From contig CAZVHB010000003.1 of assembly GCA_964626965.1 (NCBI GenBank), forward strand, positions 12,256 to 76,255: a stretch of 64,000 nucleotides of DNA, in the 5' to 3' direction. How positions within the stretch are numbered: the stretch's first letter is position 1; each line of letters starts with the position of its first letter. Both the position numbers and the translations under genes were made by a program. Shown here one piece after another: positions 1-64,000 of this stretch. The notes under the pieces are model-generated. The model worked only from the letters and a program-made list of their open reading frames with translations. It was not told where the DNA came from and searched no databases. The stretch is from an uncultured Candidatus Saccharibacteria bacterium (GTDB taxonomy: Bacteria; Patescibacteriota; Minisyncoccia; Phycocordibacterales; UBA9973).

Positions 1-302
1 TATTCCTCGCTTCAATCAATGTAAAATACCGTGACGTACGATATGTACTTCCTTTTTTCATACAAATACTCATGTTCGTCACTCCGGTCATCTACCCTGC
101 TGGAGTACTTGGTAAATACTCTTGGATACTTGCACTCAACCCAATGATGGGTGTGATACAAAGTGCGCGCGCAGCACTCTTAGGCACAACAGTACTCAAC
201 TGGACACTTGTGGGAATATCACTTGTTGCTACATTTATACTTATGCTCATTGGTATTTATACATTCAAAAAAACAGAGCGTTATTTTGCAGACATAATAT
301 AA
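1..302 (+). CDS. ABC-2 type polysaccharide exporter permease (Wzm/TagG-like), C-terminal part; 5' end lies outside the window
   Basis: The frame is open from the window edge to the stop at 302. The tail ...VTPVIYPAGVLGKYSWILALNPMMGVIQSARAALLG... is typical of an ABC-2 permease C-terminus, and it sits immediately upstream of an ATP-binding partner. Confidence 0.6.
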   Translation, partial: FLASINVKYRDVRYVLPFFIQILMFVTPVIYPAGVLGKYSWILALNPMMGVIQSARAALLGTTVLNWTLVGISLVATFILMLIGIYTFKKTERYFADII

Positions 303-307
303 AAAAA

Positions 308-1573
308 ATGAAACCAATAATCGAAGTAAAAAACATCAGTAAAAAATATAATATTAACCACCAGAGGGGTGGGTATATTACCCTACGTGACAGCCTGACG
401 AATGTTCTTAAAAACCCATTTGGATTTCTCAAAACAAAAACACAAGAAGAATTTTGGGCCCTCAAAGATGTGAATTTTGAAATCATGCCAGGTGAAATTA
501 TTGGTATTGTTGGACGTAACGGTGCAGGTAAATCTACCCTTCTAAAAATTCTGTCACAGATCACCCCACCAACAACAGGAGAGATAAAAATACACGGTAC
601 TGTTGGAAGTCTCCTTGAAGTTGGTACTGGATTTCACCCAGAACTCACTGGTCGAGAAAATATCTTTCTCAATGGTGCGATCCTTGGAATGAAACATAAA
701 GAAATCATCAAAAAATTTGATGACATCGTAAAATTTGCAGAGATAGAACAATTCCTAGACACACCCGTTAAATACTACTCAAGCGGTATGTATGTCAGAC
801 TCGCTTTCTCTGTCTCAGCACACATGACAACTGATATTCTTATCATAGATGAAGTTCTCGCTGTTGGAGATTCTGATTTCCAAAAAAAATGTTTAGGTAA
901 AATGGAAGACATAACAAACAGTGAAGGACGTACTATTATTTTCGTCAGTCACAACATGGCAACAGTAAAAAAACTCTGTACAAAATGTATTCTCTTTTCA
1001 AAAGGAAAGCTTAAAATGATCGGAGATACCGATAGTGTGATTGATGCGTATCTAAACGCAAAGCAAGAAGCATCAACAGATCAGACACCTGCCCAAATAA
1101 CCAACATAGCAAACAAAAGTGGTACACGTTTTACTGACATGAAAGTCTCAAACACAGAAGGACATTCCCTCTTAACAAGTAGTGATAAGTTAAAAATAGT
1201 ACTATCATATGATAGTGATACTGATGAAGTTATTAAAAACGCACGTATTGTCATAACAGTACATAGTAACTTTTCAAAAAATATAGTACTTCGACTTGAT
1301 AGTGATGTCACAACACAAACAGTGAGCGAAACATTACAACCTCGCGGAGAAATCATCTGCGAAACAGATGAACCCATTAACCTCACGGAAGGAACGTACA
1401 CAGTAGACATTGATTTCCTTATCGATGGAACGAGTGTTTCATACATTAAGGGTACTGCTACTTTTGAAGTCGAAACAGATCTCAAAAAATATAATTACAA
1501 AAACTATCCTGACAAGAATGTTGCTGATACTGTTATGAAATATTCATTCACTGAAAAAAATAATGAAAATTAG
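308..1573 (+). CDS. wzt: ABC transporter ATP-binding protein Wzt/TagH-like with a C-terminal ~170-aa extra (carbohydrate-binding-like) domain
   Basis: Walker A GRNGAGKST, an LSGG-like 'YSSGMYVRLAF' signature and Walker B ILIIDE. I chose the ATG at 308 (MKPIIEVKN); the ORF-track start at 122 is an upstream extension overlapping the permease. Confidence 0.8.
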   Translation: MKPIIEVKNISKKYNINHQRGGYITLRDSLTNVLKNPFGFLKTKTQEEFWALKDVNFEIMPGEIIGIVGRNGAGKSTLLKILSQITPPTTGEIKIHGTVGSLLEVGTGFHPELTGRENIFLNGAILGMKHKEIIKKFDDIVKFAEIEQFLDTPVKYYSSGMYVRLAFSVSAHMTTDILIIDEVLAVGDSDFQKKCLGKMEDITNSEGRTIIFVSHNMATVKKLCTKCILFSKGKLKMIGDTDSVIDAYLNAKQEASTDQTPAQITNIANKSGTRFTDMKVSNTEGHSLLTSSDKLKIVLSYDSDTDEVIKNARIVITVHSNFSKNIVLRLDSDVTTQTVSETLQPRGEIICETDEPINLTEGTYTVDIDFLIDGTSVSYIKGTATFEVETDLKKYNYKNYPDKNVADTVMKYSFTEKNNEN

Positions 1574-2345
1574 TATCTGCATTCCTACATACGAAATGCA
1601 TGGATTAGGAGCAGAGTTTCTTCGTCATAGTTTCGATATACTTATAAAACAAACATACAAAGATTTTGATATTATTATTTCTGATAATTCTATCGATACT
1701 AACATAGAAGAAGTGTGTAAAAAATACACAGATAGAATCTCTATTCACTATTACAAAAATGAAGATACCTTAAAGCGAATGGGTTCTAATATAAACAACG
1801 CACTACAAAAATCTACAGGAGACATTATAAAAATCCTCTTCTTAGATGATTTTCTAAGAGATGAAAATTCCCTCAAAGAAATTGCAGAGAATTTTGATTT
1901 AGAAAAAGACTCTTGGCTTGTTACTGGGTGTGAACATACTATAAATGGTACCTCTTTTTATAAGCCTCATTATCCAAAGTACAATAACAAAATTTACTTA
2001 GGTAAAAATACAATTGGATCTCCTTCTGTACTCACAATCAAAAACAAAAATCCTCTTCTTTTTGATAATTCCCTACGGTGGCTTATAGATTGTGATTACT
2101 ATAAGAGGTGTTATAATTCTTTTGGAAAACCAAAGATCCTAGATAAGATAAATGTCGTAATCCGAACAGGAGAACATCAAATCACTAACACAGAAGCGAC
2201 CGAAACACTCAAGTACAGAGAACTTCTGTATATTGTCAGAAAATACAGCAAAGGATATACACGGTTTAAATTACTTATAGAAAGTTTCGTCCAACACCAA
2301 ATAGATACAATAAAAATATGGATAAAATCAAACTTCCAAATGTAA
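1563..2345 (+). CDS. glycosyltransferase family 2
   Basis: N-terminal 'ISICIPTYE...DIIISDNS' GT2 motifs; 11-nt overlap with wzt suggests translational coupling. Confidence 0.7.
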   Translation: MKISICIPTYEMHGLGAEFLRHSFDILIKQTYKDFDIIISDNSIDTNIEEVCKKYTDRISIHYYKNEDTLKRMGSNINNALQKSTGDIIKILFLDDFLRDENSLKEIAENFDLEKDSWLVTGCEHTINGTSFYKPHYPKYNNKIYLGKNTIGSPSVLTIKNKNPLLFDNSLRWLIDCDYYKRCYNSFGKPKILDKINVVIRTGEHQITNTEATETLKYRELLYIVRKYSKGYTRFKLLIESFVQHQIDTIKIWIKSNFQM

Positions 2346-2941
2346 CCCTTATTGCTCTCACGGGTAAAAATATTGAAGGTCACCAGAAAGCACTCGACTA
2401 TAGTTGTCTAGGTATTGAATTTGGAGCAGTTAAACTCATTAACTCACCAAGCAAGAGCATAGACGAGTGGTCTCAAAAAATAGTCTATGACCTAGGAGAC
2501 TACGTTGATACAGAATTCGCGTTATTGATCCATGACGACGGTTTTGTTGTACACCCAGAAAGGTGGAACCCAGAGTGGCTACAATATGACTTCATCGGTT
2601 CACCCTTCCCAATGCCTCGGGATACTTTTTCGTATCGTGACATACATGGCAACATCCAAAGAGTTGGAAACAGTGTGTCATTACGAAGCAAGAAGCTCCT
2701 AGATCTCCCTAAAAAAATTGGAATGGAGTGGAAACCATTCCATGGATTTTATAATGAAGACGGATATATCTCAGTAAACATGCGTCATGTCTTTGAAGAA
2801 CACGGCTGTGTCTTTGCTCCATTTGACGTCGCAATACATTTTGGAAGAGAGACTCCGTTACCTGAAAATAAAAACATTCAACCATTTGTATTTCACAAAA
2901 ACAAAGGAGAAAATAAAAAGTATCCCAATTTTGAATTATGA
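2318..2941 (+). CDS. hypothetical protein in glycan operon (possibly a DUF-type glycosyltransferase-associated protein)
   Basis: Protein-like 207-aa ORF, overlap-coupled to both neighbours; no recognisable catalytic motif. Confidence 0.4.
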   Translation: MDKIKLPNVTLIALTGKNIEGHQKALDYSCLGIEFGAVKLINSPSKSIDEWSQKIVYDLGDYVDTEFALLIHDDGFVVHPERWNPEWLQYDFIGSPFPMPRDTFSYRDIHGNIQRVGNSVSLRSKKLLDLPKKIGMEWKPFHGFYNEDGYISVNMRHVFEEHGCVFAPFDVAIHFGRETPLPENKNIQPFVFHKNKGENKKYPNFEL

Positions 2942-4656
2942 TCGTCACAGAAATATACAAAGGGCAAGGACTCGGGAACCAGCTCTGGTGCTATGTGGTT
3001 ACTCGAGTTATTGCCAAAGATAGAGGCTATACATTTGGAATTAAATCTCCTGAGAAATTTAAGTGTCTTGATTTTATGAATCTCGATTTTGGTGAAAAAG
3101 TCATAGGTGGCAGTGGTCCCGAAGGAGGTTCACCACACACTCTTCCTGATGGAATCACTCATTATTATAATGAAAGAAAACTTGTTTACATGGATGGGAC
3201 AGACATTCGCACATACGATGAAAATCTTTTGAATGTTCCTGATAACACAAAAATAGATGGCATCATGCAGGACGAACAGTATATTATTCACAGAAAAAAC
3301 GAAATACGAGAATGGTTAAAAATAAAAGAAGGATATGAAGTACCAGAATACTCCAATGAAAATACCTGCATTATTAATTTCCGAGGTGGAGAGTATGTAG
3401 GACTCCAAGAAGTGTTCCTCACAAAAAAATACTGGAATGATGCAATTAAACACATGCGAGGGATAAACCCAAGTATGAAATTTGTCGTCGTTACTGACGA
3501 TGTAAAAACTGCAAAAAAATTCTTTCCTCATTTTGAATGTTCTCATAGATCAATCGGGCACGATTATTCCATTATTAATAATGCATATTATCTCATACTC
3601 TCAAATTCGAGCTTTGCCTTCTTCCCTGCTTGGCTTAATACGAGAATAAAAAAAATAATTGCACCAAAATACTGGGCAAGACACAATGTCTCTGATGGGT
3701 ATTGGGCGTGTGACTACAATCTTACCTCACAATGGATGTATTTAGATCGAGATGGGATACTGCATAATTATGATTCATGTAAAAAAGAGCTAGATCAGTA
3801 CAAGAACATACACTCAGATCTATACAAAAAAGTAAAAATAGAAGATACTTTTTTAGTCGTATCTAACTATTACAATGACCTAAGTTGGGTTCCTGAATAC
3901 ACAGATAATTATATTGTGTATGACCAAAGTGATGTGGCAATCTATCCACCAAAACTACATCTAGACAAAATTATTAAAAGCCCACACTTAGGACACAACA
4001 TCCGAGACTACTGTACCTACATTATTGATCATTATGAGAACCTACCAGAACGAGTAGCTTTTGTGACAGGTAATATTTTTCCAAGACACGTCGCGCGAGA
4101 TTGTTTCGACAAACTAGTGAATAATACGTTTTTTACTCCTTTTATCGACCATAGAAAACATCACACAAGGTGGCCAATTTCTTTTATCTCAAAAGATGGA
4201 CTGTACAATGAAATCAACGATAGTTGGTATCTTCATCACCACCCAACAAAATATTTTCATAATTACAATGATTTTCTCCAATTTTGTTTTAAAAAATCTG
4301 AACTACCAAAGTATGTAAAATTTACACCAGGTGCAAATTACATTGTTCCAAAAGAAAATATTTTAAAATTACCTAAAATATTTTACGAGAATTTGAGAGT
4401 ATTTGTCTCTCACTCCCCTACAGTAATCCCAGGTGAGTCACATATTATTGAACGGGCTTTATATACACTCTGGAGTAGTAATTTTGAAATTAACGAAAAT
4501 ATGCTTTCGCCAATAGGAGAAAACTTCAGTGCAAAACCAAGAATAAAAACAGCCTTTGTGTATAGAGCTGTTATGGTGTTAATACATACATTCTGGAATA
4601 CTGTAAATGTAGGCAATAAAGTTATTAATAAAATAAGTCAGAAATTATCTGTATGA
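2938..4656 (+). CDS. GT11-like (alpha-1,2-fucosyltransferase-like) domain fused to a C-terminal ~300-aa domain of unknown function
   Basis: N-terminal 'GQGLGNQLWCY', 'FRGGEYVG' and 'SNSSFAFFPAWL' match the GT11 hallmarks (GGLGNQMFQYA / HxRRGDY / ANSTFSWWAA). ATGA overlap with the upstream gene. Confidence 0.55.
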   Translation: MIVTEIYKGQGLGNQLWCYVVTRVIAKDRGYTFGIKSPEKFKCLDFMNLDFGEKVIGGSGPEGGSPHTLPDGITHYYNERKLVYMDGTDIRTYDENLLNVPDNTKIDGIMQDEQYIIHRKNEIREWLKIKEGYEVPEYSNENTCIINFRGGEYVGLQEVFLTKKYWNDAIKHMRGINPSMKFVVVTDDVKTAKKFFPHFECSHRSIGHDYSIINNAYYLILSNSSFAFFPAWLNTRIKKIIAPKYWARHNVSDGYWACDYNLTSQWMYLDRDGILHNYDSCKKELDQYKNIHSDLYKKVKIEDTFLVVSNYYNDLSWVPEYTDNYIVYDQSDVAIYPPKLHLDKIIKSPHLGHNIRDYCTYIIDHYENLPERVAFVTGNIFPRHVARDCFDKLVNNTFFTPFIDHRKHHTRWPISFISKDGLYNEINDSWYLHHHPTKYFHNYNDFLQFCFKKSELPKYVKFTPGANYIVPKENILKLPKIFYENLRVFVSHSPTVIPGESHIIERALYTLWSSNFEINENMLSPIGENFSAKPRIKTAFVYRAVMVLIHTFWNTVNVGNKVINKISQKLSV

Positions 4657-5576
4657 TGCACAAAATCAAAAACGCACTCTTATCTATTTTTAAAAAAGTA
4701 TCTAAGAGAGAGAAAACAGTAAAAATGTTAACTAAAGAAGAAATAGCTTCCATCCAAAAATATAGACCAACCATAAAAATATATGATATTTTTACTTACA
4801 ACGGTGAAGCTGATGTTTTGGAAATCCGTTTACATATATTAAAAGACGTCGTAGATGAGTTTATTATTGTGGAAGCTCCTACTACCTTCTCTGGGCTACA
4901 CAAGCCATTATATTTCAATGAACAAAAGGACCGCTTTGCTCCATTTTTAGATAAAATAAAATACTTTGTTATAAACGACTACCCAAATGACACAGCATTA
5001 TGCGAACTTGCTGACAGAAGCTCCAATGTACCTAAAGATGGTCCGGAACATTGGAGACGAGAGTTTTACCAAAAAGAAAGTATAAAAAAAGCACTGACTC
5101 ACCTCTCTGATGAAGACATCTGCTTCATTGGTGATGTGGATGAAATATGGAATCCAGAAATCGTCATTGATTATAGAAAAGACAGTATATTTAAATTACA
5201 GCAAGTTGTTTACTCATATTTCTTAAATAACAGATCTTCGGAAAAATGGGCTGGCACGCTCGTCACAAAATACAAAAATATAAAAAATAACTGTTTAAAT
5301 CATTTACGAACTGCAACAAAAACAAAATACCTATACGTAAAAAATGGAGGGTGGCATTTTACGAGTATTGGTGGAATAGATGAAATCCGAAGAAAATTAA
5401 ATGACTCTTACACAAAAGAAAGCTATAATACACAGATAGTGCAAGATAATCTAGAGCAAAGATTTGGTAAACAAGATTACATGGGTAGAAAATTTACATT
5501 CTCTGCTGATGAATCTGACTTACCAAAGTATATATTAGACAATAAAGAAAAATACAAAAAACTATTCAAAGAATAA
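4653..5576 (+). CDS. glycosyltransferase family 17-like (beta-1,4-N-acetylglucosaminyltransferase-like)
   Basis: 'DIFTYNGEADVLEIRLHILKDVVDEFIIVEAPTTFSGLHKPLYF' matches the GT17 pattern F.(F/Y)N.E.D.LE.RL..L...VD.F(V/I).E...TF.G..KPL.F. Confidence 0.5.
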   Translation: MMHKIKNALLSIFKKVSKREKTVKMLTKEEIASIQKYRPTIKIYDIFTYNGEADVLEIRLHILKDVVDEFIIVEAPTTFSGLHKPLYFNEQKDRFAPFLDKIKYFVINDYPNDTALCELADRSSNVPKDGPEHWRREFYQKESIKKALTHLSDEDICFIGDVDEIWNPEIVIDYRKDSIFKLQQVVYSYFLNNRSSEKWAGTLVTKYKNIKNNCLNHLRTATKTKYLYVKNGGWHFTSIGGIDEIRRKLNDSYTKESYNTQIVQDNLEQRFGKQDYMGRKFTFSADESDLPKYILDNKEKYKKLFKE

Positions 5577-5577
5577 A

Positions 5578-6570
5578 ATGAAGAACACTGACCACAAAGA
5601 TATAAATGTTGTTATTCCTGTGTATAACGGGGCGCGTTTTATCGTGGATGCACTTGACTCTGTAGTCCACCAAACACTCGCTCCAGAGAGGATTATTGTT
5701 ATTGATGACGGATCAACAGACAACACACATGAACTCGTTTCAAAATACAAAGAAACTTCACCTGTAGAAATCACGCTCATAAAGAAACAAAACGGTGGAC
5801 TCAGTTCAGCTCGTAATGCGGGAATCAAAGAAAGTACTTCAGAGTTTATTGCATTTTTAGATGCAGATGATACATGGGTAAAAGAAAAGCTCGAGGAACA
5901 AATATACATATACGATAAAACAGAATTTAAAAATCTAGCTTTAGTATATTGTGATTATGATGTCATAGATTCATCTGGAAAAGTAAAATACAAAAATTAC
6001 AAAGCTCCGCTTGATCAAAAGAGAATGCGTGGATCCGTATTTAAAAAACTCATTGAGAGAAACCAAATTGCTTCAAGTGGAAGTGGAGTGCTCATAAAAA
6101 GAGAGATATTTGATACAGTTGGTCTTTTCGATGAAACATTACCTTGGGGTGAAGATTGGGATATGTGGCTCCGAATTGCACAAAAGTTTGAAGTTGATTT
6201 CACCCCAAAAACACTGGTCCATATTCGTAAAAACGAACACAATATGACCGCTAATCCTACAAAAGTTTTTGAAGGTGAAGTACAGTTTTATAATAAGTGG
6301 ATACCACTCGTTGATAAAAAGTACCCTATTCCCTTATTTTGGGCTGATAAAATTACGTTTAGGATTCTACTCAATATCACAAAAAAGAATTTTTTAGTAC
6401 TATTAAAAAATAAACTTTCAGTAGAAAATTACAAAAAATTATTCAGGAAATCATTTGGATCTCTGTATCTATACATTCCTCTGTTTTTTATACGCCAAAT
6501 TTTCAATATACTTTTTTACCCAAAGTATCTACAAATAGCGACAAAATTCATAAAAAACAAAGGAGTATAA
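5578..6570 (+). CDS. glycosyltransferase family 2
   Basis: 'INVVIPVYNGARFIVDALDSVVHQT...IIVIDDGSTDNT' and 'AFLDADD' DxD motif. Confidence 0.75.
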   Translation: MKNTDHKDINVVIPVYNGARFIVDALDSVVHQTLAPERIIVIDDGSTDNTHELVSKYKETSPVEITLIKKQNGGLSSARNAGIKESTSEFIAFLDADDTWVKEKLEEQIYIYDKTEFKNLALVYCDYDVIDSSGKVKYKNYKAPLDQKRMRGSVFKKLIERNQIASSGSGVLIKREIFDTVGLFDETLPWGEDWDMWLRIAQKFEVDFTPKTLVHIRKNEHNMTANPTKVFEGEVQFYNKWIPLVDKKYPIPLFWADKITFRILLNITKKNFLVLLKNKLSVENYKKLFRKSFGSLYLYIPLFFIRQIFNILFYPKYLQIATKFIKNKGV

Positions 6571-6571
6571 A

Positions 6572-7420
6572 TTATATATTTTTATATAATGTATATACGC
6601 GAGAGAAAAAAGGTCTAAAAAATCTCATAGTTAAGAATCTGTATCCGTACATTCTTAAAGATATAAACATTACTGCTTGCCAATACTGTGGATACTGCTT
6701 TTTAAATTTCTTAATAAGCGTAAGTGATTTTTTAAATTGTTCTACTTTATTTTGAGAACTAATACTTTCACTTCTTAAGACAAGCTTCACTCCATACATA
6801 GGTATGTTAGCAAATGTACCTACTGTTCCTAATTTGAGCCATAATTCGTAATCTTCAATATGCCTTGTATCTGGAGACTCGCTATATCCACCAGTACTAA
6901 GTGCGGAGGATTTGATAAATAACACACTCGAGTGGGTAAAACAATTTTTATTTAAAATTTCACTTCGTATTTCTTTATCTGAGGTTGTATTATATTTTCT
7001 AAATATTTCCTTACCATTTTCATTTACTGCAATAAACCCAGTTCCAACCAAAACATGATCTGTATTTTCTACTAAAAATGCAACTTGCTGTTTAAGCTTA
7101 TCTCTATCTACCCACACATCATCATCATCAATACGAGCGATATATTCACCTTTTGCTTCTTGTATTCCACGATTGAGGGTTTTTTGAATTCCTAAATTTG
7201 TTTCATTTTTTATATACCGAATCCGGCTATCTTTTTGTGCAAGACTACTCACAACAGCACACGTACCATCAGTCGAACCATCATCAATTACCAAAAGTTC
7301 CCAGTTCGTATATGCCTGCGCAAGCACACTTAAAATAGACGCTTCAATGCGAAGTGCTCCGTTATATGTAGGAAGAATGATAGAAACGAGCTTGTCCATA
7401 TTACATTTTGATCCAATCAA
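6572..7420 (-). CDS. glycosyltransferase family 2
   Basis: 'VSIILPTYNGALRIEASILSVLAQAYTNWELLVIDDGSTDGT', 'RIDDDD'; true start may be the internal MDKLVS. Confidence 0.75.
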   Translation of the reverse strand: MIGSKCNMDKLVSIILPTYNGALRIEASILSVLAQAYTNWELLVIDDGSTDGTCAVVSSLAQKDSRIRYIKNETNLGIQKTLNRGIQEAKGEYIARIDDDDVWVDRDKLKQQVAFLVENTDHVLVGTGFIAVNENGKEIFRKYNTTSDKEIRSEILNKNCFTHSSVLFIKSSALSTGGYSESPDTRHIEDYELWLKLGTVGTFANIPMYGVKLVLRSESISSQNKVEQFKKSLTLIKKFKKQYPQYWQAVMFISLRMYGYRFLTMRFFRPFFSRVYTLYKNI

Positions 7421-8270
7421 GAGGAATCACATCACTCGCGTCGATAGACGCATCAGCAAACCATTGCTTTGGGCAGACAACTATTTTGCTCTTATTAGGA
7501 GAGAGCCACGCAGCCCACCAAGAAAATGAACTATTTGCGATAATGAAATGGTTGCAGAGCGACATAAGGAAAAGATTGCCTTCAGCTTTTTTCCCAGCGT
7601 ATTCATCACCCACGTATGTCGTTGGTATATCGAACTGCACATTCTCTCGACACCATGCGATATCATCAGAGAACACATAGACGTGTCCTAGTGTAGTTTT
7701 ACCACTAATCACCTCTACTGCATCTTTATAATATGTATTAGTAACCACTTCATGAGTTGCATTACCAACATAGTCCCCTCTTCTCACGTGTACACAGAGA
7801 GAATTTTGAGATTTAATTTCAAGAGCGAGTTTTTGGATATTTTCTGGTAATGCTTCTTTTACAATAAAATCTTTGCGAATCACCTCTTCAATATCAGAAA
7901 AATATTTTGGACTCTGCCAGTACCCATCAAGAAACAGGTTATCTCCTTTGTTAAAAATGGACGCATCAAAATTGAAACTTTTTTCTTGACCCTTGCTTTT
8001 GAAAAATTTTCTCACCAATGTGACAAAATACACGAAAAGTTTACTACTATAGAGTTTGTATAAAAATGGTATATCAGATTGCTCCGCGATATCAGCTTGA
8101 ATAGTAAATACATCGAGGTCATACCCTCGCTTTGTTACACCTTTTAAATTAAGATCGTAAAATGAAGTATCAAGTTTTAATGGGACATTGTGACGTAATG
8201 ACAGTGCTCTTCCACACGCATACTGAAACATTTGATTCCCCATTCCTCCTTTGAGTCGTACTATAATCAT
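7401..8270 (-). CDS. alpha-1,2-fucosyltransferase (GT11, FutC-like)
   Basis: 'KGGMGNQMFQYA', 'HVRRGDYV', 'ANSSFSWWAAWL' are the canonical GT11 motifs. Confidence 0.8.
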   Translation of the reverse strand: MIIVRLKGGMGNQMFQYACGRALSLRHNVPLKLDTSFYDLNLKGVTKRGYDLDVFTIQADIAEQSDIPFLYKLYSSKLFVYFVTLVRKFFKSKGQEKSFNFDASIFNKGDNLFLDGYWQSPKYFSDIEEVIRKDFIVKEALPENIQKLALEIKSQNSLCVHVRRGDYVGNATHEVVTNTYYKDAVEVISGKTTLGHVYVFSDDIAWCRENVQFDIPTTYVGDEYAGKKAEGNLFLMSLCNHFIIANSSFSWWAAWLSPNKSKIVVCPKQWFADASIDASDVIPLDWIKM

Positions 8271-8272
8271 AT

Positions 8273-9235
8273 CTATTTATTTGTTATATAGTTTTCAAGA
8301 AACCACTTGTAGGTCGACTCAACACCATCTCGTAACTGTATTTTTGCGTTCCAACCAAGTGAAGAGAGTCTTGAGACATCGAGTAGCTTACGAGGAGCGC
8401 CATCTGGTTTGGTTGTATCCCAAACAATTTCACCCTCGAAGCCAACAATTTCTTTTATCATCATCACGAGTTCTTTAATTGATACATCAACACCAGTTCC
8501 GACATTTACAAACATCGGACCTTTTTCATTTTCTTCTTTCGTTGGATTAAAATTATCCATAGCAAACAAACACGCCGAAGCTAAATCATCGACATGCAAC
8601 AATTCTCGTTTTGGTGTTCCAGTTCCCCACACCGTGACGTCTTTTGCGGAAGAGACCTTCGCCTCGTGCATTTTACGCATAAGCGCAGGTAATACATGAG
8701 AACTCTGTAAATCAAAATTATCATTTTGACCATAGAGATTTGTCGGCATCAGTGCGATAAAATTCGTCCCATATTGACGATTATAACTCTGACACAATTT
8801 AATACCGGCTATTTTTGCAAGACCATATGGTTCGTTTGTTGGTTCAATAAGACCAGTCAGAAGATATTCTTCTTTCATTGGTTGATCAGCAAATTTTGGG
8901 TAAATACATGAACTCCCGAGGAAAAGTAGTTTGGTTACACCGTTTATTCGTGCACTCTCAATAATGTTTGTTTCAATAACAAGGTTTCGGTAGATAAAAT
9001 CTGCTGGATAGGTATTATTGGCGAGAATCCCTCCAACCTTTGCTGCTGAGAGAAAGACATACTCTGGCTTCTCTTCTGCAAAAAATGCTTCTACATCTGA
9101 CTGACGCAATAAATCAAGTTCTTCATGCGTACGCAAAAGGAGATTTGTGTACCCTTGGGTTTCAAGTGCCCGCACAAGTGCAGAACCAACGAGTCCTTTG
9201 TGTCCGGCAACATAAATTTTTGAATCTTTTTTCAT
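8273..9235 (-). CDS. fcl: GDP-L-fucose synthase (GDP-4-keto-6-deoxy-D-mannose 3,5-epimerase/4-reductase)
   Basis: 'KIYVAGHKGLVGSA...' NAD(P) Rossmann fold, YxxxK in 'YGLAKIAG', length 320 aa, adjacent to gmd. Confidence 0.85.
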   Translation of the reverse strand: MKKDSKIYVAGHKGLVGSALVRALETQGYTNLLLRTHEELDLLRQSDVEAFFAEEKPEYVFLSAAKVGGILANNTYPADFIYRNLVIETNIIESARINGVTKLLFLGSSCIYPKFADQPMKEEYLLTGLIEPTNEPYGLAKIAGIKLCQSYNRQYGTNFIALMPTNLYGQNDNFDLQSSHVLPALMRKMHEAKVSSAKDVTVWGTGTPKRELLHVDDLASACLFAMDNFNPTKEENEKGPMFVNVGTGVDVSIKELVMMIKEIVGFEGEIVWDTTKPDGAPRKLLDVSRLSSLGWNAKIQLRDGVESTYKWFLENYITNK

Positions 9236-9238
9236 ATG

Positions 9239-10312
9239 TTATTTTAAATAGTCTTCACTTAATAATCGACGTTCTGTAAATTCACCATCAATCATAATTT
9301 TTATCAGTTCTTTAAAAGTGACATTTGGTGTCCAATTAAGTTTCTCTTTACATTTTGTGGCATCACCGAGGAGTACATCCACTTCACTTGGTCGATAATA
9401 CGCTGGGTCAATACGAATTATCTCTTTACCTGTTTTCTCTTCTATCCCTACTTCATCAAGACCTGTTCCCTTCCACATAATCTTGTATCCCACCATCTCA
9501 GCTGCACACTCTACAAACTCCCGAACAGAGTGTGTTTCTCCTGTCGCAACAACAAAATCATCCGGTGTGTCAGCTTGAAGCATAAGCCACATTGCTTCAA
9601 CATAGTCTTTTGCGTACCCCCAGTCTCTTTTAGCATCTAAATTACCAAGAAAAATTGTTTCTTTTTTACCGAGCACAATATCTACAAGTCCTTCCGTAAT
9701 TTTTTTTGTAACAAACGTTCTTCCTCGCCTTGGTGATTCATGATTAAACAAAATTCCATTAGAAATGAACATATCATATGCCTCACGGTAATTCACACAA
9801 ATCATATGTGAGAACACTTTCGCGCATGCATACGGACTGCGTGGATTAAACGGTGTTGTTTCTTTTTGTGGCATTTCGAGTACTTTACCAAACATTTCGC
9901 TTGATCCAGCTTGATAAAACTTTACAGGAAGTTTGCTCTCACGTACTGCATCAAGCAACCGCACAGTTCCAAGCGCATCGATATCTGTCGTGTATTCTGG
10001 AATGTCGAAACTTACACGCACATGACTCTGTGCTCCAAGATTATAAATTTCATCTGGTTTACTTTTTCGAATCACACTATTAATACTCTGAGAATCGGAC
10101 AGATCTCCAAAATGAAGCAAAAGGTTTCTATTATCTGTATGTGGGTCTTGATAGATATGATCTAGTCTTCCAGTATTAAAACTCGAAGAACGTCTAATCA
10201 TCCCATGCACTTCGTATCCTTTTGCAAGTAAAAATTCAGCCAAATATGACCCATCTTGTCCTGTAATTCCTATGATTAATGCTCTTTTTTTGTTTTCCAT
10301 ATTAAATACCAT
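9239..10312 (-). CDS. gmd: GDP-mannose 4,6-dehydratase
   Basis: '[26 protein letters not shown]' and the overall Gmd signature; 357 aa. Confidence 0.85.
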
Positions 10313-11210
10313 TATACACTTTTAAATCCGTAATGCCTTTTTCAAGAGATACTGACGGTTCCCAACCCAGAAGCTCTTTCGCCTTTAAAACACTCGCTAT
10401 GGTGTGTTTTGGCTCTAAACGAGGGGGTATGTGTACCGTCTCACCGCTAATAAGCTCTGCGATGTAATTAATAGAAAAGTTTTTTCCCGTACCGAGATTC
10501 ATCACTTCGCCATTACCCACCTTGCCTGAAGTCATAGCTTGTATGTTGGCTCTCGCTACATCTGTGACGTGGATATAGTCTCGAGTATTTGTCCCATCAC
10601 CGACGATCTGCATCGGTTCACCTTTTTTCTTAAATTCAACAAAACGAGGAATGACAGATGCGTATGACCCGACAGCACTTTGCCTTGGTCCATAAACATT
10701 AAAATACCTAAAACAAACTGTCTCAAGTCCATATACAGTAGCATAGAGTTTCATATAGACTTCCCCAATATATTTTTGAGCACCATACGGGGATAATTGT
10801 CGCGCATCCACCTCCATCTCTTCTGTTATCGGCATAATATCTTGATTACCATATATCGCTGAAGATGAAGCAAATACAACTCTCTTCACTTTATTTACAC
10901 GACACGCCTCAAGTACTGAGAGTAATCCATTTACATTAATGTCATTTGTCTCAATTGGATTCTCTAGCGAGTATTGAACTTGGGGTATTGCTGCTTCATG
11001 AAAGACACATACTGCATCTTTAAAGACAGGTATAAGCACTTCTGTATTCCTGATATCAACTTCATGTAAAGTTGCTTTTTGATTGAGATTTTCTTTTTTA
11101 CCAGCAGATAAATTATCTATCACATGGACATCGTATCCACTTTCAATTAACATATCAACAATATGTGACCCGATAAACCCTGCTCCACCTGTAACGATTA
11201 CTTTTTGCAT
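10302..11210 (-). CDS. NAD-dependent sugar-nucleotide epimerase/dehydratase (UDP-glucose 4-epimerase family)
   Basis: '[16 protein letters not shown]', 'YGAQKYIGE' (YxxxK), 'FNVYGPRQ'. Confidence 0.7.
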
Positions 11211-11221
11211 ACCTGAAATAT

Positions 11222-13264
11222 TTACTTAAACTCTAAAAGCTTATCTTGGATAAGTTCAGTCACAATTTTAGGCATATCGTTATGCCCCTTCAATCTCTCT
11301 ACCGCTTTCATGAAATTCTTTTTATCTTTCTTTTCTGAAAAATATTGGATAAAAAATAGGTACATATCATTATTTTCTTTTTTTTGAAATGAAAAATAAG
11401 CAGGACTTGAATCAAAAACAGTTTCAAGATTCTCAAAAGATTCTTCGTATTTTTCTTGGGTAAATAAATTAATAGCCAGAGCATACCCTACATCAATCTT
11501 TTGTGGATTGTACTCTAACACACTCCTCAAAAGAGTTTCTCCACGACTGACGAGTTCCATATCCTTAAGATCTTTCCCTGCATCAGTATACGTAATTGCG
11601 GTTGTTAATAAAAATTGATAGTCAGCTGGAACTTTTTCTAAATACCTGTCTGCTTGGGCAAGTGCAATACGCACAAGTTCAAGCGAATGTGGATCTTTCA
11701 CTATATCTAACTCTTGCACAGATACAAGAAAATATGCTCGAATCGGTTTCTGAGCCAGAGTGAAAGGTTCAAAAACAGTATGCATCCAAGTACTCATAAA
11801 CGCAGTATCCTTTGTTTTTTGTATTATATCGTACCGCCTCATTTGTGTATTTGCAATAATATTATTTTGAACATACCCAAAAATCAAGAGAGAAGTAACT
11901 ATAAGGAAAAATGTCACCAGAAGGAGAGAGTTCCTCATAAATAGAGAAGTATATGCTACATTTTCTGAATACTCCCTATTATTCTCGACCTCTACTTCCG
12001 GTCCAATTACAAAAGCAAGAACAGAAAACAGTGCGAGCATTGTAGTAATATGATCAAACAAGAAAAAGAGATGAACTAAAAGCATCACACCAAAAGCAAG
12101 AAATGCGATGTGAGAATATGAAAAAGTTTTCTTTTTAAGAAATGATCTGAAGTAAAAAAGAAAAATCGAAAGATACGCCAACAGCCCAAGAAGACCAGTC
12201 ATAACCAGCACATCTACGAACTTATTGTGAGCACGATCAAACCAAGTTATCTCATAGTCAAATTGCTTCGGGTTAAAATACTTTGTATATGCAACGATAA
12301 AATTCTCAGGACCCCAACCAATGAGTGATTTTTTAATACTTTCAGCTTGAGGATTCACTGAAGAAAGACCAATACGGCTCATCATTAATCTCGTTTGAAT
12401 CGTATCATCGCTTGTATTCATAACTGCAACACGAGACAGACCAGGAACCTTATTCCATATTTCACTTTTTCTTGTTGAGATAAAGAGTGTAGAGAAAGCA
12501 AGAACAGCAACAAGAAGCAATAGAGCAATTTTACGAACAGGGACACGAAGATACTTCATCTGCTTACCTCGAACAATCACATAAGTAAGCACACAAAGAA
12601 ATCCAACCACGAGGGCAACAAAAGTACCCCTTGTTTGTGTAATAAAAATACCTACGATAGAAAGAATAAGTGTTACGAAGGAAATATACTTCCAGAATAT
12701 ATTTTTAACCTGACTCAGGATAATAAGTGAGCAGAAAATTGAAAAAATGAGATAGCCAGCAAGAAAGCTCGGATTATCTAAAAAAGAACCTGGTCTTCCA
12801 GCACCTTCGAGTAACTGCATACACTGTTTAACCAAAACTGCCAAAGAAGCAAGGATATGTAATTTAAAAAAAATAAACCAATCTTTTTTCTCAAAAAGAA
12901 AAACACTCAAAAGAAAATAGAGGAAGAAGAATATAAGTGCAAGCAATCCTTCTCCTCTTTGAGCAGTACTCCAAAACGCAGTATAGGTATCAACAGCGAA
13001 AATAGTACTCACAACTGACAAAAAAATGAAAAGAAAAACTGAAAGAGCAAGAGGATTTTTCACAAGGCGCTTACTTTTCTGGATGATGGTTTCGCGATAG
13101 GTACTATCACGACTGACAGCTATGATAAAAAATACACTCGCAAACAAAATGGCCCCACGAAGAAATAGATTTTCACCCATTATAAAAGGAGAGAAAGCAG
13201 CAGGTGCGAACATAAACGGAGTAAAAGCGAGTGCCCACAAACATACCTTTGCTATCTTATTCAT
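11222..13264 (-). CDS. O-antigen ligase/Wzy_C-family polytopic membrane protein with C-terminal TPR repeats
   Basis: About 10 TM helices, a Wzy_C-like periplasmic loop ('TQTRGTFVALVVGFL'), then a soluble TPR-like C-terminal third. Confidence 0.6.
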   Translation of the reverse strand: MNKIAKVCLWALAFTPFMFAPAAFSPFIMGENLFLRGAILFASVFFIIAVSRDSTYRETIIQKSKRLVKNPLALSVFLFIFLSVVSTIFAVDTYTAFWSTAQRGEGLLALIFFFLYFLLSVFLFEKKDWFIFFKLHILASLAVLVKQCMQLLEGAGRPGSFLDNPSFLAGYLIFSIFCSLIILSQVKNIFWKYISFVTLILSIVGIFITQTRGTFVALVVGFLCVLTYVIVRGKQMKYLRVPVRKIALLLLVAVLAFSTLFISTRKSEIWNKVPGLSRVAVMNTSDDTIQTRLMMSRIGLSSVNPQAESIKKSLIGWGPENFIVAYTKYFNPKQFDYEITWFDRAHNKFVDVLVMTGLLGLLAYLSIFLFYFRSFLKKKTFSYSHIAFLAFGVMLLVHLFFLFDHITTMLALFSVLAFVIGPEVEVENNREYSENVAYTSLFMRNSLLLVTFFLIVTSLLIFGYVQNNIIANTQMRRYDIIQKTKDTAFMSTWMHTVFEPFTLAQKPIRAYFLVSVQELDIVKDPHSLELVRIALAQADRYLEKVPADYQFLLTTAITYTDAGKDLKDMELVSRGETLLRSVLEYNPQKIDVGYALAINLFTQEKYEESFENLETVFDSSPAYFSFQKKENNDMYLFFIQYFSEKKDKKNFMKAVERLKGHNDMPKIVTELIQDKLLEFK

Positions 13265-13306
13265 ACATAAATACTAGCAAAAATAGAGGGAAAAAGCCAT
13301 AAAATG

Positions 13307-15337
13307 TTACTTTAGTTTAAAATCAGGAATATCTTTCTGTGCCTGAGCTAAAGCTTCAGTATACAGTTTCTGATCTCCAATAATCTCTGCAAATTGAACC
13401 AGAAGTCGATGCGAAGACGCAAAGGTCGGATCAATGGCAATACCCTCCTTATAAGCATTTTCTGCTGATTTTAAGTCCCCTTTCCAGACATAGATCTGTG
13501 CCATACTCCAGTGCACATTTGGATTTGTTGGTGATAATTTTTTTGCTTTATTGAGTACCATTAGAACGTGATCAAACATCTCAGGATTTGCACTCATCTC
13601 ATTCAGATATAATAATGTTCCGTATAAATGTGCAATAGTAATTGATAAACGATAATCAGTTGGGTTACGAACAGAGACTTCTTCAAGATAATTAATCAAA
13701 CCAGTTAAATCCTCAACAACATACGGGAGGAGTTTTGTGTCGTTTTTGAATTGTGCTGGATTAGCTGAGTATTTTTTATACAGATCATCAGCAAGCCCTC
13801 CAACATCCCAAGCTTCACCAACAGAAGAACCAGAAAGAAGATCTTTGTACGCTTCTGCTCTTTTATTAATCGGCATAACAAATATCTCTGCATACGCTCC
13901 TGATTTAGATACAGGCATCTTTACAAAAAAGATAAGACAAGCAACACAGGCAAGACCGAGAAAACCGACAAGAAATACATCGTACTCTGAATCCGTGTAC
14001 CTCTTTTTCAGTGGAACTGTTTGACCATCATCACCATACAAGCTGTACAGTATTCCTGTAATCATAAAAAGTGCTGTAAGAGATAGGTTTGAATCAAATG
14101 TCATTAAGTTATTTACAATATAGGCGACAAGAAGTCCTACAAAAATAGAAACTTGAATCTTTGTGAGTACACCTTTTTTGTGTAAATGCAACAATACATA
14201 AAACAAACTACCCAAAAAGAGAGCATATAAAATAATGAGCGGATATCCACCAGACACACCAAGATCATAATATTGATTGTGAGCACGATCCGCCCAACCT
14301 TCATAGCTATTCTCTACTCGGAGGATTTTTGGATTGAAATTCTCTTGAAATGCAATTTGATAATTTTCTGGACCGTACCCAAGAACAGGATTTTTATCTA
14401 TTGCTTTTTGTGCAACATCCCAAAAAATAAATCGACTTCCTCGAGCTTGTTCTGCAAATTTGTTATGTAAGGTTGTATTTGGAGTAACTAATTGTACCCA
14501 TAAAAACCCAGAAACGAGTACTGCTATGGTCGCAATACCAACACTCAATCCCCTGATACTTTTCTTGGAAGAAAGAAACATATAACCAACGACGCTTGCT
14601 CCAATACCACTGATAATTGCTAGTATTGTTCCTCGAGCAGTACCAAGAATACTTCCATCAGAAAAAAGGCGGTACAGACTCGCAAAAACTGGCGAGAATA
14701 TAATAATGGCCATAGTACTGTAAATAAATAATTTTTTAGTTTTACTTATATTTTTACTACAGAGAAGAAACAAAGATACAGCCAGCGTAAACAAAAAATA
14801 ACCGGCAGCAAGTGTTGAGTTACCCGCAAACCCTCCCCCAGCATCTGTTTTTAACACAGTAAAAGGTAAATGAAAGCCATCAACACCCATCCATACACTG
14901 AGAGCCAAGAGAGAAGACCCGGCAATAAAATACTGAAACAACGAAGTAACATACGTCATTCCAGATTTCTTAACAAGCGAGGCAGTAACGAGAGCAAAAG
15001 CAAAGACATGATAAAAAGTCAAAAGCCCTGTGCCCCGCCCAAGAGAAGACCAGAAAGCGAGATTGGGATTTACTGCATAGATTGTTGCAAGTGTCATCCA
15101 GGTTAAAACTACAGAAGGTATTGCAAACATAAGAAGTGTTTTCTTTGAAAGACGATACTGTCGATCCTTAAAAGCAACATAGAGCCATAAGAAAAAGAGA
15201 ATTTCAACCACCCCATACATAAAAAATGTTTTTGATGAGATATGCGGAAATAGCCCACGACTCCAAAAAATGACCGGCATCAAAAGCACTAAAGTAAAAG
15301 AGAGGTATTCAAGCATGTTTTCTTTGAATGTATTCAT
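13307..15337 (-). CDS. O-antigen ligase/Wzy_C-family polytopic membrane protein with C-terminal TPR repeats (paralogue of 11222-13264)
   Basis: Same architecture as its neighbour ('ARGTILAIISGIGASVVGY', C-terminal TPR: 'AENAYKEGIAIDP'). Confidence 0.6.
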   Translation of the reverse strand: MNTFKENMLEYLSFTLVLLMPVIFWSRGLFPHISSKTFFMYGVVEILFFLWLYVAFKDRQYRLSKKTLLMFAIPSVVLTWMTLATIYAVNPNLAFWSSLGRGTGLLTFYHVFAFALVTASLVKKSGMTYVTSLFQYFIAGSSLLALSVWMGVDGFHLPFTVLKTDAGGGFAGNSTLAAGYFLFTLAVSLFLLCSKNISKTKKLFIYSTMAIIIFSPVFASLYRLFSDGSILGTARGTILAIISGIGASVVGYMFLSSKKSIRGLSVGIATIAVLVSGFLWVQLVTPNTTLHNKFAEQARGSRFIFWDVAQKAIDKNPVLGYGPENYQIAFQENFNPKILRVENSYEGWADRAHNQYYDLGVSGGYPLIILYALFLGSLFYVLLHLHKKGVLTKIQVSIFVGLLVAYIVNNLMTFDSNLSLTALFMITGILYSLYGDDGQTVPLKKRYTDSEYDVFLVGFLGLACVACLIFFVKMPVSKSGAYAEIFVMPINKRAEAYKDLLSGSSVGEAWDVGGLADDLYKKYSANPAQFKNDTKLLPYVVEDLTGLINYLEEVSVRNPTDYRLSITIAHLYGTLLYLNEMSANPEMFDHVLMVLNKAKKLSPTNPNVHWSMAQIYVWKGDLKSAENAYKEGIAIDPTFASSHRLLVQFAEIIGDQKLYTEALAQAQKDIPDFKLK

Positions 15338-15358
15338 ACGCCGATTATATCAAAAAAT

Positions 15359-15489
15359 CCCCACACCTACCAAACCATTATTTCAATATGTTTTAACTAC
15401 TCATAAAAGGTAACCATTGGTACATACATTTATGTCTCTACACAATGTGTATTTGAAATCAAAAACACGATGGTTTGGTAGGTGTGGGG
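15359..15489 (+). repeat. ~131-bp element bounded by perfect 20-bp terminal inverted repeats (copy 1 of 2; MITE-like or structured ncRNA)
   Basis: CCCCACACCTACCAAACCAT at 15359-15378 and its exact reverse complement at 15470-15489. The second copy at 30991-31128 has conserved internal ends and a compensatory change. Confidence 0.55.
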
Positions 15490-15495
15490 AAAAAC

Positions 15496-15527
15496 AAAAA
15501 ACCACCCAAATAGGGTGGTTTTTTGTT
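15496..15527. terminator. bidirectional rho-independent terminator
   Basis: ACCACCC-AAATA-GGGTGGT hairpin flanked by an A-run and a T-run. Confidence 0.7.
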
Positions 15528-15569
15528 AACTCTGAAAAGTTTACCTTTCCATCAGTCTAATACTAAGTA

Positions 15570-17561
15570 TTAGTTGTTGATGTATTGGAAAGCAGTTCGG
15601 TAGTTAGTTACAGGAAGTAGATCACTGTTTGTAGCAGTGTTGAGTGCAGCTTCTGTAAATGTTCGAATTGTATCCAATCGGAAACGAATTGAAGTATTAT
15701 CAGTTGCTGCTGTCATTGTTACGTTAACAGTGAAGTTCTTTGTAACACCATCATCAAGACGGAAACCGTTTGATTCAACAGTTGCGTCTGAAGTTGAGAG
15801 TGTGATTGAAGTTGTAGCAGATACACTTTCTGTATTTGGAAGTGCTGCAGTTTCTACAACAAGAGCAAATGCGTTTGAAGCAGTAGCTGCTGTTGCGAGT
15901 TGTGCAGATTGTCCAATGTACAATGTATTACCAAATGCAGTAACTGCAACTGGAATAGTGTATGTACGTGAAGTAATGTTACCGTTTTGGTCTTCTGTAC
16001 TAGCGTAAGTAGGAGTTCCCATTACAGTATTAACACCAGTTGAACGGAATGTCATTGTTTCACCCATAGCTGAACCTGTTCGGTCACCAGTTACGAGTTG
16101 ATCACCATTCATATCTTCTATATCAAAGTAGTTAGTTGTAGTAGCTGCAACCAATGCTGAAGTGATTTCAGCTTTCAAAGTTGTACCTTCTGTGAAGTTT
16201 ACATCAATGTCACTGATATCAGCGTAGATAACACCTTCTACTGTAGCATCTTTTTCTACAGAAAGATTGAGGTCATCGAAATTTTTAGTAGCACTAGAAG
16301 CTACGTTAGTTATTGTTTCATTGTATGTATTACCAGCAATCTTAAGAGTTACATTTGAAGTAACTTCATTAAGAGTATGTGATGTAGTAAATGTAACAGG
16401 AACTTGATCAAGCAACATGTTTGAACCTTGAGCTTTCAAAGTGAATCTCAAAAGTTCAACTTGGTTTGTATCAGATGTTGTAGAAACTTTAACAGTCTTT
16501 GCAGTCATGTTTGAAGTTGCAAGATTAACTTTCATTTCTACATCACTTGCTGTTGCGAGTGAAGCGAATTGGAAAGTCTTACTGATTAAACCAGTTGAGT
16601 CTGTCAAGATAGCACCTGTTCCATCACTGAAACGTGTACTTTCAAGAGTAGTTGTCCAAGTGTTTGAAGCGAGGTCTGTAGAATCAATATTTGCAGCTGC
16701 GTCAACTGATACGTAGAAAGTTTCTTTCTTATCAGCTTTTATAACAGCATTTGAAAGTGAAATTGATTTTGAGTAAACACCTGATGATTCTGAAAATGCA
16801 GAAACGTCAGCTGAACCAACTTTCGTTGAACCCATCCAAACTGAAACCTTAGTTGCGTAACGGTTAAGCTTGTCTGAGCCAGAACCTGTAGTCATTTCAA
16901 GGTTAAGTTTAACTGAGTTGATAGCGAGGTCAGAACCATTATCAGCTTCTACAGTGTATGCAAAAACTTTGTGGTCGACATCACCTTCTCCAACTTTTTC
17001 GTTTGAAATAGAAGAAAGAACTTCTACTAGTTGGATATCACCAGCACCACCAGTAACTACTGTTGTTCCAGCAGTACATGAAGCACCTGTAGTTGAACTA
17101 AAGAGTGCACCTGCTGTACATCCAGCTACTGTTGAAGTAGCAGTTGCACAAGATTGACCAGTTGTTGTACTGAATCCTGTTGTTGAAGTACATCCAGTTG
17201 GAAGAGTTCCACCTGTTGATACTGTTCCACAAACGTTACCGATTGTAGAAGCTGAGTTACGTGACATGTTACCGAAGTAACCTGTTGAAGGAACACCAGC
17301 TTTAGTTTGATACTTCATAACAGCTGCTTTTGTAGCCATTCCAAAGTATGTTGATTCGAAACCTTTTGAACCATTTGAACCTGTAGTCACATCAAGTGCT
17401 GTATCAGGACAAGCGTTCAAAAACATTTGTAGCCCTCGTACATTTTCACCAGTTGATCCAACCATCATGTTGGTAGTGAAAGTAGCTGTTGAAGCGTTTG
17501 CTGTAAGAGCAAAAGCAGCAACAAACATTGATGCGAGAGTTAATTTAAAAATTTTACTCAT
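15570..17561 (-). CDS. secreted surface protein: signal peptide, peptidoglycan-binding (PG_binding_1-like) domain, Ser/Thr/Cys-rich linker, large beta-rich C-terminal region
   Basis: N-terminal 'MSKIFKLTLASMFVAAFALTANA'; 'VRGLQMFLNACPDTALDVTTGSNGSKGFESTYFGMATKAAVMKYQ' resembles the PG-binding domain; the linker is 'TGGTLPTGCTSTTGFSTTTGQSC...'. Confidence 0.55.
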   Translation of the reverse strand: MSKIFKLTLASMFVAAFALTANASTATFTTNMMVGSTGENVRGLQMFLNACPDTALDVTTGSNGSKGFESTYFGMATKAAVMKYQTKAGVPSTGYFGNMSRNSASTIGNVCGTVSTGGTLPTGCTSTTGFSTTTGQSCATATSTVAGCTAGALFSSTTGASCTAGTTVVTGGAGDIQLVEVLSSISNEKVGEGDVDHKVFAYTVEADNGSDLAINSVKLNLEMTTGSGSDKLNRYATKVSVWMGSTKVGSADVSAFSESSGVYSKSISLSNAVIKADKKETFYVSVDAAANIDSTDLASNTWTTTLESTRFSDGTGAILTDSTGLISKTFQFASLATASDVEMKVNLATSNMTAKTVKVSTTSDTNQVELLRFTLKAQGSNMLLDQVPVTFTTSHTLNEVTSNVTLKIAGNTYNETITNVASSATKNFDDLNLSVEKDATVEGVIYADISDIDVNFTEGTTLKAEITSALVAATTTNYFDIEDMNGDQLVTGDRTGSAMGETMTFRSTGVNTVMGTPTYASTEDQNGNITSRTYTIPVAVTAFGNTLYIGQSAQLATAATASNAFALVVETAALPNTESVSATTSITLSTSDATVESNGFRLDDGVTKNFTVNVTMTAATDNTSIRFRLDTIRTFTEAALNTATNSDLLPVTNYRTAFQYINN

Positions 17562-18058
17562 ATTTTATAAAACGCACTTATAATTGCTTTCGACTTTTGT
17601 GCAATTTTGGTGTGCGTGCGTGTGATAAATCACACTCATCCAATGAAGCTTTTTTAAAAACATAATTATTCTTAAAAATGAATCTATGAATGTTTGGTAG
17701 AATTCTCTACCTTGTCGACAAGGTCCGATCTGGGTCACCCCATATCGAATCTATGTGCGATGCGAACATGTTATTTTCGACATGAAAAACATATCAGAAG
17801 AACATACGATACTCGGTATCAATATAGTATGCCTATTTTGTTTTTAATGATCGAACGTCAGATGTTGTGCACCTCACGCGTAATGTACCTATGCTAAACC
17901 TTGCGGTCGCATAAATAAACTACTTGTATATAATCTCATATAACACGTTAAAATGCAACAGAGATTACATATACTCTGACGGGACAGATTGGGAAATATT
18001 ACAGTGAGGATATAGGTTTTAGGTGGTAGGTTGTAGGGTAGATTTTAGTGCTCATCAA

Positions 18059-18103
18059 GACACAGCGAGGGTGGACCTTTGTCCAACCTCGCTGTGTCTT
18101 TTT
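18059..18103 (+). terminator. rho-independent terminator (plus strand)
   Basis: 12-bp stem GACACAGCGAGG/CCTCGCTGTGTC followed by TTTTT. Confidence 0.65.
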
Positions 18104-18136
18104 CTACCAGCTACAACCTGTAGCCTGCACCCTACG

Positions 18137-19042
18137 TTACTCCATGTCCTTTAGAAAAAAGTAGCGACTCCAGCGACGGTCCCCTTCTTTTCGGAGGTAT
18201 CCGTCTTTAATCAAATCATTGAGTTCTCGCTGAATAGTCTTCTCACTACAGTTGCCAATATGATTCAAAATGTCCTTTAGACTTGATTGCACCTGAGCTT
18301 GAGTATTATCTTTAATAAACTTAAGGATAGTCTTCTTTCTATGATTTTTATCTTGAGAATTTTTTGATTCAAGAAGTATATTTTTTGCAGAATGTCCTAT
18401 AGAAGAGATTCTATTGAGGGGCATTTTTTGTCCTATAGAAACTGGTGGTTTCTCTTTTTTATCGGTCACTATTTTTTGATTTTTATCATTGAGCTTTTGC
18501 ATTTTTTGTCCTATAGAATTTTGAATATTTTTCTTATCGGACAAATTACTTATTCCATTTCCATAATTCATGAGGGGGAGAAAATCGAGATCTTCGCCAA
18601 AGAAATTTTCATCAAAGAGTGGTGATACAACACCGTGCTCTTTCGAATAGTATTCCTTGTATCCATCAACATATTCTACAAGAGTTTTTATAAACATATC
18701 CACTTCTCGATCAAATAAATTTTTACTTTCAGGGGAGAGGATACCTTGGATCACAACACCCTGAGTGAGTGTTTTGAGTTCTTTAAGGACATACGAAATC
18801 TCTGAAGCAACATGAGCATGATGCTCGTTTTCTCGTGGATGGAGCATATAGGACATTTCAAGAAAATCTATACCAAGATACTGCAGTCTATCGGTCATAT
18901 TTTTATGAGACACGTACTTCGTGAGAAGAAACACAGCGTGATATATCCGATCAGCCTTATCGGTCATTTTTTTAAATATATCTTCAAAATGTGTGTATAT
19001 TTTAATATTACTCTGTATATTGTGTGGATTTTTTTCGTACAT
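18137..19042 (-). CDS. hypothetical protein with C-terminal winged-helix (DeoR-like HTH) and internal peptide repeats (SIGQKM x3, MTD(K/R) x3)
   Basis: C-terminal '...NHIGNCSEKTIQRELNDLIKDGYLRKEGDRRWSRY' resembles a wHTH; the gene carries the repeated DNA motifs noted in findings. Confidence 0.5.
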   Translation of the reverse strand: MYEKNPHNIQSNIKIYTHFEDIFKKMTDKADRIYHAVFLLTKYVSHKNMTDRLQYLGIDFLEMSYMLHPRENEHHAHVASEISYVLKELKTLTQGVVIQGILSPESKNLFDREVDMFIKTLVEYVDGYKEYYSKEHGVVSPLFDENFFGEDLDFLPLMNYGNGISNLSDKKNIQNSIGQKMQKLNDKNQKIVTDKKEKPPVSIGQKMPLNRISSIGHSAKNILLESKNSQDKNHRKKTILKFIKDNTQAQVQSSLKDILNHIGNCSEKTIQRELNDLIKDGYLRKEGDRRWSRYFFLKDME

Positions 19043-19478
19043 GAATGTCTTTTAGGTTAATAAAAATGTCCTATAGATCTTCTCTGGTATATCGCATGGA
19101 TATTTCTTCAAAGAGATATTCTCTGAGAACTGACCTTTAAAAAAATACGTGCCAAGCTACTCTTTTGATTCGCCCATTATACATGTCCTTTAGAATTTGT
19201 CCAATAGAAATAGAGACTCAGCTAGACACAACAATCTCACCTCTACCTCCGTAGTCTGTGAATGAGAGAAGAACAGGCACAAGTCTTTTGGTTCTTCCCA
19301 TAGGCTCGAACTGAAATGAGTTTGGAAGTTATCCACAGTTCGTGGATATGCTATAATAAGCAAACGCTGAATCAGTCTCAATTTTCCCGAACGAAAACAA
19401 TATGTCGACAATTAATTAAAAAGTAACACATTTACTACAGAAGAAACATACACTCATTCTGTAATAAAATTTTGGCGG

Positions 19479-21674
19479 ATGAATCAAAAAAAATTAAAAA
19501 AAAATGAAGATGAAGCACCAATTCCAAAAATTATCCAGCAAGGACTAGAACATAGTATGAACCCTGAAACAAGAAGAATTGTGAGTATGCTCGTTTTTTT
19601 CCTCGTCGGAATTATTTCACTCCTTGGAGTATTTAATGCAGGTGGTATTGTCGGTGAAGCACTCAAAAATGCTTTCAAATATGTCTTTGGTTTTTTGTAT
19701 TTTATTATTCCTTTCTTTTTCCTGTATTTTGGAATGAGGCTCATAAAGAGAAAAACATTACTTCCTGGTGCACGTATTTTTTGGGGTGGTGCACTTTTTG
19801 TCATCACACTACTTGGACTTGAAACACTCTCCATATTTACACGACAAGGAGGATTAATTGGAGAAGTTACTGTGTCACTCTTTTCAAAACTATTTGGAGT
19901 CATTGGGGCAATAACCACACTAGCAATCGGGCTCATTATTTCATTTATGATTCTTTTAAACACTCGCCCTGATTTCACACTCTTGTTAGAAAAATTAAAA
20001 TCATTCTTTACAAAACTACTCAAAGGAGGACTCTCTTTTGGAAAAAGTTCTATTCACCAGCTCTCACTACCAAAAGAAGATGACTATAGTGACGAAGGTC
20101 TCGAGATACATGAATCAATAGAAACACCGACACAAATGAATGATGTAAAAACAAAAAAAATTGTCGCTCATTCAGACACAGAAGAAGAAGACGTACCCGC
20201 CCCGAAAGCAAAAAAAAGAGACAGTGGAACATATGTCTTCCCTCCTACAGCACTCCTCTCTCGAGATCAAGGTAAGCCAAATACGGGTGACATCAAAGCA
20301 AATGCAAATATCATAAAACGAACACTGCAAAATTTTGGAATAGAAGTAGAGATGGATGAGATCACCGTCGGACCGACTGTCACCCGCTACGCTCTCAAAC
20401 CAGCAGAAGGAGTGAAACTCTCTCGTATTGTTGCACTTCAGAGTGACTTAGCACTCGCGCTCGCTGCCCACCCTATTCGTATTGAAGCACCAATTCCTGG
20501 TAAATCACTCGTTGGTATTGAAATACCGAACAAAGCAAAATCAATTATTGGGTTCTCAAACCTTATGGAAGATCCACTCTTCAAGAACGATCCGAAGCCA
20601 CTCTTGGTTGCGCTTGGGAAAAATATCTCAGGTAAAGCTCGTTTTGCAAACTTAGCGAAGATGCCACATGCACTCATTGCTGGAGCAACTGGTTCAGGAA
20701 AATCTGTCACGGTACATGCGATTATTACATCGCTCCTCTATCGAAATAGTTCAGATGATCTGAAGTTTATCTTTGTTGATCCGAAGCGTGTTGAACTCAC
20801 GATGTACAATGGACTTCCTCACCTCCTCACCCCTGTCATTACTGACCCAAAGAAAACCATTATGGCACTCAAATGGGCAGCAAAAGAAATGGAGAAGCGT
20901 TATGATATTCTTGAAAAAAGTAAAGTCCGAGATATTGCTTCATACCATGAAAATATCTACAACAAACGTAAAAATGACGAAATAGACAGAATGCCGTACA
21001 TTGTGATTATTATCGACGAATTAGCTGATATTATGTCTGCCTACCCACGAGAACTCGAGAGTGGTATCGTCCGCCTTGCACAAATGTCTCGAGCAGTTGG
21101 TATTCACCTGATCCTCTCAACTCAACGCCCAAGTGTAAATGTCATTACCGGACTCATCAAAGCAAACGTTCCTGCTCGTGTTGCACTCCAAGTTGCGAGT
21201 CAAATAGATTCACGAACTATTATCGATCAACCAGGTGCAGAAAAGCTTTTGGGAGCTGGAGATATGCTCTATTCTTCAGGTGAAATGTCTAGTCCTGAAC
21301 GTATCCAATGTGCCTATATTACAGAAAATGAGGTGAAAAACATTGTTTCCTTTATTAAGGATAATAATGATATACTAAGTGAAGATATCAATCTTTCTCC
21401 AGGTGCACTTGGAAATACAGATGGAGTATTTTCTGCAAATGTTGATGGAAATGATGACGATGATTTATATGAAGATGCTCGAGCGACCGTAATGGAAACA
21501 GGTAAAGCATCAACATCATTCCTCCAAAGGAAGCTTGGTGTTGGATACGCACGTGCTGCACGATTGATCGATATGATGGAAGAACGTGGAGTGGTTGGAC
21601 CAGGTAATGGTTCAAAACCACGAGAAGTGTTGCAAAAAAGTGTAGCTGAAGAAAAAGAAGAATTCGAAAACTAG
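19479..21674 (+). CDS. ftsK: DNA translocase FtsK/SpoIIIE
   Basis: N-terminal TM helices, 'GATGSGKSV' Walker A, 'IVIIIDELADIM', C-terminal gamma-like winged helix. Confidence 0.9.
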   Translation: MNQKKLKKNEDEAPIPKIIQQGLEHSMNPETRRIVSMLVFFLVGIISLLGVFNAGGIVGEALKNAFKYVFGFLYFIIPFFFLYFGMRLIKRKTLLPGARIFWGGALFVITLLGLETLSIFTRQGGLIGEVTVSLFSKLFGVIGAITTLAIGLIISFMILLNTRPDFTLLLEKLKSFFTKLLKGGLSFGKSSIHQLSLPKEDDYSDEGLEIHESIETPTQMNDVKTKKIVAHSDTEEEDVPAPKAKKRDSGTYVFPPTALLSRDQGKPNTGDIKANANIIKRTLQNFGIEVEMDEITVGPTVTRYALKPAEGVKLSRIVALQSDLALALAAHPIRIEAPIPGKSLVGIEIPNKAKSIIGFSNLMEDPLFKNDPKPLLVALGKNISGKARFANLAKMPHALIAGATGSGKSVTVHAIITSLLYRNSSDDLKFIFVDPKRVELTMYNGLPHLLTPVITDPKKTIMALKWAAKEMEKRYDILEKSKVRDIASYHENIYNKRKNDEIDRMPYIVIIIDELADIMSAYPRELESGIVRLAQMSRAVGIHLILSTQRPSVNVITGLIKANVPARVALQVASQIDSRTIIDQPGAEKLLGAGDMLYSSGEMSSPERIQCAYITENEVKNIVSFIKDNNDILSEDINLSPGALGNTDGVFSANVDGNDDDDLYEDARATVMETGKASTSFLQRKLGVGYARAARLIDMMEERGVVGPGNGSKPREVLQKSVAEEKEEFEN

Positions 21675-21678
21675 GTAT

Positions 21679-22023
21679 ATGAAAATAAAAATAATTACTA
21701 TTTGCATCATAAGTATATTTACAGTCTATGGACTCGCGAAGTCTAGTGATATATTTTTTGGAGCACCTGTTTCATTTGCTATAAAAAATGAAAGTACCGC
21801 ACGGATGGCAATCACTGGTAATGCAAAACACAGTAAAGAGATTTTCATCAACGGAGATGAAACAATGGTAAACACACAGGGTGATTTTAAATACGAATTT
21901 AGTCCCCTCCCTGGTGTAAACATCGTCACGCTCGTTACGAAAGATACCTTTGGTAATACACAAAAGAAAACCCACACATTTGTTTATAATAATACGCAGG
22001 AAAATAAAACTGCACAGAGATAA
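21679..22023 (+). CDS. small secreted hypothetical protein
   Basis: Signal peptide [20 protein letters not shown]; beta-rich; 114 aa. Confidence 0.4.
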
Positions 22024-22028
22024 TAACT

Positions 22029-23105
22029 ATGGCACTAAAAAAAGCAAAAAAAGAAGTAGTCTTAAAAACAACCAGCTCCCCTATTGAGGACACAATCAAA
22101 TCAATCCAAACAAAATTTGGTGAAGGTGCGATTATGAAACTCGGTGATGCTCCAAAAGTAGATATTGGTGTGATTCCAACAGGGTCACTTGGTCTTGATA
22201 TGGCGCTCGGTATCGGTGGAGTTCCACGAGGACGTATTATCGAAATATTTGGACCAGAGTCATCTGGAAAAACAACACTTGCTCTTCATATCGTCGCAGA
22301 AGCCCAAAAACAAGGTGGTGTATGTGCTTATATTGACGCAGAACACGCAATGGACCCAGAATATGCGAAAGCACTTGGTGTGAATATCAACGAACTTCTT
22401 ATCTCACAACCAGATACAGGAGAACAAGGACTTGAAATTACTGAATCACTTGTTCGGTCAGGTAAAATTGCTGTTATCGTTATTGACTCAGTTGCAGCGC
22501 TCACTCCAAAAGACGAGATCGAAGGAGATATGGGTGCTCATCATGTCGGGAAACAAGCGCGCCTCATGTCACAAGCACTTCGAAAACTCACTGCTATTGT
22601 TGCTCATTCAAACACTGTGGTGATCTTTATCAACCAAATCCGTATGCAAATCGGTGTGATGTTCGGAAATCCAGAAACAACTCCTGGAGGAAAAGCACTT
22701 AAATTCTACACTTCTGTTCGTCTTGATATCCGTCGTATTGCACAAATAAAAAAAGGTGAAGAAGTGGTGGGTGGTCGTACTCGTGTCAAAGTAGTCAAAA
22801 ACAAAGTCGCAGCACCATTCAAACAAACTGAATTCGATATTATTTATGGTGAAGGAATATCATTGGAAGGAGAAATCCTTGCCCTTGGTGAGAAACTCAA
22901 CCTGATCACCAAATCTGGTTCATCATATACTTATGTACGACCAGATGATAGCAAGAAAGGAGCAGACGAGAAAGAAGTAAAACTCGGACGTGGTTATGAT
23001 GCAAGTCGTACATTCCTCAAGGAGGACAAAAAGCTGACCGATGAACTCTTAAAAGAAATTAGAAAACGTTTTGATCAGATACAGGTTGCAAGTTCAGGAG
23101 AATAA
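22029..23105 (+). CDS. recA: recombinase RecA
   Basis: '[13 protein letters not shown]', 'AYIDAEHA', the L2 loop '[22 protein letters not shown]'. Confidence 0.95.
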
Positions 23106-23165
23106 AATAAAAAGAATTCCTAATTAAAAATTTCTAATTTCTAATTAAAACAAAGCAAAAATACA

Positions 23166-23199
23166 AAAAGCAATGCGACCATAGGTCGCATTGCTTTTT
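23166..23199. terminator. bidirectional terminator between convergent recA and pilB
   Basis: AAAAAGCAATGCGACC-ATA-GGTCGCATTGCTTTTT. Confidence 0.75.
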
Positions 23200-23244
23200 G
23201 TATTTTAATTAGAAATTAGTTATTAGAAATTCTTAATTCTATGT

Positions 23245-24972
23245 TTATACTCCATACGCTTCTTGAAGTGTCGTGAGCCCAGAGAGTGCCTTAATGAGTG
23301 CATCTTCTCGAAGTGTAGTCATCCCTTTTGAACGAGCTAATTTAAAAATATCAGGTTCTACTGGACTCTTGAGAATCACTCTTTCGAGATCTTTATCAAC
23401 AGTCAAAGCCTCCATGACAGCCATACGTCCTTTCATACCTGAAGGAAATTCTTTACTTGGAATTGGTTCATACGTACATGGAGCATCTAAAGGAATGAGC
23501 TTCCTTACTTCCTCAGGAAGGTCTTCAAATTGCTTGATAATGAGAGCGCGAGTAGCTTCATCAATCGGTAGCTCTTTCTTCGGACCAGGAGCAAAAGTTC
23601 GTACAAGACGCTGACCAAGAGCGAGTGTGAGTGTCGGCGCAATCAAATACGGATCAACTCCCATATCAATTAAACGAGGAATAGCTCCAGTTGCAGTGTT
23701 GGTGTGAAGTGTTGAAAACACAATGTGACCTGTAAGCGCAGCTTGAATAGCAAGACTCGCTGTTTCAGCATCACGAATTTCTCCCACCATGATCACATCC
23801 GGGTCTTGACGGAGGATAGATCGAAGTCCAGCAGCAAATGTATATCCAATATCAGCCTGCACCTGAGACTGAGACACTCCGGGCATGTGATATTCCACAG
23901 GATCTTCTAGGGATACAACGTTCTCAGTATCTCGATCAATTTCATTTAACATAGAAAACAAAGTAGTAGACTTACCGGATCCAGTTGGACCAGTCATCAG
24001 AATAATTCCATATGGTTTATCGAGCGCTAATTTAATTGCATCAGTAGTACTTGGTCTCAAATGAAGCTCACTGAGTGATTTTACCCCTTTTTCAGCATCC
24101 AAAATACGCATCACCACCTTTTCTCCATAATAGGTTGGGAAAGTAGACAGACGAAAATCAATTTTACGACCACCAATTTGAGCTGAAAAGCCAGAGTCTT
24201 GTGGCCTTCGTTTTTCATCAAAACGAAGTTTCCCGAGAATTTTAATACGTGCAACAACCCCAGCAGAAACATTCAACGGCAGGTTGAGTACCGTATTGAG
24301 TGATCCATCTTGCCTAAAACGAACACGCACATCTTTACCAGAATTTTCAATGTGTATATCAGATGCATCCTTTGCAACAGCATCGTGCAAAATAGAGGAC
24401 ACAATTTTAATAATTGGAGCATCTTCAATAATCTTTTCTTCATCAACAAGCTCTCCTTTTTTTTGCTTACGCAGAATAGATGGATCATCAAGAGACACAA
24501 GGTCAGCACTCTCAAATTCAGTCAATGCCTCATCAACCTTATCAGAAAAATTATCGTAGTTTTTAAAAATAGCATCAAATACTTTTTGGGAGATAAGATA
24601 GTAAGCAAATGGCATACCAAGTTTCGCAACAATAAACTGTAGTGCGTCATTTGCTTGAATATTTGCTGGATCAACAACACCAACTTCAAGTGTGTTGTCA
24701 GTAACACCCAAAGGAACACAGTTATAGTACCGAGCAGATTCTTGAGGAATGTATTTTAATACTTCAAACGAAACATCTTTAGGATCAACATCTTTTGAAG
24801 GAATACCGTAAAAATCACTCTTTAAACGAAGTATTTGCTCCACAGTAAGTCCTTTCTCAATAAGCAGACTCTCTACATTGCCTTGGTGGGTGTCATTAAG
24901 TTCTTTAACAAACTCATCAAGTATCTCATTTGATATGATACCAAGCCGAGTTAAGTGCTGTAAAAATTCCAT
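23245..24972 (-). CDS. pilB: type IV pilus assembly ATPase PilB (GspE family)
   Basis: 'LMTGPTGSGKSTTLFSML', Asp/His boxes, N-terminal GSPII-like domain. Confidence 0.9.
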   Translation of the reverse strand: MEFLQHLTRLGIISNEILDEFVKELNDTHQGNVESLLIEKGLTVEQILRLKSDFYGIPSKDVDPKDVSFEVLKYIPQESARYYNCVPLGVTDNTLEVGVVDPANIQANDALQFIVAKLGMPFAYYLISQKVFDAIFKNYDNFSDKVDEALTEFESADLVSLDDPSILRKQKKGELVDEEKIIEDAPIIKIVSSILHDAVAKDASDIHIENSGKDVRVRFRQDGSLNTVLNLPLNVSAGVVARIKILGKLRFDEKRRPQDSGFSAQIGGRKIDFRLSTFPTYYGEKVVMRILDAEKGVKSLSELHLRPSTTDAIKLALDKPYGIILMTGPTGSGKSTTLFSMLNEIDRDTENVVSLEDPVEYHMPGVSQSQVQADIGYTFAAGLRSILRQDPDVIMVGEIRDAETASLAIQAALTGHIVFSTLHTNTATGAIPRLIDMGVDPYLIAPTLTLALGQRLVRTFAPGPKKELPIDEATRALIIKQFEDLPEEVRKLIPLDAPCTYEPIPSKEFPSGMKGRMAVMEALTVDKDLERVILKSPVEPDIFKLARSKGMTTLREDALIKALSGLTTLQEAYGV

Positions 24973-24977
24973 AATAA

Positions 24978-25655
24978 TTAAAGTTTAGGTGTCTTAAAAG
25001 ACTGCGTGTCCCCTGTTGTAATTTTACCGTCTTTTGTCTTAACTACAGCACGATAGTAATACACAGTATTTGGAGTAAGTTTAGTAATCGTATACGTAAA
25101 TGTAGAACTTGTACCTTTTACTGCTATAGGTGTTTTATTTTCAAAAGGAGGTGTCGCTAATTTTCCCCATTCAAAATATTGCTCTACTGTATCAGTGAGG
25201 GTATTTTCACCGACCAATAAACCACTTGAAAGAGTCGCACTAGTTACAGGGTTTGTTTTAATATACCCGGTCGTTGTAGTTGCACCCGATGTGACATATT
25301 CACCAGAAGATTCGTCACCAATAGGCAGAAAAGGGTTACTTCGGCCAACAGATTCATCGAGACGCTGTTCAGCATCAGCGGCAAGAGAAAAATCTTTGAG
25401 AGAAGTAAACTCAACTCGAGAAAATAGATTACTCGAGAGTTTAATACTGTTGATACTAAGCAGAAGTGACAAAAGCTCTTGGATATTCTCTTTTTTTACA
25501 GGAGCATCACCTGCGTCCCCGGCACTCACAGTGAGTCCATTTTTAGTTTCAGCGACAGGCCCTATATCTTGTCTCGGAGCAAATGTTTTATAGATAAAAA
25601 ATATTGTTACTAAAATAAGACCGGTAATTGTAATTTTTTTTACTGTTTTATTCAT
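24978..25655 (-). CDS. membrane-anchored hypothetical protein with C-terminal FN3-like domain inside the pil operon (PilP-like position)
   Basis: N-terminal TM 'ITITGLILVTIFFIY'; C-terminal 'VYYYRAVVKTKDGKITTGDTQSFKTP'. Confidence 0.4.
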   Translation of the reverse strand: MNKTVKKITITGLILVTIFFIYKTFAPRQDIGPVAETKNGLTVSAGDAGDAPVKKENIQELLSLLLSINSIKLSSNLFSRVEFTSLKDFSLAADAEQRLDESVGRSNPFLPIGDESSGEYVTSGATTTTGYIKTNPVTSATLSSGLLVGENTLTDTVEQYFEWGKLATPPFENKTPIAVKGTSSTFTYTITKLTPNTVYYYRAVVKTKDGKITTGDTQSFKTPKL

Positions 25656-25658
25656 ATA

Positions 25659-26282
25659 TTAACTCTTTAACCAGTACGTTTGTACCTTAAGAACATATTT
25701 AAGATTATTCCCCTCTTTTGGAACAATCTGCAATTGCTGAATGTCTACAATACGAAGACTCTTTTCAAGATCACCCAAAAAAGCGATAAAGTCACTATAT
25801 GTACCAATAAGTGTAAATTCTAATTCAAAACTTCCGTATTCTTTCTGATTTTCAAGTTCTTGTATTTTTGGATTTACAGGTTTTGCATCCTTCGCAGAAG
25901 CACCATCAGTACTTGCTGGGGCACCACCACTCACCGCACCTAACGAAGCTATTTTTTTATTTGGATCATATTTTGGATCTTCAAATGCAAGATTGTGTAC
26001 ACTTGTTGCAAGATGTTCAATTTCCAAAATAAGCTTCGTACTATTCACATCATCTGGCATTAAAATATTGAGACGATTCAAATCATCTTTCTGGAATTTA
26101 TTTTTTAAATCGAGAAGTTCTTCTCTCTTCTTGAGTAATATGGTTGAGTTTTGTACTGCTTTGTCATATTCAGCAACTTCTGCTTTTCTATCCTGAACTG
26201 CTTGATACTCATTTTTAGTAAAACCAAAAAACACACCAGCTGAGGCAAGAAGAATAAAAATCGGTAACATAAATTGTATCAT
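25659..26282 (-). CDS. pilO: type IV pilus assembly protein PilO-like
   Basis: Single N-terminal TM, coiled coil, position after pilN. Confidence 0.5.
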   Translation of the reverse strand: MIQFMLPIFILLASAGVFFGFTKNEYQAVQDRKAEVAEYDKAVQNSTILLKKREELLDLKNKFQKDDLNRLNILMPDDVNSTKLILEIEHLATSVHNLAFEDPKYDPNKKIASLGAVSGGAPASTDGASAKDAKPVNPKIQELENQKEYGSFELEFTLIGTYSDFIAFLGDLEKSLRIVDIQQLQIVPKEGNNLKYVLKVQTYWLKS

Positions 26283-26288
26283 AGGAAG

Positions 26289-27008
26289 CTAATTTGTGGT
26301 TTGACCATTACTAGTAATAGGAGGTATAGCAACTGGAGTAGACACAGGAGTCGCTTCAGGAAATGCAGCAGGTGGTGGAAGTGGTGTAGTTCGAGAACCA
26401 GATTGTGTTGCTTTCATAATATAGTTGGAATATTCAATTAAAATAGGACTTATGTCGAACATCAGGTTGAAAGTCACACTTCCATCCTTACTATTTACTA
26501 TATCTGAAAAAATCGCGTTACGTACGTATTGATTATCTGCAAGTTTTTTAGACTGGAGTGCCACATAAGGAAGAGATTCGGCTTTACCAGCAAGACGTAC
26601 TTGTATTTTAGAGGACCCACCAGTTCCAGTCACTGAATGACTAAACTGTGTGTACTGAACTTTCTTTAGAGTATTTGCATTGAGCACATTGACGAGTATT
26701 GGTGATACTGTCGTATGATTATTGAGAACTTTTTCTGCTGTATTAATACGTTTATCAAGTTGTTGTAAATCAGTAAGAGCCACTTGATCAAACTTCTCCC
26801 GAGCAGCTTTGAGGGTATTTTGTGATTTAATCACTTCTGCTTTTAGTTGGTTATTCCAAACATAAGTAAGAACAGAAAACCCGAGAACACAGAGAAGAAC
26901 AACACTCGCAATGACGGTAAAAATACTCATCGTTGTACTACTACTTGAACGAGTGGTCACGAGTGATTTTTTTGGAATGAAAGATGTTGTTTGAAAGGTT
27001 GGTTCCAT
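26289..27008 (-). CDS. pilN: type IV pilus assembly protein PilN-like
   Basis: Single TM 'VIASVVLLCVLGFSVLTYVW' then coiled-coil; follows pilM. Confidence 0.5.
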   Translation of the reverse strand: MEPTFQTTSFIPKKSLVTTRSSSSTTMSIFTVIASVVLLCVLGFSVLTYVWNNQLKAEVIKSQNTLKAAREKFDQVALTDLQQLDKRINTAEKVLNNHTTVSPILVNVLNANTLKKVQYTQFSHSVTGTGGSSKIQVRLAGKAESLPYVALQSKKLADNQYVRNAIFSDIVNSKDGSVTFNLMFDISPILIEYSNYIMKATQSGSRTTPLPPPAAFPEATPVSTPVAIPPITSNGQTTN

Positions 27009-27063
27009 AGTTTTATTTTAGTATAAATAGAGCGTTCTGTTAAGCAATGAGTCCCCAGAATAC

Positions 27064-28188
27064 CTACTGAATTTTTCGAAGTGCTACCCCGAGTGCGACT
27101 GAAAACTCAGGACCAATAGAATCCAAAACTGGTGTCAAAAAAGCTGGGGCTTCTACCTTGGAAAATGGATGGGCGATAATGACTTCAGCTGTAAAACGCT
27201 CCCTTGCAACATCAAGGATCCCTTTCAACAGAGCTCCACCCCCAGAGAGAAATATCTTTGATATTGTTTTATTACTTTTCTTTTCGTAGTTAAAGATAAC
27301 GCTTGAAGTTTCAGAAAAGATGTAGTTGAGTGAGAGAATAATAATTTCATCAATATTTTTTGCATTGGGGTCTTTATACAGTCCGTAGGTACGCTTGAGT
27401 TCTTCAGCATCAGCGAAAGAGAGACTGAGTGATTGTGATATTGCGCGAGTCATATCAACACCACCACGTCCAACAATATGAAACGTTCTTACGATACCGT
27501 ATTCCACAATAGAAAGTTTTGTCTTCCCTGCCCCAAAATCAATAAATAAAATTGGACTCAAATCATTTCCAATAACAGAACGAATGGCAGAAAATACTTC
27601 GAGCTCAAACATTGGATTAATAATTTTTGCTTTACTTAAAATATCATTGTATTGAGAAATTGTATCGTTATGAATCGCAACCGCCAATACTTCATTTTTA
27701 GGAGCAACATGGGTATCACCTTTTTTATCAAATACAGACTCTTCTTCTTTTGGGATTACCCAATAATCAAGAAGTACTTCAGATATTGGTACTGGTATAA
27801 ATTTACGTGCTTCAGTTGGAACAATGCTCTGGTACTCTTTTTCACTAATATTTGAAGGAAGCTCAAGAGTAAACAGTAAGCTGGAACTCGATGGTATCGC
27901 AACCCCTCCATCATAAACCGTCACACCAGACTCACGAATAATATCAGAGAGTGCCTGGACTATTTCAGGAACGGCAAGCGTAGTCACAGACCCGACAGGC
28001 TCTTTTTGGTACGGACCAAGTGCAAGTGTGCCGTATGTTTCTAAAATAGCTTTTCCTCCTTTCTTTTTGAGCTGTACAATCTTAATTGCAGACACACCAA
28101 CATCAATACCAATAACACTCTCGGCTGTTTTTTCAGAAGAGAATAGTTCTTTGGCTTCTTTTAGAATATCATCAAACAGATGTGTCAT
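27064..28188 (-). CDS. pilM: type IV pilus assembly protein PilM (actin-like ATPase fold)
   Basis: 'VIGIDVGVSAIKIVQLKKKGGKAILETYG', FtsA/PilM-like. Confidence 0.8.
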   Translation of the reverse strand: MTHLFDDILKEAKELFSSEKTAESVIGIDVGVSAIKIVQLKKKGGKAILETYGTLALGPYQKEPVGSVTTLAVPEIVQALSDIIRESGVTVYDGGVAIPSSSSLLFTLELPSNISEKEYQSIVPTEARKFIPVPISEVLLDYWVIPKEEESVFDKKGDTHVAPKNEVLAVAIHNDTISQYNDILSKAKIINPMFELEVFSAIRSVIGNDLSPILFIDFGAGKTKLSIVEYGIVRTFHIVGRGGVDMTRAISQSLSLSFADAEELKRTYGLYKDPNAKNIDEIIILSLNYIFSETSSVIFNYEKKSNKTISKIFLSGGGALLKGILDVARERFTAEVIIAHPFSKVEAPAFLTPVLDSIGPEFSVALGVALRKIQ

Positions 28189-28246
28189 TTGTGTTAAAGG
28201 TTACGATAGGTTAAAAATACGTTATACTTTATATACGACTCCGCAT

Positions 28247-28909
28247 ATGTATAGTATACAGTATATTTTTAAAAAAATCTTATTTCCACAACACTGTATT
28301 GTGTGCAAAAGAAATGATCCACTCTGTGATTCATGCGCACAATCACTTATTGGTATACCCCACATTCACAGAGAGAAAAAATACACGGAAATCACTCTAC
28401 TCCCCTACAAAAATAGAAATGTTTCTAACATTATTTGGGAACTTAAGTATAAAAACAACCAAGCACTACGAAAAAAAATTGTTTTAGCTACTCGTACAAT
28501 ACTCAACAAAGAGCTCTCACTCATCCTTCCCCAACAAACAAATCATGTTCACTGCATCAGTGTTCCTAAAAATAAAACGGATACTCTTAAACAAAGGGAT
28601 TTCGATCACGGGCTGTTATTAACAAAAGAATATGCAAAACAACTTCCCTACAACGTATCGATACTGACTGGCTACCTCTCAAAAGAGACTACACATAGAC
28701 AAGTAGAACATACAAAACGTCGTGATCGTATCCACCATATAAAAAATTCCATCACACAAACAGAAAAAATGAAAAACGTACCAAAAACCAATATACCTCT
28801 TATTATTATCGATGATGTAACAACAACAGGTGCAACTCGAGATGAGATGATTCGAGTAATGCACTATACATATACTGGTACCATTGTATTTATCGCGCTT
28901 GCGCACTAA
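28247..28909 (+). CDS. comF: competence protein ComF (phosphoribosyltransferase domain, N-terminal Cys4 zinc finger)
   Basis: 'CIVCKRNDPLCDSC' and the PRTase 'LIIIDDVTTTGATRDEM'. Start moved to MYSIQ (28247) because the ORF-track start overlaps pilM. Confidence 0.75.
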   Translation: MYSIQYIFKKILFPQHCIVCKRNDPLCDSCAQSLIGIPHIHREKKYTEITLLPYKNRNVSNIIWELKYKNNQALRKKIVLATRTILNKELSLILPQQTNHVHCISVPKNKTDTLKQRDFDHGLLLTKEYAKQLPYNVSILTGYLSKETTHRQVEHTKRRDRIHHIKNSITQTEKMKNVPKTNIPLIIIDDVTTTGATRDEMIRVMHYTYTGTIVFIALAH

Positions 28910-28950
28910 CGCTATACCACACACCTCTCTTGTGCTACTATTAGGGATGT

Positions 28951-30153
28951 ATGAAAAAGAGCACAAGAACCTGCGTTGAATGTGGAAACAATCAGACAAA
29001 CCACACACTCACCTGGTTTGGAAACACAACAGGAATCCTTTTTACTCCATTGGATAAAGTTCTCGTGAATAACTTTCTAGGAAAACTCCTCGGACGAAGT
29101 ATCGATCGGATGACGAAACCATACTTACAAATTCTTCATACATGTCATTTAATACGATGGAATACCGATAGCACTAAAGCACTGACAAAACGCTCAGAAG
29201 TTATTTGGGATGAAGCAAAAAAAAGAGGAATTACCATGAAGCAACTCGTTATCCTTAACAAACCTGTAGAATTTTATACTGCGACTTTAAAAAACGGGCG
29301 TCAGTTATTTTTCGAAAGTGTCCCACAAACAAAAAAAGGATTTATCGAAAGTTATGCGTGGATGGATGACAAAAGTATTCTTAAGAAGAAATTACAACAA
29401 AAGAGCATCGCGACTCCATATGGAGGGAGTGTCTGGACTTTTAATCAAGCAAGAAAAATTTTTAATGCAGTACAAAAGCCGGTGATTATTAAGCCACGAG
29501 TTGGTTCACGAGGTCGTCACACAACAACATTTCTCTACACAGAAGAAGATTTAAAAAAAGCATATGATAGTGCAAAAAAATTATGTTTTTTTGTTGTTGT
29601 TGAAGAACATCTCATTGGGAGTGTGTATCGAGGGACCTGTATCAACGGAGTGCTCTATGGGGTTCTTGAAGGAATGCCTCCACGAATTACAGGAGATGGT
29701 ATTTCAACTATCACAGAACTTATTACAATAAAAAATGAAGAAAGTAAAAATTCAACGGTCAAAGCTGTAGTAAAAAATGACAAACTCTCAACATTCCTAT
29801 CACGTATCGGTTACACCGAAGATACAGTACTCCCAAAAGACATCACGATAGATGTATCAGAGAAAGTCGGACTCTCTTACGGTGGAGATAGTCGTGAACT
29901 CTTCCCTGAAACACATCCAGAGATAAGAAAAGAGATCGAACGAGCAGCGGTTATGGTTGACGCGGGAGTCATCGGCTTTGATTTCATTATTCAAGATCCA
30001 ACAAAAGACCCAGCTAATCAAAAATGGGGTATTATAGAGTGTAATTCCCTGCCGTTTATTAATTTACATCATTTCCCAAATACAGGAGAACCAGTAGATA
30101 TCGCTCAACACATCTGGAACGAAATAGAAAAACAAACTCAAACTAAAAAATAA
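28951..30153 (+). CDS. ATP-grasp domain protein (RimK/cyanophycin-synthetase-like ligase), N-terminal Cys-rich segment
   Basis: ATP-grasp-like 'VIIKPRVGSRGRHTT', 'GFDFIIQDP...WGIIECNSLP'. Confidence 0.5.
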   Translation: MKKSTRTCVECGNNQTNHTLTWFGNTTGILFTPLDKVLVNNFLGKLLGRSIDRMTKPYLQILHTCHLIRWNTDSTKALTKRSEVIWDEAKKRGITMKQLVILNKPVEFYTATLKNGRQLFFESVPQTKKGFIESYAWMDDKSILKKKLQQKSIATPYGGSVWTFNQARKIFNAVQKPVIIKPRVGSRGRHTTTFLYTEEDLKKAYDSAKKLCFFVVVEEHLIGSVYRGTCINGVLYGVLEGMPPRITGDGISTITELITIKNEESKNSTVKAVVKNDKLSTFLSRIGYTEDTVLPKDITIDVSEKVGLSYGGDSRELFPETHPEIRKEIERAAVMVDAGVIGFDFIIQDPTKDPANQKWGIIECNSLPFINLHHFPNTGEPVDIAQHIWNEIEKQTQTKK

Positions 30154-30198
30154 AAACCCTACGAGAGGGTTTTTATTTTTCTAAGAAAATATTTTTTC

Positions 30199-30885
30199 TT
30201 ATTTGTTTGACATTTCTCTTGAAACTTTATCCAAAAGACGTGAAGCATGTTCCTTTCCACCGAGTCCAAGTGCAAGACCTCCACCGAGTGCGAGCATCAA
30301 GACGAGTCCAGTGAATAGTGTACCAAAGAGTTCACGTCCAATACCGAGTTGAGAAAGAGCAACCATAAATGCAAATATCCAGATAGAATATTTTGCAACA
30401 GTTGCGAACATCATTGAGTGACGTCCAGCATCTACTGATTTTGCTCCGACAGTAACGATACCAGAAACAAAGTTAGATACATACGCTGCTGCGATAAGAA
30501 CGATACTTGCAACGGCTACTTTTGGAAGAAAGCCAGTGATAAGTGTTACAAGAATAGCATTTAAATCACTGAGACCAATGATATTAAGTGTTACAACGAG
30601 TCCAACAATAATCACAAACCATCTAACAATCCATCCTAGAAATGAAGATGCAGAAAAACTTACACCTGCCTTTCTTGAAAGATCATCAAGACCAACACTG
30701 TCGAGTAGACGATCAAGCTTAATAGTAACGAAAAGCTCTTTTACAGCTCTTCCTAAGAGTGACCCAAGTACCCATGCGAGTACAAAAACGAGAAGCGCGA
30801 CTATCAGATTTGGCACAAAATTTGCAAATCCGAGCCATACGTTTTGAAGAGATGAGGTGAATACCTCTGCCCAGCTTTGATTCAT
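30199..30885 (-). CDS. membrane protein with conserved TM-helix repeats (MscS-N-terminal-like TM_helix family)
   Basis: Repeated 'P.LI.AL.V..L' helices; 228 aa. Confidence 0.4.
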   Translation of the reverse strand: MNQSWAEVFTSSLQNVWLGFANFVPNLIVALLVFVLAWVLGSLLGRAVKELFVTIKLDRLLDSVGLDDLSRKAGVSFSASSFLGWIVRWFVIIVGLVVTLNIIGLSDLNAILVTLITGFLPKVAVASIVLIAAAYVSNFVSGIVTVGAKSVDAGRHSMMFATVAKYSIWIFAFMVALSQLGIGRELFGTLFTGLVLMLALGGGLALGLGGKEHASRLLDKVSREMSNK

Positions 30886-30990
30886 ATTATATTATATTAA
30901 TTATTAATTTGAAACTTTATGCCGACGCACAAAGGTCTCTAGACTAAGTATATCAATTTTAAGAAAAGAAGTAACTAATCTGTGGAAAAC

Positions 30991-31128
30991 CCCCACACCT
31001 ATCCTGCCATTATTCCAAAGTGTTTTAGTTCAATAAGGAGAAAAAAGAGATGCGCGATGCAGACAAGTGATCTATTTCAAAAATGTACTGTTGGAATACA
31101 AAAACACAATGGCAGGATAGGTGTCGGG
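30991..31128 (+). repeat. ~138-bp inverted-repeat-bounded element (copy 2 of 2)
   Basis: CCCCACACCTATCCTGCCAT at 30991-31010, reverse complement at 31109-31128 (one mismatch); inner TATTCCAA/TTGGAATA shows a compensatory change versus copy 1. Confidence 0.55.
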
Positions 31129-31196
31129 AGAAAAGTCCAGTACTAGTTTTTAGTGCGGAGTTTTTAGTTTATAGAGAAAACAGAGCACAAACATAC

Positions 31197-31240
31197 AACA
31201 GCAGGGCGACCAAAGGTCGCCCTGCTGTTGTGTTTTCTAT
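31197..31240. terminator. bidirectional terminator
   Basis: CAGCAGGGCGACC-AAA-GGTCGCCCTGCTG + TTGTGTTTT. Confidence 0.7.
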
Positions 31241-31269
31241 ACCCTGCAACCTACCACCTATTCCCTAAC

Positions 31270-31890
31270 TTAGTACGTCATCTGGGGAATTTTTGAGAGA
31301 ACGTTTTTATCAACAATCCTAATGTGAGAGAAATCAACGACATCCCTGATAAGTTTATCGTACATATGTGCTCGATAGAGAAAATCCGGTGTTTCAAATG
31401 AAGCGTAGGTTAATTCCCTACCAATTTCTGATTCGAGCTTTCGTATAACTTCTTCAATTTTCTGTTTCTTGAGTTTTTTACCAACAATAAGAAGATCAAT
31501 ACGTGTATTTGAATCAGGAATAAAAAAACCAGTTGCAATAAGTAATTCGACTGACCCTACCCCATTAAATCGTTTTTTTAAAGACTCAGCGGTATTTTCG
31601 CTCTTTGGAGACAAAATAGAATAAAGTTCATTCTTAAACATACACTTAGGATTAAGTGTATAAATAACAACAACTTTCTTTGCATTACGAACTGTCTTGA
31701 TTGTTTTATTTTGTTTTTTAACAAGTGTTGATGATAAAAGCCAGATAAGATCTCTTTTAACTATATCTTTCTTGATTTTTGTTTTCTTTGCGATTTCTTC
31801 GACAGTAAAAGGCACTTCAGGGTGCATCAAAAAAAGCCTCATGACTTTGATTCTCTGTATTGAGCCAAATAGTTTCCCTAATATTTCCAT
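31270..31890 (-). CDS. hypothetical protein with N-terminal winged-helix DNA-binding domain
   Basis: 'RIKVMRLFLMHPEVPFTVEEIAKKTKIKKDIVKRDLIWL'. I placed the start at the ATG (MEILGK); the ORF track used an upstream TTG. Confidence 0.45.
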   Translation of the reverse strand: MEILGKLFGSIQRIKVMRLFLMHPEVPFTVEEIAKKTKIKKDIVKRDLIWLLSSTLVKKQNKTIKTVRNAKKVVVIYTLNPKCMFKNELYSILSPKSENTAESLKKRFNGVGSVELLIATGFFIPDSNTRIDLLIVGKKLKKQKIEEVIRKLESEIGRELTYASFETPDFLYRAHMYDKLIRDVVDFSHIRIVDKNVLSKIPQMTY

Positions 31891-31928
31891 TTCTATAGTA
31901 TACAACAAAAAAATCTGTGCAACAATAC

Positions 31929-31959
31929 AAAAGAGCGCAACCTACGGTTGCGCTCTTTT
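31929..31959. terminator. bidirectional terminator downstream of rplL
   Basis: AAAGAGCGCAACC-TAC-GGTTGCGCTCTTTTG. Confidence 0.75.
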
Positions 31960-32091
31960 GTATTTACCTCTTGTTTTACCATTTGGCATTTAGAATCTAG
32001 GATTACTTGAGTTCAACCTTTCCTCCTGCACCCTGGAACGCTCCGGTAGAGCATTCCGAGTACTCCCGGAAAGTTTGAATGAAATAGTAAA

Positions 32092-32454
32092 CTATTTTAG
32101 TTCAACCTTTCCTCCTGCATCCTCGATAGCTTTTTTCAAAGCTTCAGCTTCTTCTTTCTTTGCATTTTCTTTCAAAGTTGAAGGAATACCGTCAACGAGG
32201 TCTTTTGCTTCTTTAAGTCCAAGAGCAAGAGCTTCTTTAACTACTTTCATAACACCAATTTTTTGTTCACCTGCTGCTGTAAGTACAACAGTAAATGAAT
32301 CTTTTTCTTCTGCTACAGCACCACCTGCAGCTGGAGCAGCTGCAACAGCAGCAGCTGATACACCGAACTTTTCTTCAATAGCTTTTACAAGCTCGTTGAG
32401 TTCAAGAACTGATGCATTTTCTAAATCATTAAGGAATGAATCGAATTTTGACAT
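32092..32454 (-). CDS. rplL: 50S ribosomal protein L7/L12
   Basis: Full-length match in character: N-terminal dimerisation helix, Ala/Pro hinge, C-terminal domain '...[40 protein letters not shown]'. Confidence 0.95.
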
Positions 32455-32479
32455 ATTTTTTTAAAAATTAAATTTATAA

Positions 32480-32965
32480 TTATTTTGTTTTTGCGACTTC
32501 AGAAATACCAATTGCAAGAGATTGTATTGGAGACTTGAGAAGGTATGCAATTTGTGAAAGTAATACTTCACGAGATGGGATAGTTGCGATACCAGTCATT
32601 TGAGCAGCATCCATATACTTCCCTTCAAACACTCCACCAAGAATTGCAATTTGATCTTTGTGAGTCTTACTAAATTCATGCACAAGTCGTGCTGGAGTTA
32701 GTAAATCAGCACTGTACGCAATTGCAACTTCACCTGGAAGTTCTGGATACTCACCCTCGTGGTTAGACGCAGTAAGTACACGTTTCAAAAGTGTTTTCTT
32801 AAGAACAGTAAAACCAACGTTTTCAGCTCTGAGAGCTCTCCTTAGTTCTATTGTTTCTTTTACAGAAAGTTTCTTGAAACCGACAAAAACAACAGATTGT
32901 GCATCAACAATTTTCTCGGAAACGAGAGTAATCAATGATGCTTTTTTTTGTTTTGATATTGCCAT
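32480..32965 (-). CDS. rplJ: 50S ribosomal protein L10
   Basis: 'MAISKQKKASLITLVSEKIVDAQSVVFVGFKKLSVKETIELRRALR...'; precedes rplL. Confidence 0.9.
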   Translation of the reverse strand: MAISKQKKASLITLVSEKIVDAQSVVFVGFKKLSVKETIELRRALRAENVGFTVLKKTLLKRVLTASNHEGEYPELPGEVAIAYSADLLTPARLVHEFSKTHKDQIAILGGVFEGKYMDAAQMTGIATIPSREVLLSQIAYLLKSPIQSLAIGISEVAKTK

Positions 32966-33029
32966 ATGTTGATTAAGAATAAAAGACTTAATAAGTCATT
33001 TTATTTCTTAATTGTAAAATAAAAAAATC

Positions 33030-33140
33030 GACCTAATAAAAGCCGAAATTCTTATACACGTAGTGTCATTAGATATTTCTACCTCGGCTGGATTTACGGA
33101 AAGAATGTAGTCCTCTCCACCGGCTGTCTTCGGCTTATAC
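33030..33140 (-). promoter_or_regulatory. candidate ribosomal protein L10 leader (attenuator-type) upstream of rplJ, with sigma70-like promoter at 33145-33173
   Basis: Minus strand: TTGTAT-N17-TATATA promoter, then a ~95-nt stem-loop closed by AAGCCGAA/TTCGGCTT, followed by a U-rich tract before the rplJ AUG. Confidence 0.4.
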
Positions 33141-33370
33141 TCTATATATACCACACATTATTAAAAAATACAATTAATTAACGCGATCCAAGATCTCCCC
33201 AATCACCGCAGGAAGTTCTATCGTCTTTCCCCCTTTTATTTTACAATTCATCTCAGATAGATCACATCCATACCCTATATACAAGCTCACGAGTCCCAAG
33301 AACCCAAGACAGCAAAGCGCAAACAATGTACGTACTAAATGTGTCGTCATATACCTCTAGTATATCACAC

Positions 33371-33970
33371 CTATGAACGTTCTTTAAGAAATGAGTACAA
33401 TGCTTTATGGATATCAAGTGTTACTTTTGAAATAGGTTGATTACCATTAATCTCTTTAAATGACGCATGGTCTTTAAAATAACTCACACTCTTACTTACT
33501 TGGTCTTTGTGCCATGCGATACGTCTTTTCAAATACAATACATCATCCTGATTACGCAGACGCGACAAACTTCTTTTTTTTACTTCTGTATCCGGAAGAG
33601 AAATATACAGTACAACATAGTCATCTTTTTTTTCTTTCATTAACTTATGGAGCAACTGTGCTTCTGGTTTTAATCGTGGATTACCTACAAATAAAAGTGT
33701 TTTATTTTTGGGAACCTTCGAGACATGATCAACGAGAAACTTTTTCATCAACACAACTGGAGTTGGAAATCCTTTTTCTGTTGTCTTTCTGAGCATCTCC
33801 CCTTCTTTTGTTTTTGACAATGCAAGCTTACGCCAATATTTTCCTGACTCAACAGGAGAAAAAGCAAATGTGTCTTTCAACACATCAGCCTGTGTATCTT
33901 TCCCTGATGCAATTTGTCCTAAAAGCACGACATGAAATGGGAGGAGTATTTTTTTATCTTTTTTTATCAT
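33371..33970 (-). CDS. P-loop nucleoside-monophosphate kinase family protein (adenylate-kinase-like)
   Basis: 'VVLLGQIASGKDTQA' resembles the Adk P-loop GxxGxGKGTQ; 199 aa. Confidence 0.45.
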   Translation of the reverse strand: MIKKDKKILLPFHVVLLGQIASGKDTQADVLKDTFAFSPVESGKYWRKLALSKTKEGEMLRKTTEKGFPTPVVLMKKFLVDHVSKVPKNKTLLFVGNPRLKPEAQLLHKLMKEKKDDYVVLYISLPDTEVKKRSLSRLRNQDDVLYLKRRIAWHKDQVSKSVSYFKDHASFKEINGNQPISKVTLDIHKALYSFLKERS

Positions 33971-33974
33971 TGTA

Positions 33975-34478
33975 TTAATCTACGAAAAGAGTCATATAAC
34001 TTTCTTTTGGTGTGTTCTGACCACTTGGGTCTTCTTCCTTGATACGCAGTTTAACCTTGCCGGTATATGTAAAATTAGCCAGAGTCGCAGTATAGGTTGA
34101 TGGGAAACCAGTTGTCCAATCACTCGTTGTTGTAAGTACACTTGTATCGAGTAGTTTTCCATACTCATCATACAGTTCAATAGTTCCTCCTTGTCCTTCA
34201 AATATAACCCAAGGAGCACAATCTGTATTTGTATTATCAATAAGAACTGACACTACAATAGCAGATGCAACATGACTGTTTGGCTCAGGAGAAAGAGCGT
34301 GAAGTGCACAATATATATCCGCATCGACATCATCTTGTAAACCAATTTCTGTTTTTACTTCATCTACAATCTGTACTATCTTGGGTCCAAGAAGTTTTTT
34401 ATCATGAATAGCAACATAATACACTGAATACACAATAAATCCCAAAAGACACAACATTAAAAATCCTTTCATACACAT
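33975..34478 (-). CDS. secreted hypothetical protein
   Basis: Signal peptide 'MCMKGFLMLCLLGFIVYSVYYVAI'; 167 aa. Confidence 0.4.
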   Translation of the reverse strand: MCMKGFLMLCLLGFIVYSVYYVAIHDKKLLGPKIVQIVDEVKTEIGLQDDVDADIYCALHALSPEPNSHVASAIVVSVLIDNTNTDCAPWVIFEGQGGTIELYDEYGKLLDTSVLTTTSDWTTGFPSTYTATLANFTYTGKVKLRIKEEDPSGQNTPKESYMTLFVD

Positions 34479-34546
34479 AGTATATAGAGCCCCTTACAAA
34501 CAAGCAATAGTACAGAGTCGTACCATGTCTATGGTATAGTAGAATC

Positions 34547-35644
34547 ATGCGAATTTTTACTTTTATCACATCACTCACTATTATCATTAGCCTGGCTAGC
34601 GTCATTGTATTTTTTGTTTTTAACTCATATGGAATTTTTAAAAACCCAACAATTAATAAAGTAGTACTGAGTCTTCTGATAATTATGCCAATCCTCCTGA
34701 TTATTACTCACCTAGTCGGCTATTCAACATATTCAAAACTAAACAGTATTATCTACACAACAACGGTCATTTGGTTTGGATGGTTCTTATATATATTTTG
34801 TGCGTCAATAATTCTTGGTATTGTATACTTTTTTATCAAACACACACCACAATCTATTCTTACGCTTATCTGCATCAGTACTGTGGTCGTCATCTCCTGC
34901 ACTATTGGCTATGCAGTATGGAATGCGTCACACCCTGTTGTCACCACAATGAAAGTAACCATTCCAAATCTCTCCCCTCTCTGGCATAATAAAAAAATTA
35001 TCCTTTTTTCAGACACACACCTCGGTCTCGTACGTGGAGAAAAATTTACAGAAAAAGTCGTAGCTCTCGTCAATGAACAACACCCTGACCTCGTACTGAT
35101 GGCTGGAGATATGATCGACGGACCAGCAATCCCCTACGAGACATTCAGTGCTCCATTTAAAAAAATTAACTCTACGTATGGCGTGTTTTATACCCCTGGT
35201 AATCATGAATGGTATAACGTTGAACCAGAAAAATTTATTGGTGTAATGAAACATCTCACCAAAGCACTCATTGATGAAAAATTTATTGTAAACGGCACTC
35301 AGATTGTTGGTATTAATTATGGAATGGAAAATAGTGACGCCACACAGGCGCGATTAGCACGGACAGGATTTGACCCGAGTATTCCAAGTATTGCGATTAT
35401 TCATGATCCAAAAAATAATGATGCGTTAATTGAAAAAGGAGTTTCGCTCGTTGTTTCTGGTCACACTCACTGTGGACAATTCTGGCCATTTACGAGTATC
35501 GTTAAAAAAATATATAAAGATAAGACCCATGGAGTACGTCAACTCGGTGACCAAGCAACGATAACCACGTGTGGTATCGGGACAGCATTCTCACCATTTC
35601 GAATTGGGAACACGCCAGAGATTGTTGTGATAGAAATACAATAA
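34547..35644 (+). CDS. membrane-anchored calcineurin-like metallophosphoesterase
   Basis: N-terminal TM helices, then 'LFSDTHLG', 'MAGDMIDG', 'GNHEW', 'VSGHTH'. Confidence 0.75.
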   Translation: MRIFTFITSLTIIISLASVIVFFVFNSYGIFKNPTINKVVLSLLIIMPILLIITHLVGYSTYSKLNSIIYTTTVIWFGWFLYIFCASIILGIVYFFIKHTPQSILTLICISTVVVISCTIGYAVWNASHPVVTTMKVTIPNLSPLWHNKKIILFSDTHLGLVRGEKFTEKVVALVNEQHPDLVLMAGDMIDGPAIPYETFSAPFKKINSTYGVFYTPGNHEWYNVEPEKFIGVMKHLTKALIDEKFIVNGTQIVGINYGMENSDATQARLARTGFDPSIPSIAIIHDPKNNDALIEKGVSLVVSGHTHCGQFWPFTSIVKKIYKDKTHGVRQLGDQATITTCGIGTAFSPFRIGNTPEIVVIEIQ

Positions 35645-35677
35645 AAAATACCCGGTAAGACTACCGGGTATTTTTTT
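35644..35677. terminator. bidirectional terminator
   Basis: AAAAAATACCCGGTA-AGAC-TACCGGGTATTTTTTT. Confidence 0.75.
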
Positions 35678-35687
35678 ATGACACTAT

Positions 35688-36560
35688 TTATTTACTCCAT
35701 CGTGCGACAATTCCAGCAGGAAGTTTTTTATCCGGGTTTGAAGTACATGGAATGACGAGCTCTCCTGTTTCAATACTTCCACCGTATCTTTTAACAAGTG
35801 GTAATAAATTATTTTTATACGTCGTCACAGAGTATCCTGAGCTATATCCATTAACCAAGAAAAATAGTGGTTCAAGTGAGAGTACTTTGAAAGCGAGACT
35901 AAAAAGCTCAGTTAGTTGTTCTTCTATTTTCCAAAGCTCTCCATTTGGTCCATGACCAAATGACGGTGGATCCATCATGATTCCATCATAGACATTTCCT
36001 CTTTTGAGTTCGCGTTTCAAAAACGAGATACTATCATCAATAAGTAATTTTATCTTTATTTCAGAAAGACCCGAGAGTTCTTGGTTTTTCTTCGCCCACA
36101 TATATGTAGATTTTGATCCATCGATATGAGTCACTTCTGCCCCTGCTTGTGCACATGCAAGTGTCGCACCACCGGTATATCCAAAGAGGTTCAAGACTTT
36201 CACATCTTTTCGTTTAGATTTTTTTATCGTACTTGCAAGCCATTCCCAGTTTGATACTTGTTCAGGAAACAACCCAACATGTTTAAAACTCGTTGGTTTT
36301 ATCTGTATACGCAGTGTCCCAATATCAATCACCCATGATGCGGGTATATGTTTTGAAACAATCCATTCAGTGTGTGACCCTTTTCGAAGAAACCGAGCAT
36401 CGGCTTTCGCCCATGTTTTCTCAGGCAGTGTCTTAGGGAAAATAGCTTCTGGATCAGGACGAGCAAGTGTATAGTCCCCAAAACGCTCAAGTTTCATCCC
36501 GTCGCCGGCGTCGAGTAATTCATAATCTTTTTGATTTGAAAGAAGGTATTCTTGTATCAT
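35688..36560 (-). CDS. class I SAM-dependent RNA methyltransferase (RlmI/YccW-like methyltransferase domain)
   Basis: 'LNLFGYTGGATLACAQAGAEVTHIDGSK', 'IMMDPPSFGHG'. Confidence 0.55.
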   Translation of the reverse strand: MIQEYLLSNQKDYELLDAGDGMKLERFGDYTLARPDPEAIFPKTLPEKTWAKADARFLRKGSHTEWIVSKHIPASWVIDIGTLRIQIKPTSFKHVGLFPEQVSNWEWLASTIKKSKRKDVKVLNLFGYTGGATLACAQAGAEVTHIDGSKSTYMWAKKNQELSGLSEIKIKLLIDDSISFLKRELKRGNVYDGIMMDPPSFGHGPNGELWKIEEQLTELFSLAFKVLSLEPLFFLVNGYSSGYSVTTYKNNLLPLVKRYGGSIETGELVIPCTSNPDKKLPAGIVARWSK

Positions 36561-36756
36561 ATCTATAATATAACCACATAAGGCTTTCTTTTAAAAGGTG
36601 TAGATATACAGTAATTGACATATATTAGATACCATGCTACTATAGACACAAGTCAAATTTCCTTGAAAAAGGATTTTTTTGTTGGAAAAATGAGACATAT
36701 GGAAGAAATTCAATGTGCCTCATTTTTCTCACATTAAAATCTAAAAAAGAAAGATT

Positions 36757-37623
36757 ATGAAAAAAACAATCATTTTAGCCATCTGTGTGATGGTATCTCT
36801 GAGTTCAAAAGCTCAGAATGTTGTACTCAGTGCGAAAGCACTGTTAAGTGGGTGTTTAGACACCACCTCTCTGATTATGCACGACACTTTACGAACAAAA
36901 GGGTTAATCCCCTTACAGACACCGTACACTACGGTGGGTAACCCGTACAATTTCAGCCCTGGTGGCAGTGCTGGCGGAGAATTTATCTCTTCGTCTGTAT
37001 TAAATACCTCAACCAACAACGCAATTGTTGACTGGATCTTTATCCAGCTGAGGCCAGACACAGCAATTGGGACAGTGGTAAAAAGTCGAAGCGCCTTGAT
37101 CCAACGTGATGGTGATATTGTCGATGTTGATGGTGTTTCTCCCGTGACATTTAATGCCCCGGCCTGGAGTTACTACATCACACTTCTCCACAGGAATCAC
37201 CTTGGAGTAATGACTGCAGTACCCATACCACTAACAAGTACAGTAACGGATACGGTCGATTTTACGACAGATCCACTGTATGTAAAAAATGATGTACTCT
37301 ACAATACACCAGCGAGACTCATCCAAGGGAAACAGACTCTCTGGCTCGGGAACACAAATCACGACCGAAATGTAAAGTACAATGGAGGCAGTTTTCTGAT
37401 CTATCCAAACCAAACCATCAGGAATAACGACAAGGAATTTATTTTCATGGCCATAGGGGGTGCTATTTTTCTTCCGATAAATTCATCTTACAGAGATGAA
37501 GATGTCAACATGGATGGTAAAATCCTGTACAATGGCCCAGGAAATGACAAGAACATAATCCTCTACCAGCTTAGTGCAGCGGGTAGTAGTAATCTAACCA
37601 TTGGGCAACATACCCCAAACTAA
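36757..37623 (+). CDS. secreted hypothetical protein
   Basis: Signal peptide 'MKKTIILAICVMVSLSSKAQN'; 288 aa. Confidence 0.45.
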   Translation: MKKTIILAICVMVSLSSKAQNVVLSAKALLSGCLDTTSLIMHDTLRTKGLIPLQTPYTTVGNPYNFSPGGSAGGEFISSSVLNTSTNNAIVDWIFIQLRPDTAIGTVVKSRSALIQRDGDIVDVDGVSPVTFNAPAWSYYITLLHRNHLGVMTAVPIPLTSTVTDTVDFTTDPLYVKNDVLYNTPARLIQGKQTLWLGNTNHDRNVKYNGGSFLIYPNQTIRNNDKEFIFMAIGGAIFLPINSSYRDEDVNMDGKILYNGPGNDKNIILYQLSAAGSSNLTIGQHTPN

Positions 37624-37648
37624 TTTTTTCTACCCCAACCAACAACCC

Positions 37649-37678
37649 AAAAAACGAACCCCTGTGGTTCGTTTTTTT
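37649..37678 (+). terminator. rho-independent terminator
   Basis: AACGAACC-CCTGT-GGTTCGTTTTTTT. Confidence 0.7.
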
Positions 37679-37824
37679 AATACAAAAAATACACACACAG
37701 AATGTGTTTACAAATAATCAATTACATTGTATATTCATATCAAGATTATTCTTTAAAAAGAATTTTGTGATTACAAGAGCCATCAAAGATTGATACTTCT
37801 TGTAATCACAAAAACTTATAAAAA

Positions 37825-38448
37825 ATGAAAAAAATTAAATATTTTTTACTCTATGCAGTATGCATGTTCCCTCTTACGGAACTCTACGCACAAACAGACA
37901 AAGAAAAAGAAGTTGAACAAAGTCTCGCGATGATGACAAGTGACCAAATTGTTGAAAGCTTTATATCCTTCATACAAACCCAAGTCACACCACAAGAAGC
38001 GACCGCTCTGATCAAAAAAAAGGTGGTCTATAAACAGCTTCTAAATACAGCCCCGAAAAATGTAAAGATGACATTTATCATTGCGGATTCGGTAGAAAAA
38101 GCTGATCCAGTGATGCAAGGCAAAAGCTACCATCTTGTTTTTAGTGAACTACACACTGAACATAATAAGTACAAGCGATTTATCGCCCTCGATGCCGACT
38201 TAAGTAACATCTTAAAAAACACAAAAAACCTACAAGCACAAAAAGCAATTCAACGTTTTCAACGATATGTTGCAATAATGCAGTGCATAGAAACAATGGA
38301 AGAAGGACGCACGTATGTAGTCATACTCACAGGTAGCTCAGCGTCTGGAGTGATTAGCTTTGTGCATCGTAAAAATACGAATCCCAAAAAAAATATTTTT
38401 ATACATAACACAACAGGTATTAATGTACCAATATTTGCAAAAATATAA
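37825..38448 (+). CDS. secreted hypothetical protein
   Basis: Signal peptide 'MKKIKYFLLYAVCMFPLTELYAQ'; 207 aa. Confidence 0.45.
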   Translation: MKKIKYFLLYAVCMFPLTELYAQTDKEKEVEQSLAMMTSDQIVESFISFIQTQVTPQEATALIKKKVVYKQLLNTAPKNVKMTFIIADSVEKADPVMQGKSYHLVFSELHTEHNKYKRFIALDADLSNILKNTKNLQAQKAIQRFQRYVAIMQCIETMEEGRTYVVILTGSSASGVISFVHRKNTNPKKNIFIHNTTGINVPIFAKI

Positions 38449-38519
38449 AAATTAATTTTAATAAAAAAAATCCTTTCAATTAAATGAGAGGATTTTTTAT
38501 ATACAATAAACTTCCGAGT

Positions 38520-39620
38520 TTAGTAGGTTTGAATAACAATAACAAGCCCAGAATTGTAGTTACTCACGTAGAGTTTTGTGCCAACGAGTGTCGCATATGA
38601 TGGACCAGTAGAAACTGGGATCACTTGGAGCACACTGTTAGAAACTGTGCTGATCGCCGATACAGAGTTAGAGAGGTTGTTGTTTGTATATATTCGTGAA
38701 CCGACAACTGTAGAAAAATAGTTATGTACACCACCAGTTACTATTGGTGTTGGGAGCACCGTATTTGTCGTTGTATCAATTACAGAGATAGTACTATTTC
38801 CATAATTATTGACATAGAGTTTTGTACCAACAGACACAGATGAAGTTGGATTTACTCCGACAGACAATGTAGTGATAAGCGTATTTGTTACTGTATTGAT
38901 TACGGCAACTTGATTCGTAAAATATAAATTTACATACAATTTATTTCCAACAAGGGTCGCAGAGCGAGGATATGTACCAAGTGATACAACTCCCAAGAAA
39001 GTACTCGTTACTGTATCGTAAATAGTAATTCCAGGGTAGTTCAAAACTGTATTATCATTATCTCCAATATAGAGTTTCGTCCCAACTGCTGTAATAGTGC
39101 TTGGGTTAATCCCCACATAAATACTTGGAAGGAGGGTGTTCGTCACGGTATCGATGACTGGAATTTCACCAATCCCATTTCCTCCGTTAATGACATACAG
39201 TTTTGTTCCGATAGCCGTCGAAAATGTCGGATAACCACCAATGGTAAGTGTTGTGGTAACTGTATTCGTAGTGGTATTAATCACGGAGACTGTTCCCCCT
39301 GTATTATTCACATAGACATATGAACCAACTGCAGTAAGATCATACGGATGCACCCCCACAGGAATATTCATTATGTTTGTGTTGGTTGCGGTGTCGATTA
39401 CAGAGACAGTATTAGCGAGATAGTTACTCACATACACCTTGCCACCAACGGCAACAGAAAAATGAGCCCCATTACCTGTTTGGATTTTAGTGATAATTCG
39501 ATCAATTTTAACTGATACTTCAGCACCATCTACAATAGCTGGTGTACACATAATAAAAACACAAAAAACAAGAACCACTATACACACTATGTTCCCTAAA
39601 AGGGATTTTTGACTTTTCAT
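38520..39620 (-). CDS. YVTN-family beta-propeller repeat protein, N-terminally membrane-anchored/secreted
   Basis: About 8 tandem ~40-aa repeats 'G.KLYV.N...NTVSVIDT.TNTV..TI.VG..P' (YVTN propeller); N-terminal hydrophobic helix. Confidence 0.6.
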   Translation of the reverse strand: MKSQKSLLGNIVCIVVLVFCVFIMCTPAIVDGAEVSVKIDRIITKIQTGNGAHFSVAVGGKVYVSNYLANTVSVIDTATNTNIMNIPVGVHPYDLTAVGSYVYVNNTGGTVSVINTTTNTVTTTLTIGGYPTFSTAIGTKLYVINGGNGIGEIPVIDTVTNTLLPSIYVGINPSTITAVGTKLYIGDNDNTVLNYPGITIYDTVTSTFLGVVSLGTYPRSATLVGNKLYVNLYFTNQVAVINTVTNTLITTLSVGVNPTSSVSVGTKLYVNNYGNSTISVIDTTTNTVLPTPIVTGGVHNYFSTVVGSRIYTNNNLSNSVSAISTVSNSVLQVIPVSTGPSYATLVGTKLYVSNYNSGLVIVIQTY

Positions 39621-39713
39621 AAGAAATACATTATTTTCCTTTAATGTATTTTACATTACCACAAAGTAATAATTATGTAAATATCATCTATACTATACTG
39701 TTACTTCTTGAGA

Positions 39714-41366
39714 CTAGTTTGTTTGGATGACGCTCACAGTGCCAGAACCATAATTTGAAACATAGAGTTTTGTTCCTACGGCTGTTGAGTAAGATGGACC
39801 AGAGCCCACTGTTACCGTACTTGTTACTGTGTTTGAAAGTGTATCGATAACGGAGACGGTACCTGATGAGTTGTTATTTGTGTACACCTTACTACTGAGC
39901 GTAGTGGAGTATTGCGTGTTGCTACCAACAGAGATAGTCGAAATTACTCCATTCGTAGTTACATTAATAACTGAGACAGTTCCACCATTTTGGTTATTGA
40001 CATAGAGTGCATTACCCACAACGACTGAGTATGCTGGACTCGTACCGACGGGAATAGTAGTAGAGAGGGTTTCTGTTGACGTGTTAATCACAGCAACTTG
40101 GTTGGTCAAGTTAAGATTGATGAACAATTTAGTTCCTGAGAGGGTTGCTGATTTTGGAACAGAAGGGAGAGTGATAAAGTTAGTAATAATACCTGAAGTT
40201 GTGTCGAGAATATGAACCCCTGGGTTAAATGGATCGGTCTCTGGTATATAAATCTTTGCACCAACAACTGTCAGTGAACCGGAACTACTTGCATAAATCC
40301 AACTATCATATGTATTTGTCGTTGTATTGATAACTGTAAGTCCAGAAGTATCAGATACGTACAATTTAGTACCGACGGCGACTGCCCATATTGGCATGAA
40401 GCCAACAGTTGTGATTGTTGTTGAGACAGTATCAGTTGCAGTATTAATTACCGATACAGTGTTAGAGCCTGAATTAGGTACATATACATATGATCCAACT
40501 GCAGTAAGTGCATACGGATGACTTCCTACAGGAATAGTTGCAATCAATGTATCAGTTGCAGTATTAATTACCGATACAGTATTTGCATTGTAATTACTGA
40601 CATACACTTTGGATCCTGCAGCAACAGAGAAGTGAGAACCACTTCCAGTAGTGATAGTCGAGATAACGCTAGGGCCTGAGATTGCACCACCAACAGTGAA
40701 TGAGACATTGGAAACCTGGGTTCCACCCGTAAAGGTTGAGGTGATTGTTATAATTTGAGTACCCGCACTATACGCATTTGTGGTAGTACACGTAACAGTT
40801 GTACTGATTGCCGGACTCGGTGAACATATGTACCCAGGAATTGTGACCACATCACCTATGTTTGTAGAAACGATAATGTCAGGAGTAGTATCAGGAGTTG
40901 AAAACGGCATTGTTGCAGAACCCCCAAGGCTCAACACTGGACCAGTCGCATTATTACAACTCTTTGGTCCTGCTGTATTAAGTAGTAAACCAGGAACTTG
41001 TTTTGAATTACCATCAGCATCAATACACCAATATCGAGAAGGATCAGTTTTCATAGGAACAACAAGAGCAAAAGATGTTGCATCTGAATAGCTACTATAT
41101 GTACCTGGAGCAAGCCCCGCATCAGTAATGAGCTTTGTTAATTTTGTGGCCGCAGCGCCTGATGTAAATATATTCGTAAATGGAGTAGATCCCGCATTCG
41201 TCTGACTCATAACTTCAGCCTGAAGACTCTTGAGTGATCCAACACGACGAGCATCTTCCCCTTTCGCGCGTGCTTCTTGGAGTGTTGGAAGAAATACTGA
41301 TGCAAGAAATGACACAATCGCCATAACAATAAGAAGCTCAATAAGTGTAAAAGCCTTTTGATTCAT
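39714..41366 (-). CDS. type IV pilin-like protein (class III signal peptide) fused to Thr-rich linker and YVTN beta-propeller; paralogue of 38520-39620
   Basis: 'MNQKAFTLIELLIVMAIVSFLASV' prepilin N-methylation motif (start chosen at 41366; the ORF-track start 41453 adds 29 aa). C-terminal repeats are near-identical to the neighbouring gene. Confidence 0.6.
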   Translation of the reverse strand: MNQKAFTLIELLIVMAIVSFLASVFLPTLQEARAKGEDARRVGSLKSLQAEVMSQTNAGSTPFTNIFTSGAAATKLTKLITDAGLAPGTYSSYSDATSFALVVPMKTDPSRYWCIDADGNSKQVPGLLLNTAGPKSCNNATGPVLSLGGSATMPFSTPDTTPDIIVSTNIGDVVTIPGYICSPSPAISTTVTCTTTNAYSAGTQIITITSTFTGGTQVSNVSFTVGGAISGPSVISTITTGSGSHFSVAAGSKVYVSNYNANTVSVINTATDTLIATIPVGSHPYALTAVGSYVYVPNSGSNTVSVINTATDTVSTTITTVGFMPIWAVAVGTKLYVSDTSGLTVINTTTNTYDSWIYASSSGSLTVVGAKIYIPETDPFNPGVHILDTTSGIITNFITLPSVPKSATLSGTKLFINLNLTNQVAVINTSTETLSTTIPVGTSPAYSVVVGNALYVNNQNGGTVSVINVTTNGVISTISVGSNTQYSTTLSSKVYTNNNSSGTVSVIDTLSNTVTSTVTVGSGPSYSTAVGTKLYVSNYGSGTVSVIQTN

Positions 41367-41524
41367 TCTATTGTTAAATCGACACCATTTTTTAGAACCA
41401 GAAAGTGTACAATTTTTGATAAATTTTTTTGCGTAAGATTGAGCTAAATTCATATACCTTTATAATACGTGGAATAGGGTTGTATTGCAAACGACCAGCA
41501 CGGTCTTTTGCACCTTCTATAGAG

Positions 41525-41557
41525 AAAAGCAGGGCGCCCATAGGGCGCCCTGCTTTT
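41525..41557. terminator. bidirectional terminator downstream of nrdB
   Basis: AAAAGCAGGGCGCC-CATA-GGGCGCCCTGCTTTT. Confidence 0.75.
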
Positions 41558-41643
41558 CTATGCCTCTTGTTTTATCATTTAGCATTTATAACCCCGAAGC
41601 TCTGTTCGGGATCCCGACTTTACGTCGGGATTTAGCATTATTA

Positions 41644-42642
41644 CTACTTTTCTTCTTCTTTCTTTGAGTGTCCACTCGCATCTACTTCATACGCAGTGTT
41701 TTGTGCTTCAAAAAAGTTTACGAGTTCGTACACATCTGTTGCACCTGACATCCATTTTGCTGGATTGGTTGCGTTGTAGTATTTTGGCATACCGAGTTCT
41801 TCGAGTCTTCGATCAGCGACATACTTCACATATTGGTTCACATAGTCAGCGTTCAGTCCCAAAATTCCATTTGGGAACAAGTCTTTGTTGTATGCAACTT
41901 CGAGATCTACTCCTTCGATAACAATATTTCGAATTTCTTCAGCAAACTCTGGAGTAAGGATTTCATGGTTCTCTTCCAAGATGTTCATAATGAGGTTCAT
42001 TCCAAATTTCAAGTGGAGTGATTCATCTCGAATTACCCAGTTGACCATTGATCCGAAGTTTCTAAGTTTATTTCTCTGACGGAAAGAGAGTACCACCATA
42101 AATCCTGAGTAGAACCAGATTCCTTCCATGACGATATTGGTCGCAACAAGGTTTCGGATGAAATCCTTCTTCCCTTCTGGACTCTCGATATCGAGCGTGA
42201 CTTCTGTCATACGCTTGAGATAGTTTGTGATGAACGCTTCTTTCTTGACCATCGAATCAGTAATCGTGTGGATTTTGTAAATCGTATCGCGATCCATCGG
42301 AAATGTTTCAAGAACGTATTCAAATGCAACACAGTGATTTGCTTCTTCCCACATTTGTTTTGCGAGATAGAGGTGACATTCAGGTGACTTGATATATGGA
42401 TACACACCGAGCGCAAGCGAACGATTCACAATAAGTTCTGCTGGATTAAAGAATGACATCAAAAATCGTACAGCGTGACGTTCATCTTCGGTCATTGCAC
42501 TCCAGTCAGTGAGATCTTCACCGAGTGGAATTTCGTGAGGAAACCAGGTGTTTCGCACAGCTTGGTTGTAGAGTTCGTATGCCCATTTGTAGTGCATTGG
42601 GTGAAGACTTGTGTCTTCTGGTGAGGCTTTTCCTAGTAACAT
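41644..42642 (-). CDS. nrdB: ribonucleoside-diphosphate reductase beta subunit (class Ia)
   Basis: Diiron ligand motifs 'EEANHCVAFEYVLE', 'ESLHLKFG...'; 332 aa. Confidence 0.85.
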   Translation of the reverse strand: MLLGKASPEDTSLHPMHYKWAYELYNQAVRNTWFPHEIPLGEDLTDWSAMTEDERHAVRFLMSFFNPAELIVNRSLALGVYPYIKSPECHLYLAKQMWEEANHCVAFEYVLETFPMDRDTIYKIHTITDSMVKKEAFITNYLKRMTEVTLDIESPEGKKDFIRNLVATNIVMEGIWFYSGFMVVLSFRQRNKLRNFGSMVNWVIRDESLHLKFGMNLIMNILEENHEILTPEFAEEIRNIVIEGVDLEVAYNKDLFPNGILGLNADYVNQYVKYVADRRLEELGMPKYYNATNPAKWMSGATDVYELVNFFEAQNTAYEVDASGHSKKEEEK

Positions 42643-42671
42643 AGTAGATTATAGATTAATTAATAACTTCT

Positions 42672-45263
42672 TTATTCGCACCCTTCACAAATATTTGCAT
42701 CGTTTGGATCAGTCGGTCCATGAACAGTGATTTTTACTTTTGCTGTTGCACTTGGTACTGCGATTTCAACTAAATCTTCTGTAATTGTTTCTACTGCATG
42801 TGCTTCAATCTTTGCGTCTACAAGCGGTGAAACGGTTTCGAATGTGGTGACAGGACTTACAACTACTCCTTCTTCTTTTGGAGTAAAGAGTCCAGCAAAA
42901 CCACGATGACCCATAGCTTCTGATTTATTCACACGAGTCGTTGATTGTTCAGCTGTATGTGTTGGCTTCATGTGAAGGTAGTATGTTGTTTTCAAACCTT
43001 TCTCCCATGCAGTACTGTATACCTTCATCACTTCATTCACATCACGAATAGAGAGATACATGTTTCGAGAGATTGCTTGGTCTACCCATTTTTGTGCACG
43101 AGCGGCAACTTCGATAAAAGCGAGTGGTGATGTACTAAATGATGTTTTATAAATATCTTTCACATATTGTGGAATTTCTGAAATTTCTTCAATGTCGCCA
43201 TGATTTTCAAGAATTTGCTCACGCACCTTTTCCCAGAGTCCGAGTGCTCGGAGGTCTGATACGAGGTTTGGATTCACTTCAAGATATTTTCCAGAAATTT
43301 TATTTCGAGAGAACATTTGTGCAAAACGAGGATCGATACCAGGGGAAGTTCCAGCGACGAGACCAATATTTGCATTTGGGGCAATCGCAAGCACTGTTGC
43401 ATTTCGAATCCCCTTCTTTACTTTCTTTCGGAGTTCATCCCAATCAAGTTGTGGAATACCTGCAACAGATTCAACTGGAGTAGAGAAAGATTCACCGCGG
43501 AGTTCTTTGAGTTTCTTGAGTGAATCAATTGGAACCATTCCTTTTGACCAACCTGACCCTTCAAAGTTTTTGTATGAACCACGTTCTTCAGCAAGCTTCG
43601 CACTCTCATCAATCGCCATGTAAGAAATAAATTCAAACACCTTGTCAGAAAAATCATGTGCTTGGACATCTTCATAAGAAAAACCGAGTTGTTCAATAGC
43701 ATCAGCAAATCCCATCACACCGAGTCCTACTGCCCTGTTTTCACTATCAGCTTTTTTTGCTTCGGCGACAGTAAGTTGGTTTACATCAATCAAGTTATCG
43801 AGCTGTCGTGTTGCTAATCGTGCTGATTCCTCAAGGCGCATCCAGTCGATTTGTTTGTTCACAATGTGACGCGCAATGTTAATAGAGATCAAGTTACACA
43901 CGGCAATATTGTCTTTATCTTGAGGGAGCGTGACTTCAGTACAAAGGTTTGAACAGTGAATTGTTCCAGTATTGTTATTGAGTGCGCGAACGTTGATCGT
44001 ATCTTTCCAAGTAAGCCATGGATGAGATGTTGTCTGGAGTGAGACGAGGATATTCTTGTATTGTTGTCGAGCTGGGAGCTTTTGCCAGAGAGTTATTTTC
44101 CCTTCTTCGGCCATTTGGCAGTATTCATTGTATCTTTTTGAAAATGCTTCTCCGTAAAGCTCAACGAGATCAGAAACTTCTTTTGGATCAAACAAATACC
44201 AGTCTTTGTCTTCTTGTACACGATTCATGAATTCATCTGAGAGATACACAGCAGTATTTGCTGTACGAGTACGTCTGTAGTCGTCTCCTGCATTTTGTTT
44301 CAGATCAAGGAAATCTTGGAAATCGATATGCCAGTTTTCCATGTAGAAACAGAGTGCTCCTTTTTTCTTTCCACCACGTTGCACAGCGCGAACAGCAGAG
44401 TCGATGATATGAAGAAATGGAATCGGTCCAGATGAAATAGTATTGTTTGATTTGAGTGTTGATCCGTTTGCTCGAAGTTTTGTCACAGCAAGTCCAATAC
44501 CACCAGTTGCTTTTGAAAGCATGAGCACATCTTTGACTGTCTTTCCGATATGATCCATATCGTCTTCGACTTGCATCAAGTAACAGTTTGAAAGCGATGC
44601 ACGTGTTGTTCCTGCGCCGATATTTGTTGAACCAGCTGAAAGATATTCAAGTCGTGACATTTTGTCATAGAATTTTTTTGCAACTTCATTTGGATTTTTT
44701 TCAAAGAGTGACATTCCCATCGCAACACGCATCCAAAAGTATTGAGGAATCTCGAGAGGGTTTTGTTTGCTATCTTTAATGAGGTAGCGGTCTTTCATTG
44801 TTGAGAGTCCAGAGTACTTGTAGAGCTCATCGCGTTCTGGTTTAAGAAATCCTGCGAGTTCATCGAGGTTGAATAATGTTCCGAGTTTTGGATCAAGAAG
44901 TCCAAGTTCTACACAGAGTTTGATGTAGTGAGAAAAATGTTCTTTATGAAGCTTATTAAATTCTTCTTTCGTCTCAAAATCCCCTATCGCTTTTTTGTAG
45001 ATAGTTTTTAGGAGGAGTCGTGTCGCAATTTTATCGTAATCGAGGTCGTATTGTGCGTTTTGAAGAGCAGCATTGATAGTCGCTTGGTCCAATTCTTCAG
45101 TCGTAATACCACTATAGAGCGTCAATTCTGTTTCTGACGCGATCTGGGTAACTTTTTCAATTGGATTTTCAATACCAATACACGCACGTTCGATCGATTT
45201 ATTAATCTGATCTGCATTAAATGGGACTTTCTCTCCATCTCGTTTTGTGACCAATATACTCAT
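42672..45263 (-). CDS. nrdA: ribonucleoside-diphosphate reductase alpha subunit (class I) with N-terminal ATP-cone and C-terminal CxxC tail
   Basis: 'ILVTKRDGEKVPFNADQINKSIERA' ATP cone, active-site 'NLCTE', C-terminal '...CEGCE'. Start placed at MSILVTK; the ORF-track start at 45359 is possible. Confidence 0.85.
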   Translation of the reverse strand: MSILVTKRDGEKVPFNADQINKSIERACIGIENPIEKVTQIASETELTLYSGITTEELDQATINAALQNAQYDLDYDKIATRLLLKTIYKKAIGDFETKEEFNKLHKEHFSHYIKLCVELGLLDPKLGTLFNLDELAGFLKPERDELYKYSGLSTMKDRYLIKDSKQNPLEIPQYFWMRVAMGMSLFEKNPNEVAKKFYDKMSRLEYLSAGSTNIGAGTTRASLSNCYLMQVEDDMDHIGKTVKDVLMLSKATGGIGLAVTKLRANGSTLKSNNTISSGPIPFLHIIDSAVRAVQRGGKKKGALCFYMENWHIDFQDFLDLKQNAGDDYRRTRTANTAVYLSDEFMNRVQEDKDWYLFDPKEVSDLVELYGEAFSKRYNEYCQMAEEGKITLWQKLPARQQYKNILVSLQTTSHPWLTWKDTINVRALNNNTGTIHCSNLCTEVTLPQDKDNIAVCNLISINIARHIVNKQIDWMRLEESARLATRQLDNLIDVNQLTVAEAKKADSENRAVGLGVMGFADAIEQLGFSYEDVQAHDFSDKVFEFISYMAIDESAKLAEERGSYKNFEGSGWSKGMVPIDSLKKLKELRGESFSTPVESVAGIPQLDWDELRKKVKKGIRNATVLAIAPNANIGLVAGTSPGIDPRFAQMFSRNKISGKYLEVNPNLVSDLRALGLWEKVREQILENHGDIEEISEIPQYVKDIYKTSFSTSPLAFIEVAARAQKWVDQAISRNMYLSIRDVNEVMKVYSTAWEKGLKTTYYLHMKPTHTAEQSTTRVNKSEAMGHRGFAGLFTPKEEGVVVSPVTTFETVSPLVDAKIEAHAVETITEDLVEIAVPSATAKVKITVHGPTDPNDANICEGCE

Positions 45264-45569
45264 GACCTGTAACTCATCATTAACCTTCTTGTAAAAAAAT
45301 ACATGCGAATCGGTCATCAAAAAACCAAACAAAGAATTCCTCACTTGGTTTGTATGCACTTTTCACACCCTCCTAAAAACTTTAGTACTCTTATTCTAAT
45401 CCTTTGCAAAAAAAATGTAAACAAAAAGTATAGTCAAATCACCCGAGAAAGAATATAAAAATGCAAGTCAATACACACTACTAAATAAGGTATACAGTGT
45501 AAGATTTTTTCGGTCTGTCCACAGGTGTTTTTTAAGACAAAAAGTATTAAGATTAGACGCAAAACATAC

Positions 45570-45604
45570 AAAGAGAGGGCACGCTCCGCGTGCCCTCTCT
45601 TTGT
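45570..45604. terminator. bidirectional terminator
   Basis: AAAGAGAGGGCACGC-TCC-GCGTGCCCTCTCTTTGT. Confidence 0.75.
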
Positions 45605-45645
45605 ATTAAAAATATCTTCGTTATCAATTACAAAAATCTACTTCT

Positions 45646-46347
45646 CTATCCTCTCACTCTCAATCTCTTAAATAATTCTATCACTTCATCAACAGAATCA
45701 GTCATCAAAAACATATCAGAATCTCTCGGATCAATAAAACCTTGTTCTTGCATCACAGAAACAATAAACTCATACACAGGATTCCAAAAATCAGTCCCAA
45801 AAAGAATAATTGGTGTACGATTTGCCTTATTTGTCTGCTGAAGTGTGAGTACGCCAAAGAGTTCATCGAACGTTCCGTACCCTCCAGGGCACGCAATGAA
45901 CGCATCGCAGGTATATGACATCATCACCTTACGCGTAAAAAAGAATTTAAAGAGCTGATAGTCAGTTACGTACTTATTGATCGCTTGTTCTTGAGGAAGT
46001 TTAATAGCCATCGCAACAGATTTTTTTGGATCTGCTTCAAATGCACCACGATTTGCTGCTTCCATAATTCCCCCACCTCCACCAGTCGCCACAACCATTC
46101 CACATTCAGAAGTGATACGATACGCAAGCTCTCGAATAGATTCATAATATGGCGCAGTTGATTCCGCACGAGCAGAACCAAAGATAGTAACCATCTTGTT
46201 GTATTTATGCACAAACTCAAACCCAAGAAAAAGTTCTGCTTCGACAGTTTCGAGCATTTTTTCATCGTATTCATTTGCCGCAAGTGCGCGACAAATACCT
46301 TTCATGTCATCTTCGTATATATTTATTTTACTTGTGTTATTTTCCAT
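45646..46347 (-). CDS. LOG-family protein (cytokinin riboside 5'-monophosphate phosphoribohydrolase / TIGR00730 Rossmann-fold nucleotide-binding)
   Basis: 'TIFGSARA', 'VVATGGGGGIMEAANRGA', 'PGGYGTFDELFGVLTLQQT'. Confidence 0.8.
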   Translation of the reverse strand: MENNTSKINIYEDDMKGICRALAANEYDEKMLETVEAELFLGFEFVHKYNKMVTIFGSARAESTAPYYESIRELAYRITSECGMVVATGGGGGIMEAANRGAFEADPKKSVAMAIKLPQEQAINKYVTDYQLFKFFFTRKVMMSYTCDAFIACPGGYGTFDELFGVLTLQQTNKANRTPIILFGTDFWNPVYEFIVSVMQEQGFIDPRDSDMFLMTDSVDEVIELFKRLRVRG

Positions 46348-46651
46348 ATAATTACTATATCACCGATAGTGTGTACAGCGAATTTTGACTTTTACTAAAG
46401 AACATGATATAAATAGAAAAATATTTAAAATAGAGATTACCTAAAAGATACTTGTCGGAACTAAGTAACAGGCATCAAGATGCATTTAGATTTAAAAAAA
46501 TCAGAATAGCAGGGCGGTGAATATCAAAACATTACCCTTGTGGAGGAATGCACACGATAAATGAAGCTTAGTTTCGACAATACCCAATTGACCCGCAGTA
46601 GTAAACACTGTGGGTTTTTTATTTGCTTTTTTATGTTAAACATGTTTTAAT

Positions 46652-47269
46652 GTGTTCAAAATATATACTATGCACCATAAATTTAAACAGAAAGAAATCA
46701 AGGAAATTAGTTCTTTAATTCATGACATCGAAGAAAACTCTGAGGTCAAAAATAAGTTGTTGGATATAATTAGCCGAGCATTCTCACAGAGAAGTTTGGA
46801 ACTTATCCAGCCGGAACAATTTTTAGAAGCACTCCTTGATATTGATGTTATCACACATCAAAACCCAACTCTAGAGGAGTTACGAAAAAAATTCCTATTA
46901 AGTGTTTTTAAGGACACATACTCCGGAGTAATTCAATTTCAAACATTCGAAGAAATTACAAACAAGATTGAGGGTATCAGAGACAAAGCTTGTATAAAAG
47001 CATGGAGGGTTACTTTAGAAAATTTCAACATGCTAGAAAAAAGCACTTTACGAATGCACAACATAGCGGTGAACATCATTGACCCACAAAAAAAGATTTC
47101 AAACCTATCAGATGCACTGCAAAAATGCAATATAGGTGGGCAAAGTTCACTTATAATCCTTAGAGATTTAGCAAAACTTCTATTGGGACATTCTGTAGGG
47201 AAAACAGAAAGGGATGTTGAAAGAGATGGTCGGAACAAAATAAAGCAAAAACAAAAAGTATTTGCCTAA
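46652..47269 (+). CDS. hypothetical protein
   Basis: 205-aa protein-like ORF, no recognisable domain. Confidence 0.4.
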   Translation: MFKIYTMHHKFKQKEIKEISSLIHDIEENSEVKNKLLDIISRAFSQRSLELIQPEQFLEALLDIDVITHQNPTLEELRKKFLLSVFKDTYSGVIQFQTFEEITNKIEGIRDKACIKAWRVTLENFNMLEKSTLRMHNIAVNIIDPQKKISNLSDALQKCNIGGQSSLIILRDLAKLLLGHSVGKTERDVERDGRNKIKQKQKVFA

Positions 47270-47361
47270 AAATCAAACAGACGCAAAGGGCTATCGAAAG
47301 ATGGCTTTTTTTATTACCATCTCCACAATTATAAAAACCTCTTACGAGGTTTTTATAATTG

Positions 47362-47750
47362 TGGAGATGGCGGGTTTCGAGCCCGCGTCTAGAAAAGCTC
47401 GCACTATAGGTCTACGTGTGTAGAGTATTTTTTGATTTAACTGTCTATATTCTAAAATAATCAAAATACATAGAGAGCGAGACGAGATTATTTTAAGTAG
47501 TCAGACTCATCACCTCTGACTACCGAGTGAAAGTGTATAAGACCCAATCTCTTCCCTTTCAACCTAAAAGAGGTGAGTCAACGCTCGGCTTATATACTAA
47601 GCAAGAGCGAAAGCAAAGTTCATCTCACTTGCGTAAGGTGACTCTACTGAACCATTTGCGTTTGCATTTGGGTTTTGCATACAGATTACGAGTACATGCT
47701 TCTCGACACGCGTATAGTGTTTGCCAATCTGGCGAAACAAATACATCCCC
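47362..47750 (-). ncRNA. ssrA: transfer-messenger RNA (tmRNA, ssrA), ~389 nt, with candidate tag reading frame at 47597-47632
   Basis: Minus-strand 3' end AGACGCGGGCUCGAAACCCGCCAUCUCCA aligns with the E. coli tmRNA 3' end GGACGCGGGUUCAACUCCCGCCAGCUCCA(CCA). The 5' end GGGGAUG pairs with CAUCUCC, giving a 7-bp acceptor stem with a G3-U wobble. Internal reading frame GCA AGU GAG AUG AAC UUU GCU UUC GCU CUU GCU UAG (A-S-E-M-N-F-A-F-A-L-A-stop) resembles ANDENYALAA tags. smpB lies 560 bp away. Confidence 0.65.
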
Positions 47751-47875
47751 ATATTTTGTTCTTAATGTGCTCCATACAAAAGACGTACATGTCAGTATAC
47801 CATTACACATCAAAAGTAAGAAATCAAAAATTTGCATTATTTTTTTATTTATTGTAAAATAAACAAAAAAATATT

Positions 47876-48262
47876 ATGCTACAGAGTAAATTAACTATTG
47901 AAGAAATTCTCAATCGTTCTTTCATTAACACTGAAAACAGTATTAGGTCATGGAGAAAAGAAACCGGGCGTTGGTTGTCGTATGGCTCTAAATCTGTAAA
48001 AACAAATTTAGACACACTGATGTCTATTTTTACTAACGATATCCAATGTTTTGCTGATTTAGATCCCAATGATGATGTCATCGCCAGAAAATTGGCGTTT
48101 AAAAAAACTGAGTCACTTTTTAATGCATGGCGGATCGATTTAGATAGCCAGGATTGGTGGTGCTCAACACTCCGTACTCGATTAGATCAAATCCAAATAT
48201 CTTTGTCTCAAGACAAAAATGCTTTCTCCAAACTCTCTCAAAAGGCAACGACAGTTACCTAA
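47876..48262 (+). CDS. hypothetical protein
   Basis: 128-aa protein-like ORF; overlaps an antisense ORF judged spurious. Confidence 0.35.
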   Translation: MLQSKLTIEEILNRSFINTENSIRSWRKETGRWLSYGSKSVKTNLDTLMSIFTNDIQCFADLDPNDDVIARKLAFKKTESLFNAWRIDLDSQDWWCSTLRTRLDQIQISLSQDKNAFSKLSQKATTVT

Positions 48263-48309
48263 TCTATTACAAAAATACTAACACTCTGAAAAGATGCTAG
48301 TATTTTTTT

Positions 48310-48753
48310 CTATCTCACCTTATAGTCTCTTGCAATACTTCTATCTGTATCTCGTTTCTTAAGCGTCTCTCGTTTGTCATGAGATTTTTTTCCACGACAG
48401 AGCGCTATTTTTACTTTGATCAGATTTTTCTCACCGTACACGACGAGCGGAATAATCGTATTCCCTTTTAGTTCCCCGTCTTTCTCAAGAATACCAATCT
48501 GTTTTTTATGCAACAGAAGTTTTCGTGTTGCGAGTGGGTCATACCCGAGTGGTGTGTTTCCGACTTGATACGGGTCAATCTTCATACCCACAATGTACAC
48601 CTCTCCTCCACGGATGAGACACCGTGAACCGACAATAGAAGCTCTCCCATTTTTGACAGATTTTACCTCAAAACCCAAAAGCTTGATCCCCGCTTCATAG
48701 GTATCAAGTATTTCATAGTCGAATCGTGCTTTACTGTTCTCTGCGTACGTCAT
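48310..48753 (-). CDS. smpB: SsrA-binding protein SmpB
   Basis: 'KARFDYEILDTYEAGIKLLGFEVKS...GGEVYIVGMKIDPY...ATRKLLLHKKQI'. Start chosen at MTYAENSK; the ORF-track start adds 24 aa. Confidence 0.85.
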   Translation of the reverse strand: MTYAENSKARFDYEILDTYEAGIKLLGFEVKSVKNGRASIVGSRCLIRGGEVYIVGMKIDPYQVGNTPLGYDPLATRKLLLHKKQIGILEKDGELKGNTIIPLVVYGEKNLIKVKIALCRGKKSHDKRETLKKRDTDRSIARDYKVR

Positions 48754-48790
48754 TATGTCTATTATACAGAAATTATTGTAAAATGGATGA

Positions 48791-50134
48791 ATGCAAGAAA
48801 ATACACCATCTATCAAATTTACCATCTCAGGACTCCGCGGAGTCTGGGGAGAAAATTTAAATGAAACAGTCGCTCGTGAATATATCAGTGCATTTGCAGT
48901 CTTTCTTCAAAAACACGGCGCGAAAAAAATCCTTATCGGTAACGACGCCCGAAAATCTGGTCCTATTATAAAAAGTATTGCGATTGAAATTCTCACGAAC
49001 GCTGGTTTTGATATTATCGACACAGGTCTCACTCCAACACCAACGGTACTCTTTCTCGTGCGGACACTCGGTCTCGATGGAGCGATCATGCTCACTGCAT
49101 CACACAACCCACCAGAATATAACGGAATCAAATTTATCACAAACAAAGCACTCTTCACGAGTGCACAAGAAGTTGCGGAGATACAAAGCTACCTCGGACA
49201 ACAATATAATTCAGGACAAACAGGAACAGTCTATGTCGATGACACACTCACACAAAAACACATCGATCATATTCTTAGTCACGTTGATGTCGAACTTATC
49301 AAAAGTAAAAAGTTCACTGTCGTTCTCGATGCTATCAATAGTGTCGGATCTTTTATGGGACCACGACTTCTCGAAGCACTCGGCTGTGCTGTCACAACAC
49401 TAAACGCTATTCCTGATGGAAATTTTGCTCACACACCCGAACCACTCGCAGAAAACCTGACAGGACTCGGTGAAAAAGTGCGCGAGACAAAAGCCGATAT
49501 CGGCTTTGCACTTGACCCAGATGGTGACCGTCTCGTTGTTTGTGATGAAACAGGAACCGTAGTCTTTGAAGAATACACCCTCTCACTTGCAATCAATGCA
49601 GTGCTGAAAAAAACTCCGGGTGATATCGTTACAAACCTCTCAACAACAAACACCAACAAAGACCTCGTCGAAAAAGTTGGTTTCAAAAACTACCGCACTA
49701 AAGTCGGCGAAGCGAATGTTGTAGAAGGGATCACAAAACACAACGCGGTTATCGGTGGTGAAGGTGGAGGTGGAGTTATTTATCCAAAAGTAAATCTCGC
49801 TCGTGATGGTTTTGTTGGCATAGCGCTCATCCTCGAATCACTCGCACTTGAAAACAAAAATGTTTCTCAGATTATTGATGGTTTTTCAAAATATATTTTC
49901 ATCAAAGAAAAAATGCCGTTTTCTGGTGACCTGAGTGTGGCAATACAAAAAGTAATCGCGCTCTTCCCTGAAGGTATTGCCGACATACAAGACGGACTTC
50001 GTATCGACTTTGCTGACAATTCATGGATTCAGCTTCGCGCATCAAACACCGAGCCAATCATTCGTATTTATGCAGAAGGAAAAAATAGAGAGAGTATTGT
50101 AGAGAAAGTAGAGCTTATGAAGAAAAATTTATAA
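48791..50134 (+). CDS. phosphohexomutase (phosphoglucosamine mutase GlmM / phosphomannomutase family)
   Basis: Active-site 'LTASHNPPEYNGIKF', Mg site 'DPDGDR', 'GGEGGGG' sugar loop. Confidence 0.8.
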   Translation: MQENTPSIKFTISGLRGVWGENLNETVAREYISAFAVFLQKHGAKKILIGNDARKSGPIIKSIAIEILTNAGFDIIDTGLTPTPTVLFLVRTLGLDGAIMLTASHNPPEYNGIKFITNKALFTSAQEVAEIQSYLGQQYNSGQTGTVYVDDTLTQKHIDHILSHVDVELIKSKKFTVVLDAINSVGSFMGPRLLEALGCAVTTLNAIPDGNFAHTPEPLAENLTGLGEKVRETKADIGFALDPDGDRLVVCDETGTVVFEEYTLSLAINAVLKKTPGDIVTNLSTTNTNKDLVEKVGFKNYRTKVGEANVVEGITKHNAVIGGEGGGGVIYPKVNLARDGFVGIALILESLALENKNVSQIIDGFSKYIFIKEKMPFSGDLSVAIQKVIALFPEGIADIQDGLRIDFADNSWIQLRASNTEPIIRIYAEGKNRESIVEKVELMKKNL

Positions 50135-50189
50135 ATTAAAAAAAACGTTTAATTAAAAACGCTTTTTTGTATCGTATTTCTACCTTGAT

Positions 50190-50552
50190 TTAGGAAAGTG
50201 ATAGTGTTACTGTTTCACAGTAATTAATCCACTCTGACGGCGCTTGTTTTGCGTATCCGATTTCTGTTGGATATGGAGACGGAGGTAAATCACGATCTTC
50301 AATGATTGCCTCAATCAATGAAACCCAGGCGATAAAGAGCTCGTAACATAGTGCTTCACTGTGACCTCTGTGAGCAAAAGTTTGTAGTTCTTGCGAAATG
50401 TGAGGGAGTGTATCAGTAGGACTTCTTTTTTGTAGTTCCTGTCTTGCCAAAGAACGTGACATCTTGATGGACAAACTATGCACATCATACAAGATGTCAT
50501 TTTGATAACGCGCAATGAGGTCGGCGATAGGGGTAAGTTCGGTGATTTCCAT
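50190..50552 (-). CDS. hypothetical protein
   Basis: 120-aa ORF, no recognisable domain. Confidence 0.35.
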   Translation of the reverse strand: MEITELTPIADLIARYQNDILYDVHSLSIKMSRSLARQELQKRSPTDTLPHISQELQTFAHRGHSEALCYELFIAWVSLIEAIIEDRDLPPSPYPTEIGYAKQAPSEWINYCETVTLSLS

Positions 50553-50630
50553 ATTTTATTTTTTAGATGGTGAAGAAATTTATACCTACTTTACTTTTCT
50601 TAAGAGCTTTTGTCAATCACTCGTTTTTAC

Positions 50631-51365
50631 CTAATCTCCTACTTTTGTCCTCTTGATTGAAAATGTTGTCATTGGCACTCCGAGTCTTATACCAATATCT
50701 GACACAAGCTGACGAACATAGGTTCCACTTCCGCATTCGACAACACAAGAAATAAGTTGAAATTCATCTTGTGAAGATTGCAATAAAATATCTTTCCATT
50801 TCATAAGTATTTCTTCTTGCCTGAAATCCCCTACTACTTTTGAAATACGCTCAATAATTTGTTTTTCTAATTCATCTTTTTTAAGTATCACCGCACTAGT
50901 ACACTGAAGTGTATATATCTCAACCTGATGAGTTGGGCTTTCAATAACAGTTCCCTCTCGCGCATACGTGTGAAGCTGTTTTCCATCAACTGTTTTTGAA
51001 GAATACACTGGATAGGATTGTTCTTGTTTACCAATGAAAGAATCTAAAACATTTTTTAAATTTCCTGGATTCCGGATTAAATCCGGAATGACAACAGGGT
51101 TACCTTTTGTAACTAACCCAAGCAAATCATACGTATCTGTTTCAAAACCAACCAAGATTTCAAACTCATACGTTTTATCAAGCCCGGTGTATTTTTCTTT
51201 TTCTTTACATGCTTCACCTTCAAGGATGATCATAAGTCCTTCCGCCATCGGGTCAAGCCTACCAGCATAGGTCATTGGAATAGTGTTTTCAATTCCCTTC
51301 TCCAAACGAACCCGCTCAAGACACATGAGCGGTGTTTCTCCTAAATTTTTATAAACGATATGCAT
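50631..51365 (-). CDS. truB: tRNA pseudouridine(55) synthase TruB
   Basis: 'YAGRLDPMAEGLMIIL' catalytic-Asp motif. Start chosen at MHIVYK; the ORF-track start adds 32 aa. Confidence 0.8.
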   Translation of the reverse strand: MHIVYKNLGETPLMCLERVRLEKGIENTIPMTYAGRLDPMAEGLMIILEGEACKEKEKYTGLDKTYEFEILVGFETDTYDLLGLVTKGNPVVIPDLIRNPGNLKNVLDSFIGKQEQSYPVYSSKTVDGKQLHTYAREGTVIESPTHQVEIYTLQCTSAVILKKDELEKQIIERISKVVGDFRQEEILMKWKDILLQSSQDEFQLISCVVECGSGTYVRQLVSDIGIRLGVPMTTFSIKRTKVGD

Positions 51366-51572
51366 ACGCGCCAAGTATACTATACTATCTTTATTTTTCG
51401 ACACTCTACCCTTTGACCACAAGCGGGCGAAGCCCGCACACCCCTCCCCCTCAAGCGACACAAAAATACGCTTATTATGTTGTCTGGCCTCGTCTCGAGG
51501 AGAACCGAGGACAACATAATGAGCATATTTTTGTGTCGCGATCTTTTTTTGACATTTTCCCAGAAAAAAGCT

Positions 51573-52196
51573 ATGATAGGTCTATTCGTAACTCGTTCGA
51601 TCTACTTAAAGAATGCCGTTACAAATTCACAATTTTTGAAAGAAAGAATCAACCAACAAATACGCGCCAAAGAAGTGCGTGTCATAGGACCGGATGGTGA
51701 GAATATTGGAGTTTTTCCAATAGAAGAAGCATTAAAACAAGCAGAAATGCAGGGACTTGATCTTATTGAAATTGGCCCAAATGCGACACCACCCATTGTG
51801 AAAATAATGGAATTTGGTAAGTATCAGTATGAACTAGCAAAAAAGCAAAAGAAAATGAAAGCTGGTTCAAAAACTACTGAAACCAAAGCAATCCAAGTAA
51901 AACCAGGTACAGGTGATCATGATCTTGCGCTCAAAGCAAAGAAAGCGTCAGAGTGGCTTACAGAAGGACACCGTATCAAAGTTGAACTCTTTCTTCCTGG
52001 GAGAAGTAAGTACATTAATGAAGACTTTCTTAAAGCAAGACTTCAAAAGATACTCACACTCATCAGTGAGCCACATAAAGTGGCAGAAGAACTCAAAAGA
52101 GGCCCTAAAGGATTCTTGGTTACCATTGAACGAGACAGTAGTAAGAAAAAAGTAGAAAAAGAAGTAGTAGACACAGAAACAAGTACCGCGCTTTAA
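51573..52196 (+). CDS. infC: translation initiation factor IF-3 (start codon uncertain; IF-3 genes often use non-AUG starts)
   Basis: 'ERINQQIRAKEVRVIGPDGENIGVFPIEEALKQAEMQGLDLIEI...'; followed by rpmI-rplT. Confidence 0.85.
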   Translation: MIGLFVTRSIYLKNAVTNSQFLKERINQQIRAKEVRVIGPDGENIGVFPIEEALKQAEMQGLDLIEIGPNATPPIVKIMEFGKYQYELAKKQKKMKAGSKTTETKAIQVKPGTGDHDLALKAKKASEWLTEGHRIKVELFLPGRSKYINEDFLKARLQKILTLISEPHKVAEELKRGPKGFLVTIERDSSKKKVEKEVVDTETSTAL

Positions 52197-52231
52197 CGTC
52201 GTCGCACGGCACAGTTCTCAAAATCATATAT

Positions 52232-52417
52232 ATGAAAACAAATAAATCAGTTACAAAAAGATTGAAGATTACATCCACTGGAAAGCTTATGGCTCGAAAA
52301 CCTGGATTTAACCACTTTAATGCAAAACAGAGTCGAACAAAGCAATTAGCTGGACGGAAAGGTGTTGAATTTGCAATGGATGCAAAACTCAAAAACAAAC
52401 TTCTCCCTTATTCATAA
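52232..52417 (+). CDS. rpmI: 50S ribosomal protein L35
   Basis: 'MKTNKSVTKRLKITSTGKLMARK...'; 61 aa. Confidence 0.85.
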   Translation: MKTNKSVTKRLKITSTGKLMARKPGFNHFNAKQSRTKQLAGRKGVEFAMDAKLKNKLLPYS

Positions 52418-52429
52418 TAAACCTAGTAT

Positions 52430-52774
52430 ATGTCACGAGTAAAAAGAGGAACAATAAAAAACAAAAAACGTATTAATGTATTGAAGCAGGTAAAAGGTTA
52501 CCGTTTCGGACGAAGTACGAAAGAAGCAGCAGCAAAAGAAGCTATCAACCACGCAGGAACATACGCTTTTGCTCACCGAAAGGACAAGAAGAATGATTTT
52601 CGAACATTGTGGAACATCAAGATTGGTGCAGAAAGTACAAAAGAAGGACTTTCTTACTCAAAATTGATCGCAAAGATGAAAGAAAAAAGTATCCAGCTCG
52701 ACCGAAAGATCCTTGCTGATATTGCAGAAAACAACATCGCAAGTTTCAATAGAATCATTGCGAAGATTAAATAA
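52430..52774 (+). CDS. rplT: 50S ribosomal protein L20
   Basis: 'MSRVKRGTIKNKKRINVLKQVKGYRFGRS...'; 114 aa. Confidence 0.9.
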   Translation: MSRVKRGTIKNKKRINVLKQVKGYRFGRSTKEAAAKEAINHAGTYAFAHRKDKKNDFRTLWNIKIGAESTKEGLSYSKLIAKMKEKSIQLDRKILADIAENNIASFNRIIAKIK

Positions 52775-52779
52775 TAAAA

Positions 52780-52813
52780 TAAAAAGAGCGCGACCTACGG
52801 TCGCGCTCTTTTT
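52780..52813. terminator. bidirectional terminator (near-identical hairpin to the one at 31929-31959)
   Basis: AAAAAGAGCGCGACC-TAC-GGTCGCGCTCTTTTTG. Confidence 0.75.
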
Positions 52814-52821
52814 GTATCTAT

Positions 52822-54201
52822 TTAGAATTCTATATATGCTTTTTCATTCTCAAGCGGTGCAATCGCATCTACTCCGAGCGTATCACGTAAACGTTGTGTG
52901 AGGAAAAATGAAGACTTTGGTTCCCCCATCGCGACGAAAACTTTCTTGAGTGTTTTGGTTGCATCAGATACAAATTCAACAAGGTGATCAGAATCTTTGT
53001 GACCAGAGTATCCACTAATTTTTTCTACGCGTGCATGCACTGGAATCTTGTCACCAAAGAGATAAATGTACTCTGCTTTATCTTCTATTCTGCGTCCGAC
53101 TGTTCCCGCTGACTGGTACCCAATCAACAGAATTGTATTATTTGGATTTGGGAGGTAGTTGTGTTCATGATGCATGACGCGTCCACCATTACTCATACCA
53201 GAGCCTGCGATTACTACTTTTGGAAATGGACTTGTTAAAATATCTTTTGAATCTTCAGTATCGAGTGTAATCTGAAGCCCAGGGAAAGTAAAAATATCAT
53301 CCCCTCTTCGAATTTGTTCCTGTGCACTATTATTGAAATACTTAGTGTACTTTCTGTACACATCAGTTACATGAATACCAAGCGGTGAATCCAAAAAGAT
53401 ATGCATTTCTGGAATTTGTTTTTTTGAAACAAGCTGGTCTATTTCAAACAAGAGTTCTTGAGTTCGCTCAAGAGAAAATGTCGGGATAACAAGCGCTCCT
53501 TTTCGATTGTAATTTTCCATCAAAAACTTTTTGAGGTTTTCAGTTCGTGCATCTCGAGCTTCATGGTTGCGATCACCGTAGACACTTTCCATAAGCATAT
53601 AGTCGATATTAGTAATCTTTTCAGTATCACGAAGGAGTGGTGACGGTGAGTTACCGAGGTCCCCGGTGAAGAGCATTCTTTTTCCATCTCGAGAAAACTC
53701 AATCATTGCAGATCCGAGAATGTGCCCCGCATCACGAAGGACAACATAGACATCATCCTCAAGCTTAATACCTTGATGGTATTCGAATCCTTCCCATGAG
53801 GTAAATGCTTTTTTGAGATTATCGTGCGTATAGATAGTGTTGAGCGCAAACTCTTCATTATCCCCCAATATCATCATCGTATCAATGAGCATCGGCACAG
53901 CGAGATCTTTTGTTGCATCAGTTGAAATAATACGTCCCCGAAACCCATCGTTTATGAGCTTTGGGATACGTCCGATATGGTCAATATGTGAATGTGTGAT
54001 AAAGAGAATATCGATAGAAGCTGGGTCATAGATAAACGGAGCCCAGTTTTTTTCATCAGCGAGTTTGGTTGATTGTTCGAGTCCACAGTCAATTAAAAAT
54101 TTCCAGACTTTTCCATTTTTCCCAGGTACTTCAAATAAAAAATTTGCTCCGGTTACAGAGCCCGCTCCTGAACAAAATGTAATGGTCGATGTATTCTTCA
54201 T
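52822..54201 (-). CDS. MBL-fold beta-CASP ribonuclease (RNase J-like)
   Basis: 'ILFITHSHIDHIG' metallo-beta-lactamase motif plus beta-CASP region; 459 aa. Confidence 0.65.
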   Translation of the reverse strand: MKNTSTITFCSGAGSVTGANFLFEVPGKNGKVWKFLIDCGLEQSTKLADEKNWAPFIYDPASIDILFITHSHIDHIGRIPKLINDGFRGRIISTDATKDLAVPMLIDTMMILGDNEEFALNTIYTHDNLKKAFTSWEGFEYHQGIKLEDDVYVVLRDAGHILGSAMIEFSRDGKRMLFTGDLGNSPSPLLRDTEKITNIDYMLMESVYGDRNHEARDARTENLKKFLMENYNRKGALVIPTFSLERTQELLFEIDQLVSKKQIPEMHIFLDSPLGIHVTDVYRKYTKYFNNSAQEQIRRGDDIFTFPGLQITLDTEDSKDILTSPFPKVVIAGSGMSNGGRVMHHEHNYLPNPNNTILLIGYQSAGTVGRRIEDKAEYIYLFGDKIPVHARVEKISGYSGHKDSDHLVEFVSDATKTLKKVFVAMGEPKSSFFLTQRLRDTLGVDAIAPLENEKAYIEF

Positions 54202-54213
54202 GTATAGAGTATA

Positions 54214-54624
54214 CTACAGAATTTTCCTTTTTATCAAAAAAAGGATACTCACACATCCGCCAGCAAGATCAAAGCCGAAGTCACTGAATGTATCGAGGTA
54301 GTTTGGAACTCTAGTTGAAAAACTATGATCGATGAAGAATTCATAGAACTCCCAGCCGATACTCAGTACAAATACCCAAAATAAAATAATCAAAACCCAA
54401 TAATACTTTTTTGAGAAATCTGTTTGTTTGTAGAAAAAGAGGATACAATACACAACCAAAAAACCGAGAAATACTCCTCCGAGAAAATGCATTGGCATAT
54501 CAAAATACCAGTATCTCCAATAGAGAAACTGTGCTTGCGCGACAGAATGGAGTATAAAAATAAAAGCCACAAGTGCAAGGAGCATTCGTGAAAAGTGTTT
54601 TTGTGAGACGGCTTGTTTTTCCAT
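54214..54624 (-). CDS. small polytopic membrane protein (possibly VanZ-like)
   Basis: Four predicted TM helices; 136 aa. Confidence 0.4.
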   Translation of the reverse strand: MEKQAVSQKHFSRMLLALVAFIFILHSVAQAQFLYWRYWYFDMPMHFLGGVFLGFLVVYCILFFYKQTDFSKKYYWVLIILFWVFVLSIGWEFYEFFIDHSFSTRVPNYLDTFSDFGFDLAGGCVSILFLIKRKIL

Positions 54625-55034
54625 ACAATAAGTATATCATAACAACCTCATCCCCCGCCTTCTCCTAGCCAGGAGAAGGAGCTTACTACAGAGTATCTTG
54701 ATTCTTTCCTCCTCTCCTGACTAGGAGAGGAGTTAGAGGTGAGGTTGAAAATACTGAGACAAAACATTAAAAGAAACAAGGAGAAGTTCCTAAAGAAAAA
54801 ACGCACTTTCGTGCATTTACTCTTTAGGATTATCGATCCGATATTACTATAGTCCTTTGGTATAAAGGTGGGTACCGTGTGCAACATTCCAAGGAATAAT
54901 ACAAGTCAGGCCCCTAGTAATACGCGTTCTAAGTAATACTTCTCAATAATCCTACCTGGAGTATACGCTACGAGTGACGCTTGTTGCAAGGAAAAAAATG
55001 TTTTTTAATGAATTTTTTGAGACTAAAAATAAAC

Positions 55035-55056
55035 AAAATCCCCTCTCGGGGATTTT
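55035..55056. terminator. bidirectional terminator downstream of ndk
   Basis: AAAATCCCC-TCTC-GGGGATTTT. Confidence 0.7.
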
Positions 55057-55074
55057 GTGTTAAAAAATTATTTC

Positions 55075-55542
55075 TTATTTGTGTTCTGCGTAAATAAAGT
55101 CTACATCAATTTTTTCATATGTGAAAAGTTCTTCCATATTGAAAAATCGAGAAACTTCAGCAATCCCTGATTCAACAGAGTCAGACGCATGAACGATGTT
55201 TGATTGAGTTGAGAGAGAAAAATCTCCACGGATTGTTCCAGCTGTTGCTTCCCATGCTTTTGTTGGACCAACAAGGAGACGAATAGCAGAGATTGCATTG
55301 ATACCTTCAAGAGCAACGACGATCACAGGACATGCTTTCATGAAGTCACGAATCCCAGGGAAAAATGGCTTGTCTTTGATGTGTGCATAGTGTTCTTCAA
55401 GAACTGCATCTTCAACGGTCATCATTTTAAGACCGATAATTTTGAGACCTTTTTGCTCAAAGCGCTTGATGATTTCACCTGTAAGATTTCTCTGTACTGC
55501 GTCTGGTTTGATAATAATCAATGATTTTTCGTATTGTGGCAT
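55075..55542 (-). CDS. ndk: nucleoside-diphosphate kinase
   Basis: 'SLIIIKPDAVQRNLTGEIIKRFE', active-site His in 'NIVHASDS'. Confidence 0.9.
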   Translation of the reverse strand: MPQYEKSLIIIKPDAVQRNLTGEIIKRFEQKGLKIIGLKMMTVEDAVLEEHYAHIKDKPFFPGIRDFMKACPVIVVALEGINAISAIRLLVGPTKAWEATAGTIRGDFSLSTQSNIVHASDSVESGIAEVSRFFNMEELFTYEKIDVDFIYAEHK

Positions 55543-55625
55543 ATGTATATGTTTAACTAATATACACTCACTATACCAAAAAATCCTTGTTTTGCAAGGA
55601 TTTTTAAAATATAAGCTTCTGTGTT

Positions 55626-56477
55626 ATGGTGGATTTAATGCAAGCAAAAATAATCAAAATTCTTAAAACAATCTGGTCACTTGCGAAACTCGGACTCATG
55701 CTCTTGGGTGCTTTTGTTGTGGTACTTTTTGTACTCCATGAACTTGGGCTGACTAATGTTCCTGGAAGTATCACTCGAGTTAATAAAATTAAGAGCACTA
55801 GTGTAGCAAAAAACCAAGCAGAGAAATTGGAAAAGTATCCATGGCTCACATCTCGTGAATGGAACGTGGTAAAGATTGGACTGAGTAACGATGAAGAGAT
55901 TCTCAATGAAGTAGCGAAACAAGTTGATCTCTCCCCTCGCATTATTGCTGGTGCTGTCATCGGAGAACAAATCCGTTTCTTTACCACTGATCGCGCACAA
56001 TTTGAAAGTTACTTTGAGCCAGTAAAGAAATTTATCAACCTCACACAATTTTCTTACGGCATCGCCGGCATCAAACCAGACACCGCGCTCTTTGTTGAAG
56101 AAAATATAAAGAATCCAAATTCAAAATTTTACTTAGGAGAAAAATATGCGCACATGCTCGACTACGCACCAGGTGTAAATGCAGACAACGAGAGAATCAA
56201 AAGACTCAATGACGAAAGTCACCGGTATTCATATCTCTATGTCGCACTGATTCAAAAAATGCTCATCGCGCAGTGGAAAAAAGCTGGATTCGATATCAGT
56301 AAAGATCCAGGTGTGATCGCGAGTCTCTACAATATTGGATTCTCTAGATCCAAACCACATGCAAATCCAGGTATTGGTGGCGTACCAATAACCATTGAGG
56401 GTAAAACATATTCATTCGGAGAACTCGCTGACGACTTTTACTGGTCTGGAGAATTATCCGAATACTTTAAATACTAA
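55626..56477 (+). CDS. membrane-anchored hypothetical protein
   Basis: N-terminal TM 'LGLMLLGAFVVVLFVL'; 283 aa; no recognised domain. Confidence 0.4.
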   Translation: MVDLMQAKIIKILKTIWSLAKLGLMLLGAFVVVLFVLHELGLTNVPGSITRVNKIKSTSVAKNQAEKLEKYPWLTSREWNVVKIGLSNDEEILNEVAKQVDLSPRIIAGAVIGEQIRFFTTDRAQFESYFEPVKKFINLTQFSYGIAGIKPDTALFVEENIKNPNSKFYLGEKYAHMLDYAPGVNADNERIKRLNDESHRYSYLYVALIQKMLIAQWKKAGFDISKDPGVIASLYNIGFSRSKPHANPGIGGVPITIEGKTYSFGELADDFYWSGELSEYFKY

Positions 56478-56480
56478 ACA

Positions 56481-56516
56481 AAAAAAGCCGACGCGCTCCG
56501 CGCTTCGGCTTTTTTA
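56481..56516. terminator. bidirectional terminator between convergent genes
   Basis: AAAAAAGCCGACGCGCTCCGCGCTTCGGCTTTTTT. Confidence 0.75.
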
Positions 56517-56524
56517 ATATACAT

Positions 56525-59266
56525 TTAAAACATCTGCTTGTACCGCGCCATAATCTCTTCTTCCACTTCTTCTCGTGGTCGGCCGTAGGTGTAGTATGAA
56601 AGTTCTTTTATCTTCTCACTGAGTGCCGGATTCCCAACTGGAGCTGGATAGGCTTTCATATTGAAAGGTTTAGTCGGCATACCACGCACGAGCATCTTTA
56701 CATAGCTGTTATAGTTCTCAAGTTTGATAATATCCCCTGGAGTAAAGACTGGTTCAAACTGTTTTGCAAAGACGTCAGCATTTTCTGGAGACACACGATA
56801 GACCACCATCGAACCAACGTTACCGAAAACTGCATTTCGGATATTCTCTTCAATCTGTTCGATGTACTGATGCGCAATAGTGAGAGAGAGTCTGTATTTT
56901 CGTGCTTCAGAGAGAATAGATGCAATAGAGTCAGTCGTGACGTTTTGGAACTCATCGATATAGAGATAGAAGTCATTCATTTTCTGTCCGTGCATGTCGA
57001 CACGAGAAAGCGCCGCCATCTGAATCTTACCGACAATAATCAGACCGATGAGGTTTGAGTTTATTTCACCAAGTCGTCCTTTTGAGAGATTCACTAAAAG
57101 AATTTTCTTGTTGTCCATAATATCTCGGAAATTGAAAACAGATTTTTGCTGAGAAATAACTGGACGCATAATGTCGTTACTGACAAAGACATCAAACTTG
57201 TTCGTCACATACGGCACAAAGTTTGCAAGTGATTGATCACCTGTCGTCTGTTCGGCATTTTGCCAAAATTGTTTGATGATTGGGTTTTTACATTTTGAAA
57301 GTTTCAAATCACGGAAATTTTTATCAGCAAGCACTCGCCCGATTTCAAGGAGGGTTGAACCACTCTCTGGATCTTCCATCACAAGGAGCGCTGAGTTACG
57401 GAAATACTGTTCAAATGCAGGACCACCAGCTGTCTTCATATCAAAGAGCTTGTTAAAAATAGCGAGAAGCTCATTCACAATCAATATCTTTTGTTCTGGA
57501 TAATTTATATCGTACTCCAACATATTGAGTCCCATAGGTCGGTCCATGTGTGATGGATCAAAGTAGATGACATCATCGATACGTTCTTTTGGGATATTAG
57601 CCAAGATGTCATTAATATCAGAACCGTGCGGATCGATAAAACACACACCATCACCATTGTGAATATCTTGGATAATCATATTTTTGAGTATTGTCGTCTT
57701 ACCAGTTCCCGTCTGTCCAATGACATACATATGACGAACACGATCTTCTTTACTCATGTAGATTTTCTTTGATCCTCCTCGGTAGTTGTTCTCACCCAAG
57801 AGTACCCCATCATTTTCTCGTATATCTTCAGGTGCTGGCGCAGATGTCGCACGCGCAGTCTTGAGCTGAGGTGCACCTTGCACACCAACAGGAAAGTGAA
57901 ACAGTTGTGCGAGCTCTTTTGCTGAAAGCTTGAGCATTTCCTCATCTCGCCACTGACGAAATGAAAAATCATATGAAAATTCATCTGTATGTTTTGGAGA
58001 GACTCGATGAAACACTAAAGAGTTTGATGTTGTTTCATTAAACTGATTGAACACTGCTTCTACTTGAGAGAGGATACCTTCAGCACGAGACCGTTCCGGA
58101 GCAGATGCCACAATACGAAGTGCTGTTGGAATAATAGAACTTTTTATCTTCTCTTCAATGTGCGTCACGAGTTTTGAGGTACTGTCTGACATTTGGTGAT
58201 CAACACTCTGATTAAATTCTTTTGATTTTGTAAAAAATAATTCTTTAAACGCAGTAACTGTCGCCTTGCGAACAGATGCCACACTCGAAAGTGCTTCACT
58301 CACTTTGTACCCGTCTTCTTTTACTTTACGAAGTGCTTCTTTAAATTCTTCTGTATAGTTATTACCTCCGGGTTGTATAAGAAACTGTATTGCGACACCT
58401 TCACCAACTGTTTTGAGTTTTGAAAGCGCGTTGATTGCCGTCGCCATCGGGTCGTGTTCCATTTCCATCTTAAGCGGGAGAAGATCAGTGTTTTCGTATT
58501 GCGCATACGCACAGGCGGTCACATTTTCATCTGAAAAAATATTATAGTCATCATTCACGACATCAATACGCGCATCACTATAAAAACCAAGAATTTGTTT
58601 TTCAAACAAATCAATACTCTCACGTGGAATCCCAGCGTAAAAATGAATTTCATTACTATCTGATGCGAGTGCTATTTCAAGTGTGAAATGACGCTTGGTC
58701 GTATTTTTAAAAGACCCAGCAATAGAGAGCATTCCCGCATAAAATTGTTCCATAGCAGAAATATATTCTTTGAAACTTTTTTCTTTTTTCTCATCTTCTG
58801 GGAGTGTGATTTCAACAAGCACCATGTCGAGTCCTTTCCACAAAGGACTTCCCTCCTTAACACCAGGAACAGCGTGCACAGACTCGAGATACTGTGCAAG
58901 AAAGCGATGGAAGTCATCAGTGAGGTGTGGATCGTGGAGTGCAGTCAAAACAGAGAGTGTATTTTTAATACCTGTTTCTGTCAGAAGCCCGAGGAGCTCT
59001 TCCATCTTTCGGTCATGTGCTTCTGGTTTGAGTTTCAAGACGAGTGCTTCTACTTGGTGTTCAGGAAGCCTGTGTGCAGTGGTGAGGACTTCACTCGCTT
59101 CAGCACGAGCATACTGTTCGATGGTTTCTGTATGAAGATCTTCTTTGTTGACGTGCTGACCTTCGACAGCGAGATTCTTTTCTCGAAAAGCAATATGCTG
59201 TTTAAGAAATTCTATCTCTTCTTCTGGGCTATTAAACTGTTTACCTCCGAGGTTAAATTCTTCCAT
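56525..59266 (-). CDS. large soluble P-loop ATPase with VirD4/TraD/TraG-like (type IV coupling-protein / DUF87-like) C-terminal half and ~480-aa N-terminal domain of unknown function
   Basis: Walker A 'VIGQTGTGKTT', 'FIDPHGS', 'YLYIDEFQNV', 'ARKYRLSLTIAHQYIEQI'. Start chosen at MEEFNLGG; no N-terminal TM helices. Confidence 0.55.
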   Translation of the reverse strand: MEEFNLGGKQFNSPEEEIEFLKQHIAFREKNLAVEGQHVNKEDLHTETIEQYARAEASEVLTTAHRLPEHQVEALVLKLKPEAHDRKMEELLGLLTETGIKNTLSVLTALHDPHLTDDFHRFLAQYLESVHAVPGVKEGSPLWKGLDMVLVEITLPEDEKKEKSFKEYISAMEQFYAGMLSIAGSFKNTTKRHFTLEIALASDSNEIHFYAGIPRESIDLFEKQILGFYSDARIDVVNDDYNIFSDENVTACAYAQYENTDLLPLKMEMEHDPMATAINALSKLKTVGEGVAIQFLIQPGGNNYTEEFKEALRKVKEDGYKVSEALSSVASVRKATVTAFKELFFTKSKEFNQSVDHQMSDSTSKLVTHIEEKIKSSIIPTALRIVASAPERSRAEGILSQVEAVFNQFNETTSNSLVFHRVSPKHTDEFSYDFSFRQWRDEEMLKLSAKELAQLFHFPVGVQGAPQLKTARATSAPAPEDIRENDGVLLGENNYRGGSKKIYMSKEDRVRHMYVIGQTGTGKTTILKNMIIQDIHNGDGVCFIDPHGSDINDILANIPKERIDDVIYFDPSHMDRPMGLNMLEYDINYPEQKILIVNELLAIFNKLFDMKTAGGPAFEQYFRNSALLVMEDPESGSTLLEIGRVLADKNFRDLKLSKCKNPIIKQFWQNAEQTTGDQSLANFVPYVTNKFDVFVSNDIMRPVISQQKSVFNFRDIMDNKKILLVNLSKGRLGEINSNLIGLIIVGKIQMAALSRVDMHGQKMNDFYLYIDEFQNVTTDSIASILSEARKYRLSLTIAHQYIEQIEENIRNAVFGNVGSMVVYRVSPENADVFAKQFEPVFTPGDIIKLENYNSYVKMLVRGMPTKPFNMKAYPAPVGNPALSEKIKELSYYTYGRPREEVEEEIMARYKQMF

Positions 59267-59692
59267 GGTTTTAGTATACAAAATAACCTCATGGAAAACT
59301 ATCAAGGACGTATTGACAAAAGGACTTATATTTATATAATAAGAACAAATTTACTTTTATAGTAACGTACAAGCCGCACCCTTGTGGGGCGCACTGGGGC
59401 TTCATCCCCAAAATTTTTTATTGTTTTAAAAGCCGTTCCAATTTGGGACGGCTTTTTTCTATCTATTTTTAGAACTTGCAAAAATACCACTCTCAAGTAT
59501 ACTTACTTTGACAGTTCTTATTTTAATAAAAATTAAAAATTTCAGACATGAAAAAGCAAATGTTCTCCCCGCCCGTGACAATGTCACAAAAAGCCTCCAA
59601 CAAAGCAGCAAACACGATGGCACCCCACCAAAAAAAGGAGTAGCCGGTTCGAAAGCAATTTTAAAAAAAGACCGTCAATTACGACGGTTTTT

Positions 59693-60292
59693 TTATTTCT
59701 TCATTTTCGCTCTCGCGACTTCTACAAAAGCCCAGAGAATTGAGAGAAGTATAATCCCAATAGTGATGTAGCGCAAAAGATACACTTTTGTTCCAACAAA
59801 CTGTGCCAAGAAATAGCCGAGGAGTGTAAAGACGAGTGTCCAGATAATTGCACCGACAATGTTGTAGAAAAAAAATGTTTTGTAATCCATACGTCCTACA
59901 CCAGCAAATGTCGGCACTCCTGTACGAACAAATGGAATAAACCGTGCAATAAGAATAGTTCGTGGTCCATACTTTTGAAAATAGCGTTCTGTTTTTTCTA
60001 AATGTTTTTGATTAAAAAACATGATTTTTTCACTAGAAAATATTTTGACTCCATACTTTTTCCCGAGAAAATAGCCAACCTGATCACCAACAGAAGTCCC
60101 AATAAAACAAATAATCATCACAAGCCACAATGGGAAATAGCCTTGCGCTGCGAAAATCCCTGCAGCAAAAAGGAGTGAATCCCCTGGTAAAAAAACACCT
60201 ATCAAAAGCCCCGCTTCGACGATCAGAATAAGAAACATCCCGATAAGACCAAAATGCGAAATGAGAAATTGAGGGTTGATGTATTCGAGCAT
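59693..60292 (-). CDS. DedA-family (SNARE-associated) membrane protein
   Basis: 'GVFLPGDSLLFAAG...GKKYG' DedA signature. Start moved to MLEYINPQ to avoid overlap with the upstream gene. Confidence 0.7.
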   Translation of the reverse strand: MLEYINPQFLISHFGLIGMFLILIVEAGLLIGVFLPGDSLLFAAGIFAAQGYFPLWLVMIICFIGTSVGDQVGYFLGKKYGVKIFSSEKIMFFNQKHLEKTERYFQKYGPRTILIARFIPFVRTGVPTFAGVGRMDYKTFFFYNIVGAIIWTLVFTLLGYFLAQFVGTKVYLLRYITIGIILLSILWAFVEVARAKMKK

Positions 60293-60293
60293 A

Positions 60294-60644
60294 CTAATGT
60301 ATCTTCGCTCCCGGTTTAACTTCTTGATCAGGTACGAGAAAAACCGGTTGACCATCTAGTCCATCGACTGCCATAAGCATACCGTGGGATTCAAGACCCA
60401 TCATAGGACGTGGTTCGAGATTGGTACAAAAGAGCATTGTTTTACCGATGAGTTTTTCTGGCTCTGTGTACCACTTTTTTATTCCTGAAAGAATCTGTCG
60501 TGGCACTGGATTACCTTCTGCATCAACTTCACCAAAATCGAGCTCAAAACGAATAAGTTTATCACTCCCCTCTACAGCTTCTGCCTTTAGTACTTTTCCA
60601 AGTCGTGCTTCTATTTTTGCAAAATCATCTATCGTTATATTCAT
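60294..60644 (-). CDS. tRNA-binding protein (CsaA/YgjH, EMAP/MetRS-C-terminal-like OB fold)
   Basis: 'DFAKIEARLGKVLKAEAVEGSDKLIRFELDFGE...RQILSGIKKWY'. Confidence 0.7.
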   Translation of the reverse strand: MNITIDDFAKIEARLGKVLKAEAVEGSDKLIRFELDFGEVDAEGNPVPRQILSGIKKWYTEPEKLIGKTMLFCTNLEPRPMMGLESHGMLMAVDGLDGQPVFLVPDQEVKPGAKIH

Positions 60645-60832
60645 CCGCCAAAATTTTATTACAACAGTACTACTGAAAATACGGGACTGTATTGTAACAA
60701 CATGTTATCTACTAATATCGACTTCGCGCCTTAAAAAATTTAGGCGGACTAATAGGTACATGATACATAAAAAACCATAATAAATACAGTGACAAAGCCT
60801 ACGGCTTCGTCACTGTATTTATTATTCCTTTC

Positions 60833-61063
60833 TTAATAACTTCCAAAAAAAAGCATTTGCACATCTTTATTCACCAGAATAACCATCGTAAAGAGGATAA
60901 TCACCACCAAAATAGATCCGACAATAAACTCTTGAATTTCCCTCCCGAGTATTTCCGCATAAAACCAACCAGCAAGTAACCAGAGAATGATAATCGTAAT
61001 GAGTGTCGGCATCATGGACGGGATACTCATGATAAAGAGTTGTATAATTTCGAGCATGTACAC
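60833..61063 (-). CDS. small membrane hypothetical protein
   Basis: Two TM helices; 76 aa. Confidence 0.3.
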   Translation of the reverse strand: MYMLEIIQLFIMSIPSMMPTLITIIILWLLAGWFYAEILGREIQEFIVGSILVVIILFTMVILVNKDVQMLFFGSY

Positions 61064-61253
61064 AGTGTATCAAAAAAGAAAAAGCAGTACCATGGGTACT
61101 GCGATTTTTCGTTTAGTGCCTCCTCTTATGGATGGCTTCCCTATAGTAGGGATTTTCTGATTTGTTAAGCCAATAAATCAAAGATCTATTCACCCGAATC
61201 CAAAATTATTTTAGATAAAAATATAATACACTATTAGTAAATTTTTGTCAAAT

Positions 61254-61289
61254 AAAAAACCCGCAAAGTTTCCAATGCGGGTTTTTGTT
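61254..61289. terminator. bidirectional terminator
   Basis: AAAAAACCCGCAAAG-TTTCC-AATGCGGGTTTTTGTT. Confidence 0.75.
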
Positions 61290-61735
61290 GCCGTCAGGCG
61301 GTTTTGTTGTGACAGAAGATTCGTAGTAATGCGTTCGAGTTGCAGATTGCATCGGCAACAGATCTTTGTCAGGTTCCCTGATCTCGGGATTTAGTTTACT
61401 TTTTTTACTTTCAAAGAAGTGTGTCAAAGAGTGCGTATTCGTTTACGAATTTGCGGTATGTACAACTCTGAAATGTAATGGAAGTTACTCCGCATTGCGA
61501 ACCGTATGTATGTAGTGAACCCCACCATACAAGTGAGTTGGTTCGACGCACTTTACAGCGCGATTTTGGAAAAGAAAGCGAATAATTCATTTGCATCAAT
61601 GACTCATAAGCACGATTTGCTGATTTTCATCAGGGCGACTCGGTATGAGCCACGGAGAAGCTAACTAGGCAAATTAAGCTACTTCAACAATGATAGTACG
61701 CTTTTCCCCAGAAAACGCAAGAGGACAGGTTATTC

Positions 61736-62449
61736 CTAATCAAGCGGTTTATACTGCGCACCTTTAAGTACAGATCTCACTGTTTGAAATTCTTCAAGTG
61801 TATTTATCTGATACCAAGATGAAACAGTGTAGTACCCTACTTTTGCATAGTAATGAAACACAGTGTCCGGGATAGAAAATTCACCATTATGTACGATTGG
61901 ATCAAAAGAAAAGAACTCGCCACTGAGTAAATACATCCCTGTAAAACATTGCACAGGTTTCCCTACTTCATCTTCTTTTTGTGCTCTAAAATTAGTTATC
62001 GTTCTGGTTGTTTCATCAACATCACATGTGCGATATCGTGCATCACTTACTTTTGAATACATACCACACACTGGTGTTGGGAGTGTGATAAAAATTTCCA
62101 TGTCTTCTTTTTTAAATATGTCGTCACCGTTGAATACCAAAAATGTTTCGTCGGGTTCAATCATGTCCGTAACTGAAGCGAGCGCAGAAAAAGTTCCGGT
62201 AGTCTCACCTTCTTGGATAGAAAGGTAGACGTTGAATGGAAATTCATGCATCCGCAGAAACAGTTCAAAATGATGTACTTTCGATTGATTTACCACAAGA
62301 TACACATCTTTTATTTTTTCTGGAAGTGCGTCGAGCGCATATTCGAGGATGGTCTTATCATTATGCAACTCAACAAGAGGTTTTGGTGTTGTTTCGGTAA
62401 GTGGTCGAAGTCGGGTCCCATCCCCCGCACAAAGAATAACTGCTTTCAT
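61736..62449 (-). CDS. sugar-phosphate nucleotidyltransferase (NTP_transferase family)
   Basis: 'MKAVILCAGDGTRLRPLTETTPKPLV'. Start chosen at MKAVIL. Confidence 0.7.
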   Translation of the reverse strand: MKAVILCAGDGTRLRPLTETTPKPLVELHNDKTILEYALDALPEKIKDVYLVVNQSKVHHFELFLRMHEFPFNVYLSIQEGETTGTFSALASVTDMIEPDETFLVFNGDDIFKKEDMEIFITLPTPVCGMYSKVSDARYRTCDVDETTRTITNFRAQKEDEVGKPVQCFTGMYLLSGEFFSFDPIVHNGEFSIPDTVFHYYAKVGYYTVSSWYQINTLEEFQTVRSVLKGAQYKPLD

Positions 62450-62482
62450 ATACTTGAGTATACCATAAGTGTAAAAGTAATA

Positions 62483-62515
62483 TAAAAAAAACCTCAACTC
62501 GAGAGAGCTGAGGTT
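62483..62515. terminator. bidirectional terminator
   Basis: AAAAAAAACCTCAACTC-GAGA-GAGCTGAGGTTT. Confidence 0.7.
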
Positions 62516-62533
62516 TAATAATCTTATTTAGAG

Positions 62534-63364
62534 TTATTTCTTTTTAGCTTTTTGAATAGCCTCGGGTAAATTGTAGTTGCAGGACTTTAAAAGAGTAATC
62601 GCTTTTGCTCGAGTTAATCCTGTTTTTTCCATAAGGGTAGCCAGCCCGCGTTCTTTAAGTTTTTCATTACTCAAGCGCATATGAGTCATTTTATTACCAG
62701 TAACTTTTCCAATCAAAACCATTGATGCTGTTGTAATCATATTACACACAAGTTTCTGTGCAGTACCTGATTTCATACGAGTACTTCCAGTTAGAAATTC
62801 CGGACCAACAAGCACCTCTACAGGAAAATCAGATTCAAGACTAATTGGACTTTTTGAACTACAAACGATACAACCAGTTTTGATACCTTTTTTACGACAC
62901 TCACGCAGAGCACCAAGTACATATGGGGTTCGACCACTAGCAGCAATACCAATCACAATATCTTTCTTTGTTACATTGTGTGATTTGAGATCAGAAAATC
63001 CAAGAGTGAGGCTATCTTCAGCTCCTTCAATAGAGCATCTGATAGCACCGTCCCCTCCAGCAATGAGACCTATAACCATATCGTGCGGAACTCCAAATGT
63101 TGGCGGGCATTCACTCGCATCAACAACACCGAGCCGTCCGCTTGTACCAGCTCCAATATAAAAAAGTCGTCCACCTTTTTTAAAAGCTTCAACAACTTGT
63201 TCAATAAGTTTATTTACTTGAGGTAATGCTTCTGCTACAGCGAGAGCTACTGTTTGATCTTCTTTATTGATATTGTGAGTAATTTCCCATACAGGCATTT
63301 GCTCTAAATTATTATAGAGAGAGTCTCGTTCTGTCGCGACAGTACTTAAATTTATCTTTTTCAT
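62534..63364 (-). CDS. murQ: N-acetylmuramic acid 6-phosphate etherase (SIS domain)
   Basis: 'GRLFYIGAGTSGRLGVVDASECPPTFGVPHDMVIGLIAGG'. Confidence 0.85.
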   Translation of the reverse strand: MKKINLSTVATERDSLYNNLEQMPVWEITHNINKEDQTVALAVAEALPQVNKLIEQVVEAFKKGGRLFYIGAGTSGRLGVVDASECPPTFGVPHDMVIGLIAGGDGAIRCSIEGAEDSLTLGFSDLKSHNVTKKDIVIGIAASGRTPYVLGALRECRKKGIKTGCIVCSSKSPISLESDFPVEVLVGPEFLTGSTRMKSGTAQKLVCNMITTASMVLIGKVTGNKMTHMRLSNEKLKERGLATLMEKTGLTRAKAITLLKSCNYNLPEAIQKAKKK

Positions 63365-63412
63365 AGTTTTTCAAATTTTTCTTATTAAACCACAAATATA
63401 GCATAAAAACAA

Positions 63413-63844
63413 TTAGATGCTTTTTTGATTCACCCCATCGAGATACCGCTGAAGAATGAGAATCGCGGCACCCATGTCATCTTTATCTCCTTTTTTTTGT
63501 TTTGTTTGTCGTGCGTGAAGTTTCGTCTTTCCGGTAAAGCTCTGTCGTGCGAGCATTGAAGTCATGAACTCTTTCTGAAAACTCACCGGGAGCAGGATTT
63601 TATCTTCGAGTTCTTTCTTGAACGCATGAACATGCTCCATGACACTATTTTCTTTTCCATTACTATCAACTGAGTACCCAAGCACAATATGTTCGACTCC
63701 CTCTTTTGCAACGATCTTACGCAAATCATCGAAAAGTATTTTTGAATTTTTCATCTGGAGATACGGAAAAGCCACGCGTCCATCTCGATCAGAGAGTGCG
63801 AGGCCAATATTTTTAGTACCAAAATCTATGCCGAGATATTTCAT
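63413..63844 (-). CDS. ruvX: Holliday-junction-resolvase-like putative nuclease RuvX/YqgF
   Basis: 'MKYLGIDFGTKNIGLALSDRDGRVAFP' RNase H-like fold signature. Confidence 0.8.
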   Translation of the reverse strand: MKYLGIDFGTKNIGLALSDRDGRVAFPYLQMKNSKILFDDLRKIVAKEGVEHIVLGYSVDSNGKENSVMEHVHAFKKELEDKILLPVSFQKEFMTSMLARQSFTGKTKLHARQTKQKKGDKDDMGAAILILQRYLDGVNQKSI

Positions 63845-63888
63845 AGTCTATTGGATGTTTCGTTGTATTTGAGCATTTAGTTTCAAAG

Positions 63889-63975
63889 CGGAGGAGGGGG
63901 GATTCGAACTCCCGGACCCCGTAAAGGGTCTCTTGTTTTCAAGACAAGTGCCTTCAACCACTCAGCCACTCCTCC
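63889..63975 (-). tRNA. tRNA-Ser (anticodon UGA), type II with long variable arm
   Basis: Reverse complement GGAGGAG-UG-GCUGAGUGGUUGAAGGC-ACUUGU-CUUGAAA-ACAAG-AGACCCUUUACGGGGUCC-GGGAG-UUCGAAU-CCCCC-CUCCUCC-G. The acceptor is a perfect 7 bp, the T-loop is UUCGAAU, the anticodon loop is CU-UGA-AA; CCA is not encoded. Confidence 0.85.
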
Positions 63976-64000
63976 GCTTTAGAACCAAATATATACTCTA

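Follow-up and report, generated by a model that had tools for sequence, protein, structure and literature searches.

A gene cluster to build, export and attach a putatively fucosylated surface glycan in a Patescibacteria genome

Among the closest described systems to the locus discussed herein are the S-layer O-glycosylation (slg) clusters of Gram-positive bacteria, known from Geobacillus stearothermophilus NRS 2004/3a and Paenibacillus alvei (PMC2943079). Their final transfer is catalyzed by a Wzy_C-domain O-oligosaccharyltransferase, which either contains a TPR itself (WsfB) or acts with a TPR partner (WsaA/WsaB); PglL also carries a C-terminal TPR (PMC2943079). In Saccharibacteria, pilin O-glycosylation has been predicted, not shown (PMC11623550). 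The present locus is best read as a gene cluster to build, export and attach a cell-surface glycan that contains fucose, in an ultra-small bacterium of the CPR/Patescibacteria.

Positions 1–15337 of the window (the whole stretch of 64,000 nucleotides that was analysed) hold two tightly packed convergent gene strings, identified from open reading frames, Pfam and NCBIfam (Table 1). The plus-strand string encodes, in order, a Wzm fragment, Wzt, a GT2 glycosyltransferase, a DUF5672 protein, a GT11-like/DUF3431 fusion, a GT17-like enzyme and another GT2. On the minus strand follow two Wzy_C+TPR membrane proteins, an SDR epimerase, gmd, fcl, a FutC-like GT11 and a GT2, whose start was set by the gene call on contig L001 together with the sequence. 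Inside each string, adjacent genes overlap by up to 28 bp or are separated by at most 42 bp, which indicates two operons, and the stop codons of the convergent strings lie 1 bp apart (6570/6572). The promoter-like site preceding the minus-strand string has 10 of 12 consensus matches in a consensus scan, a pattern match only. Contig L001, identical to the window across 11,573 nt, shows that the locus starts further upstream with a polyprenyl-phosphate glycosylphosphotransferase and the full-length Wzm (274 aa, with PF01061). The original prediction of two convergent operons was upheld, with every gene it described recovered in place. Its Wzm/Wzt exporter is also present, although the Wzm in the window is a C-terminal fragment cut by the edge, and its gene content lacked the two Wzy_C/TPR genes at 11222–15337. 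The presumed CPR origin agrees with the homologues of the full-length Wzt and of the fusion protein (45–75% identity), which come overwhelmingly from Patescibacteria MAGs.

Table 1. Features of the locus and its immediate surroundings (window coordinates unless stated otherwise).
Feature	Position	Strand	Evidence
Bac_transf phosphoglycosyltransferase, 430 aa	L001 796–2088, outside window		TIGR03025 324.2 bits (cut-off 295.55)
Wzm, ABC-2 permease, C-terminal 99 aa and stop codon	3..302 (coding 3–299, stop 300–302)	+	Frame-3 translation; NF050109 Wzm/RfbD E 3.5e-7
Wzt, exporter ABC ATPase, 421 aa	308..1573	+	ABC_tran 75.9 bits
Wzt C-terminal β-sandwich carbohydrate-binding domain (CBD), aa 250–421	1055..1573	+	AF2 model, Foldseek
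GT2 glycosyltransferase, 260 aa	1563..2345	+	PF00535 54.6 bits
DUF5672 protein, 207 aa	2318..2941	+	PF18922 33.8 bits
Fusion of GT11-like domain (~aa 1–297), DUF3431 (~aa 300–530) and C-terminal helix, 572 aa	2938..4656	+	Pfam, AF2
GT17-like glycosyltransferase, 307 aa, DVDEIW motif	4653..5576	+	PF04724 77.9 bits (cut-off 26)
GT2 glycosyltransferase, 330 aa, last of plus-strand string	5578..6570	+	PF00535 110.1 bits
GT2 glycosyltransferase, 275 aa from ATG, last of minus-strand string	6572..7399	-	PF00535 121.4 bits
FutC-like GT11 α-1,2-fucosyltransferase-family enzyme, 289 aa	7401..8270	-	PF01531 121.3 bits (cut-off 23.9)
fcl, GDP-L-fucose synthase	8273..9235	-	NF047922 equivalog 502.5 bits (cut-off 500)
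gmd, GDP-mannose 4,6-dehydratase	9239..10312	-	TIGR01472 559.3 bits (cut-off 415)
GalE-like SDR sugar-nucleotide epimerase/dehydratase	10302..11210	-	PF01370 216 bits
Wzy_C (O-antigen-ligase family) membrane protein with C-terminal TPR-like region, 680 aa	11222..13264	-	PF04932 54.5 bits (cut-off 31.7)
Second Wzy_C+TPR membrane protein, 676 aa	13307..15337	-	PF04932 52.2 bits; TPR_11 30.2 bits
Promoter-like site, just upstream of minus-strand string	15344..15373	-	TTGGTA, 18 nt spacer, TATAAT, with TG
Secreted Ser/Thr-rich protein with N-terminal PG_binding_1, 663 aa	15570..17561	-	PF01471 24.3 bits

Export by Wzm/Wzt is represented by both an ABC-2 permease and a Wzt/TagH-type nucleotide-binding subunit, and the polyprenyl-phosphate initiating transferase is encoded on L001, outside the window. 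The best PDB sequence match of Wzt is the Aquifex aeolicus Wzt (8dku, E 3e-63); against TagH/TarH the E-value is 1e-53. Wzt had been predicted to carry an extra C-terminal domain, on which Pfam Wzt_C scores 22.6 bits, under its cut-off of 30.4. Structure prediction confirms that this extension has the Wzt-type CBD fold: the 17 best PDB matches of the AF2 model (pLDDT 91.4) in Foldseek are all Wzt CBDs (TM 0.57–0.74), Raoultella terrigena O12 5hno/5hnp among them, with E 6e-9 and TM 0.74 against A. aeolicus 8dky/6o14 and E 6e-7 against Escherichia coli O9a 2r5o. Sequence identity to the solved Wzt CBDs is 11–17%. No methyltransferase, kinase, kinase-methyltransferase or Kdo transferase, the sources of a classical Wzt cap, was found among the 14 locus ORFs with Pfam and NCBIfam. 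A glycosyl cap or a DUF-encoded capping activity is possible.

Downstream of Wzt lies a block of glycosyltransferases that includes two uncharacterised families, DUF5672 and DUF3431. No relative of DUF5672 came up in a profile search against the PDB, and the DUF3431 region of the fusion protein (42.1 bits in Pfam) yields weak GT-A-like fold matches only. The N-terminal domain of the same protein scores 23.0 bits with PF01531, just under the cut-off of 23.9, and carries RGGEY where GT11 has RRGDY. In the AF2 model (pLDDT 93), it matches FUT8/POFUT/AtFUT1 folds (E 2e-5) and viral GT11/Fut1_Fut2-like folds (TM 0.71–0.74). Judged by this model, the domain is GT11-like, with a fucosyltransferase-superfamily fold, and not a demonstrated GT11 member; the GT11-like fusion that had been proposed holds in this form. 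Its homologues number 2,191, many of them fused further to GT17. The GT17-like enzyme aligns with PF04724 over profile positions 62–254 of 348 (about 190 positions) and has no NCBIfam name and no solved relative. As anticipated, Pfam places both this enzyme and the 289-aa GT11 above the family cut-offs. The supposed rarity of GT17 in bacteria is only relative: the family comprises 7,289 representative clusters (E<=1e-3), and almost every related locus has a member.

The block GT2–DUF5672–GT11-like–DUF3431–GT17–GT11 occurs, with varying fusions, across at least 113 species-level genomes, mostly of Patescibacteria and also of the cultured Citrifermentans bremense, and almost all of 57 related loci contain it. 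Fusions of GT2 with DUF5672 (L003, L004 and L072), of GT11-like/DUF3431 with GT17 and of GT17 with GT11 in these relatives argue for functional coupling of the block enzymes. The adjacent sugar-nucleotide cassette varies: some loci have GDP-L-fucose genes (16 loci) and others a CDP-deoxyhexose pathway, a CDP-hexose cassette being found in 12. In Citrifermentans, the block is part of an O-antigen-like locus that has Wzz and a different ABC exporter, and is thus not tied to protein glycosylation. The original prediction had not recognised membership in this widespread, conserved locus type, and DUF5672, kept in 43 of the 57 loci, is a further conserved member.

The FutC-like GT11 carries both family motifs, GGMGNQMFQYA and HVRRGDY, in line with its earlier assignment. 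The sugar epimerase that had been noted is a GalE-like SDR, scoring 187.7 bits with TIGR01179, under the cut-off of 262.3. What had been called a complete GDP-L-fucose pathway stands from GDP-mannose onward, as gmd and fcl pass the NCBIfam equivalog cut-offs, but no ManC (mannose-1-phosphate guanylyltransferase) turned up in the window ORFs that were scanned. A gene for PGM/PMM is located at 48791–50134. From this gene content, we infer that the polymer is fucosylated.

Where the glycan ends up would be decided by the Wzy_C/TPR genes. Their products are paralogues (25% identity, BLASTP E 5e-22) with at least 10 hydrophobic segments each, and the TPR region of the second matches OGT TPRs. Neither protein has a sequence match to any solved WaaL or O-oligosaccharyltransferase, nor PglL-specific Pfam domains. 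The neighbouring 663-aa PG_binding_1 protein shows a signal-peptide-like N-terminus, an S/T/G-rich linker and no S-layer family match; in 12 related loci, a homologue sits immediately before the Wzy_C gene and shares its strand. It is a candidate glycan acceptor, and the Wzy_C+TPR architecture together with this conserved neighbour points toward the Wzy_C/TPR proteins as candidate protein O-oligosaccharyltransferases. Type IV pilus genes are present in the same window, 8–25 kb from the locus.

A pathway can be proposed from the observed families, folds, gene order, conservation and fusions, from which its sugar composition, enzyme order, Wzt cap and acceptor are inferred. We consider it fairly likely that an ABC-transporter-dependent glycan is built on a polyprenyl-phosphate carrier, exported by Wzm/Wzt and finally transferred by Wzy_C/TPR, most likely to a surface protein. 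[quoted passage not shown] GDP-L-fucose supplied by Gmd and Fcl would be used by the FutC-like GT11, and maybe also by the GT11-like domain. Wzm/Wzt would then export the finished chain, some feature of which, probably the non-reducing end, would be bound by the β-sandwich domain of Wzt. Once the glycan is outside, at least one of the two Wzy_C/TPR proteins would take it off its lipid carrier and attach it to the acceptor. For a CPR cell devoid of LPS, the most likely acceptor would be a surface protein, O-glycosylated as in the slg clusters, and the adjacent Ser/Thr-rich peptidoglycan-binding protein may fill that place.

The same assembly and export could also serve Wzy_C/TPR proteins that act like WaaL, with a lipid acceptor (giving a lipoglycan) or a wall-linked secondary polymer instead of a protein. 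Wzy_C is the WaaL family, diderm relatives have the same GT block in an O-antigen-type locus, and the PglL-specific domain was not detected in these proteins. We nevertheless regard this outcome as unlikely, given that CPR relatives are not known to make lipid A, that the window ORFs scanned include no LCP-type wall ligase, and that the conserved neighbour, a secreted S/T-rich protein, suits a protein acceptor better. In addition, TPR-bearing Wzy_C has been described for the protein O-oligosaccharyltransferases WsfB and PglL (PMC2943079).

It is improbable that the Wzy_C/TPR genes stand outside the pathway as Wzy-type polymerases or ligases of another glycan, leaving the Wzm/Wzt product to be released or anchored to lipid like a capsule. 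Across the 57 related loci, a Wzy_C gene lies within 10 kb of the GT block in only 26 and Wzm/Wzt in only 12, so the parts are separable, and the repeat-unit polymerase model TIGR04370 gives a weak match of 23.8 bits. However, the Wzy_C genes head the minus-strand string that also contains gmd, fcl and GT11 (gaps 11–42 bp), the arrangement of Wzy_C beside these genes is repeated in L002 and L074, and Pfam finds no Wzx-type flippase in the locus. A polymer devoid of fucose, in which the GT11-type enzymes transfer another 6-deoxyhexose and gmd/fcl serve another purpose, appears very improbable. While many related loci do keep both GT11-type enzymes with a CDP-deoxyhexose cassette, or none nearby, instead of gmd/fcl, here gmd and fcl are immediately upstream of a GT11 with canonical fucosyltransferase motifs, in one operon, and the locus has no other sugar-nucleotide pathway.

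The preferred pathway, ending in transfer to a surface protein, shares parts with several described systems. The 289-aa protein, with its GT11 Pfam match (121 bits), N-terminal motifs GxGNQMFQYA and HxRRGDY and adjacent gmd/fcl, resembles the Helicobacter pylori FutC and E. coli WbsJ-type GT11 α-1,2-fucosyltransferases found with gmd-fcl; unlike them, the locus has a second, divergent GT11-like domain (RGGEY), fused to DUF3431. With ABC-transporter-dependent O-antigen export in E. coli O9a, Raoultella terrigena/Klebsiella O12 and A. aeolicus, it has in common Wzm, the Wzt nucleotide-binding domain, the C-terminal β-sandwich CBD fold and cytoplasmic assembly by several glycosyltransferases. It differs in the low CBD identity given above, in having no WbdD-like or Kdo-transferase terminator gene, in an initiator of the Bac_transf rather than the WecA type, and in a host presumably without LPS. 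Neisseria PglL and Pseudomonas PilO/TfpO, of pilin/protein O-glycosylation, are likewise polytopic Wzy_C-domain membrane enzymes, but the proteins found here lack PglL-specific domains, and sequence comparison links them to no solved relative.

In its overall design, the locus is most like the slg clusters. The slg gene set, a WbaP-like initiating phosphoglycosyltransferase, Wzm/Wzt, nucleotide-sugar genes inside the cluster and a Wzy_C transferase with TPR, is found together in the locus, as are packed, overlapping genes and a Wzt with a predicted role in recognising a terminal cap (PMC2943079); both also belong to a monoderm-type cell. In contrast to the slg clusters, the locus has no cap methyltransferase, two Wzy_C/TPR paralogues, and no proven S-layer protein, the 663-aa PG_binding_1 protein being a candidate target. 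It uses GDP-fucose in place of dTDP-rhamnose, and GT11, GT11-like/DUF3431, GT17-like and DUF5672 enzymes in place of rhamnosyltransferases. The design of the pathway is known, and its central enzymes are an uncharacterised block that recurs across many related genomes.

The observation is real: the first 15,337 nt of the window hold a locus of a broadly familiar type, for an ABC-transporter-dependent surface glycan that probably contains fucose, arranged as two convergent gene strings. The original prediction had read it in this way from the sequence, and the reading holds. The genes that it named were found by listing open reading frames (ORFs) and scanning them with hidden Markov models from Pfam and NCBIfam, but its inventory left out the two Wzy_C/TPR genes and the DUF5672 gene, and it did not mention that Wzm, although present, is only a fragment in the window. 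No ManC was found among the window ORFs scanned, and a PGM/PMM gene lies elsewhere in the window.

Features of the glycan locus and its neighbourhood (window coordinates)
Feature	Position	Strand	Remarks
Wzm, C-terminal 99 aa of ABC-2 permease	3-299, stop codon 300-302	+	clipped by window edge
Wzt, 421 aa	308-1573	+	
GT2	1563-2345	+	
DUF5672 protein	2318-2941	+	
572-aa protein, GT11-like then DUF3431	2938-4656	+	GT11 23.0 bits, sub-threshold (cut-off 23.9)
GT17-like protein	4653-5576	+	77.9 bits vs cut-off 26
GT2	5578-6570	+	
GT2	6572-7399	-	
FutC-like GT11	7401-8270	-	121 bits; motifs GGMGNQMFQYA, HVRRGDY
fcl	8273-9235	-	NF047922, 502.5 bits vs 500
gmd	9239-10312	-	TIGR01472, 559 bits vs 415
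GalE-like SDR	10302-11210	-	
Wzy_C+TPR membrane protein 1	11222-13264	-	
Wzy_C+TPR membrane protein 2	13307-15337	-	
663-aa protein	15570-17561	-	signal-peptide-like N-terminus, N-terminal PG_binding_1, long Ser/Thr/Gly-rich stretches
301-aa ORF	18137-19042	-	no Pfam match
Housekeeping genes incl. FtsK, RecA, IF-3, TruB	19-52 kb		scattered
Type IV pilus genes (PilB-like ATPase, PilO-like, PilM-like) and 579-aa pilin-like protein	23245-28188, 39714-41453	-	
Class I ribonucleotide reductase, large (with ATP-cone) and small subunits	41644-45359	-	
PGM/PMM	48791-50134		
926-aa protein	56525-59305	-	weak TrwB/TraG-type coupling-protein matches

Within each string, adjacent genes overlap by as much as 28 bp or are separated by up to 42 bp, and the terminal stop codons of the two strings are 1 bp apart (6568-6574). 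A promoter/terminator scan found no terminator-like hairpin at this convergence point, and promoter-like sites were rarer than in shuffled sequence; the scan does not delimit transcription units. Ahead of the gene starts in the locus (308-17561), the 20-nt stretches are A/T-rich and contain no obvious Shine-Dalgarno motif. Recoding of UGA was set aside: two locus genes end in TGA, and therefore the standard bacterial code applies. A horizontally acquired island was likewise set aside, the GC content of the locus (0.33-0.39) being inside the range of the window.

An exact-protein look-up led to a Logan contig that matches the window exactly over 11,573 nt and reaches 2.7 kb farther upstream. 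This extension completes Wzm (274 aa) and adds a 430-aa polyprenyl glycosylphosphotransferase of the Bac_transf type (TIGR03025, 324 bits vs 295.6), which is the expected initiating enzyme.

The C-terminal domain of Wzt is sub-threshold in Pfam (22.6 vs 30.4) and, searched alone, has no match among PDB sequences even at E<=10; a comparison of structures was therefore needed. Full-length Wzt is closest to the O-antigen Wzt of Aquifex aeolicus (E 3e-63), in an alignment that extends into the C-terminal domain. An AlphaFold model of residues 250-421, based on 75 aligned full-length sequences of CPR homologues, has an all-beta architecture (pLDDT 91.4). Its 17 best Foldseek matches in the PDB are all Wzt carbohydrate-binding domains (CBDs), including those of A. 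aeolicus (8dky/6o14; E 6e-9, TM 0.74), R. terrigena O12 (5hno/5hnp) and E. coli O9a (2r5o; E 6e-7, TM about 0.65), and the matches after these are generic lipid-binding beta-sandwiches. The beta-sandwich CBD fold that the original prediction had made its decisive test is thus borne out at the level of the model. Sequence identity among relatives is lower in the CBD (30-61%) than in the ATPase domain (61-79%); such faster divergence is expected of a specificity domain. A correlation between CBD identity and the adjacent sugar cassette was sought among the related loci and none was seen. The locus holds no methyltransferase, kinase or Kdo transferase; candidate ligands of the CBD are a terminal sugar, for which fucose is the obvious guess, or the product of a DUF5672 or DUF3431 activity.

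Homologues of the 572-aa protein number 2,191 (45-69% identity), and many of these are 860-920 aa long and carry a GT17 domain fused at the C-terminus. The AlphaFold model of the 572-aa protein itself (pLDDT 93) shows two domains. At the N-terminus is a domain similar to FUT8, POFUT1/2 and plant FUT1 (E 2e-5) and to viral GT11/Fut1_Fut2-like models (TM 0.71-0.74, E about 1e-10), which as modeled has a fucosyltransferase-superfamily fold; the DUF3431 domain gives weak GT-A-like fold matches only. Sequence and profile searches of the PDB returned nothing meaningful for the GT17-like, 572-aa fusion or DUF5672 proteins. In addition, a profile-profile comparison detected no kinship between DUF5672 and DUF3431 (probability 0.8%), and a cluster look-up for the window proteins returned no names or accessions.

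Together with the flanking enzymes, this protein belongs to a recurrent block, GT2-DUF5672-GT11-like-DUF3431-GT17-GT11. Gene-context look-ups revealed an identical gene order in three relatives, where further fusions occur (GT2 with DUF5672, and GT17 with GT11, each as a single protein). A scan with one genome per species found at least 113 relatives and 78 loci. The block-bearing relatives are mostly Nomurabacteria, Paceibacterota, Parcubacteria and other Patescibacteria; other labels are Citrifermentans bremense R1 (an isolate), Thiobacillus, Elusimicrobia and Altiarchaeales, and those of some metagenome-assembled genomes may be unreliable. In a tblastn matrix of 57 non-redundant loci, each of at least 15 kb, the GT11-like domain is present in 56, the separate GT11 in 55, GT17 in 54, the first GT2 in 47 and DUF5672 in 43. 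The block is therefore conserved and functionally coupled. One related locus (L036, 4636-5580) has a GT17 homologue interrupted by an in-frame stop codon, perhaps through decay to a pseudogene or through an error in assembly.

Within 10 kb of the block, gmd/fcl lie in 16 of the 57 loci, and 12 loci have a CDP-glucose-derived deoxyhexose cassette composed of RfbF and RfbG (above equivalog cut-offs), RfbH-like, RmlC-like and SDR proteins; both sugar cassettes occur together in 2. At the same distance, Wzm/Wzt are found in 12 of the 57 (11 of them with a CBD) and Wzy_C in 26. The locus of C. bremense R1, a cultured Geobacteraceae strain (NZ_AUGE01000001.1, 429-21437), holds GT2+DUF5672, GT11-like, DUF3431, GT17 and GT11 at 33-56% identity, with GT11-like and DUF3431 as two separate ORFs. 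Its setting is O-antigen-like, with Wzz, a fused-type ABC exporter, a methyltransferase, GT4 enzymes and a CDP-deoxyhexose cassette. As this strain is cultured, the product of the block is directly determinable there.

The two Wzy_C/TPR proteins, each with at least 10 hydrophobic segments, are distantly related paralogues (25% identity, E 5e-22). Neither matches a solved WaaL or O-oligosaccharyltransferase in sequence; PDB sequence and profile searches gave nothing meaningful for the first, and the second matched solely via its TPRs. The acceptor is therefore not readable from homology. The gene of the putatively secreted 663-aa PG_binding_1 protein sits immediately upstream of the Wzy_C genes. 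In 12 loci of different species a homologous gene is found in this position next to Wzy_C, on the same strand, which makes the protein a reasonable candidate acceptor, nothing more. Pilins are possible targets as well; the 579-aa pilin-like protein has an N-terminal pilin methylation motif, and pilin O-glycosylation in Saccharibacteria has been predicted, not shown (PMC11623550). The C-terminus of the 301-aa ORF resembles by eye a DNA-binding helix-turn-helix, and at the equivalent position of a related locus (L002) lies a 306-aa gene that weakly matches HTH_DeoR; the 301-aa ORF may be a regulator of the locus. The 926-aa protein may belong to a conjugation-like or type IV secretion system.

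CPR bacteria are tiny, mostly uncultured episymbionts whose surface chemistry must mediate host recognition and phage resistance and is, to our knowledge, almost unknown. Here a single glycan occupies over 15 kb of a genome that is very small; the locus type recurs in many CPR lineages and is therefore a concrete, testable candidate for a CPR surface glycan. Literature searches (DUF5672, DUF3431, Patescibacteria Wzt/O-antigen ligase, CPR fucose) found no description of such a locus type. A link to surface-protein glycosylation in CPR bacteria is probable. The more ambitious proposal, a conserved O-glycosylation system for surface proteins of Patescibacteria, is unlikely to be correct in all its steps jointly. 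The variably fused block would make a common glycan core, to which lineages would add exchangeable deoxy-sugars (GDP-L-fucose here, a CDP-3,6-dideoxyhexose-type sugar elsewhere). It is by this deoxy-sugar, instead of a methyl, phosphate or Kdo cap, that the Wzt CBD would recognize a chain as 'finished', and the Wzy_C/TPR enzymes would join the chain to the peptidoglycan-anchored Ser/Thr-rich surface protein, possibly to pilins too. If true, this system would provide a variable coat relevant to host attachment of episymbionts and phage evasion.

The chief interest lies in the uncharacterized, widely conserved and variably fused enzyme block with its interchangeable deoxy-sugar cassettes, and in the probable link to glycosylation of surface proteins. 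The locus type also draws attention to two conserved DUFs, DUF5672 and DUF3431, and a bacterial GT17-like enzyme. The pathway logic in general is well known, and the existing picture is therefore extended, not overturned. In its overall architecture, the locus is similar to the Gram-positive S-layer glycan clusters, which combine Wzm/Wzt with an initiator resembling WbaP, sugar-nucleotide genes inside the cluster and a TPR-associated Wzy_C enzyme (PMC2943079). The Wzy_C enzymes of those clusters, WsaB and WsfB, are predicted protein O-oligosaccharyltransferases, and a C-terminal TPR is present in WsfB and PglL (PMC2943079).

What the first reader, a model, noticed from the sequence alone, without database searches (positions are those of the whole stretch)
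15359..15489. Novel ~135-bp element with perfect 20-bp terminal inverted repeats, copy 1 (structured sRNA or MITE), with covariation against copy 2
CCCCACACCTACCAAACCAT ... ATGGTTTGGTAGGTGTGGGG. Inside, the ends are also conserved between the two copies (TATTTCAA...TTTGAAAT-CAAAAACACG in this copy; TATTCCAA...TTGGAATA-CAAAAACACA in copy 2). The T-to-C change in the 5' arm is matched by A-to-G in the 3' arm, which is a compensatory change, and a conserved 10-nt bulge CAAAAACAC(G/A) is present. The middle ~60 nt differ. In both copies an intrinsic terminator follows on the plus strand (here at 15496-15527) and a plausible promoter precedes it, consistent with a ~150-170-nt plus-strand sRNA. Both copies sit just upstream (antisense side) of a membrane-protein gene.
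Basis: seen in the sequence. Interest (0 to 1): 0.65.

Follow-up and report, generated by a model that had tools for sequence, protein, structure and literature searches.

The report
Small hairpin transposon (MITE) of Patescibacteria
The 131-bp inverted-repeat element is real, but it is a copy of a small mobile DNA element (a MITE) that jumps around the genomes of tiny "candidate phyla radiation" bacteria, even into their 23S rRNA genes, and not a small-RNA gene.

Summary
Window 15359-15489 has perfect 20-bp terminal inverted repeats, and a second copy lies at 30990-31129. The two copies differ by compensatory changes.

I found about 20 distinct relatives in Ca. Nomurabacteria and other Patescibacteria DNA. 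They share this plan: C5-ACACCTA-N5-CCAT ... ATGG-N5'-TAGGTGT-G5, 123-140 bp, with no ORF.

Evidence that it is a mobile element:
- **Target-site duplication:** 10 of 19 copies are flanked by exact 4-bp direct repeats (CTTG/CAAG, TTTA, AAAA, TGAA).
- **Empty sites:** An orthologous locus has an empty site for window copy 1, which sits between a conserved terminator and the extended -10 of the Wzy-like gene, with TSD TTTT. Orthologues of the copy 2 locus lack the element. Near-identical 23S rRNA genes differ by presence or absence of a copy with TSD TAAA.
- **No sRNA signals:** The "sRNA terminator" belongs to the upstream gene, and no plus-strand promoter is found.

Best reading: a non-autonomous TIR transposon (MITE). 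Its transposase is unidentified.

Its hairpin is kept by covariation. In the subfamily that lives in rRNA, the evidence points to selection on the RNA, in the manner of 23S intervening sequences. Two crossed, mutually exclusive inner helices both covary and remain unexplained.

It is a new member of a known kind, of moderate interest.

The parts
15358..15490 (.). Copy 1 of the element (TCCCC...GGGGA, 133 bp; the perfect 20-bp TIR core spans 15359-15489).
   Evidence: CM R1 102 bits. It is absent from the orthologous locus L052.
15359..15378 (+). Left terminal inverted repeat CCCCACACCTACCAAACCAT. It consists of a C-run, the conserved ACACCTA, the variable N5 CCAAA, and the conserved CCAT.
15470..15489 (+). 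Right terminal inverted repeat ATGGTTTGGTAGGTGTGGGG. On the minus strand its TTGGTA (15373-15368 counterpart in the left arm) acts as a -35-like hexamer; see the promoter part.
15354..15357 (.). Left copy of the 4-bp target-site duplication AAAA (TTTT on the minus strand).
   Evidence: Compared with the empty site of L052, the filled site has four extra T.
15491..15494 (.). Right copy of the 4-bp target-site duplication AAAA.
15380..15386 (+). Inner helix a (ATTTCAA). It pairs with a' at 15453-15459 (TTGAAAT).
   Evidence: The complementarity is copy-specific.
15389..15394 (+). T-rich motif b (TGTTTT). It is complementary to the A-rich 'bulge' b' at 15462-15467 (AAAACA). It is crossed with a/a', so the two pairings are mutually exclusive.
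15460..15469 (+). The conserved 'bulge' CAAAAACACG. It contains b'.
30990..31129 (.). Copy 2 of the element (CCCCC...CGGGA, 140 bp). It is flanked by GAAAA (30985-30989) and GAAAA (31130-31134).
   Evidence: 96 bits. It is absent from orthologous spacers L055-L058, and sequence conservation resumes exactly at its end.
15496..15527 (.). Bidirectional terminator hairpin of the upstream minus-strand PG_binding_1 gene (15570-17561). It is not part of the element.
   Evidence: It is conserved without the element in L052 and L054. A partial Rfam terminator-like hit supports it.
15344..15373 (-). Promoter-like site of the Wzy-like gene: TTGGTA (inside the element's arm), 18 nt, then TGnTATAAT, which ends 6 nt before the ATG at 15337. 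The extended -10 pre-exists in the empty site. The -35-like hexamer is supplied by the insertion.

Best explanation
The element is one copy of a family of 123-140-bp non-autonomous DNA transposons (MITEs) found in Candidatus Nomurabacteria and related Patescibacteria.

Shown here:
- Each copy is bounded by about 21-bp terminal inverted repeats (C5-ACACCTA-N5-CCAT).
- It carries no ORF.
- It is flanked by a 4-bp duplication of the target. Preferred targets are CTTG/CAAG and A/T-rich tetramers.
- Copies sit in terminator-promoter spacers, in a terminator loop, upstream of 16S rRNA, and at three sites inside 23S rRNA genes.
- Related genomes and alleles show the same sites empty.
- Window copy 1 landed between the terminator of the upstream gene and the extended -10 promoter of a Wzy-like gene. 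Copy 2 landed in the spacer upstream of the conserved promoter region of a small membrane-protein gene.

Inferred:
- A transposase encoded elsewhere recognises the conserved outer repeat blocks. It makes a 4-bp staggered cut, and repair of that cut gives the duplication.
- When transcribed, the element folds into a long hairpin of 21-27 bp.
- This hairpin lets the element be tolerated in rRNA, probably because it is removed or nicked by RNase III like a 23S intervening sequence. That would explain why complementarity of the arms is preserved by compensatory change.

The two window copies themselves are most likely neutral passengers. Copy 1 may have a small side effect on the neighbouring promoter.
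For: - **Family and anatomy:** There are 2 copies in the window. One is in a Ca. Nomurabacteria MAG, found with a pattern from the 3' half only. About 25 are in 20 metagenome loci.
- **Target-site duplication:** 10 of 19 distinct copies have exact 4-bp direct repeats immediately outside C5/G5, and 3 more match 3 of 4. Shuffled pairings give a mean of 1.9 and a maximum of 8 in 5000.
- **Empty site in 23S:** L003 reads AAGAGTTAAAAACACGG. L014 and L020 read AAGAGTAAA[el]TAAAAAACACGG. Their flanks are 98% identical.
- **Empty site for copy 1:** L052 reads ...GGTGGTTTTTTGTTTTTTGGTATAAT...ATG. The window reads ...GGTGGTTTTTTGTTTT[el]TTTTTTGATATAAT...ATG.
- **Copy 2 orthologues:** L055-L058, whose neighbouring protein is 79-96% identical, lack the element. 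The CM finds no copy in 75 kb of those loci.
- **Derivatives:** There is a 43-bp deletion derivative with CAAG duplications inside a terminator loop. There is also a decayed copy flanked by TAAA/TAAA.
- **23S locations:**
- **Hairpin conservation:** 96% of cells are paired. Seven pairs show double changes. 0 of 500 shuffles reach this.
- **Strand-specific wobble pairs:** In the rRNA-borne subfamily the sense strand is 10-23 kcal/mol more stable.
- **Not an sRNA gene:** There is no own promoter or terminator, and no Rfam match.
Against: - No autonomous partner was found. There is no transposase gene bounded by the same repeats, and no solo or widely spaced repeats, in the roughly 245 kb of DNA held at that point; about 100 kb of Xer-context loci fetched later were searched only with the covariance model. 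The transposase family is therefore unknown.
- Two of the three 23S sites (about E. coli nt 276, and the H63-equivalent) show no recognisable duplication.
- Classical MITE repeats need not be complementary to each other. Here the variable N5 block and two inner helices covary, so something beyond transposase binding constrains the sequence.
- The conserved blocks ACACCTA and CCAT were required by the metagenome search pattern. Their conservation among those hits is therefore by construction.
- No transcript or RNase III data exist.
Confidence: 0.85

Rival explanations
1. It is an independent plus-strand small-RNA gene of about 150-170 nt with its own promoter and intrinsic terminator, present in two paralogous copies.
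For: The fold is very stable on either strand. The two copies differ by compensatory changes. A terminator-like hairpin lies downstream on the plus strand of each copy.
Against: No plus-strand promoter-like site is found. The downstream hairpins are the terminators of the neighbouring minus-strand genes and exist in orthologues without the element. Homology between copies stops exactly at C5/G5. Copies occur inside 23S rRNA genes and in both orientations relative to neighbours. TSDs and empty sites are present. No Rfam family matches.
Confidence: 0.03
2. It is a hairpin-dependent mobile element moved as folded single-stranded DNA by a structure-recognising enzyme. Candidates are a REPIN/RAYT-like HUH transposase or a tyrosine recombinase acting as IntI does on attC or XerCD on CTX phage. 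It would then not be a classical double-strand TIR/DDE MITE.
For: The arms and two inner helices are conserved as structure, not sequence. The crossed a/b arrangement lets both strands form the same bulged hairpin (inference). Compensatory changes in hairpins are typical of REPINs (PMC3116915). Two independent copies lie 45-55 nt upstream of a XerC/D-like gene, in L019 and L022.
Against: Variable 4-bp duplications of the target are the signature of staggered double-strand cutting. IS200/IS605, RAYT and tyrosine-recombinase systems do not produce them (established knowledge). The Xer-like gene is a highly conserved housekeeping gene, with about 8000 homologues at E<=1e-60. Four further Xer contexts have no element. 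No attC core sites (RYYYAAC/GTTRRRY) are present. No RAYT was seen in the DNA held.
Confidence: 0.08
3. It is primarily a host-functional element, such as an RNA processing or stability hairpin, a transcription insulator or extra terminator, or a promoter module. On this view it was recruited upstream of membrane-protein genes and is maintained by selection at its present sites.
For: Both window copies lie upstream of membrane-protein genes. Copy 1 supplies a -35-like TTGGTA at 18 nt from an extended -10. The hairpin followed by T-rich flank on the minus strand resembles a terminator. Structure is conserved.
Against: Close relatives carry the same genes, promoters and terminators without the element. 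Contexts across the family are unrelated: MurE-like, RNase Y, RecJ, EF-Tu, Xer and rRNA. The -35-like hexamer derives from the variable N5 block and is absent in other copies. Orientation relative to host genes is mixed, about 11:5.
Confidence: 0.04

Closest known systems
Bacterial MITEs in general (as defined in Delihas 2011, PMC3184786), for example the Correia/NEMIS elements of Neisseria
   Same: It is smaller than 200 bp and has no transposase gene. It has terminal inverted repeats and flanking direct repeats of the target. It is dispersed in intergenic DNA and folds into a long RNA stem-loop. Insertion next to promoters can create hybrid promoters. (The Correia properties are from my own knowledge.)
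   Different: There is no sequence similarity. The duplication is 4 bp, not the TA of Correia. The host is Patescibacteria. The cognate IS is unknown. The variable N5 block inside the repeat covaries. Copies also reside inside rRNA genes.
bcr1 repeats of the Bacillus cereus group (about 155 bp; summarised in PMC3184786)
   Same: It is a non-autonomous mobile repeat with a non-conserved genomic distribution. It is flanked by short direct repeats (5 bp in bcr1). It is transcribed, and compensatory base changes maintain a double-stranded RNA structure.
   Different: The sequence, host and duplication length all differ. bcr1 is not reported inside rRNA genes. Transcription of the present element is not shown.
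23S rRNA intervening sequences (IVS), and the 'short uncharacterised insertions' in CPR rRNA genes (Tsurumaki et al. 2024, PMC11270868)
   Same: Family members are roughly 135-nt extended hairpins inserted in variable regions of 23S rRNA genes, and they are sporadically distributed. The long perfect helix is the kind of substrate RNase III removes from IVS-containing rRNA (inference).
   Different: The same element also occurs outside rRNA genes with target-site duplications, so it behaves as a transposon. The sites mapped here (about E. coli nt 276, 926 and 1710-1750) are not the classical helix 9/25/45 IVS sites (from my own knowledge). Excision from rRNA is untested. The window copies are not in rRNA.
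REPINs (REP doublets forming hairpins; Bertels and Rainey 2011, PMC3116915)
   Same: Two highly conserved inverted end blocks are separated by a spacer. The spacer's hairpin potential is kept by compensatory changes. Alternative folds have been proposed. It is a non-autonomous mobile element.
   Different: REPINs are moved by RAYT (HUH) transposases without target-site duplication. Here 4-bp duplications are present, and no RAYT is known for it.

Membership tests
MITE (non-autonomous TIR transposon) | Terminal inverted repeats at both ends | tested here: met
   The window copy has perfect 20-bp repeats. The family has a roughly 21-bp repeat, with 96% of cells paired.
MITE (non-autonomous TIR transposon) | Flanking target-site duplication that differs between copies | tested here: met
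   10 of 19 copies have exact 4-bp direct repeats, against a shuffled mean of 1.9. Copy 1 has AAAA/AAAA and copy 2 has GAAAA/GAAAA. Two of the three rRNA sites lack one.
MITE (non-autonomous TIR transposon) | Presence/absence polymorphism with a precise empty site | tested here: met
   23S site B is filled in L014/L020 and empty in L003. The copy 1 site is empty in L052. The copy 2 spacer lacks the element in L055-L058.
MITE (non-autonomous TIR transposon) | Small size, no transposase ORF, multiple dispersed copies | tested here: met
   Copies are 123-140 bp, and the interiors differ between copies and are AT-rich. There are 2 copies per 64-kb window and at least 4 on one 331-kb contig.
MITE (non-autonomous TIR transposon) | A cognate autonomous IS with the same terminal repeats encoding the transposase | tested here: inconclusive
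   No widely spaced or solo CCCCACACCTA ends occur in the roughly 245 kb held at that point; the Xer-context loci fetched afterwards were searched only with the covariance model. 'CC ends plus 4-5-bp duplication' recalls IS1380, but that is from memory only and is a lead, not a test.
Known RNA families (Rfam 15) | A match at or above a family's gathering score | tested here: not met
   Only tmRNA, tRNA and the L10 leader are found in the window. The best sub-threshold hits over the element are plant miRNA-precursor hairpins at about 30 bits against a cut-off of 85-140.
23S rRNA intervening sequence (IVS) | A hairpin insertion within the 23S rRNA gene | tested here: met
   This is met for relatives L003, L009, L012, L014 and L020. 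It is not met for the two window copies, which are intergenic.
23S rRNA intervening sequence (IVS) | Excision from the rRNA precursor by RNase III without religation (fragmented 23S) | not testable with these tools
   This needs RNA data. The only indirect support is a 27-bp uninterrupted helix with G.U pairs on the rRNA sense strand.
REPIN / RAYT system | Insertion without target duplication, and an associated RAYT gene flanked by REPs | tested here: not met
   Target duplications are present. No RAYT-like gene is among the neighbours scanned. This was not an exhaustive search.
Integron attC site | R''/R' core sites (RYYYAAC ... GTTRRRY), location at cassette ends, and a dedicated IntI | tested here: not met
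   The ends are CCCCCACACCTA / TAGGTGTGGGGG. Contexts are not cassette arrays. The adjacent recombinase in L019/L022 is the conserved housekeeping Xer type, and it is not linked to the element in 4 other contexts.

The most novel reading that the evidence does not exclude
The family is the mobile source of some of the short, ORF-less 'IVS-like' insertions in Patescibacteria 23S rRNA genes. On this reading, master copies live in rRNA genes, where selection on the sense-strand RNA keeps the hairpin. That selection appears as G.U-only departures, a 27-bp basal helix, and compensatory change at an orthologous site. From the rRNA genes the element seeds intergenic copies such as the two in the window. 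The two crossed, mutually exclusive and independently covarying inner helices (a/a' and b/b') would be an adaptation that lets either strand adopt the same bulged-hairpin shape. This would make the element orientation-independent for a structure-reading enzyme, either RNase III or its transposase.
Probability: 0.3. Interest if true: 0.6.

Novelty: new member of a known kind. Interest (0 to 1): 0.42.

Why it matters
- **Annotation:** It removes a false lead. This is not a novel regulatory sRNA, and the apparent promoter and terminator belong to the neighbouring genes.
- **A new element in reduced genomes:** It documents an apparently undescribed, recently active MITE in Patescibacteria, whose genomes are very small and usually poor in mobile DNA.
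- **A testable origin for rRNA insertions:** The same element sits in intergenic spacers and inside 23S rRNA genes. This gives a concrete, testable origin for part of the 'short uncharacterised insertions' reported in CPR rRNA genes (PMC11270868). It also links MITEs with rRNA intervening sequences.
- **Practical use:** The insertion polymorphisms are handy strain markers in metagenomes. The strand-specific covariation offers a natural data set for separating RNA-level from DNA-level constraints on palindromic repeats.

Tried and rejected
- **Rfam:** The window was searched at gathering thresholds and both copies at permissive thresholds. Only terminator-like and miRNA-hairpin noise appeared.
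- **IMG/VR viral contigs:** The scan with CCCCACACCTANNNNNCCAT gave 27 single half-matches without a partner arm. Two with the common N5 lie in coding sequence and are chance matches.
- **PLSDB plasmids:** blastn of the element gave no match.
- **L004 and L010 from the metagenome scan:** L004 is a wholly palindromic contig and L010 is a long unrelated palindrome. Both were excluded.
- **Source contig:** Exact look-ups of the window's own proteins to fetch the source contig found nothing on record.
- **Xer recombinase as mobilising enzyme:** The element abuts a Xer-like gene in L019 and L022. However, the gene is a ubiquitous housekeeping orthologue, and four further contexts have no element. 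The idea was downgraded to coincidence or a local hot spot.
- **Autonomous copy:** No solo or distant ends were found in the DNA held.
- **First TSD test:** The first automated test extended the inverted repeat into the flanks and missed the duplications. It was redone with a fixed C5/G5 boundary.
- **RNAalifold:** On MAFFT alignments it recovers only the basal helix, because the inner helices are out of register. They were tested instead by self-versus-permuted complementarity.
- **H-type pseudoknot:** A pseudoknot formed by a/a' and b/b' was considered and rejected. The linkers are 0-2 nt and the two 5' strands often overlap by 2-4 nt.

Full report
**1. Observation**

The 20-mer CCCCACACCTACCAAACCAT is found at 15359-15378. 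Its exact reverse complement is at 15470-15489, with 0 expected by chance. A second copy lies at 30990-31129.

An alignment of the two copies shows identity at the ends and in two inner blocks, and an unrelated middle. The outer stem also differs at four positions, all compensated (CCAAA/TTTGG against TCCTG/CAGGA).

Either strand of either copy folds at about -50 kcal/mol (z about -6.5 to -7). No Rfam family matches.

**2. A family**

A pattern taken only from the 3' half found one locus among GTDB species genomes. It is a Candidatus Nomurabacteria MAG. A third copy sits there, with new compensated stem sequences, 136 nt upstream of a 16S rRNA gene.

A pattern requiring only ACACCTA-N5-CCAT ... 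ATGG-N5-TAGGTGT found 22 metagenome loci. Two are palindromic artefacts or unrelated palindromes. The rest hold about 25 elements, of which about 17 are distinct.

The common plan is:
- C5-ACACCTA-N5-CCAT, then 0-2 nt;
- block a (5-8 nt), then T-rich block b;
- about 60 nt of variable AT-rich sequence;
- ATGG-N5'-TAGGTGT-G5.

The C/G runs, the N5 complementarity, and the a and b blocks were not imposed by the search. A covariance model built on 20 copies finds only the two copies in the window. It also finds a 43-bp deletion derivative in L020.

Homologues of the neighbouring Wzy-like protein are named Ca. Nomurabacteria. This places the window in Patescibacteria / Parcubacteria.

**3. It is an insertion**

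*Flanking repeats.* Immediately outside the C5/G5 boundary, 10 of 19 distinct copies carry exact 4-bp direct repeats, and 3 more match at 3 of 4 positions. Random pairing of left and right flanks gives a mean of 1.9 and never more than 8 in 5000 trials. The tetramers differ between copies (CTTG/CAAG, TTTA, AAAA, TGAA). They are therefore target duplications and not part of the element.

*Three kinds of empty site.*
- (a) Two 23S rRNA genes have 98%-identical flanks. L014/L020 read AAGAGTAAA[element]TAAAAAACACGG. L003 reads AAGAGTTAAAAACACGG.
- (b) In L052 the neighbouring protein is 65% identical and gene order is conserved. The spacer there reads GGTGGTTTTTTG-TTTTTT-GGTATAAT-ATATCA-ATG. The window's minus strand reads GGTGGTTTTTTG-TTTT[TCCCC...GGGGA]TTTTTT-GATATAAT-CGGCGT-ATG. 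This is the same terminator and the same extended -10 promoter, with the element and four extra T between them. L054 also has the terminator without the element.
- (c) For copy 2, the orthologous spacers in L055 (96% protein identity), L056/L057 (87%) and L058 (79%) lack the element. A conserved region of about 105 nt upstream of the gene begins exactly where the element ends.

*Other copies.* The model finds no copy in 75 kb of these related loci. The 43-bp derivative is flanked by CAAG on both sides and lies in the loop of the rplL terminator. A decayed copy in L066 is flanked by TAAA/TAAA.

**4. What this does to the sRNA model**

- The plus-strand 'terminator' at 15496-15527 is the conserved terminator of the upstream minus-strand PG_binding_1 gene.
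The promoter scan finds no plus-strand site and finds the minus-strand ones.
- Homology between copies ends at C5/G5.
- Copies lie next to unrelated genes: Mur ligase, RNase Y, RecJ, EF-Tu, Xer and peptidase C39. By my ORF-based reading, the orientation split relative to those genes is about 11:5.
- The membrane-protein neighbours of the window copies are therefore coincidental.
- A side effect is possible for copy 1. Its arm supplies TTGGTA 18 nt upstream of TGnTATAAT. That hexamer comes from the variable N5 block and is not a family feature.

**5. rRNA genes**

Rfam places the copies of L003, L009, L012, L014 and L020 inside 23S rRNA genes. L014 also carries a group I intron, typical of CPR.

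Alignment with E. coli rrlH puts the sites at about nt 276, about nt 926, and the H63-equivalent hairpin at about 1710-1750. Only the second shows a clear duplication.

The site at about nt 276 is occupied in two divergent organisms, L003 and L009. The flanks are the same, the interiors differ, and the stem carries a compensated change. This looks like long residence.

The literature held here notes many short ORF-less insertions in CPR rRNA genes and suggests they are IVS-like (PMC11270868). I found no paper describing this element or linking such insertions to a TIR/TSD transposon.

**6. Structure and strand**

*Basal helix.* It is 96% paired, with 7 pairs changed on both sides (26 cells). 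No shuffle or slid control comes near.

*Inner complementarities.* Both are copy-specific. For 13 divergent representatives, the summed longest complementary runs are 77 for a/a' (permuted 54 +/- 4) and 85 for b/b' (permuted 67 +/- 4). P < 5e-5 for each.

*Crossed order.* The order is a-b ... a'-b'. The linkers are 0-2 nt, and a and b often overlap. The two pairings therefore cannot coexist. Each extends the basal helix with a bulge of about 8 nt on the opposite side.

One consequence, which is my inference, is that both DNA strands or both possible transcripts can adopt the same bulged-hairpin geometry. Why that would be selected is not known.

*Strand asymmetry.* In the subfamily that includes all the 23S-borne copies except L009's, the strand that is rRNA-sense in those copies is 10-23 kcal/mol more stable than its complement. 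It forms an uninterrupted 27-bp helix. Within the 21-bp terminal stem every departure from Watson-Crick pairing is G.U (five positions), and in the six pairs that extend it most are, with a few non-pairing cells in three copies. On the other strand these would be A.C mismatches.

This is what selection on RNA predicts and what DNA-level constraints do not. The number of independent events is small, however. The window copies show no asymmetry (0.2 and 1.8 kcal/mol).

**7. Mechanism**

*Shown:*
- inverted ends;
- a 4-bp target duplication;
- mobility on the time scale of strain divergence;
- tolerance inside rRNA genes;
- conservation of the hairpin.

*Inferred:*
- mobilisation in trans by a transposase that makes 4-bp staggered cuts, with the enzyme not found;
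- RNase III handling of the hairpin in rRNA, by analogy with IVS;
- rRNA-resident copies acting as sources.

A Xer-type recombinase next to two copies was tested as a candidate. It was set aside because it is the ubiquitous housekeeping orthologue, and it has no element beside it in four further genomes.

**8. Verdict**

It is a MITE, not an sRNA gene.

It is a new member of a known kind. Two features are worth following up: residence in 23S rRNA genes with RNA-level covariation, and the crossed alternative helices.

Noticed in passing
window 18022-18040 (+) and 31240-31258 (-): The 19-nt motif GGTGGTAGGTTGYAGGGTA occurs twice, with 0 expected by chance. Each copy lies between a gene end and a strong terminator hairpin (18050-18090 and 31195-31235). 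It resembles the element's 3' arm (GGTAGGTGT). Its function is unknown.
   Followed up: partly
window 30886-30989 (minus strand, upstream of the gene 30199-30885): A roughly 105-nt upstream region is conserved in orthologues whose protein is 79-96% identical. It includes TTGATATACT (extended -10-like) and GCGTCGGCATAAAGTTTC. It may be a promoter plus a conserved leader.
   Followed up: partly
window 15335-15352 and 30883-30913 (minus strand): Extended -10 or -10 hexamers end only 0-6 nt before the ATG of both membrane-protein genes. The same is seen in orthologue L052. This suggests leaderless or near-leaderless mRNAs.
   Followed up: no
window 19460-19484 and 60639-60663: A perfect 25-nt inverted repeat, TGTAATAAAATTTTGGCGGATGAAT, lies 41 kb apart. 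The flanks are unrelated. It looks like a shared promoter/start region (...GGCGG ATG AAT).
   Followed up: partly
window 47359-47750 (-), 47317-47370, 33012-33151 (-), 63888-63975 (-): tmRNA gene (111 bits) followed by a perfect 25-bp hairpin; ribosomal protein L10 leader upstream of rplJ-rplL; tRNA-Ser(TGA).
   Followed up: no
L014 about 2084-2219 (23S rRNA, H63-equivalent): At the site where L003 carries the element, L014 has an unrelated roughly 130-nt AT-rich hairpin, CCCTAGGCATCAC...GTGATGCCCGGGG, with the same flanks. It may be another hairpin insertion family or a native expansion.
   Followed up: partly
L020 4176-4218: A 43-bp derivative consisting of repeats only (CCCCCACACCTATATTT-loop-AAATATAGGTGTGGGGG). 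It has CAAG duplications and is inserted in the loop of the rplL terminator hairpin.
   Followed up: yes
L019 8012-9150 and L022 2691-3843: The element lies 45-55 nt upstream of a XerC/D-like recombinase gene in two species. The two insertions are independent. This is not seen in four other Xer contexts, so it may be a hot spot in that promoter region.
   Followed up: yes
L056 8289-8894: A 201-aa ORF with a reverse-transcriptase (RVT_1) hit lies between rplL and the 205-aa gene in a close relative of the window organism. It is absent from the window.
   Followed up: no
L001 3625-4203 and L014 2419-2628: A LAGLIDADG-type ORF lies beside the 16S rRNA gene, and a group I intron lies inside the 23S rRNA gene. 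Both are typical CPR rRNA insertions.
   Followed up: no
L004 (whole contig) and L010 60-197: L004 is a 9402-bp contig that is a perfect palindrome about its centre, probably an assembly or amplification artefact. L010 is a long near-perfect palindrome. Both matched the search pattern by chance.
   Followed up: partly

Follow-up and report, generated by a model that had tools for sequence, protein, structure and literature searches.

Why should the gene for a winged helix-turn-helix (wHTH) protein carry the same short DNA word again and again, both in its upstream region and within its coding sequence? The gene in question encodes a protein of 301 aa and lies in a stretch of 64,000 nucleotides, referred to here as the window, from a Patescibacteria (CPR) bacterium, where it is divergent from ftsK (19479-21674, + strand). 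A preliminary description of the locus had put forward two explanations: a self-binding regulator whose operator is also embedded in its own CDS, or growth of the gene by cassette duplication, the upstream copies being decayed. The coordinates of the features considered below are collected in Table 1.

Table 1. Features of the wHTH gene and its surroundings, in positions of the window.
Feature	Position	Strand	Basis
Long hairpin, 20-nt arms	18057..18100	.	inverted-repeat search, sequence
wHTH-protein CDS, 301 aa	18137..19042	-	ORF list
Motif copy TCTAAAGGACAT, last codons (LKDM)	18144..18155	-	exact match
Motif copy TCTAAAGGACAT, wHTH-coding, different frame (SLKDI)	18270..18281	-	exact match
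Motif copy TCTATAGGACAT, linker-coding, encodes SIGH	18392..18403	-	exact match
Motif copy TCTATAGGACAA, linker-coding, encodes SIGQ	18428..18439	-	exact match
TATCGGTCA copy 1, linker (VTDK), one mismatch from inverted ATCGGACA	18460..18468	+	
Motif copy TCTATAGGACAA, linker-coding, encodes SIGQ	18506..18517	-	exact match
Inverted copy TATCGGACAAATT, LSDK on gene strand	18535..18547	+	inverted-repeat search
Inverted copy TTAAGGACAT, codons YVLKEL	18783..18792	+	relaxed search, orthologues
Inverted copy TATAGGACATTT, codons EMSYM	18847..18858	+	relaxed and inverted-repeat search, orthologues
TATCGGTCA copy 2, MTDR codons	18889..18897	+	match, orthologues
TATCGGTCA copy 3, MTDK codons beside invariant K29-A30-D31	18958..18966	+	
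Degenerate motif copy TAAAAGACAT, 3 nt 5' of ATG	19045..19054	-	relaxed search, orthologues
Motif copy TCTATAGGACAT, ~127-nt 5'UTR	19066..19077	-	exact match
-10 hexamer TATAAT of wHTH-gene promoter	19176..19181	-	promoter scan
Motif copy TCTAAAGGACAT, promoter spacer	19183..19194	-	exact match, orthologue alignment
Motif copy TCTATTGGACAA	19197..19208	-	exact match
ftsK	19479..21674	+	ORF list, synteny comparison
Small-protein gene	21679..22023	+	ORF list, synteny comparison
recA	22029..23105	+	ORF list, synteny comparison

The gene was found in the same company throughout the family. In all 73 testable loci, ftsK is its divergent partner, and ftsK, the small protein, recA and a PG-binding protein are its conserved neighbours (73/73); Pfam FtsK domains are present in the orthologous locus L082. 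The hairpin lies 37 bp 3' of the stop codon and is terminator-like, with an apex, TGGAC-CTTT-GTCCA, that carries two inverted GGAC half-sites. A scan of positions 17000-20000 against Rfam at E<=1 gave no match.

The repeat is confined to this gene within the window. WTGTCCWWTAGA shows eight exact matches, all on the + strand and all within 1.07 kb (18144-19208), against 0.10 expected per 64 kb and a maximum of 1 in 100 dinucleotide shuffles, which bears out the eight copies counted in the preliminary description. No exact match was found in the remaining 63 kb. Allowing one mismatch in the 11-mer added only two matches in the 64 kb, both distant and unrelated, and relaxed patterns gave 10-11 matches in 1.2 kb compared with 0.16-0.41 per kb outside. 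Seven of the positions given earlier are exact, while 18505 should be 18506, and the last two copies (19183 and 19197) are indeed tandem, 14 bp apart. The earlier count was incomplete, as at least four further copies had been overlooked, namely the degenerate one at 19045-19054 and three inverted ones at 18535, 18783 and 18847; about a dozen copies are spread over the gene's own promoter and CDS. The five intragenic copies are read as the peptides SIGQ (twice), SIGH, SLKDI and LKDM, in agreement with the peptide reading proposed before. The two SIGQ copies are part of an exact 20-nt duplication, GCATTTTTTGTCCTATAGAA, whose copies stand 78 bp (26 codons) apart in linker-coding DNA. With regard to close orthologues, the site at 18392..18403 was found in five out of five and TATTGGACAAAT, from the copy at 19197..19208, is kept in four out of five; homologous TATAAGACAT/CGACAT copies correspond to the 5'UTR site, and 17 nt at the last-codon copy (TTTTTTCTAAAGGACAT) are identical across five orthologues. 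Intergenic copies are likewise present in orthologous loci. Two outcomes had been named beforehand as refuting, a motif at the background rate and intergenic copies missing from orthologues; both were checked and neither was seen, the first within the 64 kb.

Two of the intergenic copies overlap the predicted promoter of the gene. The best sigma-70-like site in 17500-19600 is TGGACA-16-TATAAT on the gene strand, with 11/12 consensus matches. Its -35 hexamer (19198-19203) is the core of the copy at 19197..19208 and the spacer copy ends 1 nt from the -10 hexamer, these being the two window copies upstream of the -10. TGTATAAT, at the -10 region, is invariant in five orthologues. In the family, TATAATGGACA, which fuses the -10 hexamer to the motif core, was found upstream of the gene in 21 of 79 loci compared with 4 occurrences elsewhere; in most cases a -35 of the TTGC type precedes it by about 17 bp. 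In 41 of 80 loci the start codon has a site that ends within -1 to +7 nt of it. Family sites fall into two clusters, from -200 to +200 (promoter, 5'UTR and start) and from +400 to +800 (linker- and wHTH-coding DNA), with background between and outside them, and are partly set at 12-bp tandem spacing. The modal number of sites per cluster is about five, a figure that shifts with the strictness of the site definition. Promoter-proximal sites lie mostly 3' of the -10, at 38 per kb compared with 3.3 per kb upstream of it. On the other side of the intergenic region, the window sites nearest ftsK are at least 120 bp from the putative ftsK -10.

The family comparison comprised 80 homologous loci from different Patescibacteria species with 24-52% protein identity; motif density was determined in the gene plus 300 bp upstream, with the flanks as control. 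WWGGACA was found at 4.0 per kb on the sense strand and 1.36 per kb on the antisense strand, compared with 0.22 and 0.18 in the flanks. In an unbiased ranking of 7-mers, AAGGACA came first (279 observed, 5.8 expected, 79/80 loci), and AAAGACA was also strongly over-represented (295 observed, 14.8 expected). The family consensus of the word is TATAAAGGACA, with the core AARGACA, and its most conserved part is GGACA rather than the TATAAA half. The pattern persists at 24% protein identity and in hundreds of species. The family itself comprises 2,702 clusters at 50% identity (E<=1e-10) and extends over at least 557 species-level genomes, where its members are annotated only as 'hypothetical' or generic 'DeoR/HxlR'. 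A metagenome-wide scan for the tandem AAAGGACA-N4-AAAGGACA returned 80 loci, only one of which held a family gene; the other 79 belong to unrelated organisms with a GC content of 0.22-0.69 and are therefore regarded as chance or unrelated repeats.

Judged from these loci, the motif acts at the level of DNA and not as a peptide repeat, because it occurs in three sense frames (K-D-x, 137; K-G-Q/H, 76; x-R-T, 19), in both orientations, and as non-coding copies fused to a -10 box. Antisense copies are read as V-L or S-F, in two frames, and the 300 bp upstream contain 86 sense and 31 antisense non-coding matches. For the Asp of the wHTH site at 18270..18281, 50 of 68 loci use the codon GAC, whose background share is 42% (p=1e-7), and among five orthologues 7 of 11 codons inside sites are identical, compared with 28 of 107 elsewhere (p=0.015). 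Cassette duplication, with the upstream copies as decayed remnants, was rejected as the main explanation on the grounds of the three sense and two antisense frames, the conserved non-coding -10 fusion and the fixed synonymous positions. It could account for the exact duplication GCATTTTTTGTCCTATAGAA and for a linker that varies in length and sequence among orthologues, and the duplication does indicate that this process helps to spread sites. As the origin of the whole array, however, it has almost no chance of being correct: five different reading registers are used, copies overlap functional promoter elements, synonymous positions are constrained, the DNA word is kept where the surrounding linker is unalignable, and all of this persists at the protein divergence and species range given above.

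A second motif had also been described. Its three TATCGGTCA copies are present in the window, against 0.41 expected, and one in 100 shuffles reaches three; the enrichment is real and its significance weak, at the borderline. What did not stand is its status as a separate motif, since GGTCA-type words are unenriched in the family (1.2 vs 1.38 per kb), and GGTCA as a second functional core was rejected at the family level. We prefer to read TATCGGTCA as a relative of inverted ATCGGACA that differs by one mismatch, is mostly codon-driven and is located in conserved MTDK/MTDR codons. Across the family ATCGGACA is over-represented (50 in, 9 out), and at the position of TATCGGTCA copy 3 the orthologue L001 shows ATGTCCGATAAG, a genuine inverted GGACAT site. 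The inverted copy at 18847..18858 is invariant in five orthologues, and the protein encoded there is invariant as well.

In the AF2 model, the protein consists of a four-helix bundle (aa 6-136, pLDDT ~98), a Lys-rich, disordered linker (aa ~140-222, pLDDT <50) and a C-terminal wHTH (aa 224-296, pLDDT >90). The model thus agrees with the winged helix previously noted at the end of the gene product, and so does HTH_DeoR (PF08220), which was detected at E<=0.05 in 55 of 70 relatives (best 3.8e-6). The window protein itself gave no PF08220 match in Pfam, and its best HTH scores are sub-threshold: 17.7 bits for HTH_36 (cut-off 25) and 16.7 bits for LexA_DNA_bind (cut-off 23.7), the latter at the C-terminus. 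Across 70 sequences with a mean identity of 24%, the recognition helix and wing are invariant (S266, K268, T269, I270, Q271, R272, G287, R290, W291, S292 and Y294). This constancy parallels that of the GGACA core.

The N-terminal 130 aa are modelled as an up-down four-helix bundle like that of the IVS/Avd family (PF05635), on whose solved members it can be superposed (TM 0.70-0.79, rmsd 2.0-2.4 A). Foldseek aligned it with 2gsc (TMt 0.72-0.79, rmsd 2.1-2.6 A over ~108 residues), with 2rld (TM 0.75-0.78) and with phage Avd-like proteins of BFVD (TM 0.70-0.78), at weak E-values of 0.02-0.1; four-helix bundles are common folds, which limits the weight of this likeness. Profile similarity is weak: the family profile gave 2gsc as its top match in the PDB (E=0.053), six of the 70 members matched PF05635, the best of them at E=0.0054, and phmmer with the window protein against PDB sequences gave no match. 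Z-alpha and DsrD-type winged helices were also returned by Foldseek. The PDB entry 2gsc contains five chains and Avd is a pentameric barrel (PMC6182149), beside which the modal five sites per cluster are only suggestive. Known IVS/Avd members are stand-alone proteins of ~115-130 aa, and Avd partners a reverse transcriptase, whereas RT or DGR is absent here. As far as our searches show, the fusion of an IVS/Avd-like bundle to a linker and a wHTH is new: no description of a CPR regulator of this type, or of a four-helix-bundle plus winged-helix architecture, was found in the literature searched.

Of the two explanations put forward at the outset, the self-binding regulator with an operator in its own CDS is strongly supported by the comparison of loci. 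The motif cluster accompanies the gene in 79 of 80 loci of distant orthologues, with background levels in the flanks; its copies extend over the -35, spacer and -10 of the best promoter found for the gene, and the winged-helix residues predicted to read DNA are invariant. Since hundreds of related genomes show the pattern at this gene, it most likely marks a self-regulating switch next to ftsK (cell division) and recA (repair). We consider it probable that the protein is a multivalent autorepressor, which would occlude its own promoter and bind to a further operator array within the gene itself. As the operator for the C-terminal winged helix we propose the 11-12 bp word T-C/A-T-A-W-A-G-G-A-C-A-W; each copy is an asymmetric single site and would therefore probably take up one wHTH. 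Array A, of about five sites, runs from the -35 through the spacer, the edge of the -10 and the 5'UTR as far as the start codon. The similarly sized array B lies 400-800 bp downstream in the DNA for the linker, the wHTH and the C-terminal tail. We infer oligomerization of the bundle from its structural relatives, which are pentamers; the resulting hub would carry several wHTH domains on long, flexible tethers and could thus fit sites of irregular spacing in either orientation. Filling of array A would block RNA polymerase, and array B may contribute avidity, a loop or a road-block and thereby steepen the feedback. As array B lies in the CDS, the operator would impose peptide islands (SIGQ/SKGH, LKDI, MSF/MSDK) on a tolerant linker. 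A relaxed motif search found no other convincing promoter-located sites in the 64 kb, and with itself as the sole visible target the autorepressor would have no evident output.

The gene could instead be merely the target, with TATAAAGGACA read by a different transcription factor or by the RNA polymerase holoenzyme; in the latter case they might be taken for -10 elements and lead to internal initiation or to pausing that depends on sigma. A -10 hexamer makes up the 5' half of the motif (TATAAA/TATAAT), many loci use one copy as their actual -10, and the link between protein and motif comes from comparison. We regard this reading as improbable, as GGACA and not the TATAAA half is the most conserved part, inverted copies are enriched, the wHTH contact residues are invariant, and the cluster is limited to one gene in every genome sampled, with neighbours at background, which is what self-recognition predicts.

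A further possibility is that the protein itself or some other factor reads the motif on the mRNA and so controls its stability or autoregulates translation, DNA binding being secondary. The 3:1 sense preference, which holds for the CDS and the upstream region alike, and the location of the promoter-proximal sites, mostly 3' of the -10 in the transcribed 5'UTR, would also fit such recognition, as would the site ends at the start codon in 41/80 loci, the resemblance of the AAAGGA part to a Shine-Dalgarno sequence and the presence of Z-alpha and DsrD-type folds among the Foldseek matches. Nevertheless, inverted copies are still 7-fold enriched, the full 11-nt motif is fused to an untranscribed -10 in 21/79 loci, two window copies are placed 5' of the -10, enrichment is just as high for AAAGACA, a variant with no SD-like GG, and Rfam gave no match, so that we give this reading little credence. 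Internal starts for a wHTH-only isoform, an idea that originated from the two occurrences of GGACAAAAAATG in the window's linker, were rejected: in-frame ATGs within 12 nt after linker sites amount to 9.2%, compared with 9.0% at random, an absence of enrichment that also speaks against the mRNA reading.

The array may also be architectural, that is, a protein-bound, centromere-like landmark by ftsK/recA for chromosome handling at division, with autoregulation as a by-product. At least ten single sites are clustered, partly in 12-bp tandem, as in type II/III partition centromeres; this is the only such cluster in the 64 kb, the divergent pairing with ftsK is universal (73/73 testable loci), and no further regulon member is visible. 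Partition centromere systems such as ParR-parC, TubR-tubC (12-bp repeats, wHTH) and ParB-parS inside spo0J are indeed similar in several respects. KorB (PMC11790492) is counted with these binders. The locus shares with them short-repeat arrays around the binder's own promoter and, as proposed here, autoregulation by promoter occlusion; it resembles TubR in a wHTH on 12-bp repeats, which is predicted here, and spo0J in a site inside the binder's own gene. In contrast, a gene for a cognate NTPase motor is missing, the protein is of an unrelated architecture, and the sites are irregularly spaced and in both orientations. No ParM, TubZ or ParA-like partner was found among the adjacent genes, no ParB or ParR domains were found, and no ori/ter signature was seen in the window, whereas the sites coincide precisely with the -35, the -10 and the start codon, which points to transcriptional control. 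A landmark of this kind is therefore distinctly unlikely.

RepA_N genes have gene-internal origins. The protein might likewise be an initiator of replication (RepA_N/RepC-like) whose iterons lie both within its gene and next to it, marking the origin of a secondary or integrated replicon. In p42d, oriV is located within repC (PMC3155836), and RepA_N proteins bind iterons (PMC7145576); like them, the locus has putative target repeats in the variable middle of the binder's own CDS, as dual-use DNA, and a perfect DnaA box is located at 19329 in the intergenic region shared with ftsK. Unlike them, it is chromosomal and single with core synteny, fixed around ftsK/recA in all testable loci, its sites also cover a promoter, and it shows no origin signature; domain searches detected no Rep, RepA_N or helicase-loader domain. 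DnaA boxes with at most one mismatch number 22 against 20.9 expected, the cumulative GC skew is monotonic, without inflection, and gene orientation is mixed, without a switch. An oriC or terminus at the divergent intergenic region was rejected on the same figures, and we consider an initiator exceedingly improbable.

E. coli DeoR, a multi-operator looping repressor, comes close to the autorepressor that we favour. So does NanR, a cooperative binder of the repeat operator (GGTATA)3 (PMC8012715). Like DeoR and NanR, the protein proposed here would be an oligomeric winged-helix repressor with several operators, some of them hundreds of bp from the promoter, which gains avidity from multiple sites; its operators are of the repeat type rather than simple palindromes, as in NanR. 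In contrast to both, the HTH is C-terminal (aa 224-296) and the DeoRC or FadR-type effector domain is absent, so that the order of the DeoR family (N-terminal HTH, C-terminal DeoRC sugar-phosphate sensor) is not found here; a Pfam search of the window protein and the family gave no DeoRC. The predicted oligomerization module is instead an Avd/IVS-like four-helix bundle with a disordered tether of ~80 aa, at least ten sites are present, and the distal array lies inside the regulator's own CDS, where it shapes the peptide sequence. Two other regulators were considered. LexA, taken up by analogy, failed the domain tests as an SOS repressor identity: TIGR00498 scored 16.5 bits against a cut-off of 110.95, the S24 domain is absent, and no motif copies were found upstream of recA in the window. 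WhiA is an HTH regulator of ftsK/ftsZ with a GACAC motif; this identity was rejected, as WhiA matches are absent from Pfam and NCBIfam results and the N-terminal domain is a four-helix bundle and not LAGLIDADG-like.

A more far-reaching version of the autorepressor, which we consider unlikely though worth setting out, is a multivalent organizer with an Avd-like core, possibly a pentamer, and about five winged-helix heads on disordered tethers of ~80 residues. These heads would clamp the two arrays, in the promoter and in the linker-coding DNA, and loop out the bundle-coding segment between them. The sequence of the linker would then be dictated by its own operator, in an overlapping code kept across thousands of Patescibacteria lineages. 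The whole might be an ultrasensitive switch for dosage or the cell cycle, with the divergent ftsK-recA operon also under its control.

Much of bacterial diversity belongs to the Patescibacteria (CPR), and gene regulation in them is almost undescribed. TATAAAGGACA and the protein encoded beside it would constitute a ready, testable candidate protein-operator pair, and the locus also supplies a predicted CPR promoter architecture. It would further offer a clear natural case of an operator array that overlaps a CDS and there dictates the peptide islands of a disordered linker. The enigmatic IVS/Avd four-helix-bundle fold would, if the hub model is true, be the oligomerization core of a transcription factor.

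The motif associated with the wHTH gene is a real and highly non-random feature whose conservation extends far outside the window. All eight exact matches of WTGTCCWWTAGA are antisense to the gene, with none across the other ~63 kb of the window; shuffled sequences had 0.10 on average and never more than 1. With one mismatch allowed, the 11-mer gave just two extra matches, both distant and unrelated. The preliminary description had correctly counted eight copies, although the one placed at 18505 lies at 18506, and its list omitted one degenerate and three inverted copies.

Features of the wHTH locus and their coordinates in the window
Feature	Position	Strand	Remarks
wHTH gene	18137-19042	-	301 aa; divergent from ftsK
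ftsK	19479-21674		followed by a small ORF, then recA
WTGTCCWWTAGA copies	18144, 18270, 18392, 18428, 18506, 19066, 19183, 19197	+	exact match
Degenerate motif copy TAAAAGACAT	19045-19054		3 nt before ATG; relaxed search/repeat finder
Inverted motif copy TATCGGACAAATT	18535	+	relaxed search/repeat finder
Inverted motif copy TTAAGGACAT	18783	+	relaxed search/repeat finder
Inverted motif copy TATAGGACATTT	18847	+	relaxed search/repeat finder
TATCGGTCA copies	18460, 18889, 18958		
Sigma-70-like promoter TGGACA-16-TATAAT	19203..19176	gene strand	11/12 matches; best within 17500-19600
Exact 20-nt duplication GCATTTTTTGTCCTATAGAA	18421-18440, 18499-18518		78 bp (26 codons) apart; linker-coding DNA
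Hairpin	18057-18100		20-nt arms, 95% complementary; T-run on + strand; 37 bp past wHTH stop codon
Imperfect inverted repeat flanking the hairpin	18013-18036 / 18111-18134		

A scan sampling each species by a single genome found at least 557 relatives, and 80 loci were retained. Within the gene and 300 bp upstream, WWGGACA occurred at 4.0 versus 0.22 per kb on the sense strand (18-fold enriched) and was 7-fold enriched on the antisense strand; the flanks were at compositional background. AAGGACA headed an unbiased ranking of all 7-mers (279 versus 5.8 expected, in 79/80 loci), closely followed by AAAGACA (295 versus 14.8), and the position weight matrix reads T-[A/C]-T-A-A-A-G-G-A-C-A. That another factor, or RNA polymerase, binds the sites is improbable, as this leaves the exclusivity of the cluster to the wHTH gene unaccounted for.

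With regard to the second motif previously proposed, TATCGGTCA, the three occurrences were found (0.41 expected; three reached by 1/100 shuffles), two of them on conserved MTDK/MTDR codons. However, its status as a separate motif is doubtful: it is one base away from ATCGGACA, a variant form of the inverted main motif that is enriched in the family (50 versus 9; window copy at 18535), whereas GGTCA words show no family-wide enrichment. At the position homologous to copy 18958, a true GGACAT site, ATGTCCGATAAG, is present in the related locus L001, and in L082 GGTCAT replaces the GGACAT of the others at another conserved site. The TATCGGTCA copies are probably weak or decayed relatives of the main motif rather than an independent one.

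The coding comparisons indicate that the main motif is a DNA word rather than a repeated peptide. Two different frames are used in the window, where TCTAAAGGACAT translates to L-K-D-M/I (18144, 18270) and TCTATAGGACA to S-I-G-Q/H (18392, 18428, 18506). Across the 80 loci, the sense word in coding sequence is read as K-D-x (137), K-G-Q/H (76) or x-R-T (19), and the inverted word as x-V-L or x-S-F. Among the closest 16 homologues, the SKGH, MSF and LLKDI islands, conserved in an otherwise unalignable linker, are one DNA word whose translation varies with frame and orientation. Two database proteins even carry spurious N-terminal extensions (...FKGH..SKGH) that are translated upstream operators. 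Several orthologue gene calls (P0007, P0009 and P0015; protein alignment A1, columns 1-38) likewise start too far upstream; here the motif has misled the annotation, the surplus residues ..IFKGHLIYSKGH.. being translated operator copies. Synonymous positions within sites are also constrained: the invariant Asp of the wHTH (IKDI) is encoded by GAC in 50/68 loci versus a 42% background (p=1e-7), five close orthologues share identical codons at 7/11 positions within sites versus 28/107 elsewhere (p=0.015), and TTTTTTCTAAAGGACAT, the 17 nt immediately preceding the final codons, is identical in 5/5 orthologues (52-78% protein identity). A gene built from duplicated cassettes, the other option raised earlier, would account for the one exact 20-nt duplication, but is contradicted by the multiple frames, both orientations and the non-coding copies, and is very improbable. 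The gene strand of each duplicate, TATAGGACAAAAAATG, places an SD-like AGGA 7 nt before an in-frame ATG, an arrangement that is not enriched family-wide.

The sites form two clusters, at -200..+200 and +400..+800 from the start codon, with background between and beyond. With a relaxed core, the modal count is 5 in each (means 4.4 and 4.7), and neighbouring sense sites are frequently 8, 12 or 24 bp apart, with no one fixed spacing. Such an array is compatible with an architectural or centromere-like role, which is nevertheless unlikely, a motor partner being absent. In the best sigma-70-like promoter, the core of copy 19197 serves as the -35 and the spacer is occupied by copy 19183, which stops 1 nt short of the -10; five orthologues have TGTATAAT unchanged. 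Orthologue comparison places three tandem copies, degenerate to varying extents, in the 5'UTR, the final one adjoining the ATG, and in 41/80 loci the end of a site falls between -1 and +7 nt of the start codon. Fusion of the -10 hexamer to the core (TATAATGGACA) is seen in 21/79 loci versus 4 occurrences elsewhere (~1.1 Mb, both strands counted); in these loci a TTGC-type -35 usually precedes it by ~17 bp, and another site usually follows 12 bp downstream. Recognition on RNA would suit the sense bias and the 5'UTR location, but inverted copies are enriched and the -10-fused sites are untranscribed, making this quite improbable.

Divergent ftsK lies upstream in 73/80 loci, or 73/73 testable ones, since the other seven have too little upstream DNA; recA is next in 59 and a PG-binding-domain protein is downstream in 54. 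The wHTH-ftsK distance has a median of 243 bp, and sites crowd into the 100 bp beside the wHTH gene, with zero in the 50 bp beside ftsK. A Rep/iteron origin is hardly credible, being contradicted by this core-gene synteny and by the absence of origin signals. The conserved order (window 13307-23105; L001-L080), recA <- small (TM?) protein <- ftsK <> wHTH -> PG-binding-domain Thr/Ser-rich surface protein, followed in some loci by a Wzy_C-like O-antigen ligase, spans Paceibacteria-type genomes, with the wHTH protein down to ~24% identity and recA still at ~80%. The gene is present in three small genomes that are complete or nearly so: L123 (Ga0163148_10000001, 742,240 bp), L047 (CP011215.1, 752,630 bp; locus at 335-343 kb, ~45% along) and L070 (OY970290.1, 681,747 bp; locus at 94-103 kb). 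In the window, within 19329-19356, a perfect DnaA box, TTATCCACA, inside a 7-bp inverted repeat, TATCCAC-N5-GTGGATA, sits immediately upstream of an extended -10-like TGcTATAAT (+ strand, 19348-19356), probably the ftsK promoter, from which the nearest site is at least 120 bp away. ATTATAGCA and CTGTGGAnAA are partially conserved among close orthologues; DnaA boxes are otherwise not enriched in the window. The hairpin beyond the wHTH gene has an apex, TGGAC-CTTT-GTCCA, of two inverted GGAC half-sites, and this region (18013-18134) may be a bidirectional terminator, an additional binding site or a structured element.

Pfam/NCBIfam searches with the window protein gave winged-helix matches below threshold only, but 55/70 family members match HTH_DeoR. 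An AlphaFold2 model built with a 70-sequence alignment predicts, with very high confidence, a four-helix bundle at aa 6-136 and, also confidently, a wHTH at aa 224-296, with disorder between them (aa ~140-222). The bundle resembles 2gsc, 2rld and phage Avd-like proteins (TM 0.70-0.79), the first two of which are members of the 23S rRNA IVS protein or 'S23' family. The family profile has 2gsc as its top PDB match (E=0.053), and PF05635 is weakly matched in 6/70 members. PDB 2gsc has five chains, and Avd forms a pentameric barrel (PMC6182149). Among sequences with a mean identity of 24%, the recognition helix and wing (EKTIQRELN ... G-D/E-RRWS-K/R-Y) do not vary, which parallels the invariant GGACA core. 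The family comprises 2,702 clusters at 50% identity (E<=1e-10), named only 'hypothetical', 'DeoR family' or 'HxlR family'.

The most economical reading, which we consider reasonably probable, would be an autoregulatory operator system. The self-binding regulator with operators in its own coding sequence, as first suggested, is favoured by AAGGACA in 79/80 loci and the promoter overlap. The wHTH would bind asymmetric single sites, the promoter array would block RNA polymerase, and the intragenic array could contribute avidity, a road-block or a loop. A putative oligomerisation-type bundle bearing a small DNA-binding head on a long disordered tether would explain the irregular spacing and either orientation of the sites, and why ~5 sites per array may be useful. 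Placed in linker-coding DNA, the second array would cost protein function little, and its placement there would explain the peptide 'repeats'. No earlier description of such a system was found in the literature searched. The gene would be a variety of a known kind of regulator, the winged-helix factor that controls itself through several operators, here with an unusual domain architecture and an operator array inside its own coding sequence. Beyond itself, the circuit could act on ftsK-recA, on single sites at a distance or through a function of the bundle.
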